From a virus (lineage: Duplodnaviria; Caudoviricetes): 62,596 bases of DNA. The stretch is from IMG/VR virus record IMGVR_UViG_3300014501_000018, positions 1 to 62,596 of that record; one strand, given 5' to 3'. Made by a program: the position numbers and the translations under genes. Below are positions 1-62,596 of the stretch, piece by piece. Numbering within the stretch: position 1 is the first letter of the stretch; the number at the start of each line of letters is the position of its first letter. The notes beneath the pieces are model-generated. The model was not told the origin of the DNA. It searched no databases and saw only the letters and a list, made by a program, of their open reading frames with translations.

Positions 1-123
1 CGGCAGAGAGCGCGGCATGGAGCGCGGCAGAGAGCGCGGCATGGAGCGCGGCATGGAGCGCGGCAAGGAGCGCGGCAGAGAGCGCGGCATGGAGCGCGGC
101 AGAGAGCGCGGCGAATAAAAAGC
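1..123. repeat. Terminal direct repeat (left copy); circular closure of the genome
   Basis: Bases 1-123 match 62474-62596, including the non-repetitive tail gcgaataaaaagc. The ORF starting at 61957 continues in frame across the join. Confidence 0.93.
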
Positions 124-194
124 TGGTTGATACTCAAGTGGAGCTGCAACTGTCAGCGGTTGCTTTGATCGAGCGTATGATCGAAGCAACATGA
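1..194 (+). CDS. 3' end of the SAAx-repeat protein starting at 61957 (236 aa over the join)
   Basis: Reads ...SAAESAANKKLVDTQVELQLSAVALIERMIEAT*. TGA at 192-194 overlaps the next ATG at 191 (ATGA coupling). Confidence 0.8.
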   Translation, partial: AESAAWSAAESAAWSAAWSAARSAAESAAWSAAESAANKKLVDTQVELQLSAVALIERMIEAT

Positions 195-451
195 CCCGAG
201 TTTCAAAAGCCGAGATCGAGCGCGCACAAAACTGGCGCTCTAAATCCGGCCTCACCATGACCGAGCTGTCGGACCTGACCGGCTATAGCCCATCGGCGAT
301 CTGCAAGTTCGAGTCGGGTGTGTTCCCGCAGTCGCAGACAACGGCTGAGCACGGTGTGCCGGTCACGGCCTGGCGCCGCTACAAGATGATCTGCATGGCC
401 GTCGACATGCTGACGCGCGCCAACAAATCGATCGAGGATTGGAACTGGTGA
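191..451 (+). CDS. XRE-family helix-turn-helix protein
   Basis: WRSKSGLTMTELSDLTGYSPSAICKFESG fits the HTH_3 pattern. Confidence 0.8.
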   Translation: MTRVSKAEIERAQNWRSKSGLTMTELSDLTGYSPSAICKFESGVFPQSQTTAEHGVPVTAWRRYKMICMAVDMLTRANKSIEDWNW

Positions 452-648
452 TGATTAAATCGTCCGAAGCTTATGCGCTGTTACGTAATTGGGATGATTG
501 CTCACTTGCTGTGCGGCTTGAGTGCCACGAAGCAAAACTGCGAACTTGCCATACAGCCGGCGAGACAGCACAAATAAATATTATTGCTGAAGCCGTTGCT
601 GACGTGTGTGTCGCCGTCAAAATGTTGCTAGGGGAGCAGGCAGAATGA
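451..648 (+). CDS. Hypothetical protein
   Basis: ATG overlaps the upstream stop; no motif recognised. Confidence 0.55.
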   Translation: MIKSSEAYALLRNWDDCSLAVRLECHEAKLRTCHTAGETAQINIIAEAVADVCVAVKMLLGEQAE

Positions 649-1041
649 TCCGCGATCTCCTATCCCTCATTGCCCTAATTAGTTTCATCGCCGTGCTTTG
701 GCTATGGGCCGACATTTTGGGAGTGGGGTTGTGAAAAGACATCACAGATGGTCGCCAACCAAGAATGTAAAATCCATTGTGTTTGAACGACGGTGCTTCA
801 ACTGCAATTGTCGCCATCGAACACTAAAATACACTTACGCCCAAATAAAGTCAGGTCAATTGCCTCCTAACTATTACAAACGAGTGGGCGACGAATGTTG
901 GACGCGACTTTTCAAGGTCCCAACTTGCGAGGGCATGACATTATGATCTGGAACTGGTTGATATCCCACGTCGCCTGCGGCTTGGCCGCGGCTATTTTTG
1001 CGTGCGTCGTTCTGCGATGTCAGATTGTTAGGCCGCTTTGA

Positions 1042-1314
1042 GTGACCAAGCCTCTAAAAACGAAGCGGCTGAAAAACGCCGAGCGCATTTTCGACGCGCT
1101 TTGCGCCGCTCCATACGGATTAAAGATGCCCGAGCTGATCGACAAGGTATATGGTGATCGGCCGGATGGCGGGCCGGAGTGGGCCGTGACGTGCATCCAA
1201 GTGACGGTAATGAATTTCAACAGGCGTGCGAAGAAGAACGGGCGCCGATTACGAATTTACAATAGCAGCCGGCGGGGCAGCACCGGGTATCGTTATCAGA
1301 TTTGGATTGTTTGA
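1042..1314 (+). CDS. Putative winged-helix DNA-binding protein
   Basis: ELIDKVYGDRPDGGPEWAVTCIQVTVMNFNRR...GYR resembles an OmpR-type C-terminal wHTH. Confidence 0.55.
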   Translation: MTKPLKTKRLKNAERIFDALCAAPYGLKMPELIDKVYGDRPDGGPEWAVTCIQVTVMNFNRRAKKNGRRLRIYNSSRRGSTGYRYQIWIV

Positions 1315-1315
1315 T

Positions 1316-3190
1316 ATGCGCCCGGTCATAATTGACTTCGAAAGCTATTACAACGACGACTTCACGCTCAGCAAAATGAGCACTGAGTCGTACATTCGGG
1401 ATAAGCGCTTCGAAGCTCATGGGGCCGCCATCAAATGGAGCCCCGACACCGACGCACGCTGGTACGATGAGCGCCAGCTTCGCTATGTGCTCAAGCAGGA
1501 AGATTGGAGCGATACGTTCCTGATCGCTTGGCACGCTCAGTTTGATGGCTTAATCCTCACCCACCGTTACGATGTGCATCCAAAGATGTGGGGCTGTCCC
1601 ATGTCAATGGCGCGGATGATTCACGGTTCGTCGCAATCCGTCAGCCTCGATAATATCCGCAAGCTTTACGGGATGCCGCAAAAGTCGACGCCATACAATC
1701 TGTTCAAAGGCAAGCATTGGAACGAGATGTCGGAGGACGTGCAGCGCCAGGTCGCTGACGGCTGCGTTGATGAAGTCGAGTCGATCTTTCAACTGTTCAA
1801 GCGTTTTGCGCAAGGATTCCCCGCCGAGGAATTCGAGGTGATCGACTCAGTGATCCGCATGTTCGTCGATCCGGTGCTCGGCGCTGACATGGAGATGTTG
1901 GCAAAACTTTGGACCGACGAGCGCGAGGCCAAGATCAAACGCATGGCGGCGCTGGGACTTCAAGATGATGCGTCGCTGCAGTCGGCGGCAAAGTTTACCG
2001 AGCTGCTTGAGATCGAAGGCATTGACGTTGAAACCAAACCGGGAAAGAAGGGGCCAATCCCATGTTTTGCCAAGAACGACGCATTCATGCAGGACTTGTT
2101 GGAGCATCCCAATGAGCGGATTCGAACGCTGGCGGAAGCGAGAATTGGAGCGAAGTCGACGCTGCTCCAAACGAGAGCCGAGACGTTGGGCTTCATGGGA
2201 CGTAGGGGACCTCTGTGCGTCTATCTGCGCCACTGCGGAGCTGGTACGCTACGACCTTCGGGCGGTGACGGAGCAAACTGGCTCAACTTCAAACGTGGTT
2301 CACCTATCCGACGCGCAGTTTTGGCGCCTGATGGCTGCCTGCTCGCGCCCGTAGACTCGTCGCAGATCGAGTTTCGGGTTGGTGCATATCTCGCCGGTCA
2401 GGATGACGTGATCGAGCAGTTGCGCCGCGGCGAGGATCCCTACGTTGACATCGCTTCCGAGTTTTATGGCGAGAAGGTTTACAAACCCGACAAGAATGAT
2501 CCGCGCCGGCTGGAGATGGAGCAAAAGCGCGGGGCAGGCAAGCAAGCGAAATTGATGTGTCAGTACGGCGCTGCGGGTGGGCAATTCAAGAAAACTGCGC
2601 GAGCCGGGCTCTATGGTCCGCCGATCGATATGTCGATCGAGGATGCCAATCGATTCGTAAAGCTCTACCGCGATTCGAGCCCGGCGATGTGCGCCAAGAA
2701 CACTGGATATTGGGCAGCGTGTGAGCGGCTATTGGCACGGCTTGCCGGCGGGCCGCCGATGGAGTTTGGGCCATTGACGGTGAAGGATCATAAAATCTTC
2801 TTGCCGAGTGGCCAGTATATGGTCTATGACTCTCTCGAATATCATCGGCCTGACGAAGATGAAGAATGCCGGGATTTCGAGCGCGACGGTTACTGGCGCG
2901 TAAAGGTGAAGTCGGGTTGGAAAAAGATGTGGGGTGCCAAGCTGACACAGAACATATGCGAGGCAGTGTCGCGCGTGATTGTTACGCAAGCCATGATACG
3001 GATCAAACGGCAATACGGGTTTCGTACCTTGAACCATCCTTATGACGAGTTGTTGCTGCTGATCCCTGATGACTCCAAGGCGGAAGAAAATTTGGAGTTG
3101 TGCAAAATAGAGATGAAACGCACACCGACCTGGTTGCCGGGTTTGCCGCTTGATTGCGAAGCGGTGTTGGGAAAGAGGTATAGCAAATGA
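1316..3190 (+). CDS. Family A DNA polymerase with N-terminal 3'-5' exonuclease
   Basis: ExoI IDFES, ExoII HAQFD, motif A DSSQIEFR, motif B KQAKLMCQYG, motif C YDEL. Start moved to the ATG at 1316, just after the upstream stop. Confidence 0.93.
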   Translation: MRPVIIDFESYYNDDFTLSKMSTESYIRDKRFEAHGAAIKWSPDTDARWYDERQLRYVLKQEDWSDTFLIAWHAQFDGLILTHRYDVHPKMWGCPMSMARMIHGSSQSVSLDNIRKLYGMPQKSTPYNLFKGKHWNEMSEDVQRQVADGCVDEVESIFQLFKRFAQGFPAEEFEVIDSVIRMFVDPVLGADMEMLAKLWTDEREAKIKRMAALGLQDDASLQSAAKFTELLEIEGIDVETKPGKKGPIPCFAKNDAFMQDLLEHPNERIRTLAEARIGAKSTLLQTRAETLGFMGRRGPLCVYLRHCGAGTLRPSGGDGANWLNFKRGSPIRRAVLAPDGCLLAPVDSSQIEFRVGAYLAGQDDVIEQLRRGEDPYVDIASEFYGEKVYKPDKNDPRRLEMEQKRGAGKQAKLMCQYGAAGGQFKKTARAGLYGPPIDMSIEDANRFVKLYRDSSPAMCAKNTGYWAACERLLARLAGGPPMEFGPLTVKDHKIFLPSGQYMVYDSLEYHRPDEDEECRDFERDGYWRVKVKSGWKKMWGAKLTQNICEAVSRVIVTQAMIRIKRQYGFRTLNHPYDELLLLIPDDSKAEENLELCKIEMKRTPTWLPGLPLDCEAVLGKRYSK

Positions 3191-4309
3191 ACAACGTTTT
3201 CGATTCTCGCACTCTCGTTGAAATTCGCAATCCCGAACCAACCACGCATCCTGATGCCCGGATGGGATTGACCTTGAAGGACATCAAGAAAGATTTTCCG
3301 GTGTCGGAACGGCGGGAGCCGCTGCCTTTGAAATCGAGTAAAGTCTAATGAATCTAATTTGCAAAATCATGGGTCACAAAGAATTGCCGACGGAAACGAC
3401 TCAAGCATCTTCAAGCGGCGCGAGTACACAAGTCGTAGTTTGCTCGCGATGCAAGTGCGTGGTTCGAGTAATTATGCAAAATTCAGGACCCAACCCTTGG
3501 GGCCAGATGTGGTCCAAACCCTTCGATTATCCGGAGCGCTTATGAACACTCTAGCCCCCGCCCACATCCTCCCCGACAAGTGCCCACAATGCGGCGAAGT
3601 CGTGCGCAACGATATGTCGGTCGTGACCGATCCCAAGACCCGCCTGCGCACCTCGGGCCACGTCCAGTTCGCTTGCAACTACGAAGTCGAGATTCCCGCC
3701 GAGGGGCGGGCAAGCGAGAATTTACCCGCCGCAGGCGTGGTCTTGCGCGCGTGCCGGAAGGGGCAGATATGGCCGACGCGCACATAGCCGCCATTGGCCG
3801 CCGGCTGGCGGAAGCTTTGTCCGACGTAGCTTACACACGCAAGGACGAGGACAAGAAGCGCGTAGCTCAGCTTAATATGCAGTTGTGCAACGCCGTAAAA
3901 CTAGAAACAACCGAGCAGGAGAAACCTAATGGTTGACGAGTCCCCCTTCGCCAATTTCGTACCTTCAACCGAAGCGCCAACGGAGCCATCGAAGAATGCC
4001 AGCACGAATAAACCGAAAAAGCGCGGTAAAAATAAAGCCCTCCACGCCGTCGTTTCAAAGATGGCTGAAGTACCTGCACAGCCGCCTGCCGTTGCCAACA
4101 CCGCGAAGAAACCACGAAAAGTTCGCAAGGCCAAAGAGCCTCGAAAGGCACGCGCCATGAAGGTCGAGCTGACAACGGCGCTGGTCGCAGTTGCCGGGCT
4201 TACCGAAGCGGATTGCCAAGTCTTGGAGCACCTGACATCGTTCCTCGCCTCGCACCCCAAGAAATCGCGTAGTCGAGTTATTGGCGCCCTGGCCAAGATA
4301 TTCGCGTGA
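3187..4309 (+). other. Run of five small coupled hypothetical genes (3187-3348, 3348-3545, 3542-3787, 3769-3936, 3929-4309)
   Basis: Tiled overlapping starts and stops. Two have CxxC motifs; the last is Lys/Ala-rich. Confidence 0.55.
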
Positions 4310-5007
4310 ACGTTCCGCTACCATCGGACCTGAGCATTCCGCCGTTCCTCGATAGGCGGAAGCTGGTCTATACCTACACGATGTTGTCCGCTTACAAAAA
4401 TTGCGGACACGCCATGTTTCGGCGTTACATTAAGAAGGATATTCCATACGTCGAGACCCCCGAGATGAAATGGGGCAACGATGTGCACACCGCGTTCGAG
4501 CATCGCGTCGGATCCGGCAAACCACTGCCAACGACCATGCAGCAATGGGAGTCGTTTGCTTCTCCGTTCTCGAACCGCGGCGCCATTTGCGAGCAGAAGC
4601 TGGGTATTACCAAGGAAGGTCGCCCCACCGGCTATTGGGACAATGATTGCTGGTTTCGCGGCAAGGTCGACTTGGCGATTTTTCACGACGCTAAGGCGTT
4701 CATCAACGACTGGAAAACGGGCGGGTCTAAATACGAAGATCCGTTCGAGCTTGAAGTCGGCGCGCTCTTGCTCAAGGCAAAATATCCGGAGCTGACGCTG
4801 GTAAAGGGGAGCTACACCTGGCTCAAGGAAAACCGCGTCGGGCAGATGTACGATCTCTCGCGCTTCCGAGACGCCTGGAACGAAATCAATCGCGTCATTG
4901 CCAAGATCGAAGCCGATCGTCAGTCAGGCGAGTTCGAAAAGAACCGGAGCGGGCTTTGCGGCTGGTGCGATTGTTTGGATTGCGAACACAACAATAAAAA
5001 ATCATGA
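4306..5007 (+). CDS. Cas4-like PD-(D/E)XK exonuclease
   Basis: N-terminal YKNC, G..VH, RGKVD...DWKTG nuclease motif, C-terminal CGWC...C cysteine cluster. Confidence 0.85.
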   Translation: MNVPLPSDLSIPPFLDRRKLVYTYTMLSAYKNCGHAMFRRYIKKDIPYVETPEMKWGNDVHTAFEHRVGSGKPLPTTMQQWESFASPFSNRGAICEQKLGITKEGRPTGYWDNDCWFRGKVDLAIFHDAKAFINDWKTGGSKYEDPFELEVGALLLKAKYPELTLVKGSYTWLKENRVGQMYDLSRFRDAWNEINRVIAKIEADRQSGEFEKNRSGLCGWCDCLDCEHNNKKS

Positions 5008-5195
5008 ATCCCAAGGAATGTCCTTTTTGTGGAAATCAACAACCTAAAATAAACACTTCCCGATGTGGTAGTACGCGACGCGCAGCAGTTCACTGTTCTG
5101 GCTGTGGAGCGACAGGTCCTCGGTGCTATAGCAGGGAATTGGAAAATCCTCTATTTCTATGCGAAGCCATAATTTTATGGAACGATCGTAAATGA
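5004..5195 (+). CDS. Lar-like zinc-ribbon protein
   Basis: CPFCG...CSGCGATGP...AIILWN. Confidence 0.7.
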   Translation: MNPKECPFCGNQQPKINTSRCGSTRRAAVHCSGCGATGPRCYSRELENPLFLCEAIILWNDRK

Positions 5196-5482
5196 AAACC
5201 CCCGAGTCCTATACGAGAGACCCCGTTCGAAAATATCTGAAATCGATCGGCGCCTACCGTTTTGCGCCGGTTCAAATGGGTCTGGGCGCCGCGACGCTGG
5301 ACGATCTCTGCTGCATCGCCGGCCGCTTTGTCGGTATCGAGTACAAGGCGCCGGGCAAGATCCCCACACCAAGGCAGCAATTGACAATGCAGGAAATCAG
5401 GCGCGCTGGCGGCGTCGCTGTGTGGGGCGACAACGCGCCAGCGATAATCGAGGAACTAAAAACGAGGCTTGGCTTACCGTGA
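5192..5482 (+). CDS. VRR-NUC domain nuclease
   Basis: D....GRFVGIEYKAPGKIPTPRQ...IRRAGG. Confidence 0.85.
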   Translation: MKTPESYTRDPVRKYLKSIGAYRFAPVQMGLGAATLDDLCCIAGRFVGIEYKAPGKIPTPRQQLTMQEIRRAGGVAVWGDNAPAIIEELKTRLGLP

Positions 5483-5728
5483 ATGCGGGAACAACGACAA
5501 CCCGCTGCCAGCGCCGACCAAGCATTCGAGCAGCATAAAAACGAAATAGATCACGTAGATGCAGACGATGGCCCACAGTATGATGTTGATGACCGCCATG
5601 ACCATGCTGCCGATCCCGCCGAGCTGGGCCGCGACCCAAGGCAGGAACAAGCGCAGGATCGCCACGACGGCGCAGACGATGACCAGCCAAACCAGAATCT
5701 GTTCGACCCAGCTCAATGAAAAGCACAC
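5474..5728 (-). CDS. Small two-TM membrane protein, antisense to the replication operon
   Basis: GAGGTG Shine-Dalgarno before GTG at 5728; two long hydrophobic segments. Confidence 0.7.
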   Translation of the reverse strand: MCFSLSWVEQILVWLVIVCAVVAILRLFLPWVAAQLGGIGSMVMAVINIILWAIVCIYVIYFVFMLLECLVGAGSGLSLFPHSR

Positions 5729-5792
5729 GGTACACCTCGCGCGCCCCGTGGCGGGGCTGGTCCGATAACGCCCGAGCGGTTGAGAAGTTCCA

Positions 5793-7388
5793 ATGCAATT
5801 TTTTTTCGACCAACCGCGCAATCTCTTAATTTACGAGCGCCCTTCACCGCTGGTCCTGCAGCATATCCCCGAGGCTAGGCAATTGAACGGCGCCTATGTT
5901 GCGGTGCCGCGCACTCTCCGAAACAGCCAAGTGCTGCGGTGGCTGAATTACCCGGTCGCGCCGGTCATTACCGATGCGAATTACGACTGGCCGATTGAGC
6001 CCGGCAAAACGCCGCTGCCGCACCAGAAAATAATGGCCAACTTTGGTGTGCTTCATCCGCGCATGTTCAATTTGTCCGACATGGGTACCATGAAAACGCT
6101 GGCGACCTTGTGGGCCGCTGACTGGTTGATAAAGCAATACCCAAATGGCGCATTTCGCGCTATCATTGTTGCTCCGTTGTCGATCTTGGAAAGGGTATGG
6201 GCCAATGCCATCTTCACGAACTTCCTTGGGCATCGTACATTTGAAATCCTCTACGGAAGCGCAGAACAACGTATCAAAGCTTTGTCTCGATCTGCAGACT
6301 TTTATATCGTCAACTTCGATGGCGTCGGAGTTGGCGCCCATACGAGAAAGCGCTTTGAACTTGATGGTTTTAGCCGCTGCTTATCGGAACGCGATGACAT
6401 CAGACTTGCCATTGTTGACGAAGCCAGCGGCTACCGAGACGCCACCACCAAACGACATCGCATCGCGCGGTTGGTCATAGGCAAGCGACCTTACCTCTGG
6501 CTTTTGACTGGAACGCCAACCCCGAACGCGCCGACCGACGCCTACGGCTTGGCAAAAATGGTCAACAACGCTTTTGGAAAATCCTTCACGTCGTTTCGCG
6601 AAGAAACGATGATGAAGATATCCAATTTCAAATGGGTGCCGCGCACCGGGAGCTACGACATCGCGCGGCGGCTGCTCACCCCTTCGATCCGGTTCGATAT
6701 CAAACAAGTGTGGGATGGCCCCGAGCTAACAACGCAGCAACGTCAGGTCGAGTTGACTGCTGAGCAGAAAAAATTGTTCGCCGATCTTAAGCGGGACTTG
6801 CAAGTCGTTGTCAAAAGCGGGCATCCCATAACGGCCGCTAACGAAGCTGCGGTGCGCACCAAATTCATCCAGATCAGCCTCGGCGGTATTTATGATGCCA
6901 GCCACGTTTCGCACCCGGTTGACGCCAAGCCCCGGCTGGACGAACTCAAGGCGGTGTTGGAGCAAGCCCCCGCCAAAACTATCGTTTTTGTGCCCTTGAC
7001 GAACATTGTGAACATGCTGTATAAAGATTTGAAGAAGCGGTGGAGCTGCGAGATAGTCAATGGAGATACCAGTCAGAAGGATCGCTCGCGGATATTTCAG
7101 GCTTTCCAAGAGCTACCCGACCCACGAATTCTTATTGCTGATCCCGGCTGCATGGCCCACGGCCTTGACCTTTACGCGGCTCAGACAGTTATTTGGTTCG
7201 GACCCACAGACCGTACTGAGCTATATTTGCAAGCAAATAAACGGGCACACCGGCCGGGACAAAATTATCCAGTTACCGTCGTTCAACTTGTGAGCAACAA
7301 ATTGGAACAGGAAATTTTCAAACGTTTGGAAACCAACACGACCCTTCAAGGGGTCTTGCTTCAGATGGTCCGGGATAATGTCATTTGA
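5793..7388 (+). CDS. SNF2-family (SF2) helicase
   Basis: DMGTMKT, VDEAS, LTGTPTPN, AHGLDL, QANKRAHRPGQ. Confidence 0.92.
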   Translation: MQFFFDQPRNLLIYERPSPLVLQHIPEARQLNGAYVAVPRTLRNSQVLRWLNYPVAPVITDANYDWPIEPGKTPLPHQKIMANFGVLHPRMFNLSDMGTMKTLATLWAADWLIKQYPNGAFRAIIVAPLSILERVWANAIFTNFLGHRTFEILYGSAEQRIKALSRSADFYIVNFDGVGVGAHTRKRFELDGFSRCLSERDDIRLAIVDEASGYRDATTKRHRIARLVIGKRPYLWLLTGTPTPNAPTDAYGLAKMVNNAFGKSFTSFREETMMKISNFKWVPRTGSYDIARRLLTPSIRFDIKQVWDGPELTTQQRQVELTAEQKKLFADLKRDLQVVVKSGHPITAANEAAVRTKFIQISLGGIYDASHVSHPVDAKPRLDELKAVLEQAPAKTIVFVPLTNIVNMLYKDLKKRWSCEIVNGDTSQKDRSRIFQAFQELPDPRILIADPGCMAHGLDLYAAQTVIWFGPTDRTELYLQANKRAHRPGQNYPVTVVQLVSNKLEQEIFKRLETNTTLQGVLLQMVRDNVI

Positions 7389-7800
7389 ATTGCCGCAACG
7401 TTTTGCCGAAAAGATAATTCCAGAACCCAATTCTGGGTGCTGGATTTGGTTAGGAGCGTTGGACGGAAAAGGCTATGGCCGTGCGAAGATAAAGGGGACT
7501 CGAATCAACGCGCCAGCCCACCGGATGATATTTGAATTAGCGTTTGGCGAGATCGGAAGTAAACTGGTTCTGGATCATCGTTGTAGGGTTAGATGTTGTT
7601 GTAATCCACAGCATTTAGAGCCAATAACGAATAAGGAAAATATTTTAAGAGGCGAATCCCCTTCTGCAATAAATGCTGCAAAACAATTCTGCATTAATGG
7701 ACATTCTTTACTCGATGCGTACATCGTGGATAGCACGCGAAAATGCAGAACCTGTCAGTTATCGAACATGGCTTCTTACTACAAAAGAAAGAACGCGTGA
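7378..7800 (+). CDS. HNH homing-type endonuclease
   Basis: SGCWIWLGA...AHR...DHRC....CCNPQHLEPIT..EN, plus a C-terminal C..GH...C..C. Confidence 0.88.
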   Translation: MSFELPQRFAEKIIPEPNSGCWIWLGALDGKGYGRAKIKGTRINAPAHRMIFELAFGEIGSKLVLDHRCRVRCCCNPQHLEPITNKENILRGESPSAINAAKQFCINGHSLLDAYIVDSTRKCRTCQLSNMASYYKRKNA

Positions 7801-8297
7801 TGCCCCGAACAAAAAAACAACCCGAGATCGCTACGCAGGAAGATGTTCGCCCGCTCATCAGCGAAACCGCCGAGCAATTGATCGTCGAGCACAACAAGCT
7901 GGACGAGTTCATCAAAGCCGAGAGCAAGCGCTTCGGAGAATTTTTAAAGCCGCACAAGGATCGTCTCGAAGCGATCGGAAACGATCTTTTGGCGCTGTCC
8001 AATCTGCAAAAATGGGATAGCATCAGGACGGATGCCGGTACGGCTTATCGATCGACGTTGCTGAATGTCTCGGTGTCGCCGGAGGGATTGCCCTACCAAA
8101 CCGACAAGGGCGCCTCGGTAGGCCGCGAAGCCCTTCTGGATTTTGCGCTGGATCACTGGGATGACATCGGCAATGATCTGTTGCTGGTGTCGCCGCAAAA
8201 AGATGCCGTCAAAAAATTCATGGAAGCTAACGACGGAAAACCGCCACCCGGCTGTAAAGTCGGTTGGTTTACTCGGATAAATATTCGCAAGAGCTGA
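7800..8297 (+). CDS. Hypothetical protein of the replication module (coiled N-terminus)
   Basis: ATG overlaps the HNH stop; ends in PPPG.....INIRK, as often seen in phage replication modules. Confidence 0.65.
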   Translation: MPRTKKQPEIATQEDVRPLISETAEQLIVEHNKLDEFIKAESKRFGEFLKPHKDRLEAIGNDLLALSNLQKWDSIRTDAGTAYRSTLLNVSVSPEGLPYQTDKGASVGREALLDFALDHWDDIGNDLLLVSPQKDAVKKFMEANDGKPPPGCKVGWFTRINIRKS

Positions 8298-8299
8298 TC

Positions 8300-8476
8300 A
8301 TGCCAAAATCCGAACTGATTGATATTGCGGCGCAAGTCCGAGGTGACACCGAAAAAGCATGGCGACTGCATGACGGCACCAAGACGGAGTGGGTACCGAA
8401 GTCTTTGGTTGAACAAAACCCTGACGGAACTTTCACAATGCCAGAGTGGCTGGCAAAAGATAAAGGATTCATCTGA
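8300..8476 (+). CDS. Small hypothetical protein
   Basis: TEKAW...WVPKS...MPEWLAKDKG. Confidence 0.7.
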   Translation: MPKSELIDIAAQVRGDTEKAWRLHDGTKTEWVPKSLVEQNPDGTFTMPEWLAKDKGFI

Positions 8477-9537
8477 TGAACACCCTTCCCGACTACATCC
8501 AAAATCGCCAGTCTCGCGGCCTCGCCCAGCGCGTCACCCAGAACCTGGGCACGTCGAGCCCGCCTTATCTTTCGATCCTCGGCGGCAAATTCACGCTGGT
8601 CGACGCTGGCGGCAACGAGCAGCCGCTGATCACTTTCGAAGGCGATCCCAGCAAGGTCATGCGTGGCCAGGCCGCCGGGCCTTATGCTGACGTGGTGATT
8701 ATCGACGTGAACGATCACGTCTCGCGCATTTTTTATGATGTCGATTTCGATCCGAACGCGCAGTCATATCAGCCGCCGGCTTGCTTCTCGCATAACGGCG
8801 TCGGGCCTTCAAAATTGTCGGCCAAGCCGCAGTCGCCGACCTGCGCTGCTTGCCCGAATGCGGTGTGGGGCTCGGCTACGTCCAACGTGAGCGGCAAAGG
8901 CATCCCGGCTTGTGCCCAGTATCAGTTCGTGTCGGTGCTGCTGGCGGGTCACGACATGCCGTTCCTGTTCCGCATCCCGCCCAACAGTCTTAAGAACTAT
9001 CGGGCCTATGCCGAGCAATTCCGCGGCCAAAAGTTCGACATGGAGTCGGTGTTTACCCGGCTGTCGTTCATCAGTCAGGGCACACTGGCGTTCATTCCGT
9101 CCGGCTGGCCGGCGCCTGAAATGTTGGCTTTGAGCGACAAGCTGTTCGCCGCCAAGGCGACCGACGCCATGATCGGGCGGCTGGACATTCCGATCCAGGG
9201 CGCTTTGCCATCTCCAAACGCGGCAGCGGCGTTGCCGCAGACGGGGCCAGCTCCTTTCGTTCCGGCTGTCGCCGCAGCTCCAGCGACCCTCCCTGCGGCA
9301 CCCCTGACCGCTACGGCTGGTCCTGCTGCGGCTAACCCAGCGCCTAGCGGACGAGGCCGGCGTCGCAATACCGCGGCAGTTCAGCCCGAGCCGCAGCAGA
9401 TGAATGCTCCGTTCATGGAGCAACCCGCACCGGCAGCACCTGCGCAGGCCGCCCCAGCCTCGTTCGGCATGTCGACCGGCGTGCCGCCCAACCCCGAGGT
9501 TTCCAACATGCTCGATAACCTGTTTGGGCCGGCGTAA
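8476..9537 (+). CDS. Putative ssDNA-binding/annealing protein
   Basis: C.S.NG..P...CAACP...WGS....GK..AC motif, Pro/Ala linker and acidic C-terminal tail; sits in the replication module. Confidence 0.55.
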   Translation: MNTLPDYIQNRQSRGLAQRVTQNLGTSSPPYLSILGGKFTLVDAGGNEQPLITFEGDPSKVMRGQAAGPYADVVIIDVNDHVSRIFYDVDFDPNAQSYQPPACFSHNGVGPSKLSAKPQSPTCAACPNAVWGSATSNVSGKGIPACAQYQFVSVLLAGHDMPFLFRIPPNSLKNYRAYAEQFRGQKFDMESVFTRLSFISQGTLAFIPSGWPAPEMLALSDKLFAAKATDAMIGRLDIPIQGALPSPNAAAALPQTGPAPFVPAVAAAPATLPAAPLTATAGPAAANPAPSGRGRRRNTAAVQPEPQQMNAPFMEQPAPAAPAQAAPASFGMSTGVPPNPEVSNMLDNLFGPA

Positions 9538-9821
9538 TGCCCGCCAACGGAGGGTTTGCTCAGCGGCTCCAGTCGATCATGAGGGATGGCAACCTCACTG
9601 GAGCCGACCTTGCCCGCTGGTTCGATCGGCCGGATCCGACCGTGCGCGGCTGGATCAGCGGGGCGCACGATCTGGGTGGGGCGCAGCTCGACGTGGCGTA
9701 TATCGAGGCGCAGTTGGGCAAGCTCGAAAAGCTATTGAAGAATAAATCTGGCTTGCCGGTGCCGCGGCTCACTCCGTCCGAACGGATCGAGCACTTAACA
9801 AGTCTCAAGATGGTGCGGTAG
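9537..9821 (+). CDS. Cro/CI-like HTH protein
   Basis: LTGADLARWFDRPDPTVRGWISG. Confidence 0.75.
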   Translation: MPANGGFAQRLQSIMRDGNLTGADLARWFDRPDPTVRGWISGAHDLGGAQLDVAYIEAQLGKLEKLLKNKSGLPVPRLTPSERIEHLTSLKMVR

Positions 9822-9824
9822 GTC

Positions 9825-10415
9825 ATGGGCTACTCGGAACAGCGACGATGTTATTTACGTGGAATTCGGACATCCACTAATCCGATTCTTGCTGAACGGC
9901 TGCGCACTCTTTCGCGGTTAGTGGATCAATGGCGAGCGTTTGATCGACGTATGGCAGCCTCCATTAATGACCGCCTCTTTCCTGCGTTCGTAGCTGGTTG
10001 GTTCGCTGGAGTTGTTTGCGGGGCCGTGTATGGATCGTTTCACTGGCATTCCCTTCAAATCGAGATGGGGCGCTTAATACTTCTGTCCGTCACGATCTCA
10101 CAGGTGGTGACTCTAATATGGTCATCTCGGATCGTTCGTCATCAAACGAGCAATCCTGCGCCAGTGAGTGACAGAACCGTGATTAGAAAAATTCTCGAAT
10201 GGCTAAACGGCGATCCGAATTGGATTGATGATTATGACCGATGGAAGGGTAGGGCAATGAAAACTCAACTCGCTTTGATTGTCGGTACGGTCGCTGGGGT
10301 GCTTATAGTTATAGCCGCTTCACTGCTGTCCGGCTCGTGCGCGCTTACCGATCAGTACGGAGGACCGCACATGCTGGTCTGTTTTTGGTTCGGTGATTTT
10401 GTACCCTTCCATTGA
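9825..10415 (+). CDS. Hypothetical membrane protein (possibly fused small genes)
   Basis: Several hydrophobic stretches; internal start at 10257. Confidence 0.45.
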   Translation: MGYSEQRRCYLRGIRTSTNPILAERLRTLSRLVDQWRAFDRRMAASINDRLFPAFVAGWFAGVVCGAVYGSFHWHSLQIEMGRLILLSVTISQVVTLIWSSRIVRHQTSNPAPVSDRTVIRKILEWLNGDPNWIDDYDRWKGRAMKTQLALIVGTVAGVLIVIAASLLSGSCALTDQYGGPHMLVCFWFGDFVPFH

Positions 10416-10566
10416 ACGCGCACTAACGCGGCGGCAGCGAGAGAACATGGATGAGAACGGCGGCCAAGCCATCATCGAGGACGGCGCGATTGTGATCCGC
10501 GTCAGTCTGGATGCCTTACCAATCATGCTTATCCGGTTGTCACACACAAACGCTGAGGCCCACTAG

Positions 10567-11391
10567 ATGTTGATCCGCTATCTCATTCGAGCAAGCTACG
10601 GCAACGACAGCGTCGCGCTGATCCAATGGGCGCGCGAAGAAGGCTTGTCGGATGTTGTGGTGCTTTACTCAGATACCGGATGGTCGCGCGCCTCGTGGGC
10701 GGCGCGGGTTGAGGAAATGGAGGCATGGGTTCGGTCCCTCGGTTATGTCCCGGCTCGCACTGAGTCCATCGGCATGGAGGCGCTTCTAAGGTCCAAAAAG
10801 ATGTGGCCGCAGCGCCTTATGCAGTTCTGTACGAAGGAATTGAAAATCCTGCCAACAATAGCTTGGCTGGAAAAGAACGACCCGGAGGGCCGCGCTATCG
10901 TTTTGACGGGTGTTCGGCGGGAGGAAAGCGCCAACCGTGCCGACGCGCCAGCATTCAAAGTTAACAGCGCCAATGACGGCGGCCGTTGCGTCATCCAACC
11001 GCTTGCGACCTTCACCGAGGCAGACCGTGACGCCCTATTGCGCCGGGCGGGTTTTGAGCCGCTTCCGCACCGCTCCGAGGAATGCAAGTGCATCAATTCC
11101 GGGCGCAAGGATATTGTGCGTTGGGACGCCAACGATATTGCCGAAATCCGCCGCATCGAAACGGCTTTAGGATTTAGCTCTAAGGGTAAGCCCTGCACCA
11201 TGTTTAGGCCAAATAAGTTCATGGGAGCGACGGGGATCGACGAAATCGTGAAATGGGCACATTCGCCTCGGGGTGCCTACAGGCCACCAGAGCAATCGGT
11301 GGCGCTCTGCGGAGAGGACCTCGCGGAGGCTTTAGCCGGAGAAAATTTGGAACCCGGCGAACCGTGTGACAGCGGATGGTGCGAGCGATGA
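10567..11391 (+). CDS. PAPS reductase-family (PP-loop) protein, passenger of the element
   Basis: SYGNDS PP-loop variant, SDTGW, FCTKELKILP, GVRREES..R, C.CIN. Confidence 0.85.
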   Translation: MLIRYLIRASYGNDSVALIQWAREEGLSDVVVLYSDTGWSRASWAARVEEMEAWVRSLGYVPARTESIGMEALLRSKKMWPQRLMQFCTKELKILPTIAWLEKNDPEGRAIVLTGVRREESANRADAPAFKVNSANDGGRCVIQPLATFTEADRDALLRRAGFEPLPHRSEECKCINSGRKDIVRWDANDIAEIRRIETALGFSSKGKPCTMFRPNKFMGATGIDEIVKWAHSPRGAYRPPEQSVALCGEDLAEALAGENLEPGEPCDSGWCER

Positions 11392-11510
11392 GAGGCGCGA
11401 CCGAAGAACAATGGTTTGGCCTTTTCACCTTGATCCTGATTTGGGGATTTGTACTTGTGCAAGCCATCAGACTTGCGTGGATGAAATACCATGACAGACA
11501 CAACATCTAG
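11388..11510 (+). CDS. 40-aa single-TM peptide, second passenger
   Basis: ATGA-coupled to the upstream gene; WFGLFTLILIWGFVLVQAI. Confidence 0.55.
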   Translation: MRGATEEQWFGLFTLILIWGFVLVQAIRLAWMKYHDRHNI

Positions 11511-11793
11511 GGCTGTGTGTCTAAACCGGATAAGCATGTTACCAATGGTCATCGAGGGTGCTTGGGCAACCAACAATCTGCCCACGAGGATGAAGATCAC
11601 AAACGTCCAAGAGTTTGCGGCCGACTTGATACACGAGTTAAATGACGAATCTGAGGATGGCAGCACACGTATCCATCGTATGCTCGACAAGGCTATCGAA
11701 AATGCGATTAGCCAAGGCGCCTTCGGGATTGAAGAACATGAGCAACAGGAAGCATAGCACTCGTGCCCCACTATACGATCAGCGAGAGATAAC

Positions 11794-12376
11794 ATGAGCG
11801 CAGGAACCAAAAATCTTATGGCCAATCAGCGCCAACTCGACATGGATGGCTGCGAGGTAGGCGTTTCCCGGCAGGCCCTTGAAGAAACCCTTTCCGAGCA
11901 CACTGCAATGGTCGAGGCGCTGCACATTATACTGACACAGCACCCAGGGCCGGAGTGGGCTTGGGTGCGGACGATCTTAAACCGAGCCGACGGAAATCCG
12001 TCGCTCGTGGGGAGAGTGTGACGTGATCGATAACCTGCTCGACCACAACGAAGCCGCCGCAGCTATTCAGACGCTGGCAAACTTGCTTGGTGGTCGATTT
12101 GTTATGAGCCGAAAACGCCTTGCCGCAATGGGATTTTCCAAGAAACAAATCCAAATGCTCGAACACGCATTTGATCTGGAAGAATAGTTCGTTCAACAGG
12201 AGACAGCGCCCATGTATAAGATTGTTCGCCAATCCGACCACCGTATCCTTGCACTGGACGCGACCAACAAGTTGCAAGATGCCATTGGCTTTGATGACAA
12301 ATGGAAGGGCCTAATTGAAAACCAAATCTTCGAGTTGATCGAGGACGGCTACCGGCGTGGCAAAGAATACCGCTAA
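11794..12376 (+). other. Three small hypothetical genes (11794-12021, 12023-12187, 12212-12376)
   Basis: Each has a purine-rich Shine-Dalgarno-like sequence upstream; tiled. Confidence 0.55.
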
Positions 12377-12404
12377 CAACCCGAACGCAACACAGGAGAC
12401 AGTG

Positions 12405-12758
12405 ATGGAACGTGCTAAAAACGAAAATATTGATGCGCTCCTTGGGTGCATAGAAGGGAGTCGCGGCGGCGACAGGTCACTCGATGAAAGCATCGCCGTC
12501 TTTGTTGGGCATAAATTTGAACGCCGCGGCCAAATTCCGCATTACACAACGTCCTATGACGCTTCGATGGCGATGCTGCCCCAAGGGTTTAGTTTTCACC
12601 TTAATTTCGGCGCGCACATGGGAGAATCCAGAGCATATATTTGCCAAAACGACGGCACCGATACTGGCAATCTCAAATTTGAGGGCCGAGCGGGAATTGC
12701 CGATGCCCCTCGCGCAATATGTGCCGCCGCGATTCGTGCTCGCAACGCACTGCGATAA
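12405..12758 (+). CDS. Phage ABA-sandwich-like domain protein
   Basis: LD..IA...PHYTTSYDA...APRAICAAAIRA pattern. Confidence 0.6.
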   Translation: MERAKNENIDALLGCIEGSRGGDRSLDESIAVFVGHKFERRGQIPHYTTSYDASMAMLPQGFSFHLNFGAHMGESRAYICQNDGTDTGNLKFEGRAGIADAPRAICAAAIRARNALR

Positions 12759-12782
12759 GCATCCGAAAGCGAGAGAACTATC

Positions 12783-13695
12783 ATGAGCAACGAAGCCGAA
12801 GTACGCCGCTGCGAGGATTGCATGTATTGGGACAACTCAGTGCAGCGAGTAAACTCACAGGCCGACACGACCGGCGCGTGCCGTATCAAGCCGCCCAAGA
12901 TTGACAAGCGTACCGGCGGCGCTATGTGGCCGTTTACAGAGGACACGGATTGGTGCGGAAGCTTCGCCCGCGACACGACGAAAGACCCGTCACCATTTTA
13001 ACGGGCGCTCAGCGTCAGGGATCGTAAATAGGAGAATGAACATGACAGACTTGGAACAAAAAGTGCTTGATGCTACGCGAGAATGGCTGACTGACCGCAT
13101 TCCTCACTCTCCTGCCTCAAAAGCCCTCGCCGCTGCGGTAGCCCGCGCTTTCCCCGACGACATGGAAACGCGCGAAACCTGCGTATGTCCAGACAAGGAC
13201 GAGTGCGATGAGTGCTTAACGGCTGCCGAGATGGAGGCGCTGATCCAAAAATGGGAACGCGAATCCGCTGCGGTCCCGTCATGAGATACGGAACGCCTTG
13301 GATAATCGAGCGCGAGAAAAGCCGGATCATGCCCGACAACGAGTGGCGGCGGTGGTTTGCATGGTATCCGGTGCGCCTAGATGACGGGACGAAAGCTTGG
13401 ATGGAGGAAGTCGAGTACACGCAGCCTATGCGCTACAACCTGCCGGAATATCGAGCGGTCACGTCATGAAAGCGGAAGAACCATGCTCGCCCGATCCGAG
13501 TTGGCAAATTATATCGCAGACAATTACGGCCGCTGTGACCGCGACAGCCAATGTTATCACGGCACTGATTCACGCGGCCGACTTAACGGTTGTCTGCGCA
13601 TCGGATGGCGCGGTCGCGAGTGTCCGCACTGGCACCCTGTCGAAGCGCGGACGTGGGAAGAACTCAAAGCCGCGGCGCTAACGTGTCGGAAGTGA
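12783..13695 (+). other. Four small hypothetical genes, three Cys-rich (12783-13001, 13036-13284, 13281-13469, 13483-13695)
   Basis: CEDCMYW...C...WP....DWCG; CVC...CDEC; WRRWFAWYPV; tiled starts. Confidence 0.6.
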
Positions 13696-13699
13696 CGAA

Positions 13700-14215
13700 A
13701 TGACATTGGGATCTCACCAAAAAACGGTCGGCGATACTCAGACGTGGATCACTCCCAAGTGGATCATCGACGCCTTGGGACCGTTCGACCTAGATCCGTG
13801 CGCCGCCGACCCGCGCCCTTGGGATTGCGCACAAACAAACTGGACGGTTGGCGGCCTTGATTTGCCGCCATGCGCCGTCTGGCACGGCCGCGTATGGCTC
13901 AATCCTCCGTTCGACCGCTACGAGGTAGCCAAGTGGGTGAGCCGTCTCGCCAGCCACGGCAACGGCACTGCGCTGCTACACGCGCGTACTGAGGCGGCAT
14001 GGTTTGAACCTGTATGGCGCAAGGCGCGGGCGATCCTTTTCTTGGCCGATCGATTGTATTTTCATTACCCGGATGGCCGTCGCGCGGAGGCAAACAGCGG
14101 GGCACCTGCGTGCTTGATCGCGTTCGGTGCATGGGATGTGAACAAGCTCGTGGCCTCGCGCATTGCTGGCGCGCTCGTTACGGGCTGGACCGATAATTCG
14201 CTAGTTCATCAGTGA
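13700..14215 (+). CDS. Phage-type DNA N6-adenine methyltransferase
   Basis: W.TP...GPFDLDPCA, VWLNPPF catalytic motif, ARTEAAWF. Confidence 0.88.
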   Translation: MTLGSHQKTVGDTQTWITPKWIIDALGPFDLDPCAADPRPWDCAQTNWTVGGLDLPPCAVWHGRVWLNPPFDRYEVAKWVSRLASHGNGTALLHARTEAAWFEPVWRKARAILFLADRLYFHYPDGRRAEANSGAPACLIAFGAWDVNKLVASRIAGALVTGWTDNSLVHQ

Positions 14216-14450
14216 GGACCGTCATGAGCCAATCAGCCTTCGCCTGCTTTTTAATGGGGTGCGCGTTCCTCGTGCTCGGCTTCGCAATGCTCTATATCGA
14301 TATGAAGCGCTAACATCACACAGGCGACAGAATGTTAGATTGGATCGGCTACCAGCTTATGCTTTGCGGACCATGGCGAGTGACGTGTAATTCGCGCACC
14401 CGCTTCGGATCGTGGTGCCTCGATCGCGCCGGCAGAGGGGTTTATTCACG

Positions 14451-14723
14451 ATGACGGAGCAAACTGACGCGGAAGCCGAATTGGAGCTTCTAAAGAAAGA
14501 CCACGCCAGCTTGGTCGCAATGTTCAACGAGCGCGCCAATACAATCGCGCAACTCGTCGAGGACAACCACTGCATTCCGGAGTTTGAAGCTGAGATCAAG
14601 AGGCTGCGGGAGGTCATCAAGAAGGCGGCGGATAAAATTGATTCTCCGACAAGGGTACCGCGCGTCGAAATGGTCCGGGAGTTGCGCGCAGCACTCACAG
14701 ATGAGCAGGGAGCGAGCAAATGA
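14451..14723 (+). CDS. Coiled-coil hypothetical protein
   Basis: EAEIKRLRE heptads. Confidence 0.55.
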   Translation: MTEQTDAEAELELLKKDHASLVAMFNERANTIAQLVEDNHCIPEFEAEIKRLREVIKKAADKIDSPTRVPRVEMVRELRAALTDEQGASK

Positions 14724-14843
14724 GAGATTGTCTGTTCCTGTCAGGGCTGTCGTTTCTGCTGGGCTTCAAGATAGCGGCCTACATGGGCAAGCGCCACCTT
14801 GAGCGCATGAAGCAAATCTGGCGGTCATAAATGAGACGTGCCG

Positions 14844-15305
14844 CTATTCCCGGAACGCGATGGCGCCAGCTAACGATCGTGCTCGCGTCCGAACAGCGTG
14901 CCCGTCATTACCTGAATTGACGATCCATTCGCCATCGCTGGACTGTCCCACGATCTGCCCGACATGATGATACCAAACGACGACAGCGCCAACATGCGGG
15001 CTCGTCGGCCGGCCCCAATGCGCCCAGTTGCGCGCGAGATTGTATGCCGTATCAGCAACGCCCTTGACCTGGCGCATGTACCAGCCGCACCAGAGCGCGG
15101 GGCGGCCATCGCTGAAATGCCGGCGGGTGAGACTCACCGCGCTTGGCTGCTGCTCACCCCAGAACCCCCATCCGGCCCAAGGTGTGGCGGCGACGGTTGA
15201 GCGGTGATGATGTGCGTAGTACCGATAGTGATGGTGCCTCGAATGAGCCGAAGCAGAACTCGTCAGCAAAGCAAAAACAAGCGCGGTGAAGAATGCCGTC
15301 CTCAT
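14844..15305 (-). CDS. Secreted CHAP/NlpC-like amidase
   Basis: Signal peptide ending ASA; WCGW catalytic Cys, HHVG His, SGN. Confidence 0.75.
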   Translation of the reverse strand: MRTAFFTALVFALLTSSASAHSRHHHYRYYAHHHRSTVAATPWAGWGFWGEQQPSAVSLTRRHFSDGRPALWCGWYMRQVKGVADTAYNLARNWAHWGRPTSPHVGAVVVWYHHVGQIVGQSSDGEWIVNSGNDGHAVRTRARSLAGAIAFRE

Positions 15306-15331
15306 CGTGTGTTCCTTTGGTTGATAAAAAT

Positions 15332-15703
15332 TTAATGCTTAGTGGGATGACCTTCTAGATCGCGAAGCCGTTCCTCATGGTCCCTCGCCTCGACGGTGAT
15401 ACTCTGCAGGATGCTGTTCTCGGTCGCGATGTGGTCCGTGAGCGTCGTTTCCAGCTTGATCATCTCGTCCCCTTGCGTTCGCTGCAAAGTTGCTTCGTCC
15501 CCAAGCGACTTCCAAGTGTAGGCACGCTGCTGATCCAGGGTGTCAAACCTCTTATTAAATTCCCCGAGCTTGTCTTGGACAAACCAGCCGATGATCGCGA
15601 GCGCCAGCATTACCATCGTCGTCAGCCCGCGGAATGCCCATGCCGCAATGCGTTCTTTAGTCTCCCCCATTTGATGGGCGAGAGACGTTGTTTGGTCAGT
15701 CAT
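15332..15703 (-). CDS. Single-TM coiled-coil protein (lysis region)
   Basis: One TM segment followed by heptads. Confidence 0.6.
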   Translation of the reverse strand: MTDQTTSLAHQMGETKERIAAWAFRGLTTMVMLALAIIGWFVQDKLGEFNKRFDTLDQQRAYTWKSLGDEATLQRTQGDEMIKLETTLTDHIATENSILQSITVEARDHEERLRDLEGHPTKH

Positions 15704-15725
15704 AACTGTTGACCAATTGATGCTT

Positions 15726-16205
15726 CTAATTCGTCGCGGGCGTTGTTGCTGTTGCCGGAGCTGGCGTAGGAGCAGCTACAACAGCTACAACAGGTCCAGC
15801 GGTTTTAGCCAAAACTGCATTCACCGCAGTTGATGCATTCGTGACCGCTGTGAAGGCATTAGTCAGCGTGGAGGCCGGAGTTGATCCAGCTTTTAATCCC
15901 GCTGCCAGTGCAGTCGAGGCGGCTCCAGCTACAGCTAGAGCAGTTTCGGCTGCAGCGATTTCAGGTGCGGCTTCTGGTACCAATACCGCAGCAGTTGAGA
16001 ATGCGGCGTTGATGGTGACCTCATGTGCAGCGATCCAACCAGCAATCGTTGTGAGTTGACCGTCAGCCCAACTTTCAAACGCCTCAACTTCCGTCCAAGC
16101 TTCGTTGATCCAGCCAACAATGTCGGTTATTCCAACCTGGAATTCATTCTCAAAGACTGATAAAGCCGATGGGGCGGATGCCGGTGTCGTTGCGGTGGTG
16201 CTCAT
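15726..16205 (-). CDS. Ala/Thr-rich hypothetical protein (lysis region)
   Basis: ATGA-coupled ORF, amphipathic. Confidence 0.65.
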   Translation of the reverse strand: MSTTATTPASAPSALSVFENEFQVGITDIVGWINEAWTEVEAFESWADGQLTTIAGWIAAHEVTINAAFSTAAVLVPEAAPEIAAAETALAVAGAASTALAAGLKAGSTPASTLTNAFTAVTNASTAVNAVLAKTAGPVVAVVAAPTPAPATATTPATN

Positions 16206-16522
16206 GCGAGTCTGTCCTTCAATTTACTGGTTACGAGACTAAGTGTGGGGGTGAGTTGCTGCGCCAGGACGTTTGCCTGATTAATGGCGACTTGGTTTTT
16301 ATCGACGAGACCGATCAAAGCTTGGATTTTTGGCAAAGCGTCATGAAGTACGGGGATCAAGTCTTTCGCCAACGCCGTCGCCTGGTTGATGTCAGCTTGG
16401 TTTTTTTGAACGAGAGCGACAAGTGTCTGGGCTTTCAAAATAGCGGCTTTGACTTGCGCGATCTCCGCGGCATCGAAACCCTCAAAACCTAATGCCCATT
16501 CTTCGATCCAGTCGTCGCTCAT
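16202..16522 (-). CDS. Hypothetical protein with an internal duplication
   Basis: KAQTLVALVQKNQADINQATALAKDL / KIQALIGLVDKNQVAINQANVLAQQL. Confidence 0.65.
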   Translation of the reverse strand: MSDDWIEEWALGFEGFDAAEIAQVKAAILKAQTLVALVQKNQADINQATALAKDLIPVLHDALPKIQALIGLVDKNQVAINQANVLAQQLTPTLSLVTSKLKDRLA

Positions 16523-16770
16523 TTCTTCGCATCCGGTCCAAGGGGGAATTGCGCAGCGCCGGCAATTGTCGTGCTCTGCGACGCCGGGATCATGTGCAGG
16601 ATACCATTCGCGCCGTTAACAAGCGCATTGAAGATACCCAAGGCTGCGAGAATTTTGGCTGTCATGGCGGCCCCGAACAGAGTGGTAAACTCGGCTCCAC
16701 AAAGCAGCAAGGCGCTGATGGCGAAGGCGCCAAAACTTATGTACGTACCCCATTTGGGACTTACAAGCAT
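16519..16770 (-). CDS. Putative holin
   Basis: 83 aa, two TM segments, directly downstream of the endolysin and esterase. Confidence 0.6.
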   Translation of the reverse strand: MLVSPKWGTYISFGAFAISALLLCGAEFTTLFGAAMTAKILAALGIFNALVNGANGILHMIPASQSTTIAGAAQFPLGPDAKK

Positions 16771-16771
16771 G

Positions 16772-17320
16772 TCAGGCTCCTATGACTCGCTTCATCTCGC
16801 ACAGGAATCGATCTTGCGTTTTTACGTTGCCGTCGCCGGGGTGCACGTCGAACGTGTCGAAAGTGTAGAGGTTCGTTACTGTGTTGCCTGGTGACTTTTT
16901 CCAGACATAAGCGCCGAGCCCGGCATTGATCGGATTGGTGCTATAGGCGAGGTCAGCGAATTGAACGTTCGGGGTAATGCCGGGGTAAGCAGTATCGATC
17001 CCTGCTTGCGCGCCCCAAATTGAAGCTTGGAATCCCCAAATGCCGTTGATAATCCGTGCCTTGTTTTGGAGGTAAACGTAAGCGCCTACAACAGGAGTGT
17101 TACTAGCTCCGAGCGACGTACCAACGATAATGACTTTATCTGTTAGGGGAAGGCTCAGTATCAACGCCACGACATCGTTGACCTGATAGTCACGATACGG
17201 CGAAGCGTGCGTATTGATGTTGGGCAGTTCAGCTTTCATGCGCTGCGTCATTGTCCGCGCACCAGGGTCCGTTACTGGTCCCCACATTCCGTACAGATCG
17301 AAGCCGTGCACATTTGGCAT
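16772..17320 (-). CDS. Small alpha/beta-hydrolase-like (GxSxG) esterase
   Basis: IIVGTSLGA nucleophile elbow and a C-terminal His (VHPGD). Confidence 0.6.
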   Translation of the reverse strand: MPNVHGFDLYGMWGPVTDPGARTMTQRMKAELPNINTHASPYRDYQVNDVVALILSLPLTDKVIIVGTSLGASNTPVVGAYVYLQNKARIINGIWGFQASIWGAQAGIDTAYPGITPNVQFADLAYSTNPINAGLGAYVWKKSPGNTVTNLYTFDTFDVHPGDGNVKTQDRFLCEMKRVIGA

Positions 17321-17345
17321 AGGATAAACTTCTACGTGAAAAGCC

Positions 17346-18008
17346 CTAACTCGTCAAATCCAACTCCGGCTGCTCGAACGGCAGGAAGTCTCCGAAGTCG
17401 CCGAACGCCGTATCGGTGTCGCAGTCGAGATTGGCGAGCCGGGTCACGGCGCCCTGCAGCAGCACTAATTCCGGCGGCTTGAGCGCCAGATAAGCTCTTG
17501 ATCCCGTCCAGCCCATTGACTGCGAGAGCCACGCCAACTGTGCCGATTTTGCGCCGATGACCGCTTTGCACACAGCTCCCGAGCCATAGACCCCGATCTG
17601 ATAACCCGAGTTCATCAGGACAGCCTCGATCGCGGCGAAGTAGGGAAGCACGTATTGGCTGATCTGGCTGGGACTGGCATCGGTGTCGACTGCGAAATAG
17701 ATGCAGGCTCCTTTGGGAGCCCCAACCGTGGGCGCATAATTCAGACAGAACGTAGCATCACGCTTGCCAGCTTGGGCGCTGATAGCCGGAAACGCACCGT
17801 CGTGGGTGAGGAAATCGCCATACCCTTCATGAACCAAGGCGAGCCGGATACCAGCGTCTGATAGCGCCTGGGCCTCGGCCGGCTTAATGCACTTGTCGCC
17901 GGTCGGGTTGATTGCCGATAAATACCGGATGACGGTCTCGATATTATCCGCTTGCAGATGCTCGATCTGCGGCGTGGTTACTTGGTTGGTGTCTATGATG
18001 CTGGTCAT
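17346..18008 (-). CDS. Endolysin, DUF1906/GH25-like glycoside hydrolase
   Basis: TVIRYL, IYFAVDTD, GVYGSG, WLSQS.GW, CDTD. Confidence 0.82.
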   Translation of the reverse strand: MTSIIDTNQVTTPQIEHLQADNIETVIRYLSAINPTGDKCIKPAEAQALSDAGIRLALVHEGYGDFLTHDGAFPAISAQAGKRDATFCLNYAPTVGAPKGACIYFAVDTDASPSQISQYVLPYFAAIEAVLMNSGYQIGVYGSGAVCKAVIGAKSAQLAWLSQSMGWTGSRAYLALKPPELVLLQGAVTRLANLDCDTDTAFGDFGDFLPFEQPELDLTS

Positions 18009-18016
18009 TGTACATC

Positions 18017-19267
18017 CTATCGATGAATCTGTGCTAGATTTATAATTCCGCTTGTTACAATAACCCCATCAGCGCATGTGTAAGGATGAATGCCGTCAGA
18101 AGTCCATGGCGAGCACGCCGGGTAGCCGACACCTGCGTTCCATATTGAATTGTTTGTTCCATTTCCTACAACCGAAGCATCGTCAAAATAGTTTACCGCC
18201 CCGAGAGCCATGGTGAGGATAGCAGTATTAAACGCAGCTAACTGACTTTGAAAAGCCGTTACCGTCTGATTTGACGTTGTCGCCCAACCATCTGTTGAAG
18301 TTGTAAAAGGCGTAAGTGTCTCTTGAATGTTTACACCACCGCCAAGTGAATTAGCGGTAAATTCAGCCCAAATGGTTTCCGTATTAGTTTCAAGCTGAGC
18401 CGCTGTTTGGCTGCCGGCAATATCATTGTGCCCGTAATTATTAATGTCGTGCGAGCAGTATTGGTAGAGCATCTGTCGCACAGTGTTGTTGTTAACAAAA
18501 CTAACTGCACTATCGCCAGCTTTCCCCATGTTTATATAACCAAAATATGGTCCAGCGCTCGGGGCCGTAATTCCTTGATCGCCAAGGGCGGTTACACCCC
18601 CGTTAGAACCGTACTGAATGCTATCACCAAGAAGGCAAAGCGCCGGCAATGTAATGTTCGATACGATTGCTGCTGGGGTCATATACCCTAGCCCACTATT
18701 AGTTACCGAATCGCATGAGGCTGTTTGATCGCTGATACCCGATGCCCCGATGTGCATTGCGTCGCCGAGCGACAAATCAACTTGCCCGTTGTTGGCATAA
18801 ACCGCGCCGGCAGAACCGACCCAATACTGTCTGATCCAGAATTCCGCGCCATTTGGGATTCCAATATTCAGGCTGTCCGACAAGAGTAGCGGGTTTCCCG
18901 TCGTTATGTTTCCGGTGGCGGAACCGCTGAACTTTATCTGGGTGCAGGTGCCAGCGGGCCACTCTACCGAAGCTTTTATGGTGGCAGATGGAAAGGTAGC
19001 AAGAAGATCGCTTTGACCAACTTCATTCCCATCTGGCGTGGTGCCAAAATTCGGGACAACTATTTGAAGTGAGGATACTGCATTTCTGGCAAAATGCGTC
19101 GAACGTGACATTATTTGTCGGTTGGTTTGATCATTTGAGTCGTTGATGTATGATCGAGTTGCAAATTGGCCGGTGTAGCTGGATGGGCTTGCAGCGCAAC
19201 AATAATTTTGAGCTGATGCGTGACCTACTAAAAACGCGCTCAATATGATGGAGATTATGTATTTCAT
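18017..19267 (-). CDS. SGNH/GDSL esterase with signal peptide
   Basis: MKYIISIILSAFLVGHASA signal; blocks GDS, G, G.ND and DGIHP. Confidence 0.85.
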   Translation of the reverse strand: MKYIISIILSAFLVGHASAQNYCCAASPSSYTGQFATRSYINDSNDQTNRQIMSRSTHFARNAVSSLQIVVPNFGTTPDGNEVGQSDLLATFPSATIKASVEWPAGTCTQIKFSGSATGNITTGNPLLLSDSLNIGIPNGAEFWIRQYWVGSAGAVYANNGQVDLSLGDAMHIGASGISDQTASCDSVTNSGLGYMTPAAIVSNITLPALCLLGDSIQYGSNGGVTALGDQGITAPSAGPYFGYINMGKAGDSAVSFVNNNTVRQMLYQYCSHDINNYGHNDIAGSQTAAQLETNTETIWAEFTANSLGGGVNIQETLTPFTTSTDGWATTSNQTVTAFQSQLAAFNTAILTMALGAVNYFDDASVVGNGTNNSIWNAGVGYPACSPWTSDGIHPYTCADGVIVTSGIINLAQIHR

Positions 19268-19269
19268 GA

Positions 19270-20817
19270 CTAGTACGAAAATGCGTCGCACGCGCTGTTA
19301 GCAACGCTGGTTGTTCCGGATACCCCGCCGTTTCCAAGCGCGATATCAATCCATATTGGAGTTCCTGGGGTTAGGCCGATTACGTTTCCAGTTACGGTGA
19401 CGGCGCCAAACCCTCCGGAAATTGCTATATCTGTACTTTGATTCGTGCCTATGAGCGTTCCTGTAGTAGCGGCTCCATTGCTTGGCGCCGTCCCTGTTCC
19501 ATAATGTATACCGTATTGGGCACGTCCTACAGTTCCAGAAATTTGCAGAGTTAAATTGAACCCAATATGAACTCTCGCTGTGTTTGGTGTTATTGCGCAA
19601 ACGGCACCAAGCCCCATCATTAAAGCGGTAGATGATGACACGCCGCCGCTACCGGCACCTGGTGTAACTTGAATAGTTGATCCTGCAACACCACACCCCG
19701 CGCCGGCATCGACCGTGTTTCCAGTGCTGTCGAACTTCGTGCAGTCGCCAGAAACTGGCGAACCTGTCGATAATTGCAGTTTGGTTCCAGTTCCTTGCGC
19801 GCTGGCGGCCCCTCCGACAATAGAAACAGTTGCCGGAAACTGATAGATGCTCGCAAACGGCACGCCGGAATCTACAACCTTGTTGGATGTCACGCCAATT
19901 AAGTTGCCGGAAGTAATGCCACTTGTCGGCGTCGTTCCTGCGGTCAAGGTCGTGACCCCGCAGGCCATCCACGATGGCACCCCAGTTCCATTGGTTTCAA
20001 GACAACTATTGATTACCGAGGATAATCCAACAACGGTTGCCCCGGTCGATGAGTAGTAAGCAAGTTGGTTTGCGGTCCCACTCGTAACTGTGCCGCCCCC
20101 GCCGCTTGTCGTGCAGGGGCCGCCAGCGTCGACATGATTGCCAGCCGAGTCGACGCTAATGCAATGGCCGTTGGTGTAAGAGCCGTTGCCGGTTACAAAA
20201 TCGGTTGTGTTACCCGATCGGGTTCCCTGCCCGATAAGGCTTGTGCCATTGCCGACGAGAGGCAAATTAGCTGTGTAGCTGGATGGGAACGGAACGCCGT
20301 TGACCTTGCCGACAGTGGTAACGCCACCGTTCGTGATCGTCATGTCGCCAGTGATAGTCTCGGCACTCGGCCCAGCGGATGTTTGGCCTATAAGAATTTG
20401 ACCGTTGCCCAGCAGGACGCCAGCTAAGCTACCGGCTAAATTATACTGGACAGAATAAAGTGGTGCAGAAACGACAGCAATGCTTTGCGGCGAGCCGTTG
20501 ACGGCAAAATTTAACCCGCCAGTTGCACCGCCGTAATTGAACATCGAAAGAGTACCGCCTCCGGTTTGTGTTGCTCCAATACATATTTCGTTATAGGGGC
20601 CGGTGACTGGACCGCTATTCGCGCAGATGCTTGGGCCGGAAGCCGTTACGCCAATGCTGGTGAGAAAACCTTGAAACGCTGTACCACCGTCTTGAATAAC
20701 ACCGTTGGTCGTCCACATTGGGACGTGGCCGGGCGTTACGTGACCTGTTTGCTGGACCGGCTGAGCAAATATGTTTTGCGTCGTTAAAATTAAAAAAAGT
20801 GCGATCCATCTGATCAT
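19270..20817 (-). CDS. Gly/Thr/Ser-rich fibre-like protein with signal peptide
   Basis: MIRWIALFLILTTQNIFA signal; GTVTSGTANQLAYY fibre-type segment; 10 Cys, mostly in neighbouring pairs. Confidence 0.75.
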   Translation of the reverse strand: MIRWIALFLILTTQNIFAQPVQQTGHVTPGHVPMWTTNGVIQDGGTAFQGFLTSIGVTASGPSICANSGPVTGPYNEICIGATQTGGGTLSMFNYGGATGGLNFAVNGSPQSIAVVSAPLYSVQYNLAGSLAGVLLGNGQILIGQTSAGPSAETITGDMTITNGGVTTVGKVNGVPFPSSYTANLPLVGNGTSLIGQGTRSGNTTDFVTGNGSYTNGHCISVDSAGNHVDAGGPCTTSGGGGTVTSGTANQLAYYSSTGATVVGLSSVINSCLETNGTGVPSWMACGVTTLTAGTTPTSGITSGNLIGVTSNKVVDSGVPFASIYQFPATVSIVGGAASAQGTGTKLQLSTGSPVSGDCTKFDSTGNTVDAGAGCGVAGSTIQVTPGAGSGGVSSSTALMMGLGAVCAITPNTARVHIGFNLTLQISGTVGRAQYGIHYGTGTAPSNGAATTGTLIGTNQSTDIAISGGFGAVTVTGNVIGLTPGTPIWIDIALGNGGVSGTTSVANSACDAFSY

Positions 20818-21317
20818 GACAAGACAATCCCGGTCAGATAGATATCGGCTGTTGCAGCCGCACCCTGCGCGGTTGGCAGAGAAAAATAGATTGCAAGCGC
20901 ATAGGCATTATTCGGGCCGAGTACGAGCGGCAAGTTGGCGGACGAAAAACGCGCTGTGTTGGCGAACGCAGTCAGGGTTGCGTTGAGCAGCAGATTTGCT
21001 CCAATCAGAGTGGTATAGACCTGCGTATTAGCAACGAGCGGCGAGCCGCCTTTGCTTGCTGCGGGGTAAAATCCACTAGCCGCAGTTGTCAGCGATAATG
21101 ACGGATTGGTTATGATGATCCCGGTGAGTTGAAAAATGCCGATATTCGGCGGCAGTAAAATGGGCTGGTCGGTCGTCGTGTTGAAATTTGTCCCGAGCGC
21201 CGACGCTAGTACTTTGTTTGACGCGAGAGCTGGGCCGGCGTCTTGTAGGACACCATCGGTTGTCCAAGAAGCTAGGTGGCCGGGAGTAACAGCGCCGTTT
21301 TGTAGGATGGCACCCAT
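20814..21317 (-). CDS. Putative virion protein without signal peptide or Cys
   Basis: N-terminus homologous to the mature N-terminus of the 515-aa protein. Confidence 0.65.
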   Translation of the reverse strand: MGAILQNGAVTPGHLASWTTDGVLQDAGPALASNKVLASALGTNFNTTTDQPILLPPNIGIFQLTGIIITNPSLSLTTAASGFYPAASKGGSPLVANTQVYTTLIGANLLLNATLTAFANTARFSSANLPLVLGPNNAYALAIYFSLPTAQGAAATADIYLTGIVLS

Positions 21318-21322
21318 CGATG

Positions 21323-21970
21323 TTAATAAACTTCAAACCCGGAGCATCCCCCGGCGCCGATGCTCGATGTGCCGCCATTTGGTGACGCCACAGAAATATC
21401 AAACCAGTAAGCGTTTCCGATGGTGAGTCCAGTAATGAGTCCCTGTGCATCGATATAAAGAAATTGTGAAAGTATCGGAGTAACACTTTGCGTAGTGCCA
21501 AACGTAGTTTGTGCGGTAGCGGAAGCGCCGTTACTCGGGGCCGTCCCGGTGCCATACCTTCCGATGACTTGGACGTTTACCGCCCCCACACTATTAGTAA
21601 TGGTCTGCGGAAAATCAACATGAACACGAGTACTGTTTACGGGAGTCATCGTGCATCCAAGCAGGCCATACCCCATCGCTACGAACGTGCTGGAGGATGT
21701 TCCAGTTGGCGCTTGAAAATTGACGCTCATTGTCGCGCCGTTAAGTTGTATGCAACCTTTCTGGGTTGGGCTTGCAGTTGTGCACTTCGCCGTCACTGCT
21801 CCGGTGTAAGGACCGCTACCAGTGCCAGTTAGCGTAAGCGTACTGTCGGCGTTATTGAGTGACGATACGTTGGCACCGCCACTCGCGCCGCCTGGATTGA
21901 TAATGCCGTCCGCGAGTGCGGGTGAAGCAAGCAGTAAGAATGTTGCTATAAAGCTATTGATAATCGACAT
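21323..21970 (-). CDS. Short fibre-like protein with signal peptide
   Basis: MSIINSFIATFLLLASPALA signal; C-terminal domain paralogous to that of 19270-20817. Confidence 0.72.
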   Translation of the reverse strand: MSIINSFIATFLLLASPALADGIINPGGASGGANVSSLNNADSTLTLTGTGSGPYTGAVTAKCTTASPTQKGCIQLNGATMSVNFQAPTGTSSSTFVAMGYGLLGCTMTPVNSTRVHVDFPQTITNSVGAVNVQVIGRYGTGTAPSNGASATAQTTFGTTQSVTPILSQFLYIDAQGLITGLTIGNAYWFDISVASPNGGTSSIGAGGCSGFEVY

Positions 21971-22358
21971 AAATCGGATCCGAGGATGTTGCGCAGGTTG
22001 CTTGGATTGCTCCACTCGGCACATAAGGAAAATAACGCTGGTAAGAACCGCCGGGAAGCAACAGCATCGCTACTGCCTTGGTTGCCGATCCGCCATCTAC
22101 AGTAATCCAGCAACTATCCGTCGCGTTATTATTCTCAATCGTCAAAGACGCGCGGTTCGAATTAGCGGCTAAAATTTGCTGAAAAGTATTGCCAGTTACA
22201 ATTGTTGTAGAAGCGTTGATCGTTGTCTTGTTGCCAGGACACGGTTGCGTCGTCGAGAACCCGGTGGCGCTATTGTAGCAATCCAGAATGACGTTCGCCG
22301 AAGCCGCGACGGTGCCGGCCCACAATAAGAAAAATGCAACGCATAACCGCCTGATCAT
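21954..22358 (-). CDS. Small secreted beta-rich protein
   Basis: MIRRLCVAFFLLWAGTVAASA signal; 4 Cys in the mature part. Confidence 0.7.
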   Translation of the reverse strand: MIRRLCVAFFLLWAGTVAASANVILDCYNSATGFSTTQPCPGNKTTINASTTIVTGNTFQQILAANSNRASLTIENNNATDSCWITVDGGSATKAVAMLLLPGGSYQRYFPYVPSGAIQATCATSSDPIYVDYQ

Positions 22359-22633
22359 TTACGCCTCACGATAATGTTGACGGCTATGACAAAGCTTGCA
22401 TAGCCGCCCAAGCCAACGAGCTGATAGACCGAAGGGTTGTTGGGAATGATGACGTAGGAAAGCCAGAACACGGACGCGACGGTCAGGAGCGAATAAAATC
22501 CGCTGACCATAACTGCGGTTTTTTGCGAAAAAATCGCGAGCAGAACATCGACGAATTTGCTGGGATCGGACTCGGCCGCCGCAGGCGGATTATTGGGCGC
22601 GTCGTTGTCGATGACTTCGAACTGTGGCGCCAT
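22355..22633 (-). CDS. Two-TM membrane protein
   Basis: GAGGA Shine-Dalgarno; two hydrophobic helices and a basic C-terminus. Confidence 0.65.
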   Translation of the reverse strand: MAPQFEVIDNDAPNNPPAAAESDPSKFVDVLLAIFSQKTAVMVSGFYSLLTVASVFWLSYVIIPNNPSVYQLVGLGGYASFVIAVNIIVRRK

Positions 22634-22841
22634 GCCCATTATCCTCGATCGTGGCTTGGGCATCGGCCATGGTAAAGCCGTCCGAAGGATCCTCCGGTTT
22701 ACCCTTGTCCTTGGCGAGGGTAGCGTAGAGGGTCGTTAATGCCTTTAGTGCGTCTACAGCTTCTGTAAACGGCGTTGCGGCCTCGCCCGCGCGCTTGCGG
22801 ATGTCCTTGGCCAGTTCTTCGAGTTCTTGCTTGAGGGTCAT
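22590..22841 (-). CDS. Hypothetical protein
   Basis: ATGA-coupled to the large ejection-type gene. Confidence 0.6.
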   Translation of the reverse strand: MTLKQELEELAKDIRKRAGEAATPFTEAVDALKALTTLYATLAKDKGKPEDPSDGFTMADAQATIEDNGHGATVRSHRQRRAQ

Positions 22842-25789
22842 TGGGAAGGCGCCTGAAATTCCGCCTGGCCAACGCCGGCACCAATCGCACCGCCGCGTCG
22901 CATCCAATTTTGTACTGCTTGCCGTGTCATCTCGCGTCCTTGTGGATCGCCCTTCAAGCCTTTTTGCACGAAGCGCATCAGCGTCGGGCTATTCACGACC
23001 TTGGTGACAAACGCATAATATTTACCAAGCGCGGCACGTGCAAGCGGCTCGGCAATGGGCACCTTTGGCAGAAACTCGCCGCCCTTACCAAGCACCGAGG
23101 ACCATGGATGTTCCACTTTAGCCATCGCCGACATCGATTGCGCGGTGCCTTGCGCGTTCTTCGATGACAACAGGAAATCCATTTCCTTGGCGAGCGTTTT
23201 CATTTGCTCGCCGGATACGCCGGGGAACATGATGTTCTGCACCTCGGGCGAAACTTTTGCCAATCGCGTCGATGGCTCTAGCGTACCCATCAATATTCTT
23301 TGTGCCCAGACCTGACGCAGCATGTTGAACTCGGGCGACTTCTCACCGAACCGCGCACCGGCTGCCAAGATCAAATACTCGCTATTGAGAATGCGATCAA
23401 CCGCCTGCGCTGCACCAACAGTGGGCTCATAAATAAAGCCGAGCGGATCGGCTTTGCGACCTTGCGCCATCTGGCGCTGGTGATCACCCGTGATTTTTTT
23501 TATTTCTTTGTTCAATGTCGCCAGTGGATCTCGCTCGGCAGCTTCTTTAGCTGCATTGGCGGCGTCGCGCGCCTTGGCGATGATATCGGTCATGGTGTCG
23601 CCGGGGCGCACCGCGATATCGAGCTTGCCGTTGAGCATGGCAATATTTTGCGCCTGCTGTAGCAGTTTCGCCGAAGCCTCACGTCCATGCACGGCTTCAA
23701 GCATTCCGGAACGTGAGCGTGACAACACTTCTCGCGTAAATGCGTTGCCATCGATCACGTCTGGCACCAGCGATTTAGATGCCTCAAGCATCTGTTGCAC
23801 ATCGGCGGCCTTGACGCCGGCCCAAAGATTAGGACCGATCATCTTGGCAACCTTGCTCGTCAGGTCGGTGCGGCCTTCCTTGACCAGCGTGTCAAACAGA
23901 ACTTTTGGATCGGCCGGCAGCCCCGACTCCAAGCCCTTCATGACGGCCTGGATGCGCGCGTCCTGCAACGGGCGGATTTGCTCGCCGTACCATTTATCGG
24001 TAGCGTCGAGCAGTTGCGCCGCTGTCTTTAATTCTGGAACAGCGTGAGCGTTATGCAGCGCGTCATCAACGTTCTTGGCAAAAAACTTGTAGACACCTTC
24101 GCGAATACCGGGAGTCAGGTCATGATAGTCGATGTTAGACCGGAACCAGGTGCGCAGTTCGTGAAGCTGACCGAACGTCGGCTGCACCGGAGGCTTGAGT
24201 ACTTCGCCGGTTTCCTTGTCGACCGTGCCAGCAAGATCACGCAGCTTTTTTACGGCGTCGGGGTATTTTGCCTGAAACGGCTCAGGCAATTGCTGCAAAA
24301 ATTCTTCGGCAACTTTCGGCAGATCACCAATATCGGGCAAGTGCGCACCCGCGGCACGGTCGGCTTGACTGTAATAAAGTTTTGCGCGCTCGCCAATGCC
24401 CTGGCGGATTTTGACGAGCTTGTCGCCAACAGCGCTCCATAGATCGCCGCTGTTATGACCGGCCTTGGCCGTTCGCATCGCTGCGTCGACATCTTTCGAT
24501 ATGTCCTGAAACCCGACATCGATCAGGCTTTGCGCCGCCTTTCGCGATTCGGCGGCGGTGCGCTCGATCGTTGCCTGTCCCGTTGCTTGCCGCACCGTGC
24601 TGATGGCGCTGCCAAGCTGCTTCTCGGCGATGGCATCTTCGAGTTTTTTGTCGGCGATCGTCTGCGCTTCGAGCCGCTTGGCCAGTATTGCCTCACCGGC
24701 TTTCTGGGTCGACGGCGCTGTTGTCGGATCGCTGATCTTGCCCTCGGGCTTTACGCCGACACTTTCAAGGATATCGCCTGCGGTCTTTTCGTAGTGACCG
24801 GTTGCCGACTGCAGCAACGGCTTTTGCATCCGGAACGCCGGATCGAACACCTCGGCGACGTTGGCGAGATGCGGCGACTCCTTGGCCCAGGTGGAGGGCG
24901 GCACCAACACGCCCTGGTCACGCAGTTTTAGAGCAGTATCCAGCGATTCCTCGTCAGCGCCCAGGAACGAAGCTGCTGCTTTTGGCGCACCCTGCTTGAC
25001 CGCGCCCTTGATGGCGGGCGCTATGGCAGCTAAGCCGCGTCCTACCGCCGTACCAGCCCCGCCGAAGGCACCGGATAGGGCCACTTCCTCGGTTTCTTCA
25101 CCCGCTGAGCGGTCATAGACGCCCGCCAGGCCCATAATTACGTCATTAAAACCCTGCCCTGCGGCACCCCCCGCCGCGCCGCCGGCAATGGCCCCGCCAA
25201 GCGTGCCAGGGCCAGGTGCTACGGCCGTTCCAGCCGTCCCACCAGCGATCTCACCGGCAATAGAGCCAATCGTAGGGGCTGCCGCGGCGGCGATACCAGC
25301 CACAGGCGCGTCGCCAAACCCTTTGGGGCGGCGTAGCGTGCCATCGTCGTCGATATAGAGTTTGCCGGCGCGTTCCTTGACCTTGCCGGGGTAGGACCGC
25401 TCCAGCGCCTTGCGGCGCTCCTTGTCGTTGACGGCCATGTCGTAGAGCGTCTGCGCCGTAAAATCGATGCCTTCGTATTTCGGTTTCGAGCGCAGGTTGC
25501 CGTTAGGATCAAGGAATTGGGCACCTTCGGGGATAGCCTCGTACTGCTCATCGCTCTCGACCTTGTACGGCTTGGTTCGCACGTTGCCGGTCGGATCCTT
25601 GAATTTCATCCCCGGCATCAGCGCCTGATAATCATCATCGCCTTTGACAGAAGGAACCGTAACAGGATCGCGCCCACCAAGATTGCCGCGTGCGAGTTTT
25701 GCCGCCGCCTTGGTGTCGGCGTCCTGCGCCATCGCAGGCTCATCGAGCGCACCCGTTTTGTCTTTGATAAGGAGATCGTCGTCGGCCAT
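22838..25789 (-). CDS. Large internal virion/DNA ejection protein (983 aa)
   Basis: Helical and Ala-rich with a Gly-rich hydrophobic segment; last of three ejection-type genes. Confidence 0.7.
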   Translation of the reverse strand: MADDDLLIKDKTGALDEPAMAQDADTKAAAKLARGNLGGRDPVTVPSVKGDDDYQALMPGMKFKDPTGNVRTKPYKVESDEQYEAIPEGAQFLDPNGNLRSKPKYEGIDFTAQTLYDMAVNDKERRKALERSYPGKVKERAGKLYIDDDGTLRRPKGFGDAPVAGIAAAAAPTIGSIAGEIAGGTAGTAVAPGPGTLGGAIAGGAAGGAAGQGFNDVIMGLAGVYDRSAGEETEEVALSGAFGGAGTAVGRGLAAIAPAIKGAVKQGAPKAAASFLGADEESLDTALKLRDQGVLVPPSTWAKESPHLANVAEVFDPAFRMQKPLLQSATGHYEKTAGDILESVGVKPEGKISDPTTAPSTQKAGEAILAKRLEAQTIADKKLEDAIAEKQLGSAISTVRQATGQATIERTAAESRKAAQSLIDVGFQDISKDVDAAMRTAKAGHNSGDLWSAVGDKLVKIRQGIGERAKLYYSQADRAAGAHLPDIGDLPKVAEEFLQQLPEPFQAKYPDAVKKLRDLAGTVDKETGEVLKPPVQPTFGQLHELRTWFRSNIDYHDLTPGIREGVYKFFAKNVDDALHNAHAVPELKTAAQLLDATDKWYGEQIRPLQDARIQAVMKGLESGLPADPKVLFDTLVKEGRTDLTSKVAKMIGPNLWAGVKAADVQQMLEASKSLVPDVIDGNAFTREVLSRSRSGMLEAVHGREASAKLLQQAQNIAMLNGKLDIAVRPGDTMTDIIAKARDAANAAKEAAERDPLATLNKEIKKITGDHQRQMAQGRKADPLGFIYEPTVGAAQAVDRILNSEYLILAAGARFGEKSPEFNMLRQVWAQRILMGTLEPSTRLAKVSPEVQNIMFPGVSGEQMKTLAKEMDFLLSSKNAQGTAQSMSAMAKVEHPWSSVLGKGGEFLPKVPIAEPLARAALGKYYAFVTKVVNSPTLMRFVQKGLKGDPQGREMTRQAVQNWMRRGGAIGAGVGQAEFQAPSQ

Positions 25790-27459
25790 TATTGTCCCAC
25801 GATCGGCGCTTCTTCCCACGCCGGTTTATTGCCGGCCGGGCGCGTTTTGCCCGCCGCAGGAGGGTCAGGCGTCCACTTGCCGGCCAACTGATCCTCCTGG
25901 CTCTTTTGTAGCCGCTGCAGCCGTTCCTTGACTTCGCGCAGCGAGCGCAGCGTGTTGGCCGTGGTGTCACCGAGGCTCAAGCCACCGATAATGTCGTTGA
26001 TGCGATCCGCGTCCGCTGCCAGCGGGCGGCCGGAACGGTCAAACAGCAATCGCTGCGCCGCCGTGCGCAAATACTGAATGTTGCGCATGAACTGTTCGCG
26101 ATCGGTGTTGTTGCCGCCAAAAATATTCTCAACGCGCTCGCCCAGTCTCGTCGCCTTGCCAGCCAAGCCCGCCGAAGCCGCGTGGGTCTCAAGAACCTGC
26201 ACCGCGTCATCGATCGTCTTGTTCGCTTCACCGTACTGCGTCACGTTGCGCTCGACATCGATGCGCTTGCTTGGCGTCATGGTCGGTTGCGCCGCATCGG
26301 CAACCTCGCGCGAGGCACGATCATACTCGGCATCAATCTCTTCGTTAGTCGCATTCGGGTTCTGCGCCTTGAACTCAGCAATCCGACGCGCGATCTCTTT
26401 CTGCTTGGTTGGTGCGCCACCCACGCTGCCTGCTCGCCCAGCAGGATGGCTGATCAAGAAATTCGCCTGATCCTCGGCAGTTGCGCCGGGATGCTCTAAT
26501 CGGAATTGTCGTAGCAAATCTTCCTGCAAATTCTTGTTGCCCTCGCCGATCCCCTGGAGAATGTCTAAACGTGCTCGCGCCTTTTCCTGCGGCTTGGCGT
26601 CGGGGTGCTCTTTATCCCAGGCGTTCGATTCGGCGCTGAATATGGTGCGCCGGATATCGAAGTCCTCCCAGTCCTTTTGAGCTTTCATCACGCCTTGCGC
26701 CGCATTGACCTGCGCCGCCTGCATCTCGATCACCTTGTCGTCCATCCCGGCATCGAGCAGCGCGATTACTTTCTTGTTATCAAACTGCGCCGCGATGGCC
26801 ATCTGCTTGACCTTCCACGACGCTAGGTCGGTGCTCATGATCTTGCCAGCGTCGTCGAACATCTCGCGTTCCATGCCGAAACGCTTCAACGCCAGATTGG
26901 TGTTCTCTTTCCAGGCGTCATAGGCCGACTGGTACGCCTTATCATCGTGCGCGTGAATCGCCATCATCGCTGCCGCCGAGGCGTTCAAAGCGGAAGTCAG
27001 CGGCGTCTTGGTAAAAGCCGAAGCAAGAAGCCCGAAGATCGAGCCAATGGACGCAAAGCTCTCGATCGGGCCAGTCTCTCGCTCTTTTCGTTCCTGATCG
27101 GCGTTCCACATCGGCGGGATGGAGTTGGCGGACTGGCTTTCGGCCGAGAACGCTTTCTCCATCTGCTCGCGGTCGCGCGCCATGCGGCCATTGATCTCGC
27201 CGAACTGCTTTTGCTCGGCGGCGCCGCGCTCGCGCTCGATACCGGCGAGGCTGTCTGTCAAGCCTTTGGTCGCGGCCGGATCGAAGCGCTTGAGGAAATC
27301 GGTGGTGTAGGGCGAGTCGTCCTTGGTTTGCCCGCTGCCCGAAGCGGGCTCGGCATTATAGATATCGCTCGATTGCCCGCGCGGGGGCGGCAGCACGAGT
27401 TTCTTGCCCGAGGGGGTTGTTGCGGTATCGTCCTGATCGTCGGTAATCGGTTCAGGCAT
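25789..27459 (-). CDS. Internal virion/DNA ejection protein
   Basis: Helical 556 aa; position in the podovirus-like gene order. Confidence 0.65.
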   Translation of the reverse strand: MPEPITDDQDDTATTPSGKKLVLPPPRGQSSDIYNAEPASGSGQTKDDSPYTTDFLKRFDPAATKGLTDSLAGIERERGAAEQKQFGEINGRMARDREQMEKAFSAESQSANSIPPMWNADQERKERETGPIESFASIGSIFGLLASAFTKTPLTSALNASAAAMMAIHAHDDKAYQSAYDAWKENTNLALKRFGMEREMFDDAGKIMSTDLASWKVKQMAIAAQFDNKKVIALLDAGMDDKVIEMQAAQVNAAQGVMKAQKDWEDFDIRRTIFSAESNAWDKEHPDAKPQEKARARLDILQGIGEGNKNLQEDLLRQFRLEHPGATAEDQANFLISHPAGRAGSVGGAPTKQKEIARRIAEFKAQNPNATNEEIDAEYDRASREVADAAQPTMTPSKRIDVERNVTQYGEANKTIDDAVQVLETHAASAGLAGKATRLGERVENIFGGNNTDREQFMRNIQYLRTAAQRLLFDRSGRPLAADADRINDIIGGLSLGDTTANTLRSLREVKERLQRLQKSQEDQLAGKWTPDPPAAGKTRPAGNKPAWEEAPIVGQ

Positions 27460-28575
27460 TTAGGCCGCCGCTGCCAACGTCGTACCTGCGCCGCCAATCG
27501 AGATTTTCGTACCGCCACCCAACGCCGCCGCCATGCTGGCGATCGACTGCATGAGCTGATTATTGTTGGCAGTATCCATATTGATCAGCGCTTGATAAAT
27601 CTGTTCGGAAAGGCCGGTCGAGTTGAGCCCAGCGCTGATCAATTGCGTGCCGGTCGTTGCCAATTGCTGTTCAAGCTGGCCGGCAAGAGCGAGACCGTTC
27701 ATATCGGCTCCGCTCAGTTCTTGCGCCAACGCACTGTTTTGCGTCGGATTGGTGTTCTCGCCATTGGCGGCGTGGTTCTGAATAATGCGCGCCTTGGCGG
27801 CCTGCACCGCCTCGGTGACTTGGGCTTGTTGCCCAGGAGGGAGCGTGCCATTAGTCAGGTACTGCGTCAGTTGTTCGCCGGAAGCCGTCAGCGCCGCGCC
27901 TTGTGCCTGGAGGCCAGGGGCCTCGGCGGCGAGTTGCTTGGCGTTTGGATCGGTTTGGTTGCCGCGCAGCACGTCGAGACCCAGACCTGCACCAGCCGCG
28001 AGAATGCCAAGCGGGTTTTTGGTGAGTGAGCTAACCGCACCAGTTTCGAGTTGGCTGAGAAAACTGGGTGCACTGGTCGCCGCACCAACGTCATTGGTGA
28101 TGTCGCCAGCCGCGACGGCGCTGTCAGCGAAGCCGGGAACGCTTAAAGTGCCAACTTGAGCCGCGGTATTGGCAGCCGCACCGGCTGTTGCACCAAGAGG
28201 GGCAGCGGTGTTGATCGCGGCGAGGGCGGGATCAGTTGCAAACGCCGATGCGTCGTCAGCCGTCAAGCCCAAGGCGCTAAGATCAAGTCCTCCGGTGACA
28301 GCAGTAGCTGCATCAGCCGTACCCGCAGCCGCGCCGCCAGCCAGCAAATCGAGCGGCGCACCAACAGTCGAGTCTACGGCAGTCGCCGCGCCAAGTCCAC
28401 CCAAACCGCCAGCAAGCCCGAGGCCGCCAAGTGCCAGCCCCGCGCCGCCGATCAATTCGGGAATTGTGTTTTTGCCGCCGATATCTTTCTGCGTATCAGA
28501 AAAAATATTCGACGGACTAAGATCGTTGCCGAGGTTGCCGGTATTGCCTTCAAACAAGTCGGTCAGGAACGACAT
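27460..28575 (-). CDS. Gly/Ala-rich ejection (pilot) protein
   Basis: GGLGLAGGLGG and Q-rich helices; follows the GNAT-like gene. Confidence 0.65.
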   Translation of the reverse strand: MSFLTDLFEGNTGNLGNDLSPSNIFSDTQKDIGGKNTIPELIGGAGLALGGLGLAGGLGGLGAATAVDSTVGAPLDLLAGGAAAGTADAATAVTGGLDLSALGLTADDASAFATDPALAAINTAAPLGATAGAAANTAAQVGTLSVPGFADSAVAAGDITNDVGAATSAPSFLSQLETGAVSSLTKNPLGILAAGAGLGLDVLRGNQTDPNAKQLAAEAPGLQAQGAALTASGEQLTQYLTNGTLPPGQQAQVTEAVQAAKARIIQNHAANGENTNPTQNSALAQELSGADMNGLALAGQLEQQLATTGTQLISAGLNSTGLSEQIYQALINMDTANNNQLMQSIASMAAALGGGTKISIGGAGTTLAAAA

Positions 28576-29033
28576 CAGACCCTCGCGAACTGTTGCTGGC
28601 GCGTAAAAATGCGGCCCAGCTTTTCCTTGATCGTCTCGTGTGGCACATTGGTTAGTTCTTCAACAATGATGATCTCGGCACCGAGATTTTTTGCCCAGCG
28701 CTTGAACTCGTCGTAGAACCCCGCCGCCTCGGCAACATGATCCTTGTTCTCCGGGTCCTCTACCAACACGAAACGCTCGCGCACGATCGGCTTATCCGCG
28801 AGGCCGTTTGCCCGCTGCATCTCCGCGAGCGCAACCGAGTGATCTTGCGTCAAAAACAGATGCTCGTTGGTGTCGACCATGCCGCGAAGCCATCCGCCCA
28901 AGCGTTGCTCCGGCAGTTCGAGCGCCGTGACCAGCCGGGGAATGAGCCAACCACCGTGGCGGGACAGATCGCCCAGCTCAAAACGCCGGATCGCGGGGAT
29001 TTCAATGCCTACGCGCTGGGGTGCCAACATCAT
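28575..29033 (-). CDS. GNAT-like protein preceding the ejection genes
   Basis: IRRFELGD...FKRWAKNLGA pattern; syntenic position typical of podoviruses. Confidence 0.5.
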   Translation of the reverse strand: MMLAPQRVGIEIPAIRRFELGDLSRHGGWLIPRLVTALELPEQRLGGWLRGMVDTNEHLFLTQDHSVALAEMQRANGLADKPIVRERFVLVEDPENKDHVAEAAGFYDEFKRWAKNLGAEIIIVEELTNVPHETIKEKLGRIFTRQQQFARV

Positions 29034-29398
29034 GCAATTCCTAAAAGCCGGGAAGCGATAACGTGCTCATCGGAGTTGAAACTGATCCACTCCCGCAACT
29101 GCTCCGGGTCGCGCCAGTCTAAATCCAAAAGGTTATAGCCGTCTATACCCAAAACAGCATCCATCTGGATGTGCATGATGGAGTGCTGATAGAGCCATTG
29201 GTCAAGGTTATCAGGGTCTAACGGGTCCAAAGGGAAGATTGTCAGGCTCGTTGGCGGGGGCGTCGTGGCTGGCGGCACAGGGGTTGAGGTCTCGTAGACC
29301 CGGCGCACGATATCGCGATGATTGGCCATATGCGCGAACGACCACCGCCTGACTTCATCGGGCGTGAGTGGTGTTTGCACGATCTCCGAGAGCGCCAT
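29030..29398 (-). CDS. Hypothetical protein with repeated W..H...H helices
   Basis: WSFAHMANH, WLYQHSIMH, WISFNSDEH. Confidence 0.65.
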   Translation of the reverse strand: MALSEIVQTPLTPDEVRRWSFAHMANHRDIVRRVYETSTPVPPATTPPPTSLTIFPLDPLDPDNLDQWLYQHSIMHIQMDAVLGIDGYNLLDLDWRDPEQLREWISFNSDEHVIASRLLGIA

Positions 29399-29401
29399 CG
29401 C

Positions 29402-31696
29402 TCATCCTCGGTACGAAACGCGCGGGTCGTTCTGGATCATGGCGCTCACCAACGACACATCGGCCTCGTTGGTCTTTATCGTCATCCCGGTGAGCACGCC
29501 TTGCTGCCCCACGGCTTGTGGCGGCGTTACGAAATAGCCGGTACCTGACGGGCTCGGGATCGTGTAAGGCTTTGCATTGTAGAACGTCACTCCGGTCGAG
29601 CCGTTGATGCCGACCGAATCGATGTTTGCAATAATGTTAAGACTGCCGGCGACATTGTAGTTCCACACCGACCAGAAGCGGCCCGTCGCCTTGCTGAATT
29701 GATAACCGCCAGGCTCGTCCCATAGCCGGGATTGCACGAGTTTCTGGAAGCCGGTCGACGGCGTGCTGAACATCGGCTTGATCACCAGTCCATCGGTGCC
29801 CCACGCCGTCAAGACCGAGTTGATCTCTTGTGTTGCGATAAAGGTCAGCGGGCCAAAATCCTGAACCGATGCGTACCACTCCTTGCCGTTCCAGATCAGA
29901 AGTTTGTTGACCGTGGTGTTACTCACCGGATCGATGATTTGCGCCAGCACCATCCAGATGCGCTTGGAGAACACCGTCGCCTTAGCCGCTGAGAGCTGCG
30001 TAAGACTGCCAAAATTGGCGACGCTGCCCCATACGCCGTCCAAAGCTTCGCTGACTTTCTGCAAGGCCGAGCCGCGGCTGACATGCACGCCGATGGAGTT
30101 GGCGAGAACCAAGTCCTGCCCGCGCGTCAGGACCGAGTAGGGATAGGGCGAGCCGATCTCGGGGTCGGCGTTCTGGTTGGTGAATGTCGTCGTGGGCGGG
30201 CTGCCCGAAGTCGTAACACCCGAGATGTAATTCATCGACGAGTCGGCGACCAGATAAAGGAAGCCATTGGTGTTGACGAGGCGGATGTAGCTGACACGCA
30301 GGAAACTATCGCCCGAAGTAAAATTGCCGCCACCGTCCGACGTTGCAAAATTGGTGAACGATCCTGGCGCTCCAAAATAGACCGTAGGACCGTTGGCGAT
30401 CCAGGCGCGGCCTTGATAGGTCTCGACCGTTGTGCCACTGACGCCGAAAGGCGCCAAAGTAACTGTGCCCGCGGCGGTCTCGGCCACGTCGGCGATGCTT
30501 AATGTCGGCGCAACATTGCTGCCATATTGGCCGCCATTCGTTATAAGTACGGACGAAATGGAGCCGTTGGTTATAATCGGAGAAAAAGCCGCTTGCGTGA
30601 TGATGCTGGCACCGCCGCCCGATGACACGATGGAAGCCGTATCGCTATAGCCAGAACCGTGAGCAACAATGGACACACTCGATACGTAGTAGTCCCCGAT
30701 GTCGGTAATTGTTGCGACAGGGCTGGGTGAGGCGCCGCGATAAAAACCAGAAAAGGTTATGCTTACGGATGTCAATGAACCGTTGGTGATAAACGCCGTG
30801 ACATTCGCTTGGTTTTGCGGCGTGTTGCCGCCCGAAACCGTTATTACCGCATAAGGTGAATATCCACTGCCCGCCGCGATAATACTAGCGCTGGTAACTT
30901 CGTACTGACTGCCGACAAGAGTGGCGAGCAAATTGACCGATGCGCCCGACCCAACTGCATGAGACATTATTGCTGTGAGAGAAGCGCCCGAACCCGCAGC
31001 CGTTCCGCCTGAAAATATGAGGCTTACATTCTGGCCGGCGAGATAACCCGAGCCGGGATTTATAATCGAAACGCCTGTGACAACGCCATTAGCGATAGAA
31101 GCAGCAAACATGGCACCCGTACCAGATCCACCCGATGCGTTAACAGATGGGACTGTCTGATACCCCGAACCGGGATTCGTCAGTGTGACAATTGGCGAAA
31201 GTGATCCTGCTTCGTAAACAAGTGCCCCATCCCAAATCCAATAACCGTTGGTTTGGTTGGCGACGATGAGCAGATAAGTTTGCCCCCATTGGGAAAAACC
31301 GATATTGGTTATTGCGGGGGTCGTAATTGTGCCCGGCCCAAGAATTTGAGTCGTGATTGCCGTACCAACTGTATTGACGGTTTGCACCGAGCCGTCAGAG
31401 AGGAAATAAACGGCGTATTCGGTTGCACCAATATTATAGAAGCCGAACAGAACGATCGTTCGGCCACCACTGAATGCAGCGCGTAACTGCGTTCCGCCGC
31501 CGGGGAGCGTCCGCAGATTGCGTGGTGCGACAGGCATGAAGCCGTCGATCCAGTAACACATCTCGTCGGGTACACCGGCTCGCGTTGTCGACGTGTTGAT
31601 GCCGCTGAATTTCTCCATGATCTGCGGCGCCGGGAGAGGCGGCGTAAAGGGATTGCCTTGAGGTTCTTCGGCTTTGGGGGGGTTGGCTAGGGTCAT
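29402..31696 (-). CDS. Tail nozzle/tubular protein B-like with inserted GSGY repeats
   Basis: FSGINT near the N-terminus, beta-rich, located after the adaptor genes. Confidence 0.65.
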   Translation of the reverse strand: MTLANPPKAEEPQGNPFTPPLPAPQIMEKFSGINTSTTRAGVPDEMCYWIDGFMPVAPRNLRTLPGGGTQLRAAFSGGRTIVLFGFYNIGATEYAVYFLSDGSVQTVNTVGTAITTQILGPGTITTPAITNIGFSQWGQTYLLIVANQTNGYWIWDGALVYEAGSLSPIVTLTNPGSGYQTVPSVNASGGSGTGAMFAASIANGVVTGVSIINPGSGYLAGQNVSLIFSGGTAAGSGASLTAIMSHAVGSGASVNLLATLVGSQYEVTSASIIAAGSGYSPYAVITVSGGNTPQNQANVTAFITNGSLTSVSITFSGFYRGASPSPVATITDIGDYYVSSVSIVAHGSGYSDTASIVSSGGGASIITQAAFSPIITNGSISSVLITNGGQYGSNVAPTLSIADVAETAAGTVTLAPFGVSGTTVETYQGRAWIANGPTVYFGAPGSFTNFATSDGGGNFTSGDSFLRVSYIRLVNTNGFLYLVADSSMNYISGVTTSGSPPTTTFTNQNADPEIGSPYPYSVLTRGQDLVLANSIGVHVSRGSALQKVSEALDGVWGSVANFGSLTQLSAAKATVFSKRIWMVLAQIIDPVSNTTVNKLLIWNGKEWYASVQDFGPLTFIATQEINSVLTAWGTDGLVIKPMFSTPSTGFQKLVQSRLWDEPGGYQFSKATGRFWSVWNYNVAGSLNIIANIDSVGINGSTGVTFYNAKPYTIPSPSGTGYFVTPPQAVGQQGVLTGMTIKTNEADVSLVSAMIQNDPRVSYRG

Positions 31697-31729
31697 TTGA
31701 CAAGGTTCTCCATAGGTGCTATGGAGAAC
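31697..31729 (+). promoter_or_regulatory. Promoter overlapping an 11-bp perfect inverted repeat
   Basis: TTGACA-17-TATGGA; gttctccatag-gtg-ctatggagaac at 31705-31729. Confidence 0.7.
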
Positions 31730-31732
31730 GTC

Positions 31733-31861
31733 ATGAAACGCTCAATCGACTTCACCGATCCGCAGATGAAATGGCTCGAACGCCGTTCCAAAGAACTTGG
31801 CATTACCATCGCCGAATTGGTGCGGAGAATTATTGATGAAAAACGAGAAACAAATAAATAA
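31733..31861 (+). CDS. Ribbon-helix-helix (CopG-like) protein, 42 aa; not in the ORF track
   Basis: MKRSIDFTDPQMKWLERRSKELGITIAELVRRIIDE. Confidence 0.75.
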   Translation: MKRSIDFTDPQMKWLERRSKELGITIAELVRRIIDEKRETNK

Positions 31862-32552
31862 AAAATGCGAAGAGTGCCAGCAAGCATTCGTCGCGCATCG
31901 CCCCGATAAACGTTTTTGCTCACGAAAGTGCTACCGCAGGCAGTACGATCGGCATCCCGCCGACACTCGAAACTCGCCGCGTGATGCCGTTTGTGAAGTG
32001 TGCCAAACTCCATTCGTAAAAAACAAACGGCACCAAGTTTATTGCTCAAGCGAGTGTTACAAAAAAGCTTGGCCCGTACTAAACCGAGAAGCGCATAACG
32101 TCGCTCAACGACGCAAGCGTTTAAAACAGCCCGAGTTATTCCGCCAGCGCGACACTGTTTATCATAGGAAACATCGCTCCAAGTTAACCACGGCCTATCC
32201 ATGGGCGTATCTCTTCAAATCCCGAAAAGCGGAAGCTAAGCAAAAAGGAATACCCTTCGCACTCGATAATGAATGGGCGGCGCCCCTATGGGCGCGCGGT
32301 TGCTCCATTACCGGGCTGCCTTTCCAGCCGAACGCTGCGCAAGGCCCATGGCCTTTTTCGCCGAGCATCGACCAAATTAAACCGGGGCTTGGATATACAA
32401 AAGAAAACGCTCGTTTCATGCTTTGGGGTGCCAACGCGCTAAAAGGGGCAGGCAGCGATGCTGATATGTATGCCATCGCAGAAGCCATCACGAAAGTACG
32501 CTACCGATGTGCTGAAAAATTTGTTGAATCGCTCCTAGCCCTCCCAGCATGA
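31836..32552 (+). CDS. Free-standing His-Me finger (HNH-like) endonuclease with two N-terminal Cys repeats
   Basis: C..C...F...FCS..C twice; C.ITG.PF...SPSIDQIKPGLGYTKEN......N.LK. Confidence 0.75.
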   Translation: MKNEKQINKKCEECQQAFVAHRPDKRFCSRKCYRRQYDRHPADTRNSPRDAVCEVCQTPFVKNKRHQVYCSSECYKKAWPVLNREAHNVAQRRKRLKQPELFRQRDTVYHRKHRSKLTTAYPWAYLFKSRKAEAKQKGIPFALDNEWAAPLWARGCSITGLPFQPNAAQGPWPFSPSIDQIKPGLGYTKENARFMLWGANALKGAGSDADMYAIAEAITKVRYRCAEKFVESLLALPA

Positions 32553-33492
32553 AGGGCAAAAGGAATCTACCATACGGATTGGTGACTCGCCCGACTCGCG
32601 CCGAGTGAGAATATATACCTAGCTGTTTTTCAAACAAATCCAAATGAAATTTTGCCGCGTTATAGTTGTTTAATTCCAAAAAACCAAGATGAGCAGCAAA
32701 GTAACTAATTGCATCAGTCCACGGATCAGGTATTACCTCATAATCCTGATTAGTTTTTAAGTCTTGCGGGAGACAATAACAGTCTAACTCATACTGATAC
32801 ACTTGCGACGGTAATGGATAACAGTAAAAACTGCCGGACGTGCCTTGACCGTACTGTGAAGCGAAGCTCGGTACATAGGAAAATTGGTACGGATACTGGC
32901 GTATTTGCGCCTGGTAGATAGAAAACGAATAGACGGGCAGTGAATACCTGTAGTTCGCATATATAATTGAGATTCCTTGTACCCCGAATACAGATTTTAC
33001 TCCAGGATTTCCTCCCAAAAACACGCCCGAAAACGGATATACTTCTTGCCCGGCGTTCAATTGATTGATCGGCCCAGTCTGCAACGTCACCGAAGCGCCA
33101 GTGCCAGTCGCATCCGTAATTGTCGCCAGCGGCTGAAAATAACCCGAACCACCATACGTGATATCGACGGCCGCGATCGTCCCGCTCTGCACAATTGCCG
33201 AAGCGGTTGCTTGCGCGCCCAACGGGTTCGCGCCCGTACCACTTGGAAAGTCCGGAGGCGTAATCGTGATCGTCGGCGAATTGCTAAAGCCGGTCCCACC
33301 GGCAATGACGCTCGCGGTCACAATCGGGGCCGACACCTGTGTCAGCACGCGGATGCAATAGGTACGCATCGCCACTTCGCGTCGAGCTCGATTTATGTAA
33401 TTGACTAGGTTCTCCGGATTGATCAAATCCTGTTTGGTCTCACGCAAAAATTTCTGCGTCGTTTTCCAATAATCAAACAGAGTAGCCATCAA
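32488..33492 (-). CDS. Head-tail adaptor/tubular protein A-like, paralog 2 (GSGY insert)
   Basis: YINRARREVA...GQEVYPF...IPDPWTDAISYFAA. Confidence 0.7.
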   Translation of the reverse strand: MMATLFDYWKTTQKFLRETKQDLINPENLVNYINRARREVAMRTYCIRVLTQVSAPIVTASVIAGGTGFSNSPTITITPPDFPSGTGANPLGAQATASAIVQSGTIAAVDITYGGSGYFQPLATITDATGTGASVTLQTGPINQLNAGQEVYPFSGVFLGGNPGVKSVFGVQGISIIYANYRYSLPVYSFSIYQAQIRQYPYQFSYVPSFASQYGQGTSGSFYCYPLPSQVYQYELDCYCLPQDLKTNQDYEVIPDPWTDAISYFAAHLGFLELNNYNAAKFHLDLFEKQLGIYSHSARVGRVTNPYGRFLLPFMLGGLGAIQQIFQHIGSVLS

Positions 33493-34256
33493 CCAGCCCC
33501 CTGCCCCGAACGCGGCTGCGAAACTCCAAGCTTGTTGATCGAAGCCGGATCAGCCGACTGCTCATACTGCGTCCGGTTCACTGAAGGATTAGAAGCCTGC
33601 CGAGCCCGGTTTAAAAACTCCTTGTAGTAACCATACATTCGCTCGGCATCGGCCGAACGCGCACCCGTCTGCGACGACAGGAACGCATAATAAGCGGCGA
33701 AAAACGTAATCGCGTCGGTCCACAGATACGGGATTGCCTCAACCGTCGCATCATTCACCAGCGGGATCGGGTAGCACACGCAGTCGCAATTGAGCGTGTA
33801 AACAAGATCAGGCGGCGGGTCGATCCAGAACGAGCCCGAAGCCGCCGAACCAGTCGCCGGTGCCGCGGCGCCTTGCGCATACTGCGACCACACCTCGGGC
33901 GGCCCAGCAACGGGCACCGGATTGTTGACGTGAAAGAGATCGAAATATTCCCAGGCGCGGGGCGGGATCCATTGAGCGCCCGACGCCACGCTATAATTGA
34001 TGCGTCGAACGTGAATCGCACCCTGGATGCCCGTCGTTGCCGACGTTCCAAAGTTCAAACTCGAAAATGGATATTGAACCTGCCCTACAACGGTGGCAAT
34101 CGTGCCAATAGCGCGAATGCACTCGCCCTCGCCGGCCAACTGCCCGCGAGCGATGTTGATCCAATTGTCGAGGGTAGCAGTCGGGTAGAGCGTTGTCGGC
34201 GCTCCAGGCAACTGCAACAGGTTTTGAAGGTTAGTTTCGTAGGCCGTCAGTGCCAT
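33489..34256 (-). CDS. Head-tail adaptor/tubular protein A-like, paralog 1
   Basis: WINIARGQLA...GQVQYPF...IPYLWTDAITFFAA. Confidence 0.7.
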   Translation of the reverse strand: MALTAYETNLQNLLQLPGAPTTLYPTATLDNWINIARGQLAGEGECIRAIGTIATVVGQVQYPFSSLNFGTSATTGIQGAIHVRRINYSVASGAQWIPPRAWEYFDLFHVNNPVPVAGPPEVWSQYAQGAAAPATGSAASGSFWIDPPPDLVYTLNCDCVCYPIPLVNDATVEAIPYLWTDAITFFAAYYAFLSSQTGARSADAERMYGYYKEFLNRARQASNPSVNRTQYEQSADPASINKLGVSQPRSGQGAG

Positions 34257-34277
34257 GGCAGAAAGACCTCTCTGCCA

Positions 34278-34514
34278 TCAGTATAGTCGCTTGAGCACCA
34301 ATGCTCCACCGGGGATCGAGCGCTCGGCATCATAAGTGTGCCACAGTTGCGAACCGTCCGGCATCTTTACCAAGAACGCGGTGCCGAGCCGCATGGTCTG
34401 CTGCTCATCGCCTGGAGTCTGACACGCTGAGTCACCGATGGTGAGCTGCTTAGCAAGTTGGAAGCGGCTATCCGCTTCCACTCCTGTTATGCCGATGCTG
34501 AACGTCTCAGCCAT
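34278..34514 (-). CDS. Small hypothetical protein in the structural operon
   Basis: Tiled ORF. Confidence 0.6.
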   Translation of the reverse strand: MAETFSIGITGVEADSRFQLAKQLTIGDSACQTPGDEQQTMRLGTAFLVKMPDGSQLWHTYDAERSIPGGALVLKRLY

Positions 34515-35693
34515 TTACGGCGCCGGTTGCATCGTCACAATATCGGCGGCGCTGCCCATGGTCAAAGCAAGACCGAGGATATTCACCGAGCCGGTGCCGG
34601 CCAAGCCAGGCGTGGTTTCCACGACGAAGTTTGGCACCGCGTTGGTGTTAAACAAGCCGCCATCATAGATAGTGCCGACCTGCGGAGCCACTGAACCCGC
34701 ACCGATAACAGTGAGACCGACCTGCGCCGGTCGCGGCAGCCATGCGATGCGATTTTGCTCGGGATTGACGATCGAGCCTTGCGGGGGCACGCCGCCAACC
34801 GTGGTGAGCAGAGCCGACAATGTGCCGTAACCAAGCCCGGCGCCGGTCGTAACTGACGCAGCAGTAACGGTTTGCATGGCAAAGCCGGTCAAGCTCGCGC
34901 CCGTACCCACACCCGCGACCGTCAGCGTGAAGTTGTTCGGGTTCGAGAGCGGCGCGCCGTTGTTCGTACACAAGCACGCCGTCAAGCCGCCGCCGGTCAC
35001 AAGCGAAAATGCCAGCGTACCCGCCGTGATGCCGATGTTGATATTTGGATCGGTCGGGTTTGGCAAAATAACGGGAACGGGCGCCGTAGCATAGCCTGCT
35101 CCGGTATTGGTGAACGTGAAGCCGCTAATCGTGCCGCTGGAGATACCGCAGTATCCCGAAGCCGGGACACCGCCTACGCCATTCGGGTTATTGGCGCTGG
35201 GAGGCGGCGGGGGAATAAGCACGATCGGAGGAACGCCGTAGCCTGCACCCGCGTTTGCCGTCACGACGGATGAGAAGCCAAGTCCGCCGCCAACAATGGG
35301 CTGCCAAGTCGAGCCGCCGCCACCAGTGACTGCCACGGTGGTCGACGCCTGCACGTAATTGGTGCCGAGCGCGAAGATCACCGCACCAGTCGGGCATCCA
35401 GTCAGGTTGGCAACACGGACATTGAAGCCATCGCTTTTGACGTAGATCATCGATCGGCCATACGACGCGGCCGACCCCATCGTCCACACGCCGGTAATCG
35501 GGTCCAGGAACTGCAAGACCAGATAAAAACCAAGATGGATATACCAAGTGCCGGCAGGGACCGGAATCTGGTTGCCAGGCCCAACCGCAAACTTGTTGGT
35601 GCTCGCGTCGTAGGGCGCGTAATTCAGTTCTGTGGGATAAAGATACTGAGGAAGGGGTAGATTGAGCCCCGGCCCGCTTAAGGGAGATGGCAT
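34515..35693 (-). CDS. Gly/Thr-rich virion (decoration-like) protein
   Basis: AAGGAG Shine-Dalgarno; follows the capsid gene; GAGY repeats. Confidence 0.65.
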   Translation of the reverse strand: MPSPLSGPGLNLPLPQYLYPTELNYAPYDASTNKFAVGPGNQIPVPAGTWYIHLGFYLVLQFLDPITGVWTMGSAASYGRSMIYVKSDGFNVRVANLTGCPTGAVIFALGTNYVQASTTVAVTGGGGSTWQPIVGGGLGFSSVVTANAGAGYGVPPIVLIPPPPPSANNPNGVGGVPASGYCGISSGTISGFTFTNTGAGYATAPVPVILPNPTDPNINIGITAGTLAFSLVTGGGLTACLCTNNGAPLSNPNNFTLTVAGVGTGASLTGFAMQTVTAASVTTGAGLGYGTLSALLTTVGGVPPQGSIVNPEQNRIAWLPRPAQVGLTVIGAGSVAPQVGTIYDGGLFNTNAVPNFVVETTPGLAGTGSVNILGLALTMGSAADIVTMQPAP

Positions 35694-35739
35694 CGTTTAA
35701 CTCCTTGCCATGAGATAATTTTGGGGATACAAACGTACT

Positions 35740-36354
35740 ATGACCCAAAATTCTAGGAACTGTTTGAGCTGCGGGGCACCACTTCCGGATAACCGGCCGA
35801 AGTTCTGTTCACACAAACACGCGATGGACTGGCACAATTCCCAGCAAGATTGGCGAACGCGAAAAGATCGATTCAGCCGAAACGCTGCAAGGAAACGCGC
35901 ATACGAAGCCGACCCCGAATTTTGGCGTAACAAAACCCGCGCATGGCGCGAGGCCCATCCGGAGCAATCTAAGTTTTTTGCCCAAAAGCAAAAAGAGGGG
36001 TATTGGCGAAAACCGTGGGTAAAAGCCATCATAGCTGCGAAAGGGCGCGCAATAAAACGCAATATCCCGTTCGATTTAACATACGAATGGGGGGAAAAAC
36101 GTTGGACTGGCTTTTGCGAACTCACAGGTATTCCTTTCTCGCCTCGTCGGGGCGCCTCTTCCAGCATCTTCTCACCTAGCCTTGACAAGATCATTCCAGC
36201 CAAGGGGTACGTACAAACCAACTGTCGCTTCATCCTTTTCGGTGTCAACAATCTCAAACACGACGGCACCGACGAAGAAATGTACATGGTCGCTAAGTCG
36301 TTGATTTCACATCTAATATTGGTTCCCGGCGAGGTTATAGCCCCAGAAACCTGA
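35740..36354 (+). CDS. Free-standing His-Me finger endonuclease, paralog of 31836-32552
   Basis: CLSCG...FCS; CELTGIPF...SPSLDKIIPAKGYVQTN......N.LK. Confidence 0.75.
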   Translation: MTQNSRNCLSCGAPLPDNRPKFCSHKHAMDWHNSQQDWRTRKDRFSRNAARKRAYEADPEFWRNKTRAWREAHPEQSKFFAQKQKEGYWRKPWVKAIIAAKGRAIKRNIPFDLTYEWGEKRWTGFCELTGIPFSPRRGASSSIFSPSLDKIIPAKGYVQTNCRFILFGVNNLKHDGTDEEMYMVAKSLISHLILVPGEVIAPET

Positions 36355-37353
36355 CGACGATTTCGCGGTGATGATGTCGTAGCCGACGACAACCACGCCT
36401 TGCTGCCCGATCTGCCCGAGCGGCACCAGCGAGTAGAAGCCGGAGAAGTCGAATGCCGCGTCCTCGGACAGATACATCGAGGTGTATTTGACGTTGACGC
36501 CAAAGACGTTGCCCTGTGGACAAAAGTGATCGGCGAAGATCGGAACGCCCGAGACAAACAAGTTCGGGAAGCTCGACCGAACCGCGGTGTCCATCGTGAA
36601 CTGCTGCGGCGGAATTTGGTGGATTTGCTCAATCCCGATGAAGTCCAGATTGAGCGTGGCATAGTCGCCGGGATTCATGACCACGAAGGTCGGTGCCTCG
36701 CCGCCCGCCTGGTCAGTGACATACGATAACAGCGTCGCCATCGATTTGCGGGTGAAGCCCACCGTTCCAAGCGAGAACGTGCCCGAGTTTAGATTGATGT
36801 ACTGGCCCTTGAAGGCCGAGTTGCCGGCGTTGTTGCGATTTACGCCGCCGTAGGTCGGAAAGTTCGTGCCGTTGTCGAACGCATCCTGAAAGCTGTTCGG
36901 CAGAAGCGGATTGCCCGAGTTGTTGGTGAACGTCAGGCGAGCCATGTTCTGGCGCGTCACGGCATACACGTCATTCATACGCGCTTTGAGGATCGAGATT
37001 TCGCGATCCGTCGCCTGAATGATCGTTTCGCCGAAGGGTAGCGGGATCGGCACGACCCAATAAGCGAGATTGAATTGCAGGTTCTGAATACCGGGCGTTA
37101 TGACAGGGCTGTTAAAGCCGCCGCCGTAGCCGGTGAACTGGCCCTGCACCATGCTTTGGCCTTGCGCCGGCACCGTGATCTGGTTGAGGCCGCCGGCCGC
37201 GCGCTGTGCGTTGCCGGTCATGTAGAAAAGTGTGGGGCTTCCAAAATAGATTTGTACAAAGAGACGCGGGACGAAAGCGCGCCGTGTGGCACTTGCGAGC
37301 TCATTATAAAGTGAGCCCGCAGCAGGTGCGACGCCAATACCGGGAAGTGGCAA
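36313..37353 (-). CDS. Major capsid protein
   Basis: 346 aa, follows the scaffold-like gene; AGGAGG Shine-Dalgarno with TTG start; YGGVNR...P..VVM...GVPIFAD..CP pattern. Confidence 0.82.
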   Translation of the reverse strand: MPLPGIGVAPAAGSLYNELASATRRAFVPRLFVQIYFGSPTLFYMTGNAQRAAGGLNQITVPAQGQSMVQGQFTGYGGGFNSPVITPGIQNLQFNLAYWVVPIPLPFGETIIQATDREISILKARMNDVYAVTRQNMARLTFTNNSGNPLLPNSFQDAFDNGTNFPTYGGVNRNNAGNSAFKGQYINLNSGTFSLGTVGFTRKSMATLLSYVTDQAGGEAPTFVVMNPGDYATLNLDFIGIEQIHQIPPQQFTMDTAVRSSFPNLFVSGVPIFADHFCPQGNVFGVNVKYTSMYLSEDAAFDFSGFYSLVPLGQIGQQGVVVVGYDIITAKSSSGFWGYNLAGNQY

Positions 37354-37367
37354 ACTAGCCTCCTAAG

Positions 37368-37973
37368 TTAGCGTCGCGAACTGCCGCGAACTTCGTTGAT
37401 GGTTGCGCCGATACGCTGGGACAAAGCGCCGTCCGAGATGCCGTTCTTGCCAGCCTTCAACAGGCTGTCGACGTACTTATCGTCAGCGTCGTCGGTCGAG
37501 GACGGAAGTTCGGCAAAATTCCAGCCGCCGGTCCCGCTCTGAGACACCGGCATCTGCGGAGGATGATCGCGTTCGAAGATCGCGGCGGCATCCAGCGGAT
37601 CGAGGATGCCCTTTTCCTCCATGATCTTTTCGACGGCCTTGATGCCATCGTCGGTGTAGCGTTGCTCGCGCAGTTTCGCGATGCCGCTATCCTTCATCAA
37701 TTGAAGTTGAGCAATCCGGCCGTCGCGCTCGCGCGCGGCCTTGTCATCCTCGATCTGCTTCTTGAGATCAGCGATTTCCTTGGAAGTCGACGCCTTGATT
37801 TCCTCGATCGGATCCGGCTCGTCCAGCTCGGGAACGTCCGCCTTCGGATCGACGATCTTCTGGGCCTCAAGAACCTTGCGCCGCGCCTTGGGATTCTTCA
37901 ACCACCCCTCGACAGTCTGCCGCAGCTTGGTGTTCTGCTGCAACTGAAGTTCATCAACCTCGACGGTGGGCAT
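37368..37973 (-). CDS. Putative scaffolding protein
   Basis: Charged coiled coil directly upstream of the capsid gene. Confidence 0.6.
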   Translation of the reverse strand: MPTVEVDELQLQQNTKLRQTVEGWLKNPKARRKVLEAQKIVDPKADVPELDEPDPIEEIKASTSKEIADLKKQIEDDKAARERDGRIAQLQLMKDSGIAKLREQRYTDDGIKAVEKIMEEKGILDPLDAAAIFERDHPPQMPVSQSGTGGWNFAELPSSTDDADDKYVDSLLKAGKNGISDGALSQRIGATINEVRGSSRR

Positions 37974-37976
37974 CGG

Positions 37977-38342
37977 TTACTTCCCTACCGTCGAGCCGGC
38001 GTTCGGCACATGATTGATGCCGAGTGCACCGGACTTCATGGTCGACGGCAGATGGCTCTTGCGACCCTGGATGTCGATCTGCTCCATGTCGACACGGATG
38101 ATCTGTTCATCGCTGGTCGGGACTGTTTTTGCGGCGTTCTGAAAAATATTCACATTCGACATCGCTGTTCTCCTTCAAACCTTGTGGCCGTAACGCGGCC
38201 GTTCGGCGTGCACCACCGACCGGGCACCGAAGTCGCCCATCATGGCCGGCACGGAATTTTCGTTCTTCTCGGGCTGCGACTGCGCAACCTTGACCGGCTT
38301 CTGGTCGGGCATGTCGGACATTTTTTCCTTGAAGATGTCCAT
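37977..38342 (-). other. Two small head-region genes (37977-38162, 38175-38342)
   Basis: 61 aa and 55 aa; AAGGAG Shine-Dalgarno and coupled start. Confidence 0.6.
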
Positions 38343-38749
38343 CACGCGGCCTTCGGCATTTGCGGAGCGCCCGGCATGGAAGGCGGCGGTGCAGCGCCGG
38401 ACTGACCCGGCTGCTTCATCTGCTGCTGCATCTGGCCGTTCTGCTGATTCTGGATCGCCATTTTCTCGATCGAGTTTTTCTCGGCGGCGTTGCTGGTCGA
38501 TCCTGGCGGAACGTGCTTGGCCAGCGAGGTCATCGACTTCATGAGAGCTTGCCCAAGTTCGGACGTGGCGCCGACCATGGGTAAAATCTCGGTCATCTGC
38601 TTGACTAAAACTCCCACCCGCTGCATCGCCGCGGCCTCATAACCTTTGTTCGGCGTCGGTCCCGTTGCCGGGCTCGAACCGAACGGCGGTTGCTGGGGTT
38701 GCGGTGGCGCACCTTGCGGTGCTGCAGCGGGCGGGGGCATCGGGGGCAT
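38342..38749 (-). CDS. Pro/Gln-rich head-region protein
   Basis: Low-complexity ends around a helical core. Confidence 0.65.
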   Translation of the reverse strand: MPPMPPPAAAPQGAPPQPQQPPFGSSPATGPTPNKGYEAAAMQRVGVLVKQMTEILPMVGATSELGQALMKSMTSLAKHVPPGSTSNAAEKNSIEKMAIQNQQNGQMQQQMKQPGQSGAAPPPSMPGAPQMPKAA

Positions 38750-38757
38750 CGGCGGGT

Positions 38758-38802
38758 TTACTTGCGACCCTTGCGACCCTTGTGGCGACGATTACGAACC
38801 AT
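38758..38802 (-). CDS. 14-aa basic micropeptide MVRNRRHKGRKGRK
   Basis: AGAAGGAG Shine-Dalgarno 6 nt before ATG; stop lies 8 nt before the next start. Confidence 0.65.
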   Translation of the reverse strand: MVRNRRHKGRKGRK

Positions 38803-38944
38803 TTGGTTCTCCTTCTGGGTGTTGGGTTAGAACGCAGCCGCGCCGATTGCTCGAAACGGCATGGGGGATACTTGACCATCTAAATATTTTTGTGTAATTA
38901 AAGCCTTTACGCACCTGTAGTGCGTTTAAGGTTTTACCGGCTTA

Positions 38945-39205
38945 ATGAAAAAACTCGCCGCAAAAATCCCTGAGAACGAACCGCCTCGTTCAGAAAAAAG
39001 ATTCTGGACCATCAAAGATGCAGCCCGGTATTTAGGTGTCACTCCACAAACAATTTATTGTTGGATCGACCCCAAACCGCACAAACGTCCCTCATTTTTG
39101 CCTAATGGCGCTACACCTCCAATATATCGGTTTGGAACACGCCACGGCATAAGACTTCCAATTAAAGAATTTTTAGCTTGGGTTGAAACTTTCAAACAGG
39201 AGTGA
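38945..39205 (+). CDS. Excisionase/AlpA-like HTH protein
   Basis: WTIKDAARYLGVTPQTIYCW...IRLPIKEFLAW. Confidence 0.75.
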   Translation: MKKLAAKIPENEPPRSEKRFWTIKDAARYLGVTPQTIYCWIDPKPHKRPSFLPNGATPPIYRFGTRHGIRLPIKEFLAWVETFKQE

Positions 39206-39208
39206 ATA

Positions 39209-39568
39209 ATGCACATCATCACCATCGGCTGTGCCCCCCTCGCCCTCCAATTCGTTTTCAAAAACAAAGAAACCGCCGATGCAGCGTGGCTCGCAACGAC
39301 CCCCGGCGCACTCCGCGTCGCGAACACGCTGATCACCATCACCGACGATTTTGGCCAAGTCGGTGAATTCTCGCAGTCGGCGATTAGCTGCCGCGTCATT
39401 GAGGACTGCGACCTGTCAAAACGCGCCCACGTCGAGCGCTCACTGCACCAACAGAGAATGCAGACCGATTTCCAGCGTGCGGCCGAGAGCGACCCGCATC
39501 TGCGTGCCGGGATGCGAGGCGGCCCCAGCGTCATCACGCCGTTCATGCCGAACGGGCGCGGCAACTAA
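39209..39568 (+). CDS. Hypothetical protein
   Basis: AGGAG Shine-Dalgarno; converges on the portal stop. Confidence 0.65.
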   Translation: MHIITIGCAPLALQFVFKNKETADAAWLATTPGALRVANTLITITDDFGQVGEFSQSAISCRVIEDCDLSKRAHVERSLHQQRMQTDFQRAAESDPHLRAGMRGGPSVITPFMPNGRGN

Positions 39569-41292
39569 CGCTTGCCGGCACCGCCGACAAGTTGCTTCTT
39601 GGCGATCTGCTCGCCGATCTCCGGGTTTTCCTGAAGCAACTGCTGAAGCTGTGCCTGTTTGTTTTCTTCCGCAGCCTTGGTCTGGGCCTTGCCTTCCTCC
39701 TTGTTGGGGAACGGCAAGTTGTCCATGACGTATTCCTTGGTAACTACGCCTAGCTTCAACCCGGCGAGAATAAGTTGCGAATTCTCGTCCGAGAAAATCG
39801 GGCTCGATGAATGCGAGTCGACGCTGACACGCCAATCCTCGGGGAGATCGGTCAACAAGAACCCGGTTTGCTCCATCGTAGCAACCGAACTACCGTCGAC
39901 CCAATATTTGCTGGAGTCCTTGGCTTCCTTTAACGATAGCGTCTTATCAGCCGCCGTCGCGACCTGCCGCTCCACCAGCAACGCTCGATCGCGCAAATAA
40001 GGCGACGCCGTTTTCATCAAAGTGCTGGCATGGGACTCGGCACGCACGCCGGGTTCGCCCTTACCTTGCATGATATCCGGAAACCCCGAGAGCCAATTGA
40101 TCTGCTCGATGACGAACTTGATCATCGGCATCATTTCGGGCGGAATTTTTGGCGTCAGATCCTTGACATCCGAGCCTTGCTGAAGATTGACGAAGCCGGC
40201 ACCGCGGAACTGGCCATACTTCTCATCGTCAATGCCGTTGTCGCCGGTAAATGCCAGTATCTTGTCGACCTGAAGCCCAAACAATCGCTTGGCGTCGTCA
40301 CACCATGTCGACAACAACGCCTGCGGTTCGATCAGATCAACCAGTTCAGAGCGGCCCCAGAACCAATTCGCCACTTCGTTCGGTTGGATCAGCGTGTAGG
40401 GCTGCAAGCCGTCCACGCCGGTCAGATTCATCTTCTTGCCAAACGGCGCAATGACGATATCAGGCTCGATCATGATGATCGTGGTGTAGTCCTCGTCATC
40501 CTGCACCCACAACTCATGGACATTGACGACTTCAGCGCCAACCTGCGGTCCCATGATCGCATAATTCGGATCGTTGTTGAGCTGCACGATGCCGCCAGGC
40601 AACGGCCGCGTCGCCCCGGATACGCCCGTCTGCAACGCCGATGTCGATAGCACCTGATGGAAATACGATTGCGGGTCCGACATCGCCTGGCCCTTCATAG
40701 CGTGGCCACGGACCTTCTCGAACAGCTTCTTGGCGTTAGGCAAATGAAAAATCCGCCGCCACACTTCCGGCAGCGTCATCGTCGTGGTCTCAACCATGGC
40801 TGCCTGACGGTCGATCTCGTTCTCAGACTCGTTATAGACACCGAACTGCCACGGCATCACCAGTTTCTTATAATAAACCGGCGTCTGATCCGGACCTTCA
40901 ACCTGCACCCATTGCTTGAGCAAGCAAGCGCCGTATTTCAACGACTGAAACACGCCCAACGCAAAGGCGTGATCGGTATTGGTGCGCTCCCAAGAGCGTG
41001 TCAGCGTCTTAGCAACGACGGCGGCGCGTTGCAGGTAATTCTTTGGATAGGTACGTTCGAAATCAACCGAGAATTTCAACTCGACGGGGCTGAACAGATG
41101 CGACGTGGTGCGATTGAGATGCGTCGTCAGCATGTTGATGAGCGACTTGGTGCCATCGTAACGGCCGGTCTCGGCAATGGCATTCATCAGTCGGCAGTAC
41201 GAAGCGCGCATCCCGACGCTAATACGGCACATCTCAATATGTTCGTTGGCGAAAGCGAGTAAATCCCGAGCGTCCGTTGGGACAGTGATCAC
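39565..41292 (-). CDS. Portal protein
   Basis: 575 aa between terminase and head genes; FWGRS...L...Q and G......G.R motifs. Confidence 0.82.
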   Translation of the reverse strand: MITVPTDARDLLAFANEHIEMCRISVGMRASYCRLMNAIAETGRYDGTKSLINMLTTHLNRTTSHLFSPVELKFSVDFERTYPKNYLQRAAVVAKTLTRSWERTNTDHAFALGVFQSLKYGACLLKQWVQVEGPDQTPVYYKKLVMPWQFGVYNESENEIDRQAAMVETTTMTLPEVWRRIFHLPNAKKLFEKVRGHAMKGQAMSDPQSYFHQVLSTSALQTGVSGATRPLPGGIVQLNNDPNYAIMGPQVGAEVVNVHELWVQDDEDYTTIIMIEPDIVIAPFGKKMNLTGVDGLQPYTLIQPNEVANWFWGRSELVDLIEPQALLSTWCDDAKRLFGLQVDKILAFTGDNGIDDEKYGQFRGAGFVNLQQGSDVKDLTPKIPPEMMPMIKFVIEQINWLSGFPDIMQGKGEPGVRAESHASTLMKTASPYLRDRALLVERQVATAADKTLSLKEAKDSSKYWVDGSSVATMEQTGFLLTDLPEDWRVSVDSHSSSPIFSDENSQLILAGLKLGVVTKEYVMDNLPFPNKEEGKAQTKAAEENKQAQLQQLLQENPEIGEQIAKKQLVGGAGKR

Positions 41293-41808
41293 TTACCACC
41301 CCTGCATCTTGCGCGCGACGCGCTGCGCGGCACGAGCGCCGGCATTGGGCTCGATCCCGGTTGTGATCTTGCCATTCACAGCAACCGCACCCTGCGCAAT
41401 GCCTTGGCCGTACTCGGCCCCGTTGGGCTGGAACCCGATATTCATTGGCGAACTCGCCTTCAGGCGCTCCATGGCAGCGTCAGCCTGCTTCATTTCCATC
41501 GACGCTATATCACCATGACGCATATTGTCATTCATATTGGTGATTTTTAGGGCCGACATATCCTCCTTGGTCGAGCCAGTGATCTCGGCAGCGCGTTCCA
41601 CCCGCGTTTCGGAACCCGCCTCGATATCCCGATACGTCTTATCGGTCGCTTTGACCCTGGCGCTGCGCAGCGATGGCATCTGGATAACGCCGCCTCGATC
41701 CGGTATGCCGATTTCCTCCTGGCAGTCAGGAAGCGGGCATCGACGCGGAAAAGGCAGCGCAGCATCCCAGGGGAATGCCCCGCGGCAAAACGGACAACGC
41801 AATTTCAT
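41293..41808 (-). CDS. Zinc-ribbon hypothetical protein
   Basis: CPFC...CPLPDC. Confidence 0.65.
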   Translation of the reverse strand: MKLRCPFCRGAFPWDAALPFPRRCPLPDCQEEIGIPDRGGVIQMPSLRSARVKATDKTYRDIEAGSETRVERAAEITGSTKEDMSALKITNMNDNMRHGDIASMEMKQADAAMERLKASSPMNIGFQPNGAEYGQGIAQGAVAVNGKITTGIEPNAGARAAQRVARKMQGW

Positions 41809-43721
41809 CGATATCTCCAAGCGTTGCGGGACATAACGCGCTGCTGTACTTGCCGCACCTGACGTTTCTGCGCGAAGAACATATCAAGGTGGTTGCGATT
41901 GAACAAGGCGACTTGATCAACGATCGAGGCGCGTTTCTTAGCGGCTTCGGCCTCGCGAGTGCGACGCTGCGAGATCATGTTGTTCTTAATCTTGGTGTCC
42001 CAGTAATAGGCAGCGAGCGCCGCCGCAATAACCCGGTCGTCGCGCATACTCTGCGGCGCACCAATCGAGTCGCCCTCGCGCGCGATGGTTTTCATTTCCT
42101 CGATCAAAGCCGCAGACCGGATGTGCATCTTGGCAGTCGATATAAAATCGCGCATCCGCTCCAAGATTAAAATCTTTAGCTTCGTGTTTGTCGACCAGTG
42201 CCAATTGGAGCCGGCGCCCATCGCATCGGGACGCGTATAGATATAGGTCTTGACGTTTCTAAAGACGTTGACTAGCCCGCGATCCTCCAACTCCTTGCGC
42301 TGCGACCGATCGTTGTCGATCTGGAATTTGAGCGAGCGCAATTCGTTGAAAACTGACGTGCCGGGACCGTTGATCTCAAGAATGTAGCTGATCTCAGCAC
42401 CATTGCCGTACCAGCCTAAGAGGCTGGCGATCACCCACGCGAGTTGGCGCGTCGTGATCAGCGGCCAAGCATACTCTGCAACCTGATCAATACCGTCAGC
42501 GTAACACCGCCCGATGAAGATCGAGGATCGATCATTGTTCTCATTCTCGCCAAATGCCGGGTCGATGCCCATAACGTATTGTGCGCCCAACTCGGGTTCT
42601 TCCCAAACCTTGAGTTCAATCGAGCGCATGTTCTGAGCAGGATAAATGCGCATGGCAGTAAATTCGTCGCCAGCAATGTACATAAAGGACTTGGCTTTGT
42701 GTTTGACGAAAGCATTAGTCTGGTCGGTGAGCTGCTTCGATCCAAAAAACACCGCTCCTGTTTGCTGAAACGCTTCTTCTTCGGTCCACGCCTGCTCGGC
42801 GAGCATGACGGAATCGTCCTGGCCATCTGAGTCGTCGGCATCTTCTTCATCTCCGTAATTGGGATCAAACTTCCTACGTATCCACGCCAGTTGTTCCGGC
42901 GTAATTTCGTATCCGTATTGCTCCCTAACGGCTTTTATTTTTTCGAGTTCTTTGTCGGTCGGAGGATTGGCACCATAGACTTCGAAATCAGGCGTGTTCC
43001 TACCAATGCTTTGCGACGGCTTCGACCACCAGCCGAGGAAAATGCACTTGCAGTGACGACTATCCTTCTTCGCCTTGGACCAGTCCGTGTACCACTGGTT
43101 ATAGCCCCGAGCCGTCGACTCCTTGATGTAGAGCCGGTCAGGATGGATCTCGGACAGCGACTGCTCGAACGATTTCAAACCTTCATCGTTGTCGTAAGAG
43201 CAAAGCTCGGACAGATGCGCCAGCGTTAGACCTTCGGAACGGCCCAGAGTGCCGCTGGATTTGCTTTTCTTTACGCCGGCCGACATGAAGATCATCGACG
43301 ATTCGTTGACCAGTTCAAGACTGTCGCGGTTGCCGGCTCCGGTTCCTTTGACCTTCGGAAATTTCAAACTCGCTGGCAAATTTTGCAGCATCACCACGAG
43401 TTCTTTACGTGCACTCTCACGATGAGGACTCGTGTCAAACACAAGCGCACCCTTGAGCCCGTTATGAATACCAATCCAGAAAATGCAAAGCGCTCGAATG
43501 ATCGTGCTGATGCCGAGCTGCCGGGATTTAAGAATGTAAATGAAATGGATGTCGGCTTCGAGCGCGTCAAAAATCTGCGTGATACAATCACGCTGACCTT
43601 GATAAAGGTTCTGGCCAAGACAAATCCGGCCTGCGTCTTTGCTGTTAACGAAGCAAGTGTCGAGATACTTGTAGAACGCAAGCTCGACGCGCTGCCTTTT
43701 TGAACTGGCCCATCCTGGCAT
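41805..43721 (-). CDS. terL: Terminase large subunit
   Basis: LKSRQLGIST Walker A, HLSE Walker B, ESTARG motif III, GIDPA...D...DDRV nuclease. Confidence 0.93.
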   Translation of the reverse strand: MPGWASSKRQRVELAFYKYLDTCFVNSKDAGRICLGQNLYQGQRDCITQIFDALEADIHFIYILKSRQLGISTIIRALCIFWIGIHNGLKGALVFDTSPHRESARKELVVMLQNLPASLKFPKVKGTGAGNRDSLELVNESSMIFMSAGVKKSKSSGTLGRSEGLTLAHLSELCSYDNDEGLKSFEQSLSEIHPDRLYIKESTARGYNQWYTDWSKAKKDSRHCKCIFLGWWSKPSQSIGRNTPDFEVYGANPPTDKELEKIKAVREQYGYEITPEQLAWIRRKFDPNYGDEEDADDSDGQDDSVMLAEQAWTEEEAFQQTGAVFFGSKQLTDQTNAFVKHKAKSFMYIAGDEFTAMRIYPAQNMRSIELKVWEEPELGAQYVMGIDPAFGENENNDRSSIFIGRCYADGIDQVAEYAWPLITTRQLAWVIASLLGWYGNGAEISYILEINGPGTSVFNELRSLKFQIDNDRSQRKELEDRGLVNVFRNVKTYIYTRPDAMGAGSNWHWSTNTKLKILILERMRDFISTAKMHIRSAALIEEMKTIAREGDSIGAPQSMRDDRVIAAALAAYYWDTKIKNNMISQRRTREAEAAKKRASIVDQVALFNRNHLDMFFAQKRQVRQVQQRVMSRNAWRYR

Positions 43722-43752
43722 AGATGGTGCTTAGCCCATTATGAACGATAAT

Positions 43753-44031
43753 TCAACGCCGTCCAAAAGCAGCCTGCTGGGCTTTTTGATCGCCGATCTT
43801 GTCCAAAGCCAGTTGGAGCCTCGTAGAGACTGTCGAGTAGAAGGTGGCCGGATCGGCAGCATTGTCGAGCAGAAGCACCTCTATGGGGTCGCCCTGCCCG
43901 CCTGGAGGGATAATCACGCAGGCGCCGCCAAAACCGGCGTCGGCGTTATGATCGATGCGCTCGGCCATCTTGCGAAAGCGCTCGGCGTTGCTCGGGGGCT
44001 CGTTTACCAGATCAGACATAGCGGTGGGCAT
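43753..44031 (-). CDS. Hypothetical protein
   Basis: Tiled ORF upstream of terL. Confidence 0.6.
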   Translation of the reverse strand: MPTAMSDLVNEPPSNAERFRKMAERIDHNADAGFGGACVIIPPGGQGDPIEVLLLDNAADPATFYSTVSTRLQLALDKIGDQKAQQAAFGRR

Positions 44032-44230
44032 ATTGGTTCTTGATCTCCGAATTAACGAACTGCCCCACAGACGGGGCCTTGGCGCAAGCTAGTGCCACAT
44101 CCTCGGGCACGTTTTCGTAGGCGCTGGTCCTGCCGCCCTTGGCCCAAGTGATGCGAAGTTCCTGTGCATCGGTGTCGTAGGACACCTCGGACACCATCGA
44201 GCTATAGACCGATTGGGACCAACTCATCAC
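44012..44230 (-). CDS. KTSC-domain protein
   Basis: SS.V..V.YD....L.I.W..G....Y.NVP.......A.SVG.F.N..IK. Confidence 0.85.
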   Translation of the reverse strand: MMSWSQSVYSSMVSEVSYDTDAQELRITWAKGGRTSAYENVPEDVALACAKAPSVGQFVNSEIKNQYAHRYV

Positions 44231-44956
44231 ACCCCCTGCTTCTGCGCTTGATCGGTCATGATCTGGTGCAAAATTGGAAGCAGCACCGCATCCGTATCCG
44301 CGATTGTTTCATCTGAAAATCGTAAAAAGGGGACTCGCAAAATTTTTATTTCCTTTGAATCATAAAGCGGATGGCTAGGCGGCACCCGCCAAACGAGAAT
44401 CGAACGCCGGCTCTTGTCATGCTCACCAAGACTCCAAAACTCACCGTTCATCTCAGGCACATACTTGACCTGGCGCGATGGCAATTTGACAAGCTGAAGC
44501 CTTGGCTCGCGAATGCGCGCGTAGCGGTCGGGATGATCCGTAAAAAATTGCGCGTCGTCATCCATTCAACAACTCCAGCGCCCGGCGCATGGCGACATCC
44601 GCCCATTTACGAACCGCCGTCGCCAGTGAGTCACCTGTTATTTTTACCGAGTCCCGCGCAGCATCGCAAAGTTCTTTCGCAGCCTGTTCAGAATGATCGC
44701 GCGCCGATTTTTGAGCAGTACCGACCTGCGATCCCTGCTCGATCATAGCTCCCAGATTGCTATCATCAGCTTTCTCAGCCGCAACACGCCCCGCGTCGGT
44801 GATGGTGTACTGATCACCGCCGGCGATAAAATTCTTTTGTAACAACCCCTTTCCTGTGAGACTGGCACAAGGACCAGCCCAGCGGCCGATCGCCAACAAG
44901 TGCTCCCCCCTCTCCGCGATCATCAGAACTGCCAACTCATCACTGGTTATGGTCAT
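44227..44956 (-). other. Two hypothetical genes (44227-44565, 44558-44956)
   Basis: Overlapping tiled ORFs. Confidence 0.6.
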
Positions 44957-45753
44957 ACCGATATCTCCGGCCAAGCTGCGCTCACCATCTCGAAAGTAGA
45001 AAACAGCACGTTCCAATTCAAACGTGTCGGCGTCACTTTTGTATTCCTCGGCAAATAGGTAGGCAATACTCCGGTGTGGTGCAAAAGAAACGGCTCATAG
45101 CCGTGCTCGCGCATAAAGCCGATCACCTGATCGTGGCTCGAACCGAATTTCGGTAGCGCATCAGCGTTAAGTTCCAAAACAACGTAGGGACACTCGCCCA
45201 AGAATTTAGTTGCCCCGCGCAACGCCTTTTCCTCGGCACCCTCGATGTCCAGCTTCAGCAGCCGCGGTGTCTCGTTATCCGTCACGTAATTGTTGAGTAC
45301 GCCAGCCATCAACGAATCCGTGCCGCGCGTTTCAACATGAGCCGCCAGAGAGTTCTTGCTACCGTCGTGGCACATATGAAGCTCGACGGTTTCCTCCTTG
45401 TCCCACAACGGGCGCGTGATGATGTCGACGTTATCGCACTCGTTCAATATGATGTTTTCTTGAAGTTTAAACACATTATTTTTTCCCGGCTCAAAAGCAG
45501 CAATGTGTCCCTTCGGGCCAACAAGTTTTGACATCAGTACGCTGAAGAACCCGATGTTGGCACCGCCGTCGATAGCGAAGTCCCCTGGCCTTAGCGCTCG
45601 CGCCATAAAGTCGGATACCTCGGGCTCGGGGCAGCCAGATATCCTCAAGGCGTTAAGCAACTCGCGATCCGTCAAGCTGTAGGAATCGACAGCCATCTTC
45701 AGTTCAAGTTCGCGCCCGGCGAGCTTAAAATCTATTTTTAAGATGTTGCTCAT
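44953..45753 (-). CDS. FkbM-family SAM-dependent methyltransferase
   Basis: IDGGANIG, AFEP, LKLDIEGAE; ATGA-coupled to the TPR-GT9 gene. Confidence 0.9.
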   Translation of the reverse strand: MSNILKIDFKLAGRELELKMAVDSYSLTDRELLNALRISGCPEPEVSDFMARALRPGDFAIDGGANIGFFSVLMSKLVGPKGHIAAFEPGKNNVFKLQENIILNECDNVDIITRPLWDKEETVELHMCHDGSKNSLAAHVETRGTDSLMAGVLNNYVTDNETPRLLKLDIEGAEEKALRGATKFLGECPYVVLELNADALPKFGSSHDQVIGFMREHGYEPFLLHHTGVLPTYLPRNTKVTPTRLNWNVLFSTFEMVSAAWPEISV

Positions 45754-47132
45754 TTGATGGCTGCAACTCGCTCCCGCAACGCTGCCTCGATCTCGGCAAA
45801 GGGTGACGCCCATTGCATATCCGGTCCCTGCCGGAACGTTCGAACTTTCGGTCCCCACAGCACGTTCTTGCCGTCGACCCCGTACCGATAATCTTTGCCT
45901 AGGTACGAGACCGGCACCCAGCACTCGACATCAATCATCATGCACATGTGCGCCAACGCCGACTCGCAGCAAATCACCAGATCGAGCTTTCTAATGATCG
46001 CCATGGTATCGACCGCCGAAGCAATGTAAGGCGTCAGATCCCAGATCAGCGACATGCAGCCGGCATCATACGACTCCTTGTTGCGCTCCGACTTTTGCAA
46101 CGAATAGAGCTGGACGCCCGGCACCTTGTAGAGATCAAGAAACTGCGTCACCGGGATGTTGCGATGCTTGTCGATATCGTTCAGCGGCGATCCGGCCCAG
46201 GCGATCCCGATGTGAAGCTTGCGATCAGGAATGCGCCAATTCTCGGTAAAATCATAGCGATCGATATGTATAGGAGGGACATTGATGATCTCGTCGTCGG
46301 TAAGTCCCAGCGTAGCCGGCAGACTTACAAACGTGGTCCAGACATCGGCCGGCGGAAACGAATTGCCGGTCGGAATCAAGTTCAAATTAGAGATGTCGAA
46401 GAACGCACGCTGGAACAACAAAAACAGTTCTGGCTGAATATAGGCGTGGACAAATTTCGCGCGCTTGCAAGCCGCCGGCAAAAAGCGCGAAAAACTGAGC
46501 GTGTCACCGATACCCTGATCAGCGACGATGTAAACTTGCTTATCTTTTTCACCGTTCCATTTCGGGTATGGATATTGCAGATAGTTGCGAAGCCGGTAAG
46601 CAAAACGAGCCTCGTTGTGCTTCAAGCCCTTGGCCCATTGCTTGTCGAACATATAGGCCATGCCCAAGGCAAATTCGTTCATGGCGTTGTCAGGCGCAAG
46701 CTTGTGGCCACGCAAAGCGCAGGACAGCGCCGTCGATGGCTGATCCATCGTGGTATGGATGACCGAGAGATTAACCCACGTTGCATCGAGCGTGGCATCA
46801 AGCTCGATCGACTTCATGGCAAAGTCGTAGGCTTCCTTGACGTGCCCAAGGCCGTGCAGCCGCCACGACAGATTGCACATCGCCTTGGCCTTGAGCGTTC
46901 GGTCGGTAATGGCCTCGACCGCCTGGCGCCAGCACGCAACAGCCGCCGGATGCAAATTGAGATCGTTATTGTTGTTGCCGTTCCAATACCACGCCTCGCC
47001 CCACGTTGGGTCGGTCAGACAAGCCGAACTGAAAAGCTGGTACGCATGGTTGAGATGCGTCGGGTTTCCGGTATCCTGGCAAGCGTTAACGGCCTGATTG
47101 AAAAAGTCAGTTGCAAATTTACGGTTGCCCAT
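45750..47132 (-). CDS. TPR + GT9-like (GT-B) glycosyltransferase
   Basis: N-terminal TPR helices; DQGIGD..F.R, IGIAWAGSP, LDLVI..ESA.AH. Confidence 0.85.
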   Translation of the reverse strand: MGNRKFATDFFNQAVNACQDTGNPTHLNHAYQLFSSACLTDPTWGEAWYWNGNNNNDLNLHPAAVACWRQAVEAITDRTLKAKAMCNLSWRLHGLGHVKEAYDFAMKSIELDATLDATWVNLSVIHTTMDQPSTALSCALRGHKLAPDNAMNEFALGMAYMFDKQWAKGLKHNEARFAYRLRNYLQYPYPKWNGEKDKQVYIVADQGIGDTLSFSRFLPAACKRAKFVHAYIQPELFLLFQRAFFDISNLNLIPTGNSFPPADVWTTFVSLPATLGLTDDEIINVPPIHIDRYDFTENWRIPDRKLHIGIAWAGSPLNDIDKHRNIPVTQFLDLYKVPGVQLYSLQKSERNKESYDAGCMSLIWDLTPYIASAVDTMAIIRKLDLVICCESALAHMCMMIDVECWVPVSYLGKDYRYGVDGKNVLWGPKVRTFRQGPDMQWASPFAEIEAALRERVAAIK

Positions 47133-47688
47133 TTTGGTACTTTTTCCTTAGCCCGTTGGCCCAACAGATAGAATGTGAAACGGTGCCCACCAAGCCTTTT
47201 CTATCATGAACATATTCTTGGCTATCGGCACGAAATCGCAACGAGTCGCTTCGCGCGCAACTGGGGCATATGAGCTGGCATAGTTGATCGAAATCTTCGG
47301 TTATTTGCATGAGCGGTCCGGTCTAATGAGCGACAGATTTGTTAGCGGCTAGTCGCCGGCGTCCTTCGCGCACTGCTGGGCACCCGTTGCCCTCGCACTC
47401 CTGGCAAGTCCCAATATCCGTCTCAAGGTCCGGATCGTCATGCTGCGGATCGTGGCGCATTAGCCGGCCATCGACGCAGCGGGTTCTATGAAATTTGGTC
47501 ATTCGCATTGGCGATTATCCCGCAGGATCATTTTTCAAACTCCTGCATTTGACACGTACATTCCCGACCAAAATAGCGGGGATTTCATCCCGGCATGATC
47601 TTAGAGTATGGAAAGACCGATCCACCGGATATTCGGTCCATTTACCCTGCGCATTTAGGGCAACAACAATCATTATCCAGGGCGACAT
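47119..47688 (-). other. Three small Cys-containing genes (47119-47310, 47323-47508, 47515-47688)
   Basis: The 47515-47688 ORF (57 aa) has an AGGAGG Shine-Dalgarno and is not in the ORF track. Confidence 0.55.
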
Positions 47689-47711
47689 TGTTGCCTCCTA
47701 TTTTACGTCGC

Positions 47712-48422
47712 TCATTTCCCGAGACCGGCCTGCGCACGCTCAATGATGCGCTTGATTTGGAAGCACTCGAAAGGCTGGCCGAGACGATTCTTATAGCCCT
47801 TGTCGTTCAACTGCTTCATGATCTTCCACGATGACATTTTATTTTTTGATAGCTCCAGCACTTCGTCAACGACCGGCTGCTCCGCGGGGATCGGCACGAG
47901 CTTGGAGTCGCGTTTCGAACCAACGACGCGATAACCATAAGGCGCGACGCCGCCGAGATGGCCATTACGCCGACGCTTTCCTTCCCGACCATCCGACATG
48001 CGCTCGGCTATTCGGCCGCGCTCGAACTCGGCAACTAATGCCAACATTCCAAAAAACATTTTAGCGGTGCCGTTTTCAGTAACGGGATTGGTGCCCATAT
48101 CGACAAGAACAAGATCGACGCCGCGCTCCTTGAGCGCTTCCGCGGTGTTGAGCGCGTCAGATGCCGAACGAAACAGGCGATCCATCTTGCTGGCAACAAT
48201 CACGTCGCCTTGCTTCGCCGCTTCCAGCATCTCCTTGCCGGCCGGGCGCCGGTTGAGCGGGATCGTCCCTGAGATACCCTCGTCCGTATAGGTCACGAAA
48301 TCATAAGAGCTGGCGCCGCGGAGATCCGCTATCGCCTTGCCCTTGCGAACCTGCTCGGCGATCGACGTAGTGCCATCAGCCGCTTGCTCGACGGTGCTCA
48401 CACGAGCATAAGAGAGGATCAT
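47712..48422 (-). CDS. Serine recombinase (resolvase domain plus a short recombinase-type C-terminus)
   Basis: YARVST..Q, DEGISG..RP, DRLFRS, AEFER..I..R...G, GG..PYGY. Confidence 0.9.
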   Translation of the reverse strand: MILSYARVSTVEQAADGTTSIAEQVRKGKAIADLRGASSYDFVTYTDEGISGTIPLNRRPAGKEMLEAAKQGDVIVASKMDRLFRSASDALNTAEALKERGVDLVLVDMGTNPVTENGTAKMFFGMLALVAEFERGRIAERMSDGREGKRRRNGHLGGVAPYGYRVVGSKRDSKLVPIPAEQPVVDEVLELSKNKMSSWKIMKQLNDKGYKNRLGQPFECFQIKRIIERAQAGLGK

Positions 48423-48640
48423 TGCTCGACCCCCATTTTCCAACCTGCATAAGCCGGATATCGCTTATCCGACTGGAACTCACGACCACGATCGAACCAG
48501 CTTAGCGGATTATCCTGCGCTAAATGAAATGCGCCGCGGCTTCTGACATCCTTCCAAGTGCCTGACGCTGCCCAGCCGCACTTGCACGTCGCAACGTGGT
48601 TGCGCGCGTCGGTGCCCTTCCTATAACTCGTCTCGTGCAT
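48419..48640 (-). CDS. Small zinc-binding hypothetical protein
   Basis: H..CKCGW...H. Confidence 0.6.
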   Translation of the reverse strand: MHETSYRKGTDARNHVATCKCGWAASGTWKDVRSRGAFHLAQDNPLSWFDRGREFQSDKRYPAYAGWKMGVEQ

Positions 48641-48651
48641 GGCCTACCCTT

Positions 48652-48691
48652 TGTAGTCACCATCACTACACCTTGGTTTTGGCGCCGTCAA
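48652..48691 (-). promoter_or_regulatory. Promoter with palindromic operator TGTAGT-N7-ACTACA
   Basis: TTGACG-17-TAGTGA; palindrome at 48652-48670. Confidence 0.65.
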
Positions 48692-49655
48692 GCGTCTTTT
48701 CGAGGTGCTGGGCCACCCGCAATATCCCCTGTTCCAACCAGATTTTTGGCTCGTACATATTGAAGAACTTATACTGATCGGCCACGCGTCGGAACACACC
48801 CTCGGGCTTGGTGGTGTCGGCGACGATCTTGGCCGGGCGCCCGAGGATCTTGCAAGCCAGTTTCGCCAGCTCCTTGAACGAGACGCCGCGGCCGGTGCCG
48901 AGATTGAGCACTTCGCCAGGTGCTAAGCGATCCATCGTAGACAGCACGCCTTCTACAACGTCGTCGATATGAATGAAATCGCGTTGCTGATCGCCCGAGC
49001 CCCAGACAGTCACCGGGTTTTCTTCCTGCAGGATGCGGCGAATGATGCTTGGGAACGGGTAGGTAAAATCCTGGTCCTCGCCGTAGCCACCAAACGGCCT
49101 ATAGACCTTGACATCGAGTCCGTACTTTTCTGCGGCGCTCTTGGCTAGATACTCGCCTGATAATTTGGCCCACCCGTATGTTGAATCGGGACGGCCGATG
49201 CGAAGCGTGTCGAACGTAACCAGCGACTCACCAAGATCGCAATTGCGGTGCTCAGTTTGCAATTCGATCGGGTAGACCGCCGAGGATGAAAAATAAATCA
49301 GCTTTGGCAGTTTTTTACCCCGCACGATCCAATTGAACATGGACGCGTCAATTGCGAGATCGGTCGCGACTGCCAGCGGATCGCCGTCGATCTTTAGCCG
49401 GCCACCAACGATGGCGGCACAGTGAATGACGAGATCGAACTGGTCCGGGGTGTTGGCTTCGAAATAATTACGCACGTCGCCGATACAGTGCTCGAACGCA
49501 TAGAGTTTCTTTGGCGGAAATGCCCAGTCCTCGCGCAGCGCGCTCCCTTGAGCGCAAAGATTATCAACGATGGCGACGCGATACCCGTCGTCAACCAACC
49601 GGCGCGTGAAAGCGCGACCTACAAATCCGGCGCCGCCCGTGATCAAGACCCGCAT
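48666..49655 (-). CDS. NAD-dependent nucleotide-sugar epimerase/dehydratase (extended SDR)
   Basis: TGGAGFVG, SSSAVY, YGWAK, RDFIHIDD. Confidence 0.92.
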   Translation of the reverse strand: MRVLITGGAGFVGRAFTRRLVDDGYRVAIVDNLCAQGSALREDWAFPPKKLYAFEHCIGDVRNYFEANTPDQFDLVIHCAAIVGGRLKIDGDPLAVATDLAIDASMFNWIVRGKKLPKLIYFSSSAVYPIELQTEHRNCDLGESLVTFDTLRIGRPDSTYGWAKLSGEYLAKSAAEKYGLDVKVYRPFGGYGEDQDFTYPFPSIIRRILQEENPVTVWGSGDQQRDFIHIDDVVEGVLSTMDRLAPGEVLNLGTGRGVSFKELAKLACKILGRPAKIVADTTKPEGVFRRVADQYKFFNMYEPKIWLEQGILRVAQHLEKTLDGAKTKV

Positions 49656-49838
49656 TCATTTCTCCAACTGGCACAGCAGCCGCATTCGCTCCGGCTCGAA
49701 CTTGGGCCAGAAGCGCAAGGTGCCGGCTTTGGTCACGCAGAAGTAGGTCGGCATCGTGCGTCCGGACGCACTGGTGGACTCCAACTGGTCCATTTCTTTT
49801 TCTTTGATCCAGATGATCTCGTGGAAGGGGCCAGTCAT
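49656..49838 (-). CDS. Small hypothetical protein
   Basis: Coupled ORF. Confidence 0.5.
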   Translation of the reverse strand: MTGPFHEIIWIKEKEMDQLESTSASGRTMPTYFCVTKAGTLRFWPKFEPERMRLLCQLEK

Positions 49839-50263
49839 CAGAAAATATTCCAGTTACCTAGATCGGCGGGGAGATCGGCAGCCAAGCAGTCAATCTTCAA
49901 ATCAGTGCGCTGATCCATTTGTTTTGACAGCACGTTCTTTGCCGTGTTCCTCACACCGTTGATAGCGTGCGTCCAACGAAGTCGATCAATCCCGCCACCA
50001 TCATCCCTCGCCTGCGCCTCATTTTCCCAGATATATCTGTTGGTCAGCATGATGGCGAGAACGGCGCGAATAGATTTACCGGATAGACCGCCGCCAGCAC
50101 CATTCGCTTTATCCAACAATATTGTATCGAGATCGCATTCGATCAGGACCATTTCCTCCCGGTACGCATCCCGGTTCTCCGGAATGAATATCGATTTCAT
50201 CAACGTGATCGAAAGACGATCAACCAGCTCAGCAAACGTTGGGAGATACTTACGCTCGGTCAT
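49838..50263 (-). CDS. DUF6165-like helical protein
   Basis: ELVDRLSI...K, N..IW..E...R, N..R...K pattern. Confidence 0.55.
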   Translation of the reverse strand: MTERKYLPTFAELVDRLSITLMKSIFIPENRDAYREEMVLIECDLDTILLDKANGAGGGLSGKSIRAVLAIMLTNRYIWENEAQARDDGGGIDRLRWTHAINGVRNTAKNVLSKQMDQRTDLKIDCLAADLPADLGNWNIF

Positions 50264-51549
50264 ACCGGGGGAAGGCTCCAATAATCGAACCTAACGTTCG
50301 GCAACCAAGGCTGCGGCTCGCGAGTTTTTAGTCCCATAAAACAGATGCCCGGCGACAACGCCGTCAGCCTGACGTTCCGGTAGCCCGCCGAGGCGGGGAC
50401 CGATAGCTGCAAGAAATTACCCTGGCCCTCGGCGGGCAAATGGGGCTCGGCGTTGTAGCCCGATTGCTCGTCCTCGATCCTCACCTTGCCGCCGTGCTCG
50501 CCACCACTAACGATGAAATCGCAAGGGCCGGAGATAGAGACGTTGAGTACGCAGGGACCGTCATGCAAGGTGAATCCTTCCGGGCCGTGATCCTTGAACC
50601 CTGCACCCGCCTTCCAACAGAAAGGGCCGAAAGGTAAAAAATCACGGATGCGCCAATCGCCCGTGTAGGCGCCGCCGATCTGAGGAATTTGGTGCGGAAA
50701 AATGATGTGGCTTTGGCCGTCAAAAAAGAATGGGTGATGGATGCCAGGCTTCAGTTCGCCGCGTCGGATGCGTTTTAGATTATTTCGGTATAAATCAAAC
50801 TGAGTTGCATTCACTCGAATGCCGCCACCAGGATTCCCGTCAGCATACTTCAACCCGAGCGGGCCAATATCCTGATCCAACATTTCGGCACAGTTAGGCG
50901 TTAGCGCCAACGAAGCAAGACCGTGGGACGCCAGCACCTTGTCGAAGCCCCAGTCAGCCACGAGGAATTGTTGCTCGCCCTTGAAGGCCCAATATTTTGC
51001 GATATCGATTCCGGAAAGCTGAGCGAACACCAATCGGTTCTCGGTGGTCCAGGTGGTGCGATAGTTTTGCAGCACGAGTTCAGCGGCCTTGCGGGTGAAC
51101 ATGATCTGACCCGCGCCCAAATTATGGCAGACAGCGTAGCCATCTCTCTGAATAAGAATGCGATCTTCGTAGCACCGCGCGGACACCGCCCCCACTTCGA
51201 GCCCGTCCTGCTTGCCGCGCTCGAACAAAGCCATCATGTCGTCGAACCAATTGTCGTGGAGAAGTACGTCGTTCTCGACGAGGCCGATGTAATCGTAGCG
51301 CGTCCCATCGCCGATCCCGATCTTCAGAAGCGTGGTTAGCGCATACACAATCGCTGGGCCAGAGCCGCCAAGAATTTGCGGGTGGAACTGGCGGAAATTG
51401 TACTGGCCAGGTAGCTGCTGACCTTCCTTGGTTTTCGATCCGTCTATCCAGTGCAAGTCAAACTTGTCGGGTTGCAACAGCGGTTCGATCGAGCGCTTGG
51501 TTAGCTCGGTGCGATCACACGAGTTGAAGGCTATGGCGACGCGGTTCAT
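50260..51549 (-). CDS. GT-A fold (GT2-like) glycosyltransferase with a C-terminal beta domain
   Basis: AFNSCDR...IDGS...YIGLVENDVLL..W (DxD-like END). Confidence 0.7.
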   Translation of the reverse strand: MNRVAIAFNSCDRTELTKRSIEPLLQPDKFDLHWIDGSKTKEGQQLPGQYNFRQFHPQILGGSGPAIVYALTTLLKIGIGDGTRYDYIGLVENDVLLHDNWFDDMMALFERGKQDGLEVGAVSARCYEDRILIQRDGYAVCHNLGAGQIMFTRKAAELVLQNYRTTWTTENRLVFAQLSGIDIAKYWAFKGEQQFLVADWGFDKVLASHGLASLALTPNCAEMLDQDIGPLGLKYADGNPGGGIRVNATQFDLYRNNLKRIRRGELKPGIHHPFFFDGQSHIIFPHQIPQIGGAYTGDWRIRDFLPFGPFCWKAGAGFKDHGPEGFTLHDGPCVLNVSISGPCDFIVSGGEHGGKVRIEDEQSGYNAEPHLPAEGQGNFLQLSVPASAGYRNVRLTALSPGICFMGLKTREPQPWLPNVRFDYWSLPPV

Positions 51550-52025
51550 GGCCGCTTCTCTTTGGCAGGAGGCGGCAGCAAGGGCTGCATTTTGCCGCTG
51601 GCGTACATTGCCGCGATGTTAGGTTTAATATGCTTCCCCACAGTCATCCCGTCCGGCATGACAATGTGAGCCAAAAACTCATCCTCAAAAGTCGTGATGC
51701 CGGTTTCGACCGCTTCAAGTTTGGCCTTGATCACCAAGGCAAGTGCACGCCATCGTTGCCGACACGCCTGTTCCCAAGCAGCGTAAAACGAATCTGGATT
51801 TCGTTTTTCTCGGCCGGTCGGTGTGCGTTTAAACGCCTCATCCGTCTGCTCGGGAAGTGGCAATTCAAACACGACGCGTCGATCTTGAGCTTCAAACATA
51901 ATCAATGCTCGACCTGGGGCATTCATGAATGCTGTGCTGGTAGCACCGTATCGCGTAATTAGCTTCTCGATCTCAGCGCGAGATCGTTCCGTGGATACTT
52001 CCGTTGAAGCTGCGTATCGAGTCAC
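51546..52025 (-). CDS. Conserved-type phage hypothetical protein
   Basis: YA..T.V...RS..EIE...RQRWR.L...IKAKLEAV..GI..FE.EFLA. Confidence 0.7.
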   Translation of the reverse strand: MTRYAASTEVSTERSRAEIEKLITRYGATSTAFMNAPGRALIMFEAQDRRVVFELPLPEQTDEAFKRTPTGREKRNPDSFYAAWEQACRQRWRALALVIKAKLEAVETGITTFEDEFLAHIVMPDGMTVGKHIKPNIAAMYASGKMQPLLPPPAKEKRP

Positions 52026-53053
52026 AGAACTTTCTCACAGTCACGATACCAAGCCATCGCCGCTTCCTTGAAATCGTCCGAGAAGATGGGGCAGTTGGCC
52101 ATCAGAAAACGACAATCATTAATGGCGGTGTAGCCAATGCCCGGAAGCTCTTTCTCGGTGACATATTTTGTAAAAGCATCGATGTGCTCCAGCCCAAACA
52201 TCTCAGCCTTGAGATCCTTGAACAACGGGCGCGGCTGGCGCGCATGGAACCCCATCGGCGGACCAAAATACGTATAAAGGTTCCGCTCAGCCATGACGCG
52301 GCGCATCAGCATGGATGCAAAAATATCGGTGTTTCGGCCCTGGTGATTGTAGAACTGCGCGAACGCCGGAGCCAGTTCGCGGCGGAACGCAGTCAACTGG
52401 CTGTTGAAAACAGAATAGGCTTGAGGGTGCACCACGAAGCCGTTGCGCAGCACGTCAGTCACACCGTAGACGATCGGCTTGCGCTCGATCGCGGTGATGG
52501 CGCCGGTATCCGGTACGCCTAAAATTATACCCTGCGCCGCGCCAATTTTTACATCGGTCACGAACGAGTAGCCGCCGATCATTCCCTCGCCGGCCGGGAG
52601 GCCACGCTGGGCAGCGATTGGGTTGGTCAGTAGCCCGGCATCGAACCACTGGTTTGGTGAGCCGAGTTGGAGACCGTCGAAATTGTCATAAAACGCGTGC
52701 GCAAAACCGAACAGATTTTCAGAGTAGTTAGCAACCACTGGAGCTGGGGTCATCCCCATATCATCATCAATGCTGATAATCAGTTCCGCGCCCCACTTCA
52801 AAGCTTTAAGCAAAGCAATGTTGCGCCTTGAGTCGGTGTTCCAACCAAGCAACTCCGAGCACTCGTAGCCGAGATCCTTCTGGCGCTCGGGCGAGTAAAT
52901 CTCGCAATCGGGAATGTCCGCGCAAAAGCTGTACGCCTCAAGCGGCGTCTTGTGATCGGCAGCGACAAAAAATTTTACCGAAGGGTCGAGCTTGCGATAC
53001 AGCTTCAAGACCGTAGGTACGTTGATCGATGTCGTGATTAACGCTGTTCTCAT
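52022..53053 (-). CDS. GT75-related (RGP/STELLO-like) protein
   Basis: ITTSIN.P, AADHKTP, RRNIALL.A...GA..I..IDDD, NSQ.T. Confidence 0.75.
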   Translation of the reverse strand: MRTALITTSINVPTVLKLYRKLDPSVKFFVAADHKTPLEAYSFCADIPDCEIYSPERQKDLGYECSELLGWNTDSRRNIALLKALKWGAELIISIDDDMGMTPAPVVANYSENLFGFAHAFYDNFDGLQLGSPNQWFDAGLLTNPIAAQRGLPAGEGMIGGYSFVTDVKIGAAQGIILGVPDTGAITAIERKPIVYGVTDVLRNGFVVHPQAYSVFNSQLTAFRRELAPAFAQFYNHQGRNTDIFASMLMRRVMAERNLYTYFGPPMGFHARQPRPLFKDLKAEMFGLEHIDAFTKYVTEKELPGIGYTAINDCRFLMANCPIFSDDFKEAAMAWYRDCEKVL

Positions 53054-54021
53054 TTGAACGGATTATCTTTGATGAAGGGAGCCCAAAAAATCTTGAACCC
53101 GCGTTTATGTAAAAATCCAGAAACACGCGCCGCAGTTAGCAAACCATTGTTTGCAAGCGCTTCTGACAAAGCCTCTCCTAACGCCTCTAGCTCCGTCAAG
53201 GGTTCCGGCTCGGCAAATTCCAACAACCCTAGCCGTTCCAATACATCAACGATCTGGGAACAATCCACCCACACCCGCCCCGACCCAGTATCGCAAGTAC
53301 CTATCATTGTACTCTTGACCATCGCGTAAGCTTCTTTTTTGGTAAAAGCTTTTTTCATTTTTTGACCAACTTGAAGCCGTGTCTGCGCAAGGCACCTATA
53401 ATTGTTGCCGCATCCATGAAACGCTTGGCCATATCGTAATTCTCGTAGTTCCTATATATTGGAAGTACCTCCGCAATCACTTCGCGGCTACCCTCGGGAA
53501 AATCCTCATCTTTAGGAAGCGCGTACTTCATTCGGAAAAATCCACATGCTCGCCTTGTCCTGGCAACGGCCAAACGCGCTTTTTTGAATCAAAATAACGA
53601 GGAAAACCAATAAGACCCTGATGTTTCTCGTCACTTAACAAGTCATCCATTGTTTCCTCGGTGACTTGCATCAATTCCATCTTTTTGCCGGCCGGCGTGC
53701 TCCAGTTGGCTTTCATTTCTTCTTGTCCTGTTGCTTGCGCCACGCAATCCACTTCTCAATTATGTCGTCGACCAGCCACATCAGCGAACAGCCTTGCGCT
53801 TGCGCGCACTTGCGCAAAAACTCCTTCGACCCTGGTTTCATCCGGATCGATGTGGGCAGATCGTGCTTGAGCATTGCTGCTTATTGCGGCGCCGTTACAA
53901 ACTCAAAAAATGATTTTGCAACTTCCAAAATTTTAGCTTTATCCCAACCATGAATCTTGGCGAGCATAGCTGCTTCCTGTAAACAAGAAAGCCGAAAAGA
54001 TGCTGACTGACTAATGTTCAT
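53050..54021 (-). other. Run of small hypothetical genes
   Basis: Tiled short ORFs (53050-53358, ~53355-53531, 53528-53752, 53881-54021). Confidence 0.5.
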
Positions 54022-54043
54022 TGGAAACTCCCTGAGGTAAAGC

Positions 54044-54101
54044 GCCGGCCCCGAGCAGGAGGGGTGAGGGGCTGGGGGGTTTAAACCTGCCCAGGACCGG
54101 C
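54044..54101 (-). ncRNA. Candidate structured leader/sRNA: 16-bp stem with a 26-nt C-rich loop
   Basis: Stem is fully paired on the minus strand with three G-U pairs. Confidence 0.5.
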
Positions 54102-54104
54102 ATG

Positions 54105-54136
54105 AGTAGTGGAACACACTACGTTACAGGTGTCAA
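54105..54136 (-). promoter_or_regulatory. TTGACA promoter with GTAGT-N7-ACTAC operator
   Basis: Palindrome at 54106-54122; -35 at 54131-54136. Confidence 0.55.
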
Positions 54137-54582
54137 GGCGGAACGGGAACACTCTGTTTACGCGCTACGGCGTTATTGTCGATGATGATCAGCGCCGCGG
54201 CGATCTGACGATTGATGTCAGTAATCTGAGCCTGGATCAGATCGATGCGCTTGTCGGTCGCCACGATGACAGCTTGGAAAGTGCGATCCTCGACGGGATC
54301 GTGCGCCAGTCTGGAAAATGTATCAGTCTGCTGTTTTTCCAGGGTTGTCACCCGCGCACTCAACCCCTCCAAGTGCAACTGGATACCGTCGAGATAGGCT
54401 TTGTGCTCAGCCTTCGTCAGATATTTATCGAAGGATTGCCGGTCATAAGTTTCGGTTTTTTCGACGTTGGCGAATTGGGTTTGCGCCACGATCCACTGCG
54501 CTGAATTCAGCAGCCCAACAATGATCACTGCGCCAACAATGGTCGTCCACGAAAGTTGTGGCTCACCTGCTCTCTGGTTCAT
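54133..54582 (-). CDS. Single-TM coiled-coil protein
   Basis: WTTIVGAVIIVGLL followed by heptads. Confidence 0.65.
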   Translation of the reverse strand: MNQRAGEPQLSWTTIVGAVIIVGLLNSAQWIVAQTQFANVEKTETYDRQSFDKYLTKAEHKAYLDGIQLHLEGLSARVTTLEKQQTDTFSRLAHDPVEDRTFQAVIVATDKRIDLIQAQITDINRQIAAALIIIDNNAVARKQSVPVPP

Positions 54583-54823
54583 CCGGGTTATCCCCCGCAC
54601 CAACTTTCATCGACAAGATTTTTGTTCGCACCGGCCCACAGCTCGGGCAGGTAAAATTCTGCAGCGCCAGATTTTGGTTGCTCGGATGTGGCTCAAACTC
54701 GAACAGCATGAGAACCTGCCTGTGGCAGCGCGGGCACGTATCCAAGACCCGATTACTAAAAACCATGATAGCTCCCCCAGCGCCGGGGATACTACCATGG
54801 TTTTTTGAACGTTTGGAACCGGC

Positions 54824-55375
54824 CTATTGGGCGGGGGTGCCGCCAACAAGATTGGGCACTTTCCAGCCCGGCTTCGGCTCGTCAGTGACGGGCACGATCG
54901 GCTCGTCAGTAACCGGCGGGGTAAGCTCGACCTTGGCCTCGGCTCGCCGATATGCCTTGGACCCGACGGCGCCCTCGACCGTGGTGACGCGCTCGTCCAG
55001 TTCCTTGATCTTCTTGGACTGATCCACAGGCGCATTCTCGACGGCGACGATGCGCTTGGCGTTCTCGTCGCGCGTGGACGCGAGACTCGCGATCGACTGG
55101 GTGTGATCGTTCTGGATCTTCTCAACTGCCCCAAGCCGCGACTTGGCTTCGAGCGTAAAATGCTCGGCATTCTTCAGCCGCTCGTTCTGCGCCACAACGA
55201 TGTCGATAAGTTGCAGCGTGGCCGGCTCGTCGAAATGCTCGGCCTTGAGCGCAGTAATGGCGTCGTCGAACTTGGTCATTTGCGTTTGTCCGTTTGGCCC
55301 GCGCTTTGCGGGCGGGTTATAGGTGTGGTCGTGGACAACGCTCGGAATCGTTATTCGTTCCAAAATTAGCGCCAC
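54824..55375 (-). CDS. Coiled-coil hypothetical protein
   Basis: R...VE heptad repeats; PVTDEP twice. Confidence 0.6.
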   Translation of the reverse strand: MALILERITIPSVVHDHTYNPPAKRGPNGQTQMTKFDDAITALKAEHFDEPATLQLIDIVVAQNERLKNAEHFTLEAKSRLGAVEKIQNDHTQSIASLASTRDENAKRIVAVENAPVDQSKKIKELDERVTTVEGAVGSKAYRRAEAKVELTPPVTDEPIVPVTDEPKPGWKVPNLVGGTPAQ

Positions 55376-55980
55376 TGGACCCAGGACGTGCTGACCGTCT
55401 GCGGCGCCGGCTGCTCGAACGCAAACGTGTAGCCATCCAGAAGCTTCAGCGCGTCCTTGCGCATCTCGATCTGGTCGGCCATCAGGCGCAACTGCGCTTC
55501 GAGCGGCGGCACTTGGCCGGCGAGCGAGAGTTTTAGCACATCAGGCTTGTCTGATTTTTGGCGGGTGAACCGCTTCTCGACGTTCTGCCACAGCTTGATG
55601 GTCTGCCGCAGTTTAACCTGCTGGTTCTCAGCTTGGAGAATGTCGGTGCGGAATTGCTTTCGCGCGATGTCGATGAGATTAACGGTTGTCGGGTCGGGAC
55701 CTTGGCCGTTGGCGAACATCTGCACCACCGTCACGAAGAACTGGACCAACAGATTTAGCGGAGCGTCGACCGGGCTCTGCTCGGGAATGTCGCCGGTTGC
55801 ATCGTATTTTTGACGGCGGATCGGATCGCTGAGTACGAGATAGGCGCGCGAGACTTTTGCAAATTGTTCGGCGGTGCCGCCCTTGTCGGGATGGGTCTCT
55901 TTTGCTTTCTTCTTGTAGGCGCGTTTGATCGTGGCTGGGTCCGCAGCTTTGTTTACTTCGAGAGTTTCGTAAAGGGTCAT
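55366..55980 (-). CDS. J-domain (DnaJ-like) protein
   Basis: LYETL....IKRAYKK.AK..HPDKGG...F..V..AY.VLSD...R..YD. Confidence 0.92.
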   Translation of the reverse strand: MTLYETLEVNKAADPATIKRAYKKKAKETHPDKGGTAEQFAKVSRAYLVLSDPIRRQKYDATGDIPEQSPVDAPLNLLVQFFVTVVQMFANGQGPDPTTVNLIDIARKQFRTDILQAENQQVKLRQTIKLWQNVEKRFTRQKSDKPDVLKLSLAGQVPPLEAQLRLMADQIEMRKDALKLLDGYTFAFEQPAPQTVSTSWVQWR

Positions 55981-56191
55981 TTTTGGTGCTCAATTATTTT
56001 TACCGAGCCGTTAACGAGGTAATGAAAGGAAACCGACTTGCGCTGCATATCTTGTAGCATCGCAGAACGTAGCGAAATGCCACCCTTAATCGGGAAGTGG
56101 TGTACAATCCAGCGCAGCCCGTCTTTATTTCGTTTGACGGGTTCCACCAGCGGCTCGTGCCAAATGTTAGCCAATTTTTGATAAAGGCTCA

Positions 56192-56437
56192 TTACGTCGG
56201 CATCCAAATTTCTTGCAACTGATTTTCTTCGTAATGAATAATGTTATCCCTGCCGGTGATCCACCAAATTCGACCTTGCCAATAAACCTTCTGGACTGAA
56301 ACAGTGATCGCGTCATCAACGCCCAGCAACACCGGCCCAAAAGATTTAACCGGCATCAACGAGGATGCGCGCACGATCGCTGGCGCCGTGGCCGTGAAGG
56401 CGATCAGGTTTTTGATGAATTGGCGGCGGGGGATCAT
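56192..56437 (-). CDS. Small protein with a twin-arginine-like signal
   Basis: MIPRRQFIKNLIAFTATAPAIVRA. Confidence 0.65.
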   Translation of the reverse strand: MIPRRQFIKNLIAFTATAPAIVRASSLMPVKSFGPVLLGVDDAITVSVQKVYWQGRIWWITGRDNIIHYEENQLQEIWMPT

Positions 56438-56875
56438 TTTACTTCGACCTTAAACGGGATTCCGTAGATGCAGCCTTCTTTGACCAGCTCGGTGCTCGGC
56501 AGACGCATTGTTAGTTTGTTGCACTCGTCGCGCAGGAAACAGCCGATTTGATCCGCGGTCATCAAGTCGGTTGTGAACGTCACGGTTATGGGTTTGGTGA
56601 TGTTGTTTGCTGCGAGCCAGTGGTGAAGTCTTGCGAAGGTTTCAAACATGTCTAGGCCACCCTGGAAGATTTTTGTAACAAACATTTCCGCAACGCTGAG
56701 GGTAGATCGAACCCGGCTTGTTAGCACGCGCTTCGATATCTGGTCGCGAGCACACAGCATAATAAGTCGACACCTCGCAGCCCGCGCGCGGCCCCGTGAC
56801 GAATTCCATTCTGGCCCCACAATGGTCGCAGACTGTGAAGCAAGCGGGATTTGAGTCGTTAAGCGGACGGCGCAT
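56434..56875 (-). other. Two small genes (56434-56649; Cys-rich 56642-56875)
   Basis: Tiled; the upstream one appears leaderless. Confidence 0.55.
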
Positions 56876-56881
56876 TCCAGC

Positions 56882-56916
56882 ACAGTAGCACGGCTCGTGT
56901 AGTTACAGCAACTACA
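56882..56916 (-). promoter_or_regulatory. Promoter with TGTAGT-N7-ACTACA operator
   Basis: TTGCTG-18-TACTGT with TG extension; palindrome at 56898-56916. Confidence 0.6.
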
Positions 56917-57261
56917 TTTTCGGCGGGATTTTTAGGGGAAAATTTTTCAGAATTCCTTGGGGGGCGGTGAGGTTGGGGTACCCGAGATTCAATTTGCCGC
57001 GGGGCCTTCGGGTCGAAAAATCGACCAAAAATGACGTGGCAGATCGTCGCACCGCTATCAGTTATCGACCTCGGTGGTGCAAGTCACCAGTAGTCGACCG
57101 GCGCTCGGTCTCGCGTAATGCCCTGATAAACCATGCGGATTCGGGGTTTACTTGCAGTCTTGTAAGATCGCAAGCGATTGAACGGCTTGGATTAGTCCAG
57201 ATCTAGCGAGACCATGCGACGCGAGGGGCAGCTCGCCTCGGTGCGCGCTATCTTGGCCGGC

Positions 57262-57582
57262 ATGAATGAGAACGAATCGACAGAGGGCAGTCCACAAAGG
57301 CACCCTGCCCCACTTCCGATTGATACTGCTATCCGAAGGCTTGTGCCAAGCGGTCGGCGCCGAGACGTGCTCGCCTTGTTTCAAAACCGCGTCACATGGG
57401 CTGCAATTGCTCACTGGCGCAAAGGTCGAGTGAAACCGCCACAATGGGCCGTCGATTGTTTGCGAGACTACATCGCGCCCGTGCTTGCCATCGAGGCCAA
57501 CACAAAGCCGAACGGCGCCGCTCTAATCGCGTGGCTCAAAGCACACGGCCGGTACCCTGCAAAAGAAAAAGCCGCCGGTTAG
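57262..57582 (+). CDS. Putative HTH protein (alternative start 57214)
   Basis: VTWAAIAHWRKGRVKPPQW resembles a recognition helix. Confidence 0.55.
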   Translation: MNENESTEGSPQRHPAPLPIDTAIRRLVPSGRRRDVLALFQNRVTWAAIAHWRKGRVKPPQWAVDCLRDYIAPVLAIEANTKPNGAALIAWLKAHGRYPAKEKAAG

Positions 57583-57655
57583 GGCGGCTTAGTCTCGCGA
57601 CGAATTGTGTGCCGCGTGCTATCTTGAAACGCGCTCGCCAGTAATCCCTAACAAC
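57561..57655 (-). ncRNA. Candidate ~90-nt sRNA with its own promoter and terminator
   Basis: TTGACT-17-TAGATA at 57660-57688, no ATG ORF, ends aagccgcc-ctaacc-ggcggctt-tttctttt. Confidence 0.55.
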
Positions 57656-57700
57656 CGAATATCTACTCTTTCAATTCCCCAAAGTCAATACCCCAATACA

Positions 57701-57736
57701 AAACAAAAAGCCGCCCCGTTAAGAGCGGCCTTTGTG
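57701..57736 (-). terminator. Rho-independent terminator
   Basis: ggccgctc-ttaac-ggggcggct followed by ttttgtttt, after ORF 57752-57979. Confidence 0.75.
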
Positions 57737-57751
57737 TCGTGTTGACGGGTG

Positions 57752-58576
57752 CTATGCACGTTGTCCCAATTCGCAAGCTTCCCACAATTCCACAAACGTT
57801 GACGCCTTGCTTGCCGCGATTCGTTGCTTGATCTCGCCACGCCCGAAGTGCGGCTTGATTTGATTAAAAAGCATTCGTGTCGCGTCTTGCTGAAACGAAT
57901 TAGGAAGCGCCGACCAGTCGCGACGGTTTATCGCGTCAGTTATAAGCTTTTCCACCCATGTCTGGATTTGCACTTCCATGTTATGCGCTCAAATGCCAAG
58001 CACTCCGCGCCGCCTCGCGCAGATCGTGCAAACGCCGCAGTTCCGATCCTTCCTCACCTTTGCCGCGAGGCTCATAGCGTGCCTGGCCGGCATCCTTGCC
58101 GAACTTGCGCTGTAGTTCTTCCGCCCACCTATCATCGGCGCTTTGGAACGTCTTAAGTTCTGGCGTGTATGGAAAGGCTTTATTGCTCATTTGCTTTTCC
58201 CCTATCCCTTAATCCCACGACCTGGATTGATCGTGGGATATTGCTTGTTTACTCTTTCACTTTGAGGGAGTCAAGCACGCTTAATAACCATTTCATCGCC
58301 GTCGAAAGCCTTAACCGTGTTCAGCCCTTGGTGCGAAAAATCGTACCGCACAAACCAAGCATGATCCTTCTGCATCACGCTGTAACCTAAATCGAACTGC
58401 CGAGCCGCTTGGTTCATCTTACGTTTTGTCGTTACTGATTTCCAACCGCCAGTCCGCAGAATAATGCACTCATGATCAAATTCCACGATTGGCGTCGAGT
58501 GGTAAGTGACCGTCGTGTTGCCATTCTTATATCCCACCGTCGTCGCGTAGTTCGAAAGCTTATTCATGCGAGGCAT
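57752..58576 (-). other. Three small early-type genes (57752-57979, 57981-58190, 58271-58576)
   Basis: Two have GATAGGGG leaders and upstream sigma70-type promoters. Confidence 0.65.
58246..58274 (-). promoter_or_regulatory. Promoter TTGACT-17-TAAACA with TGAAAGAG box
   Basis: Same architecture at 57660-57688 and 58622-58650. Confidence 0.7.
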
Positions 58577-58621
58577 AACTTCCCCCTATCTATTTTGCGG
58601 CAAAATCGCCGCGTGACAATT

Positions 58622-58650
58622 CATATACTCTTTCAATTATTGGGTGTCAA
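58622..58650 (-). promoter_or_regulatory. Promoter TTGACA-17-TATATG with TGAAAGAG box
   Basis: Third copy of the motif. Confidence 0.7.
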
Positions 58651-58664
58651 GCCCGCCCCGTCGT

Positions 58665-58865
58665 GACGGGTGTGAAGCGTGAAGGGTTTTTTTCACATCG
58701 CTAGCTTTTATTATATATCGCGTATGTACCATTTTAGGTTAACAAGAAATTGTAGCCACGTAATAATTTACTAATATCTATTCATACTATTCACACTATT
58801 CAATAATATAATAAAAACAATGGTTTCTGCGTGAACAGTCTGTGAAGGCTGTGAAGGGTTTTTAG
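58665..58865. other. Candidate replication origin
   Basis: Strongly AT-rich non-coding tract after the primase gene; GTGAAG repeats at both ends and CTATTCA x3 inside. Confidence 0.6.
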
Positions 58866-61237
58866 TCGCTATTCCAGTTTTTGGCCTCGTTGTCCCAATT
58901 CCATTTTCCGTATTTATTTTCCCAGTGCGCGCGGTGCTCCAAAAGCGGCTTTAATCGCCACTGATTCCCGTTTCTGCGGTGTAACCGTTCACCGCCCATG
59001 TCCCCCACAAAGCGCCCAATTCGGGTTGCGTTTGCATCTATGGCACGGGGGGCAAAATCGCGCATCATGTTCAAAAGTGCGGTGCTCGTTACCTCGTCGG
59101 TCTCGACGTTTCCAGGGTGTGTTTTGAGAAATGGCATCCACCCATTCTGCAGCACGCTCTCCCACCATTCCGCGATAGGCGGCAACGACCTGGCTTTCTG
59201 GAGCTGGAGCGCCGCGGTGCGGATAATCTGGCGCGGGTGCCAGTCGCCTAGATCGAAATGCAATAAATCGTGGAGCATCGCCGCCAAGCCACCAGTCGCC
59301 ACCTCGTTATGGAGTGCATCAAAATACGCTTGATTGCCTATCTGGTCCGGCGCCACATCAAACACCGCATAGCGTCGCTCGTCGTGCGAGGCCGGCACGG
59401 CCCACTCGGCATTTGCGGTCATAAGCAGATGCAGCCGATTTTCCCATTGCGTCGCGTCGACGCCCTTTTGCTCGATCATCATCACTGGCTCGGTAATGAT
59501 CGCCTTGAGTGTAGCCTCACCTTGCTTGTCGCCTGCCCAGAACGCTTCATCGGCGTACAGCAAAAGGCAATTGCGCATGTGTGCGTTGAAAGAGCCAATA
59601 AGGTGTTTTTGGTGCGAGACGTGCAGACCGTGCTGCCCGAAGATTTTGCGCAACGCATTGGCGAACGTGCCTTTGCCGCTACCTTTGCCGCCGCGGAACA
59701 CCAACGCCGCTTCCGCGCGCTGCCCGGGGTTTTGCACGCACCATGCCGCGAAGCGCAAAATGTACTCGGCCGAGGCACGATCGCCACCGGCCAGCACAAA
59801 GCCGATATGGCGCCGCATCAGCGTCCACTCGCCTGCAGCGGGCTCGACCGCGAAGCCGGTCCAGAGATTGAGCACGTTACCCGGCAGCACTGCCGGCGCG
59901 CCTGGCACCAGATCCAGGCCTTCGAACGAACGGCGGTGCGGCCAGCTCGTCCAGTATGCGCCAATAGGTCGCATCTTATCCTCGACCTTAACGTAGCGGT
60001 GCGCGTAGCGTTCGTGAAACGACTTGAACGTCTGGAACGAGGGGATTTTGACGGCCGAGTCGGCTTTGCTCGATACCCACGACATCACCATGCACTTGCC
60101 GCCGAGGTCGCCGATTGTCTGATAATGCTGGTTCAGTTCTATAAGCGGGTTGCCTGGCACCTGCCCCGCGAACTCGGGCGCGGCTTGATTAAACTGTTCC
60201 GCAAACTGTGGTAAGCTAGCGTGACCATTGACCTTTTCGGGGGTTGCCTCTTGCGCCCAGCCGAGGTCCATCGCGGCTTTGTAAATGGATGCAACAGTCG
60301 CCCTAGAGCCTTGATAATCCCGATTAAATCCCGCCCACCGTTTCTCTAAATCAGCGCGTCCTTTGTAACCGCCGTCACCCGCTACCAGCGGGTCGCCCTT
60401 GCTGGTCCGCGACCATTCATCCCAAATTTCAAGCCCATAGTCGGTCCCGTTAACAATCCACTTCAAGTCATGAAGCGCCGCGCCAAACGAAAACCACGTC
60501 GCCCCGTCGATAGCGGCGTCGATGACCGCAAGTGCCGATCGGAGCCTGTTTGCTTCCGCTTTGGTGAATGGAACGGCCGTTGCCGTGAGATTGGCGACGG
60601 ATCGAGCGGCCAAGCCGCGGCCGGGGCGCGCTGGGTCTCTTGCCGCATTGACTTTTAAGTCAACTAACCCTGCGCTCGGCGGTGCTGCCTGCCTGGCGCT
60701 ACCCTTCCTGCTGGAGACCCACAGCGCGACCCATGCGGGGGCGTCGGCGAGCGGGATCGAAGCGTCTATCCATTGGTACAGCGCGCCGGAAGGGTGCACT
60801 GACGGCGGCAGGACGACATAACCGGAGCTGCCTCGCACGTCGAGATGCTCGCCTTTCACTTGGCTCGATCGAACGCCTGTGCCACGGTAATAGAGGTGTA
60901 GGCCGCCGTCGCGGCCGGTCTTGGCGGTGAGGGTACGGGGCAGCGGCCAAGCGCCGTAGGATCGCGCTACCGCTTCGAGCTGAATGAGCCCCTCGGGACC
61001 ATCAACGTCGAGCACGACAAGCCCGCTGGCGCCGGTACTCAGCCCGATGTTTGCTTGCGGCGTTGCCGACCACCAACGCTCGATCTGGCCCAGATCCGCC
61101 GTAGCGTCTAAAAATCCCTTGCCGCCATTTTTCTTACTTATTAACGGAAGTTTGGAGCGAGGCGCTAAACCAAAGACGCACCATGATCGACTCGCGTATT
61201 GTAGTGCATAATCAACGAGGGCCATGCCGGGGCTCAT
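58862..61237 (-). CDS. Primase-helicase: Prim-Pol + PriCT-2 + C-terminal NTPase
   Basis: NIGL.TG..GLVVLDVD, GGLHLYY, DVRG..GYVV.PPS.H; W...G.ALH...WDEWS; GGKGSGKGT, YADE. Confidence 0.9.
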   Translation of the reverse strand: MSPGMALVDYALQYASRSWCVFGLAPRSKLPLISKKNGGKGFLDATADLGQIERWWSATPQANIGLSTGASGLVVLDVDGPEGLIQLEAVARSYGAWPLPRTLTAKTGRDGGLHLYYRGTGVRSSQVKGEHLDVRGSSGYVVLPPSVHPSGALYQWIDASIPLADAPAWVALWVSSRKGSARQAAPPSAGLVDLKVNAARDPARPGRGLAARSVANLTATAVPFTKAEANRLRSALAVIDAAIDGATWFSFGAALHDLKWIVNGTDYGLEIWDEWSRTSKGDPLVAGDGGYKGRADLEKRWAGFNRDYQGSRATVASIYKAAMDLGWAQEATPEKVNGHASLPQFAEQFNQAAPEFAGQVPGNPLIELNQHYQTIGDLGGKCMVMSWVSSKADSAVKIPSFQTFKSFHERYAHRYVKVEDKMRPIGAYWTSWPHRRSFEGLDLVPGAPAVLPGNVLNLWTGFAVEPAAGEWTLMRRHIGFVLAGGDRASAEYILRFAAWCVQNPGQRAEAALVFRGGKGSGKGTFANALRKIFGQHGLHVSHQKHLIGSFNAHMRNCLLLYADEAFWAGDKQGEATLKAIITEPVMMIEQKGVDATQWENRLHLLMTANAEWAVPASHDERRYAVFDVAPDQIGNQAYFDALHNEVATGGLAAMLHDLLHFDLGDWHPRQIIRTAALQLQKARSLPPIAEWWESVLQNGWMPFLKTHPGNVETDEVTSTALLNMMRDFAPRAIDANATRIGRFVGDMGGERLHRRNGNQWRLKPLLEHRAHWENKYGKWNWDNEAKNWNSD

Positions 61238-61277
61238 CCACTTGACGAGATGGAGCGTTCTCGGCTAGGCTCGTGAG

Positions 61278-61345
61278 GTCCTGTCTCCACCCCACGTTCC
61301 TCCCGGAACGCACGCCCTCGGCCTTCACCAGCCGGGGGCGTTTTG
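61278..61345 (+). ncRNA. Candidate ~70-nt counter-transcript upstream of the primase gene
   Basis: TTGACG-18-TAGGCT at 61242-61271; cgttcc-tccc-ggaacg hairpin; 11-bp terminator stem plus T run. Confidence 0.55.
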
Positions 61346-61472
61346 TTATGGTTGTCTCATTTCGTAAATCCGTCAAGAGATTTCAGAGGCTTACGCGATA
61401 ATTGCATTTTACTCTTTACAAAGGCATTGAGGCGTGTCATAAGGTCCGTTATCGAGAAAAAGGGGATAGGAC

Positions 61473-61790
61473 ATGGACCAGGACAAATTCGAGACGCCGG
61501 TTGTTTTCCGCAAAGATCGCAAGAAAAATCCGGAGATCACGGCTGTCATGCCGTGCGAGCCGGCCGATGTTGCTGGCCACTATATGACTTGTTACGTGCA
61601 CGTCGGGCAGCATGGTTCATGTGGGATGCAGTGGTATCACGGCACGCGCGCTGCGAAGCCCAGTGAGTACGCTGATCTGCTCGCGGAGTTGATCGGTCTC
61701 GGCTACAAGCCAAAAGTTTACAAGCGCATTCAGCCGGCGCACCGCAATGCTTTCAACGCCGAAGTTGATCGGCTGCGTAAGCGCGCATGA
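61473..61790 (+). CDS. Hypothetical protein
   Basis: GGGGATAGGA leader; V.FRK...CY.HVGQH...A.P.EY..LL.EL...GY. Confidence 0.72.
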   Translation: MDQDKFETPVVFRKDRKKNPEITAVMPCEPADVAGHYMTCYVHVGQHGSCGMQWYHGTRAAKPSEYADLLAELIGLGYKPKVYKRIQPAHRNAFNAEVDRLRKRA

Positions 61791-61969
61791 CCCGCTCAGA
61801 AATTTGCAAACGCAAAGCCCTTTGGGCTGAACGCAAGTGCAATGAAGCCGCGGCTTCCGACAAGCCGTGGGCGTTGCGCAATCTGCGACTCTATCAAAAC
61901 TACGCCTCGCGTTTTTGGGGCGAGTATTTTACTGAATTAAAATTGGGAGATATAAAATGCAAATCGTAG
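61787..61969 (+). CDS. Small hypothetical protein
   Basis: ATGA-coupled. Confidence 0.55.
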   Translation: MTRSEICKRKALWAERKCNEAAASDKPWALRNLRLYQNYASRFWGEYFTELKLGDIKCKS

Positions 61970-62596
61970 TCAATGCTGAACGCCTTGCCAAAATCACAAA
62001 ACTATATTCAGGTTCGCACAACCCGAACGGCAAAATGTGTGCTATGGAAGCTGTGGCCTACGTAGCCGGCGAGCCATGGTCGGATCATCCCGAATGTGCT
62101 TGTCCTGTCATCGGCGCGTTCATGCGCGCGTGGAACGACGCACTGTCCGACGCGGATCGTGACCGATTGCTCTTGCCGCTCATTCCTCGGCTTGTTGGTA
62201 CGAAGGGTAGCAAAAAACTGGAAGCGCGCCGTGCTACGATGTCGGCCGACTGGTATGTACGGGTGCAAGTGCCGGCTTGGCTACGTCTCGCTGGCCTAAC
62301 TGAGCACGCCAACAAACTCGCTGCGTTTCCTGAAATCACAAGTTTTGCCAAAACGCCGTCGATCTTAGCAGCGCTTCAATCCGCTCAAAAAGATTCGAGC
62401 GCGGCAGAGAGCGCGGCATGGAGCGCGGCAGAGAGCGCGGCATGGAGCGCGGCATGGAGCGCGGCAAGGAGCGCGGCAGAGAGCGCGGCATGGAGCGCGG
62501 CAGAGAGCGCGGCATGGAGCGCGGCATGGAGCGCGGCAAGGAGCGCGGCAGAGAGCGCGGCATGGAGCGCGGCAGAGAGCGCGGCGAATAAAAAGC
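61957..62596 (+). CDS. Cys/His-motif protein with SAA(E/W/R) tetrapeptide repeats; continues to 194 after circularisation
   Basis: GGGAG Shine-Dalgarno; GSH...CAMEAVAYVAGEPWSDHPECACPVI...WND; open to the window end, so missed by the ORF track. Confidence 0.82.
   Translation, partial: MQIVVNAERLAKITKLYSGSHNPNGKMCAMEAVAYVAGEPWSDHPECACPVIGAFMRAWNDALSDADRDRLLLPLIPRLVGTKGSKKLEARRATMSADWYVRVQVPAWLRLAGLTEHANKLAAFPEITSFAKTPSILAALQSAQKDSSAAESAAWSAAESAAWSAAWSAARSAAESAAWSAAESAAWSAAWSAARSAAESAAWSAAESAANKK
62398..62589 (+). repeat. 12-bp tandem repeat AGCGCGGCA-NNN x16
   Basis: Variable triplet GAG/TGG/AGG; 72-bp higher-order unit (E W E W W R) twice. Confidence 0.95.
62474..62596. repeat. Terminal direct repeat (right copy)
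   Basis: Identical to 1-123. Confidence 0.93.

Follow-up and report, generated by a model that had tools for sequence, protein, structure and literature searches.

Organization of the locus

The window, which is the whole of a 62.6-kb podovirus-like record, contains a module of five genes on the minus strand, encoding proteins of 134, 215, 167 and 515 aa and an SGNH-type esterase (Table 1). As the preliminary description had stated, the module follows genes for ejection-type proteins; a conserved membrane protein of 102 aa is encoded between the two, and across the clade its gene is found ahead of the module. Directly beyond the module comes the gene for an endolysin-type glycoside hydrolase. 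A fifth gene with a leader, for a CHAP/TIGR02594-like protein, closes the lysis genes on their distant side. The tail adaptor, the likely dock of the fibres, and a nozzle-type tail protein are encoded in the same orientation. A search for cultured relatives of this phage clade found none. The genome also encodes a sugar epimerase, and the same region in relatives is packed with many more proteins bearing Sec- and Tat-type leaders.

Table 1. Features of the five-gene module and of tail and lysis genes around it, in coordinates of the window.
Feature	Position	Strand	Remarks
Tail adaptor, 334 aa	32488-33492	minus	PF24175 SU10_adaptor, E 8.2e-11
Nozzle-type tail protein, 764 aa	29402-31696	minus	weak PHROG tail matches; homologues in 18 loci; 1 Cys
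Membrane protein, 102 aa	22355-22663	minus	34 loci with a homologue, each upstream of the variable genes
134-aa gene	21954-22358	minus	mature part with 4 Cys
Putative leader of 134-aa protein	22296-22358	minus	
215-aa gene	21323-21970	minus	233 aa if started at 22024
Putative leader of 215-aa protein	21911-21970	minus	
167-aa gene	20814-21317	minus	leaderless, Cys-free short fibre
N-terminal motif of 167-aa protein	21225-21308	minus	residues 4-31
515-aa gene	19270-20817	minus	leader-bearing tail-fibre-type protein
Putative leader of 515-aa protein	20764-20817	minus	residues 1-18, ...NIFA/QPVQQ, AxA-type site
Fibre N-domain of 515-aa protein	20440-20763	minus	residues 19-126, about 110 aa; Cys65/Cys79 pair
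Tip domain of 515-aa protein	19276-19776	minus	residues 348-514, C-terminal; common to 215-aa protein, including Cys positions
Esterase gene, 424 aa	18017-19291	minus	or 416 aa from ATG at 19267; mature part with 8 Cys
Putative leader of esterase	19211-19291	minus	
Endolysin-type glycoside hydrolase, 220 aa	17346-18008	minus	leaderless; PF08924, E 2.9e-29; PHROG endolysin families
CHAP/TIGR02594-like protein, 153 aa	14844-15305	minus	predicted to be exported

Signal peptides of the module proteins

Sec-type signal peptides had been proposed for four of the five module proteins, and the same four are flagged here. In the order 134-aa, 215-aa, 515-aa and esterase, the leaders and the residues after the predicted cleavage site are MIRRLCVAFFLLWAGTVAASA before NVILD, MSIINSFIATFLLLASPALA before DGIIN, MIRWIALFLILTTQNIFA before QPVQQ, and (MRRIFVLV)MKYIISIILSAFLVGHASA before QNYCC. 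The calls were made with our own heuristic (a hydrophobic core, with small amino acids in positions −3 and −1) and by eye, and not with SignalP. Only 7 of the 97 open reading frames of at least 60 aa in the window are flagged, 4 of them among the five module genes, which has a chance probability of ~5e-5 (hypergeometric, from these counts). By the same heuristic all four have the traits of Sec leaders, namely a short basic n-region, an uncharged hydrophobic h-region of ~8–15 residues and small residues at −3/−1, except that the leader of the 215-aa protein gains a basic residue only with the upstream start. A lipobox (Cys at +1), as in superinfection-exclusion lipoproteins of the Llp/Cor type, is found in none of the four, and a scan of the region gave no credible one. 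Residues 2–12 of the 515-aa leader are modelled as a helix by AF2. The four leaders look functional.

Leaders of this type recur in homologues. Of the 96 relatives compared with the 515-aa protein, 81 pass the hydrophobicity threshold; of the 335 relatives of the 134-aa protein, 120 were listed, and 112 of those start with a leader-like stretch. Among 105 proteins bearing the N-terminal fibre motif, 67 have a leader, with the motif starting at residue 21–31, and 38 have none, with the motif at residue 4–11 once upstream extensions of the open reading frame are trimmed. In a further set of representatives, 120 of 132 are leader forms, and Ala occupies −1 in 117 of these 120, a count obtained with a cleavage picker that favours Ala; +1 is mostly Gln. 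What is conserved across these very divergent sequences is physico-chemical only, a basic start and a hydrophobic core.

That the real starts lie downstream of the hydrophobic stretches, so that the leaders are artefacts of gene calling, is an explanation to which we give hardly any weight. It draws on the two possible starts of the 215-aa gene and on the esterase gene as called in the collection itself, which begins at Met61 and gives 364 aa. In homologues of the esterase, however, conservation extends upstream of Met61; by eye, 7 of 23 have Sec-like leaders and one more a Tat-like leader, so the leader-bearing start is the likelier of the two. The 515-aa gene starts within the stop codon of the 167-aa gene, the two codons overlapping as ATGA, and leaders recur in hundreds of independent relatives. 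A leaderless isoform of the 515-aa protein is likewise unlikely, because its gene has no in-frame ATG, GTG or TTG from codon 2 to the motif and because the codon at a conserved Val is GTG in 7 of the 30 relatives with Val there, against a background of 27%.

Cysteine pairs and their coupling to the leader

The even numbers of cysteines noticed earlier in the mature parts of the 134-aa, 215-aa, 515-aa and esterase proteins (4, 4, 10 and 8) hold on the translations, as do the lack of both leader and Cys in the 167-aa protein and the single Cys of the nozzle. All five proteins encoded between nozzle and module (993, 556, 371, 152 and 122 aa) are free of Cys. In the 515-aa protein the cysteines lie at 65/79, 219/235, 272/286, 359/375 and 407/510.

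The first of these pairs is present or absent together with the leader. Among the long proteins from the loci, leader forms have Cys in both the Cys65 and Cys79 columns in 54 of 63 cases, with the pair offset by 1–3 columns in 7 more, and leaderless forms have Cys there in 0 of 9. The set of 132 representatives (the best 150 from a search of 1.84 billion proteins, minus 18 left out by a regular expression) has 120 proteins with both leader and conserved pair, 12 with neither, and none mixed. An even number of mature Cys is found in 114 of the 120 leader forms (binomial p 6e-27) versus 4 of the 12 leaderless forms, so that the parity signal is confined to the former. The N-domain tree requires only 4 gains or losses of the leader, 2 of them forced by well-supported branches, and the covariation thus rests on few independent events; counted by such events, the sign test is not significant.

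Conserved leaders, a leader/Cys-pair covariation without exception and even Cys counts strongly support the earlier proposal of export and oxidative folding, with disulfides predicted from conserved pairs whose presence is tied to export. It is quite improbable that the leaders are unused, the proteins folding and assembling in the cytoplasm with the N-terminus retained or otherwise removed and disulfides forming only after release. Assembly of fibres in the cytoplasm is, to our knowledge, the rule in all described tailed phages, and some leaderless relatives are rich in Cys (L047 with 14, L045 with 18). Disulfide-rich virions are also reported to form without leaders in the Milano phage. A leader without function would nevertheless hardly be expected to keep its physico-chemical features, with Ala at −1, across such divergent sequences, to be the only context of the N-domain Cys pair, or to mark the only forms with a parity signal.

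Architecture of the 515-aa protein and its putative docking domain

Proteins of the 515-aa family share a layout in which the leader is directly followed by the N-domain of ~110 aa and then by repeat, shaft and tip parts that vary among phages. The N-domain carries the motif QxGxVTPGHxxxWxTxGVxxDxG; Q19, C65 and C79 are invariant in alignment A1, and a profile of the domain (A6) retrieved 1465 cluster representatives, the best 150 of which span 131–1328 aa. The AF2 model has a pLDDT of 74–92 over most of the N-domain, and is mediocre for the whole protein (60.5), which has no significant fold match and matched no Pfam and no PHROG family. The tip is related to the 215-aa protein (34% identity, E 3e-14, BLASTP). 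A Peptidase_S74 endosialidase-chaperone domain was found by Pfam in none of the window proteins, and is present in the leader-bearing relatives L018 (E 3e-14) and L011 (E 1e-10).

A pattern scan of 185,579 bacterial and archaeal species genomes gave no relative, so the family is a phage family; it is large and found on phage contigs only. When the window was scanned in all six frames, the 167-aa and 515-aa genes were the only ones with the N-terminal fibre motif, in agreement with the previous remark that no long fibre gene without a signal is evident elsewhere. Leaderless N-domain proteins are encoded between the adaptor and nozzle genes in three loci (L034, L036, L051), and in three others (L030, L031, L032) this slot holds a leader-bearing version; the 515-aa gene of the window lies after the ejection-type genes. 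Among 10 related records searched, each at least 90% complete, the sole N-domain match is leader-bearing in 5, namely G001 (with a six-frame motif scan as well), G003, G004 and G005, which are 100% complete with terminal repeats, and G006 (90%). The other 5 also encode a leaderless short form. The N-domain looks like a tail dock, and it is comparative genomics that points to a virion role for the 515-aa protein.

It is possible, if rather doubtful, that the exported proteins are never parts of virions and instead act on the envelope of the infected cell or are released in soluble form at lysis. They might mask or destroy receptors, through de-acetylation by the esterase or occupation by tips, and so block superinfection and the loss of progeny on debris; or the fibres might be shown on the cell surface, as in Bdellovibrio. 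Several observations fit such roles: the 134-aa, 215-aa and esterase proteins all lack the docking N-domain, the 215-aa protein has a tip and no dock, as a soluble competitor would, and the sugar epimerase and the wealth of further exported proteins in the region of relatives would also suit them. Module genes have a lower GC3 than core tail genes (0.45–0.56 vs 0.62–0.75), which is often so in accessory genes, and the order of leader, N-domain, fibre and swappable tip matches that of the surface-anchored Bdellovibrio fibres. For the 515-aa protein, however, the gene neighbourhoods argue otherwise. Leaderless N-domain proteins from the adaptor-nozzle slot can meet only a cytoplasmic partner, the particle, while leader forms fill this slot too and are the sole N-domain carriers in four complete genomes. 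The combination of a conserved N-domain and a hypervariable C-terminus is moreover the signature of a virion-docked receptor-binding protein, and a purely exported role has no evident route across the outer membrane.

The earlier assignment of the whole exported set as receptor-binding virion parts is thus favoured for the 515-aa protein, which has the fibre N-domain of the clade, also found leaderless between adaptor and nozzle, and is not upheld for the three exported proteins without it.

The leaderless short fibre and the remaining leader-bearing proteins

The 167-aa protein is conserved across the clade, with homologues in 39 loci, and its N-terminal motif is 57% identical to residues 21–48 of the 515-aa protein. 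Its AF2 model (pLDDT 86.3) has a beta-sandwich tip, for which the closest PDB fold is the Bd2133 fibre tip (8ond, E 8e-4; 8ok3, TM 0.53 on target). Synthesized in the cytoplasm and equipped with the same docking motif, it could occupy the docks first.

The 215-aa protein consists of a leader, a Gly-rich linker and the 515-like tip, and the 134-aa protein belongs to an abundant family (phrog_22789, E 5.8e-5). The esterase matches phrog_8480 (E 9.7e-44) and has SGNH blocks I, III and V as GDS at 222, GHND at 287 and DGIH at 399; the window protein itself has no Pfam match at E 0.01, and its relatives carry PF13472. In the absence of a docking N-domain nothing ties these three proteins to the particle. 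They may be soluble, and are more likely helpers acting on the surface polysaccharide or receptor of the host than fixed parts of virions; it is above all these three that may be the secreted decoys, masking proteins or de-acylating enzymes suggested earlier as an alternative.

A proposed route from export to assembly

Our preferred reading, held slightly more firmly than not, is that the 515-aa protein is a Sec-exported tail fibre that acquires disulfides in the periplasm and joins particles, by inference, once the holin opens the inner membrane. Its precursor would pass the inner membrane through SecYEG and be cleaved by signal peptidase I before Gln19; the host Dsb system would make five disulfides, and the protein would trimerise in the periplasm. 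The esterase, 215-aa and 134-aa proteins would be exported by the same route. In the cytoplasm, DNA-filled particles would meanwhile be assembled with at most the leaderless 167-aa short fibre. Opening of the inner membrane by the holin would mix periplasm and cytoplasm while the outer membrane is still closed; the leaderless endolysin would fit a holin that forms large holes. Finally, the fibre N-domain would dock on the tail adaptor or nozzle. Fibres would in this way be added at lysis and immature virions would be unarmed, as was initially suggested.

Judged from their sequences, the host-recognising parts of this phage and of many relatives seem to be folded outside the cytoplasm. The wider proposition, which we regard as evenly balanced, is that a large uncultured clade of short-tailed phages of 60–68 kb has Sec-exported fibres (Tat-exported in some neighbours) that undergo oxidative folding in the periplasm and reach their docks only when the holin has merged the compartments. 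We know of no export route for fibres in tailed phages. If true, this would be the first step in tailed-phage morphogenesis to need the export and Dsb machinery of the host, and particles would be non-infectious until the moment of lysis.

Comparison with known systems

The adaptor-docked fibres of the short-tailed phages T7 (gp17) and SU10 (gp12/gp13) are leaderless and assembled in the cytoplasm. The present family resembles them in its conserved N-terminal and variable distal parts, and in relatives also in a gene between adaptor and nozzle; the adaptor of the window has the SU10_adaptor domain. It differs in its usual Sec leader and paired Cys, and it has no sequence match and no significant fold match to these fibres. 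In SU10 the adaptor supplies six docks for long fibres and the nozzle six for short ones.

Mosaic adhesive trimer (MAT) fibres of Bdellovibrio bacteriovorus combine trimeric shafts with exchangeable tips, some including an S74 chaperone and others lacking it (PMC10769870). They are encoded by chromosomal genes of this predatory bacterium and presumably stay anchored to the surface of that bacterium. The likeness to the 515-aa protein is one of architecture, with a conserved beta-rich N-domain directly behind the signal peptide and then fibre and variable tips; it extends to the 167-aa protein through its Bd2133-like tip. MAT entries in the PDB cover C-terminal parts only. Unlike MAT genes, the present family occurs only on phage contigs, and in relatives inside tail operons.

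Other phage proteins have N-terminal export signals and are made late or beside receptor-binding genes. They include signal-peptide and SAR endolysins, which use the host Sec system, and the exclusion proteins T5 Llp and lambda Lom/Bor; unlike the present fibres, these small enzymes or lipoproteins have neither a fibre layout nor a domain for docking on virions. Coat proteins of filamentous phages are inserted by Sec/YidC before assembly, and the particles assemble at the membrane during extrusion. The fibres proposed here would likewise be virion proteins that use host export before joining the particle, which in this case is tailed, of lytic type and built in the cytoplasm.

G7C gp63.1 is a virion-borne SGNH esterase that de-acetylates surface polysaccharide. 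The window enzyme shares with such esterases the GDS, GxND and DxxH blocks and its PHROG 8480 assignment, and differs by its leader and by the lack of an N-terminal part recognisable as particle-binding. Some relatives of the window esterase are longer and leaderless (P0110, P0115).

Export leaders in the fibre-like module

The five minus-strand genes of the module encode proteins of 134, 215, 167, 515 and 424 aa, the last an SGNH-type esterase. The preliminary description held that four of them begin with Sec-type signal peptides (leaders), and this is borne out: each of the 134-, 215-, 515- and 424-aa proteins opens with a short n-region (mostly basic) that is followed by a hydrophobic core lacking charges and by an AxA-type site. 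Their mature parts contain 4, 4, 10 and 8 cysteines, the counts first reported. The 167-aa protein has neither leader nor cysteine, again as described. Of the 97 ORFs in the genome that encode 60 aa or more, a heuristic flags 7 as having leader-like starts, four of them in the five-gene module; hypergeometric arithmetic puts the chance of this at ~5e-5. Leader calls throughout are heuristic, and a few metagenomic proteins are possibly truncated. Base composition at third codon positions is lower in the module than in the adjoining tail and ejection-type genes (GC3 0.45-0.56 at 18017-22358 compared with 0.62-0.75 at 22838-31696), a difference compatible with module exchange among phages.

Small exported proteins like the 134-aa one form an abundant family (335 relatives, with a leader in 112 of the 120 listed), and the 215-aa protein has a C-terminal tip in common with the 515-aa protein, including its cysteine positions (34% identity, E 3e-14). 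The 424-aa esterase contains the SGNH blocks GDS, GHND and DGIH and matches phrog_8480 (E 9.7e-44). Its public gene call starts at Met61, downstream of the leader; because the stretch between leader and Met61 is conserved in relatives, the longer, leader-bearing form is the likelier one.

A family of leader-bearing fibre-type proteins

The leader of the 515-aa protein, put forward earlier as an export signal, is kept in its homologues, 81 of 96 relatives passing the threshold for N-terminal hydrophobicity. An alignment of 25 proteins shows that Gln19 (the first residue past the predicted cut), Cys65 and Cys79 are invariant, and that a domain of ~110 aa right behind the leader (the N-domain) is conserved, the remainder varying in sequence and length. 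The motif QxGxVTPGHxxxWxTxGVxxDxG is found at the N-terminus of 105 proteins, counting loci and individual proteins together. It lies behind a leader in 67, at residue 21-31 or later where the ORF extends upstream; the 67 include one short form that is placed here only by upstream extension of its ORF. In the other 38 the motif is itself N-terminal: in most it sits at residue 4-11, and the later positions in the rest stem from ORFs that extend beyond the probable start. These positions imply the same free end for leader and leaderless forms after cleavage.

A profile of the leader-stripped N-domain retrieved 1465 cluster representatives at E <= 1e-3, 1038 of them at E <= 1e-10, from 1.84 billion searched. 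Clustered at 50% identity, the fibre family amounts to over 1000 clusters; neither Pfam nor PHROG has a name for it. Seven leader-bearing relatives of the 515-aa shaft (P0003, P0010, P0033, P0036, P0051, P0060 and P0078) lack the QSG...VTPGH motif and have another short motif right behind the leader (…TAAQLN… or …PTAAQWN…); their sequences suggest a second class of exported fibre N-termini.

For the 515-aa protein, nothing was found in Pfam, NCBIfam or PADLOC, and there was no match in the PDB by sequence. Its AF2 model is of moderate to mediocre quality (pLDDT 60.5, with 74-92 in the N-domain), and a fold search of the PDB with it gave nothing at E <= 0.001. Look-alikes of the N-domain in a protein atlas were only unnamed phage clusters and weak leads. 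The deposited-phage collection contains no match to the window DNA or to the 515-aa protein; by terminase or capsid, resemblance among deposited phages is limited to Hydrogenobaculum phage 1 and two metagenomic records. The fibre of the annotated relative MW202753 is of the ordinary kind, with an S74 domain and no leader, and lies at another position. No relatives turned up in 185,579 species genomes in either of two pattern scans. A pattern scan of viral contigs with the 25-protein alignment gave 56 loci, many of them on contigs 60-68 kb long. Genes for capsid, adaptor, nozzle and ejection-type proteins are common to these contigs and the window, which indicates that the loci form one clade of uncultured phages.

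Leaders and cysteine pairs change together

Cysteines at the Cys65 and Cys79 columns were compared in 72 non-redundant long proteins from the loci, 63 with a leader and nine without. Both columns hold Cys in 54 of the 63 leader forms; among the other nine, a cysteine is shifted by one to three columns in seven, the pair is absent in one and the second column is missing in one. None of the nine leaderless forms has Cys at these columns: in seven the aligned domain has Ala, Gly, Ser, Thr or another residue instead, and two lack part of the domain. A wider sample was taken from the best 150 of the 1465 representatives, of which 132 could be placed by regex and 18 were left out. Leader and Cys pair occur together in 120 of the 132, neither is present in 12, and there are no mixed cases. 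The mature Cys count is even in 114 of the 120 leader forms (p 6e-27) compared with 4 of the 12 leaderless forms, and the median Cys density is 1.57 per 100 aa compared with 0.96. An N-domain tree from which the Cys columns had been left out requires four changes of the leader label, at least two of them forced by well-supported branches. The Cys pair switches with the leader each time, but with so few events the sign test is not significant.

Taken together, leader conservation, Cys covariation and parity make it close to settled, on sequence grounds, that the leader forms are exported and oxidatively folded. The covariation and parity data fit poorly with two other explanations, unused leaders and wrongly assigned start codons.

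The N-domain as a candidate tail dock

Peptidase_S74 is the chaperone of endosialidase-type spikes and fibres, and this domain occurs in leader-bearing relatives at two loci on related contigs, L018 (1320 aa, E 3e-14) and L011 (445 aa, E 1e-10). The 167-aa protein consists of the motif and a beta-sandwich (AF2 pLDDT 86.3). The best solved match of its model is the Bdellovibrio Bd2133 fibre tip (E 8e-4), and the best matches among predicted structures are unnamed proteins encoded by uncultured tailed phages, with a TM score on the target of up to 0.85.

Gene position is the most telling evidence for the N-domain as a tail dock. At loci L034, L036 and L051, the N-domain carriers encoded between the adaptor and nozzle genes are leaderless, and the partner of a leaderless carrier encoded there can only be cytoplasmic, i.e. 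the particle. Leader-bearing homologues retain the N-domain of these carriers, and at L030, L031 and L032 this position between adaptor and nozzle is taken by Cys-rich carriers of 1092, 632 and 936 aa that have a leader. The L032 record is complete (62,086 bases, with terminal repeats), and the leader-bearing 936-aa gene is its sole N-domain carrier by profile search and six-frame motif scan. Twelve related records were searched for the N-domain, ten of them at least 90% complete. Five of these ten gave a single profile match, leader-bearing in each (four records 100% and one 90% complete), and the other five have a leader-bearing carrier plus a leaderless short form.

The main rival model is that all of the module exports, including the 515-aa protein, never join particles and instead mask or destroy receptors, or sit on the surface of the infected cell in the manner of the mosaic adhesive trimer (MAT) fibres of Bdellovibrio. 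It would account for the three proteins of the module that have no dock (134-aa, 215-aa and esterase), for the phage-encoded sugar epimerase, and for the many more genes with Sec- and Tat-type leaders in the corresponding region of relatives; it sits less easily with an N-domain common to leader and leaderless forms and with the core-operon position of the carriers. If the 515-aa protein is an exported tail fibre, the three dock-less proteins are read as soluble exported helpers acting on host surface polysaccharide or receptor.

Tat-like leaders (TRRLFLRGAA..., SRRRLLISAA...) were seen by eye in the variable region of relatives (L007 11097-12452, L052 6849-8633, L057 7352-9139), so both export routes seem to be used. 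Some relatives also have a conserved gene for 234-286 aa directly after the nozzle gene (L062 12279-13139 (-), L034 12705-13448, L041 1367-2071), with the N-terminus ...TFANL...LD.NF.A.G; no such gene is present in the window, and its product may be a needle or short fibre.

The likeliest maturation route

Leader, conserved N-domain, paired cysteines, fibre-type domains and gene positions can be read from the genes themselves, and around these we infer the other steps of a mechanism. The fibre precursor would pass SecYEG, signal peptidase I would cleave it ahead of Gln19, the host Dsb system would make the disulfides, and the trimer would form in the periplasm. Once the holin breaches the inner membrane, particles already filled with DNA could take up the fibre at their adaptor/nozzle. 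An endolysin lacking a leader, as here, fits a large-hole holin, so that compartments could mix while the outer membrane still holds. Tails of the SU10 type carry six docks on the adaptor and six more on the nozzle, which would accommodate the 167-aa short fibre as well as the exported long one. The bolder reading, a two-compartment assembly pathway in these phages, is about as likely as not.

A leaderless isoform of the 515-aa protein made from an internal GTG at a conserved Val was also considered and rejected: the codon in the window gene is GTC, which removes the start, and GTG is neither enriched nor conserved at this position in relatives.

Relationship to known systems

Assembly of tailed phages is wholly cytoplasmic in textbook accounts. 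By predicted function and by position the leader-bearing fibres would correspond to podovirus tail fibres, differing in the Sec leader, and literature searches (full-text searches, listings and abstracts) found no description of a tailed-phage tail fibre or tailspike with such a leader. SAR and signal-peptide endolysins and exclusion lipoproteins are Sec-dependent phage proteins, but of a different kind. The nearest described system by architecture is that of the MAT fibres of Bdellovibrio (PMC10769870), whose layout is strikingly alike. We read the family as tail fibres that would mature via an export-dependent route.

If leader, cleavage site and disulfide pairs are selected jointly, tailed-phage assembly would gain a periplasmic branch. 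Host Sec, signal peptidase and Dsb would then be phage dependency factors, it would be explained how phages could field disulfide-stabilised receptor-binding proteins, and for annotation a signal peptide would not exclude a structural fibre gene. The family would be a ready test bed, since leader-bearing and leaderless versions of the N-domain coexist. Even if the proteins never join virions, they would represent a new class of exported, fibre-like phage proteins.

Genome organization and further features

Within the entire record of 62,596 bases, one long minus-strand block carries the terminase-to-endolysin genes.

Features of the virus record, with the terminase-to-endolysin block in gene order
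Feature	Position	Strand	Remarks
Large terminase	41805-43721	-	37% identical to those of two metagenomic phages
Portal-sized gene	39565-41292	-	
Major capsid protein	36313-37353	-	
Adaptor, 334 aa	32488-33492	-	SU10_adaptor domain, E 8.2e-11
Nozzle-type protein, 764 aa	29402-31696	-	
Five Cys-free proteins between nozzle and 102-aa gene		-	include ejection-sized 371, 556 and 993 aa
102-aa membrane protein		-	before the five module genes
Endolysin, glycoside-hydrolase type	17346-18008	-	leaderless; PF08924, E 2.9e-29
Small membrane proteins		-	after the endolysin gene
Fifth leader-bearing gene	14844-15305	-	weak CHAP/TIGR02594 match
Serine recombinase, resolvase type	47712-48443	-	
NAD-dependent sugar epimerase/dehydratase	48666-49655	-	
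Large ORF	50260-51549	-	no Pfam family
Large ORF	52022-53053	-	no Pfam family
81-aa ORF	56192-56437	-	no Pfam family
Primase/helicase ORF	58862-61237		
ORF of PRSLPRSM-type repeats	62336-62563	-	right end of record

No credible candidate for an o-Spanin lipoprotein was found in the lysis region of the window. The product of the fifth leader-bearing gene, His-rich at its mature N-terminus and with homologues in four loci, is probably an exported peptidase that acts on the cell wall and belongs to the lysis cassette. The recombinase and epimerase genes, with the two large ORFs that adjoin them (47712-53053), give a hint of a cassette that might remodel surface sugars, and perhaps of a temperate lifestyle. 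The 81-aa ORF starts with MIPRRQFIKNLIAFTATAPAIVRA, which resembles a twin-arginine (Tat) leader. A 94-base tRNA-Cys called by ARAGORN (59777-59870, minus strand) lies inside the primase/helicase ORF and has no Rfam tRNA match at gathering score; it is probably false. The ORF of PRSLPRSM-type repeats may reflect a tandem DNA repeat near the genome end.
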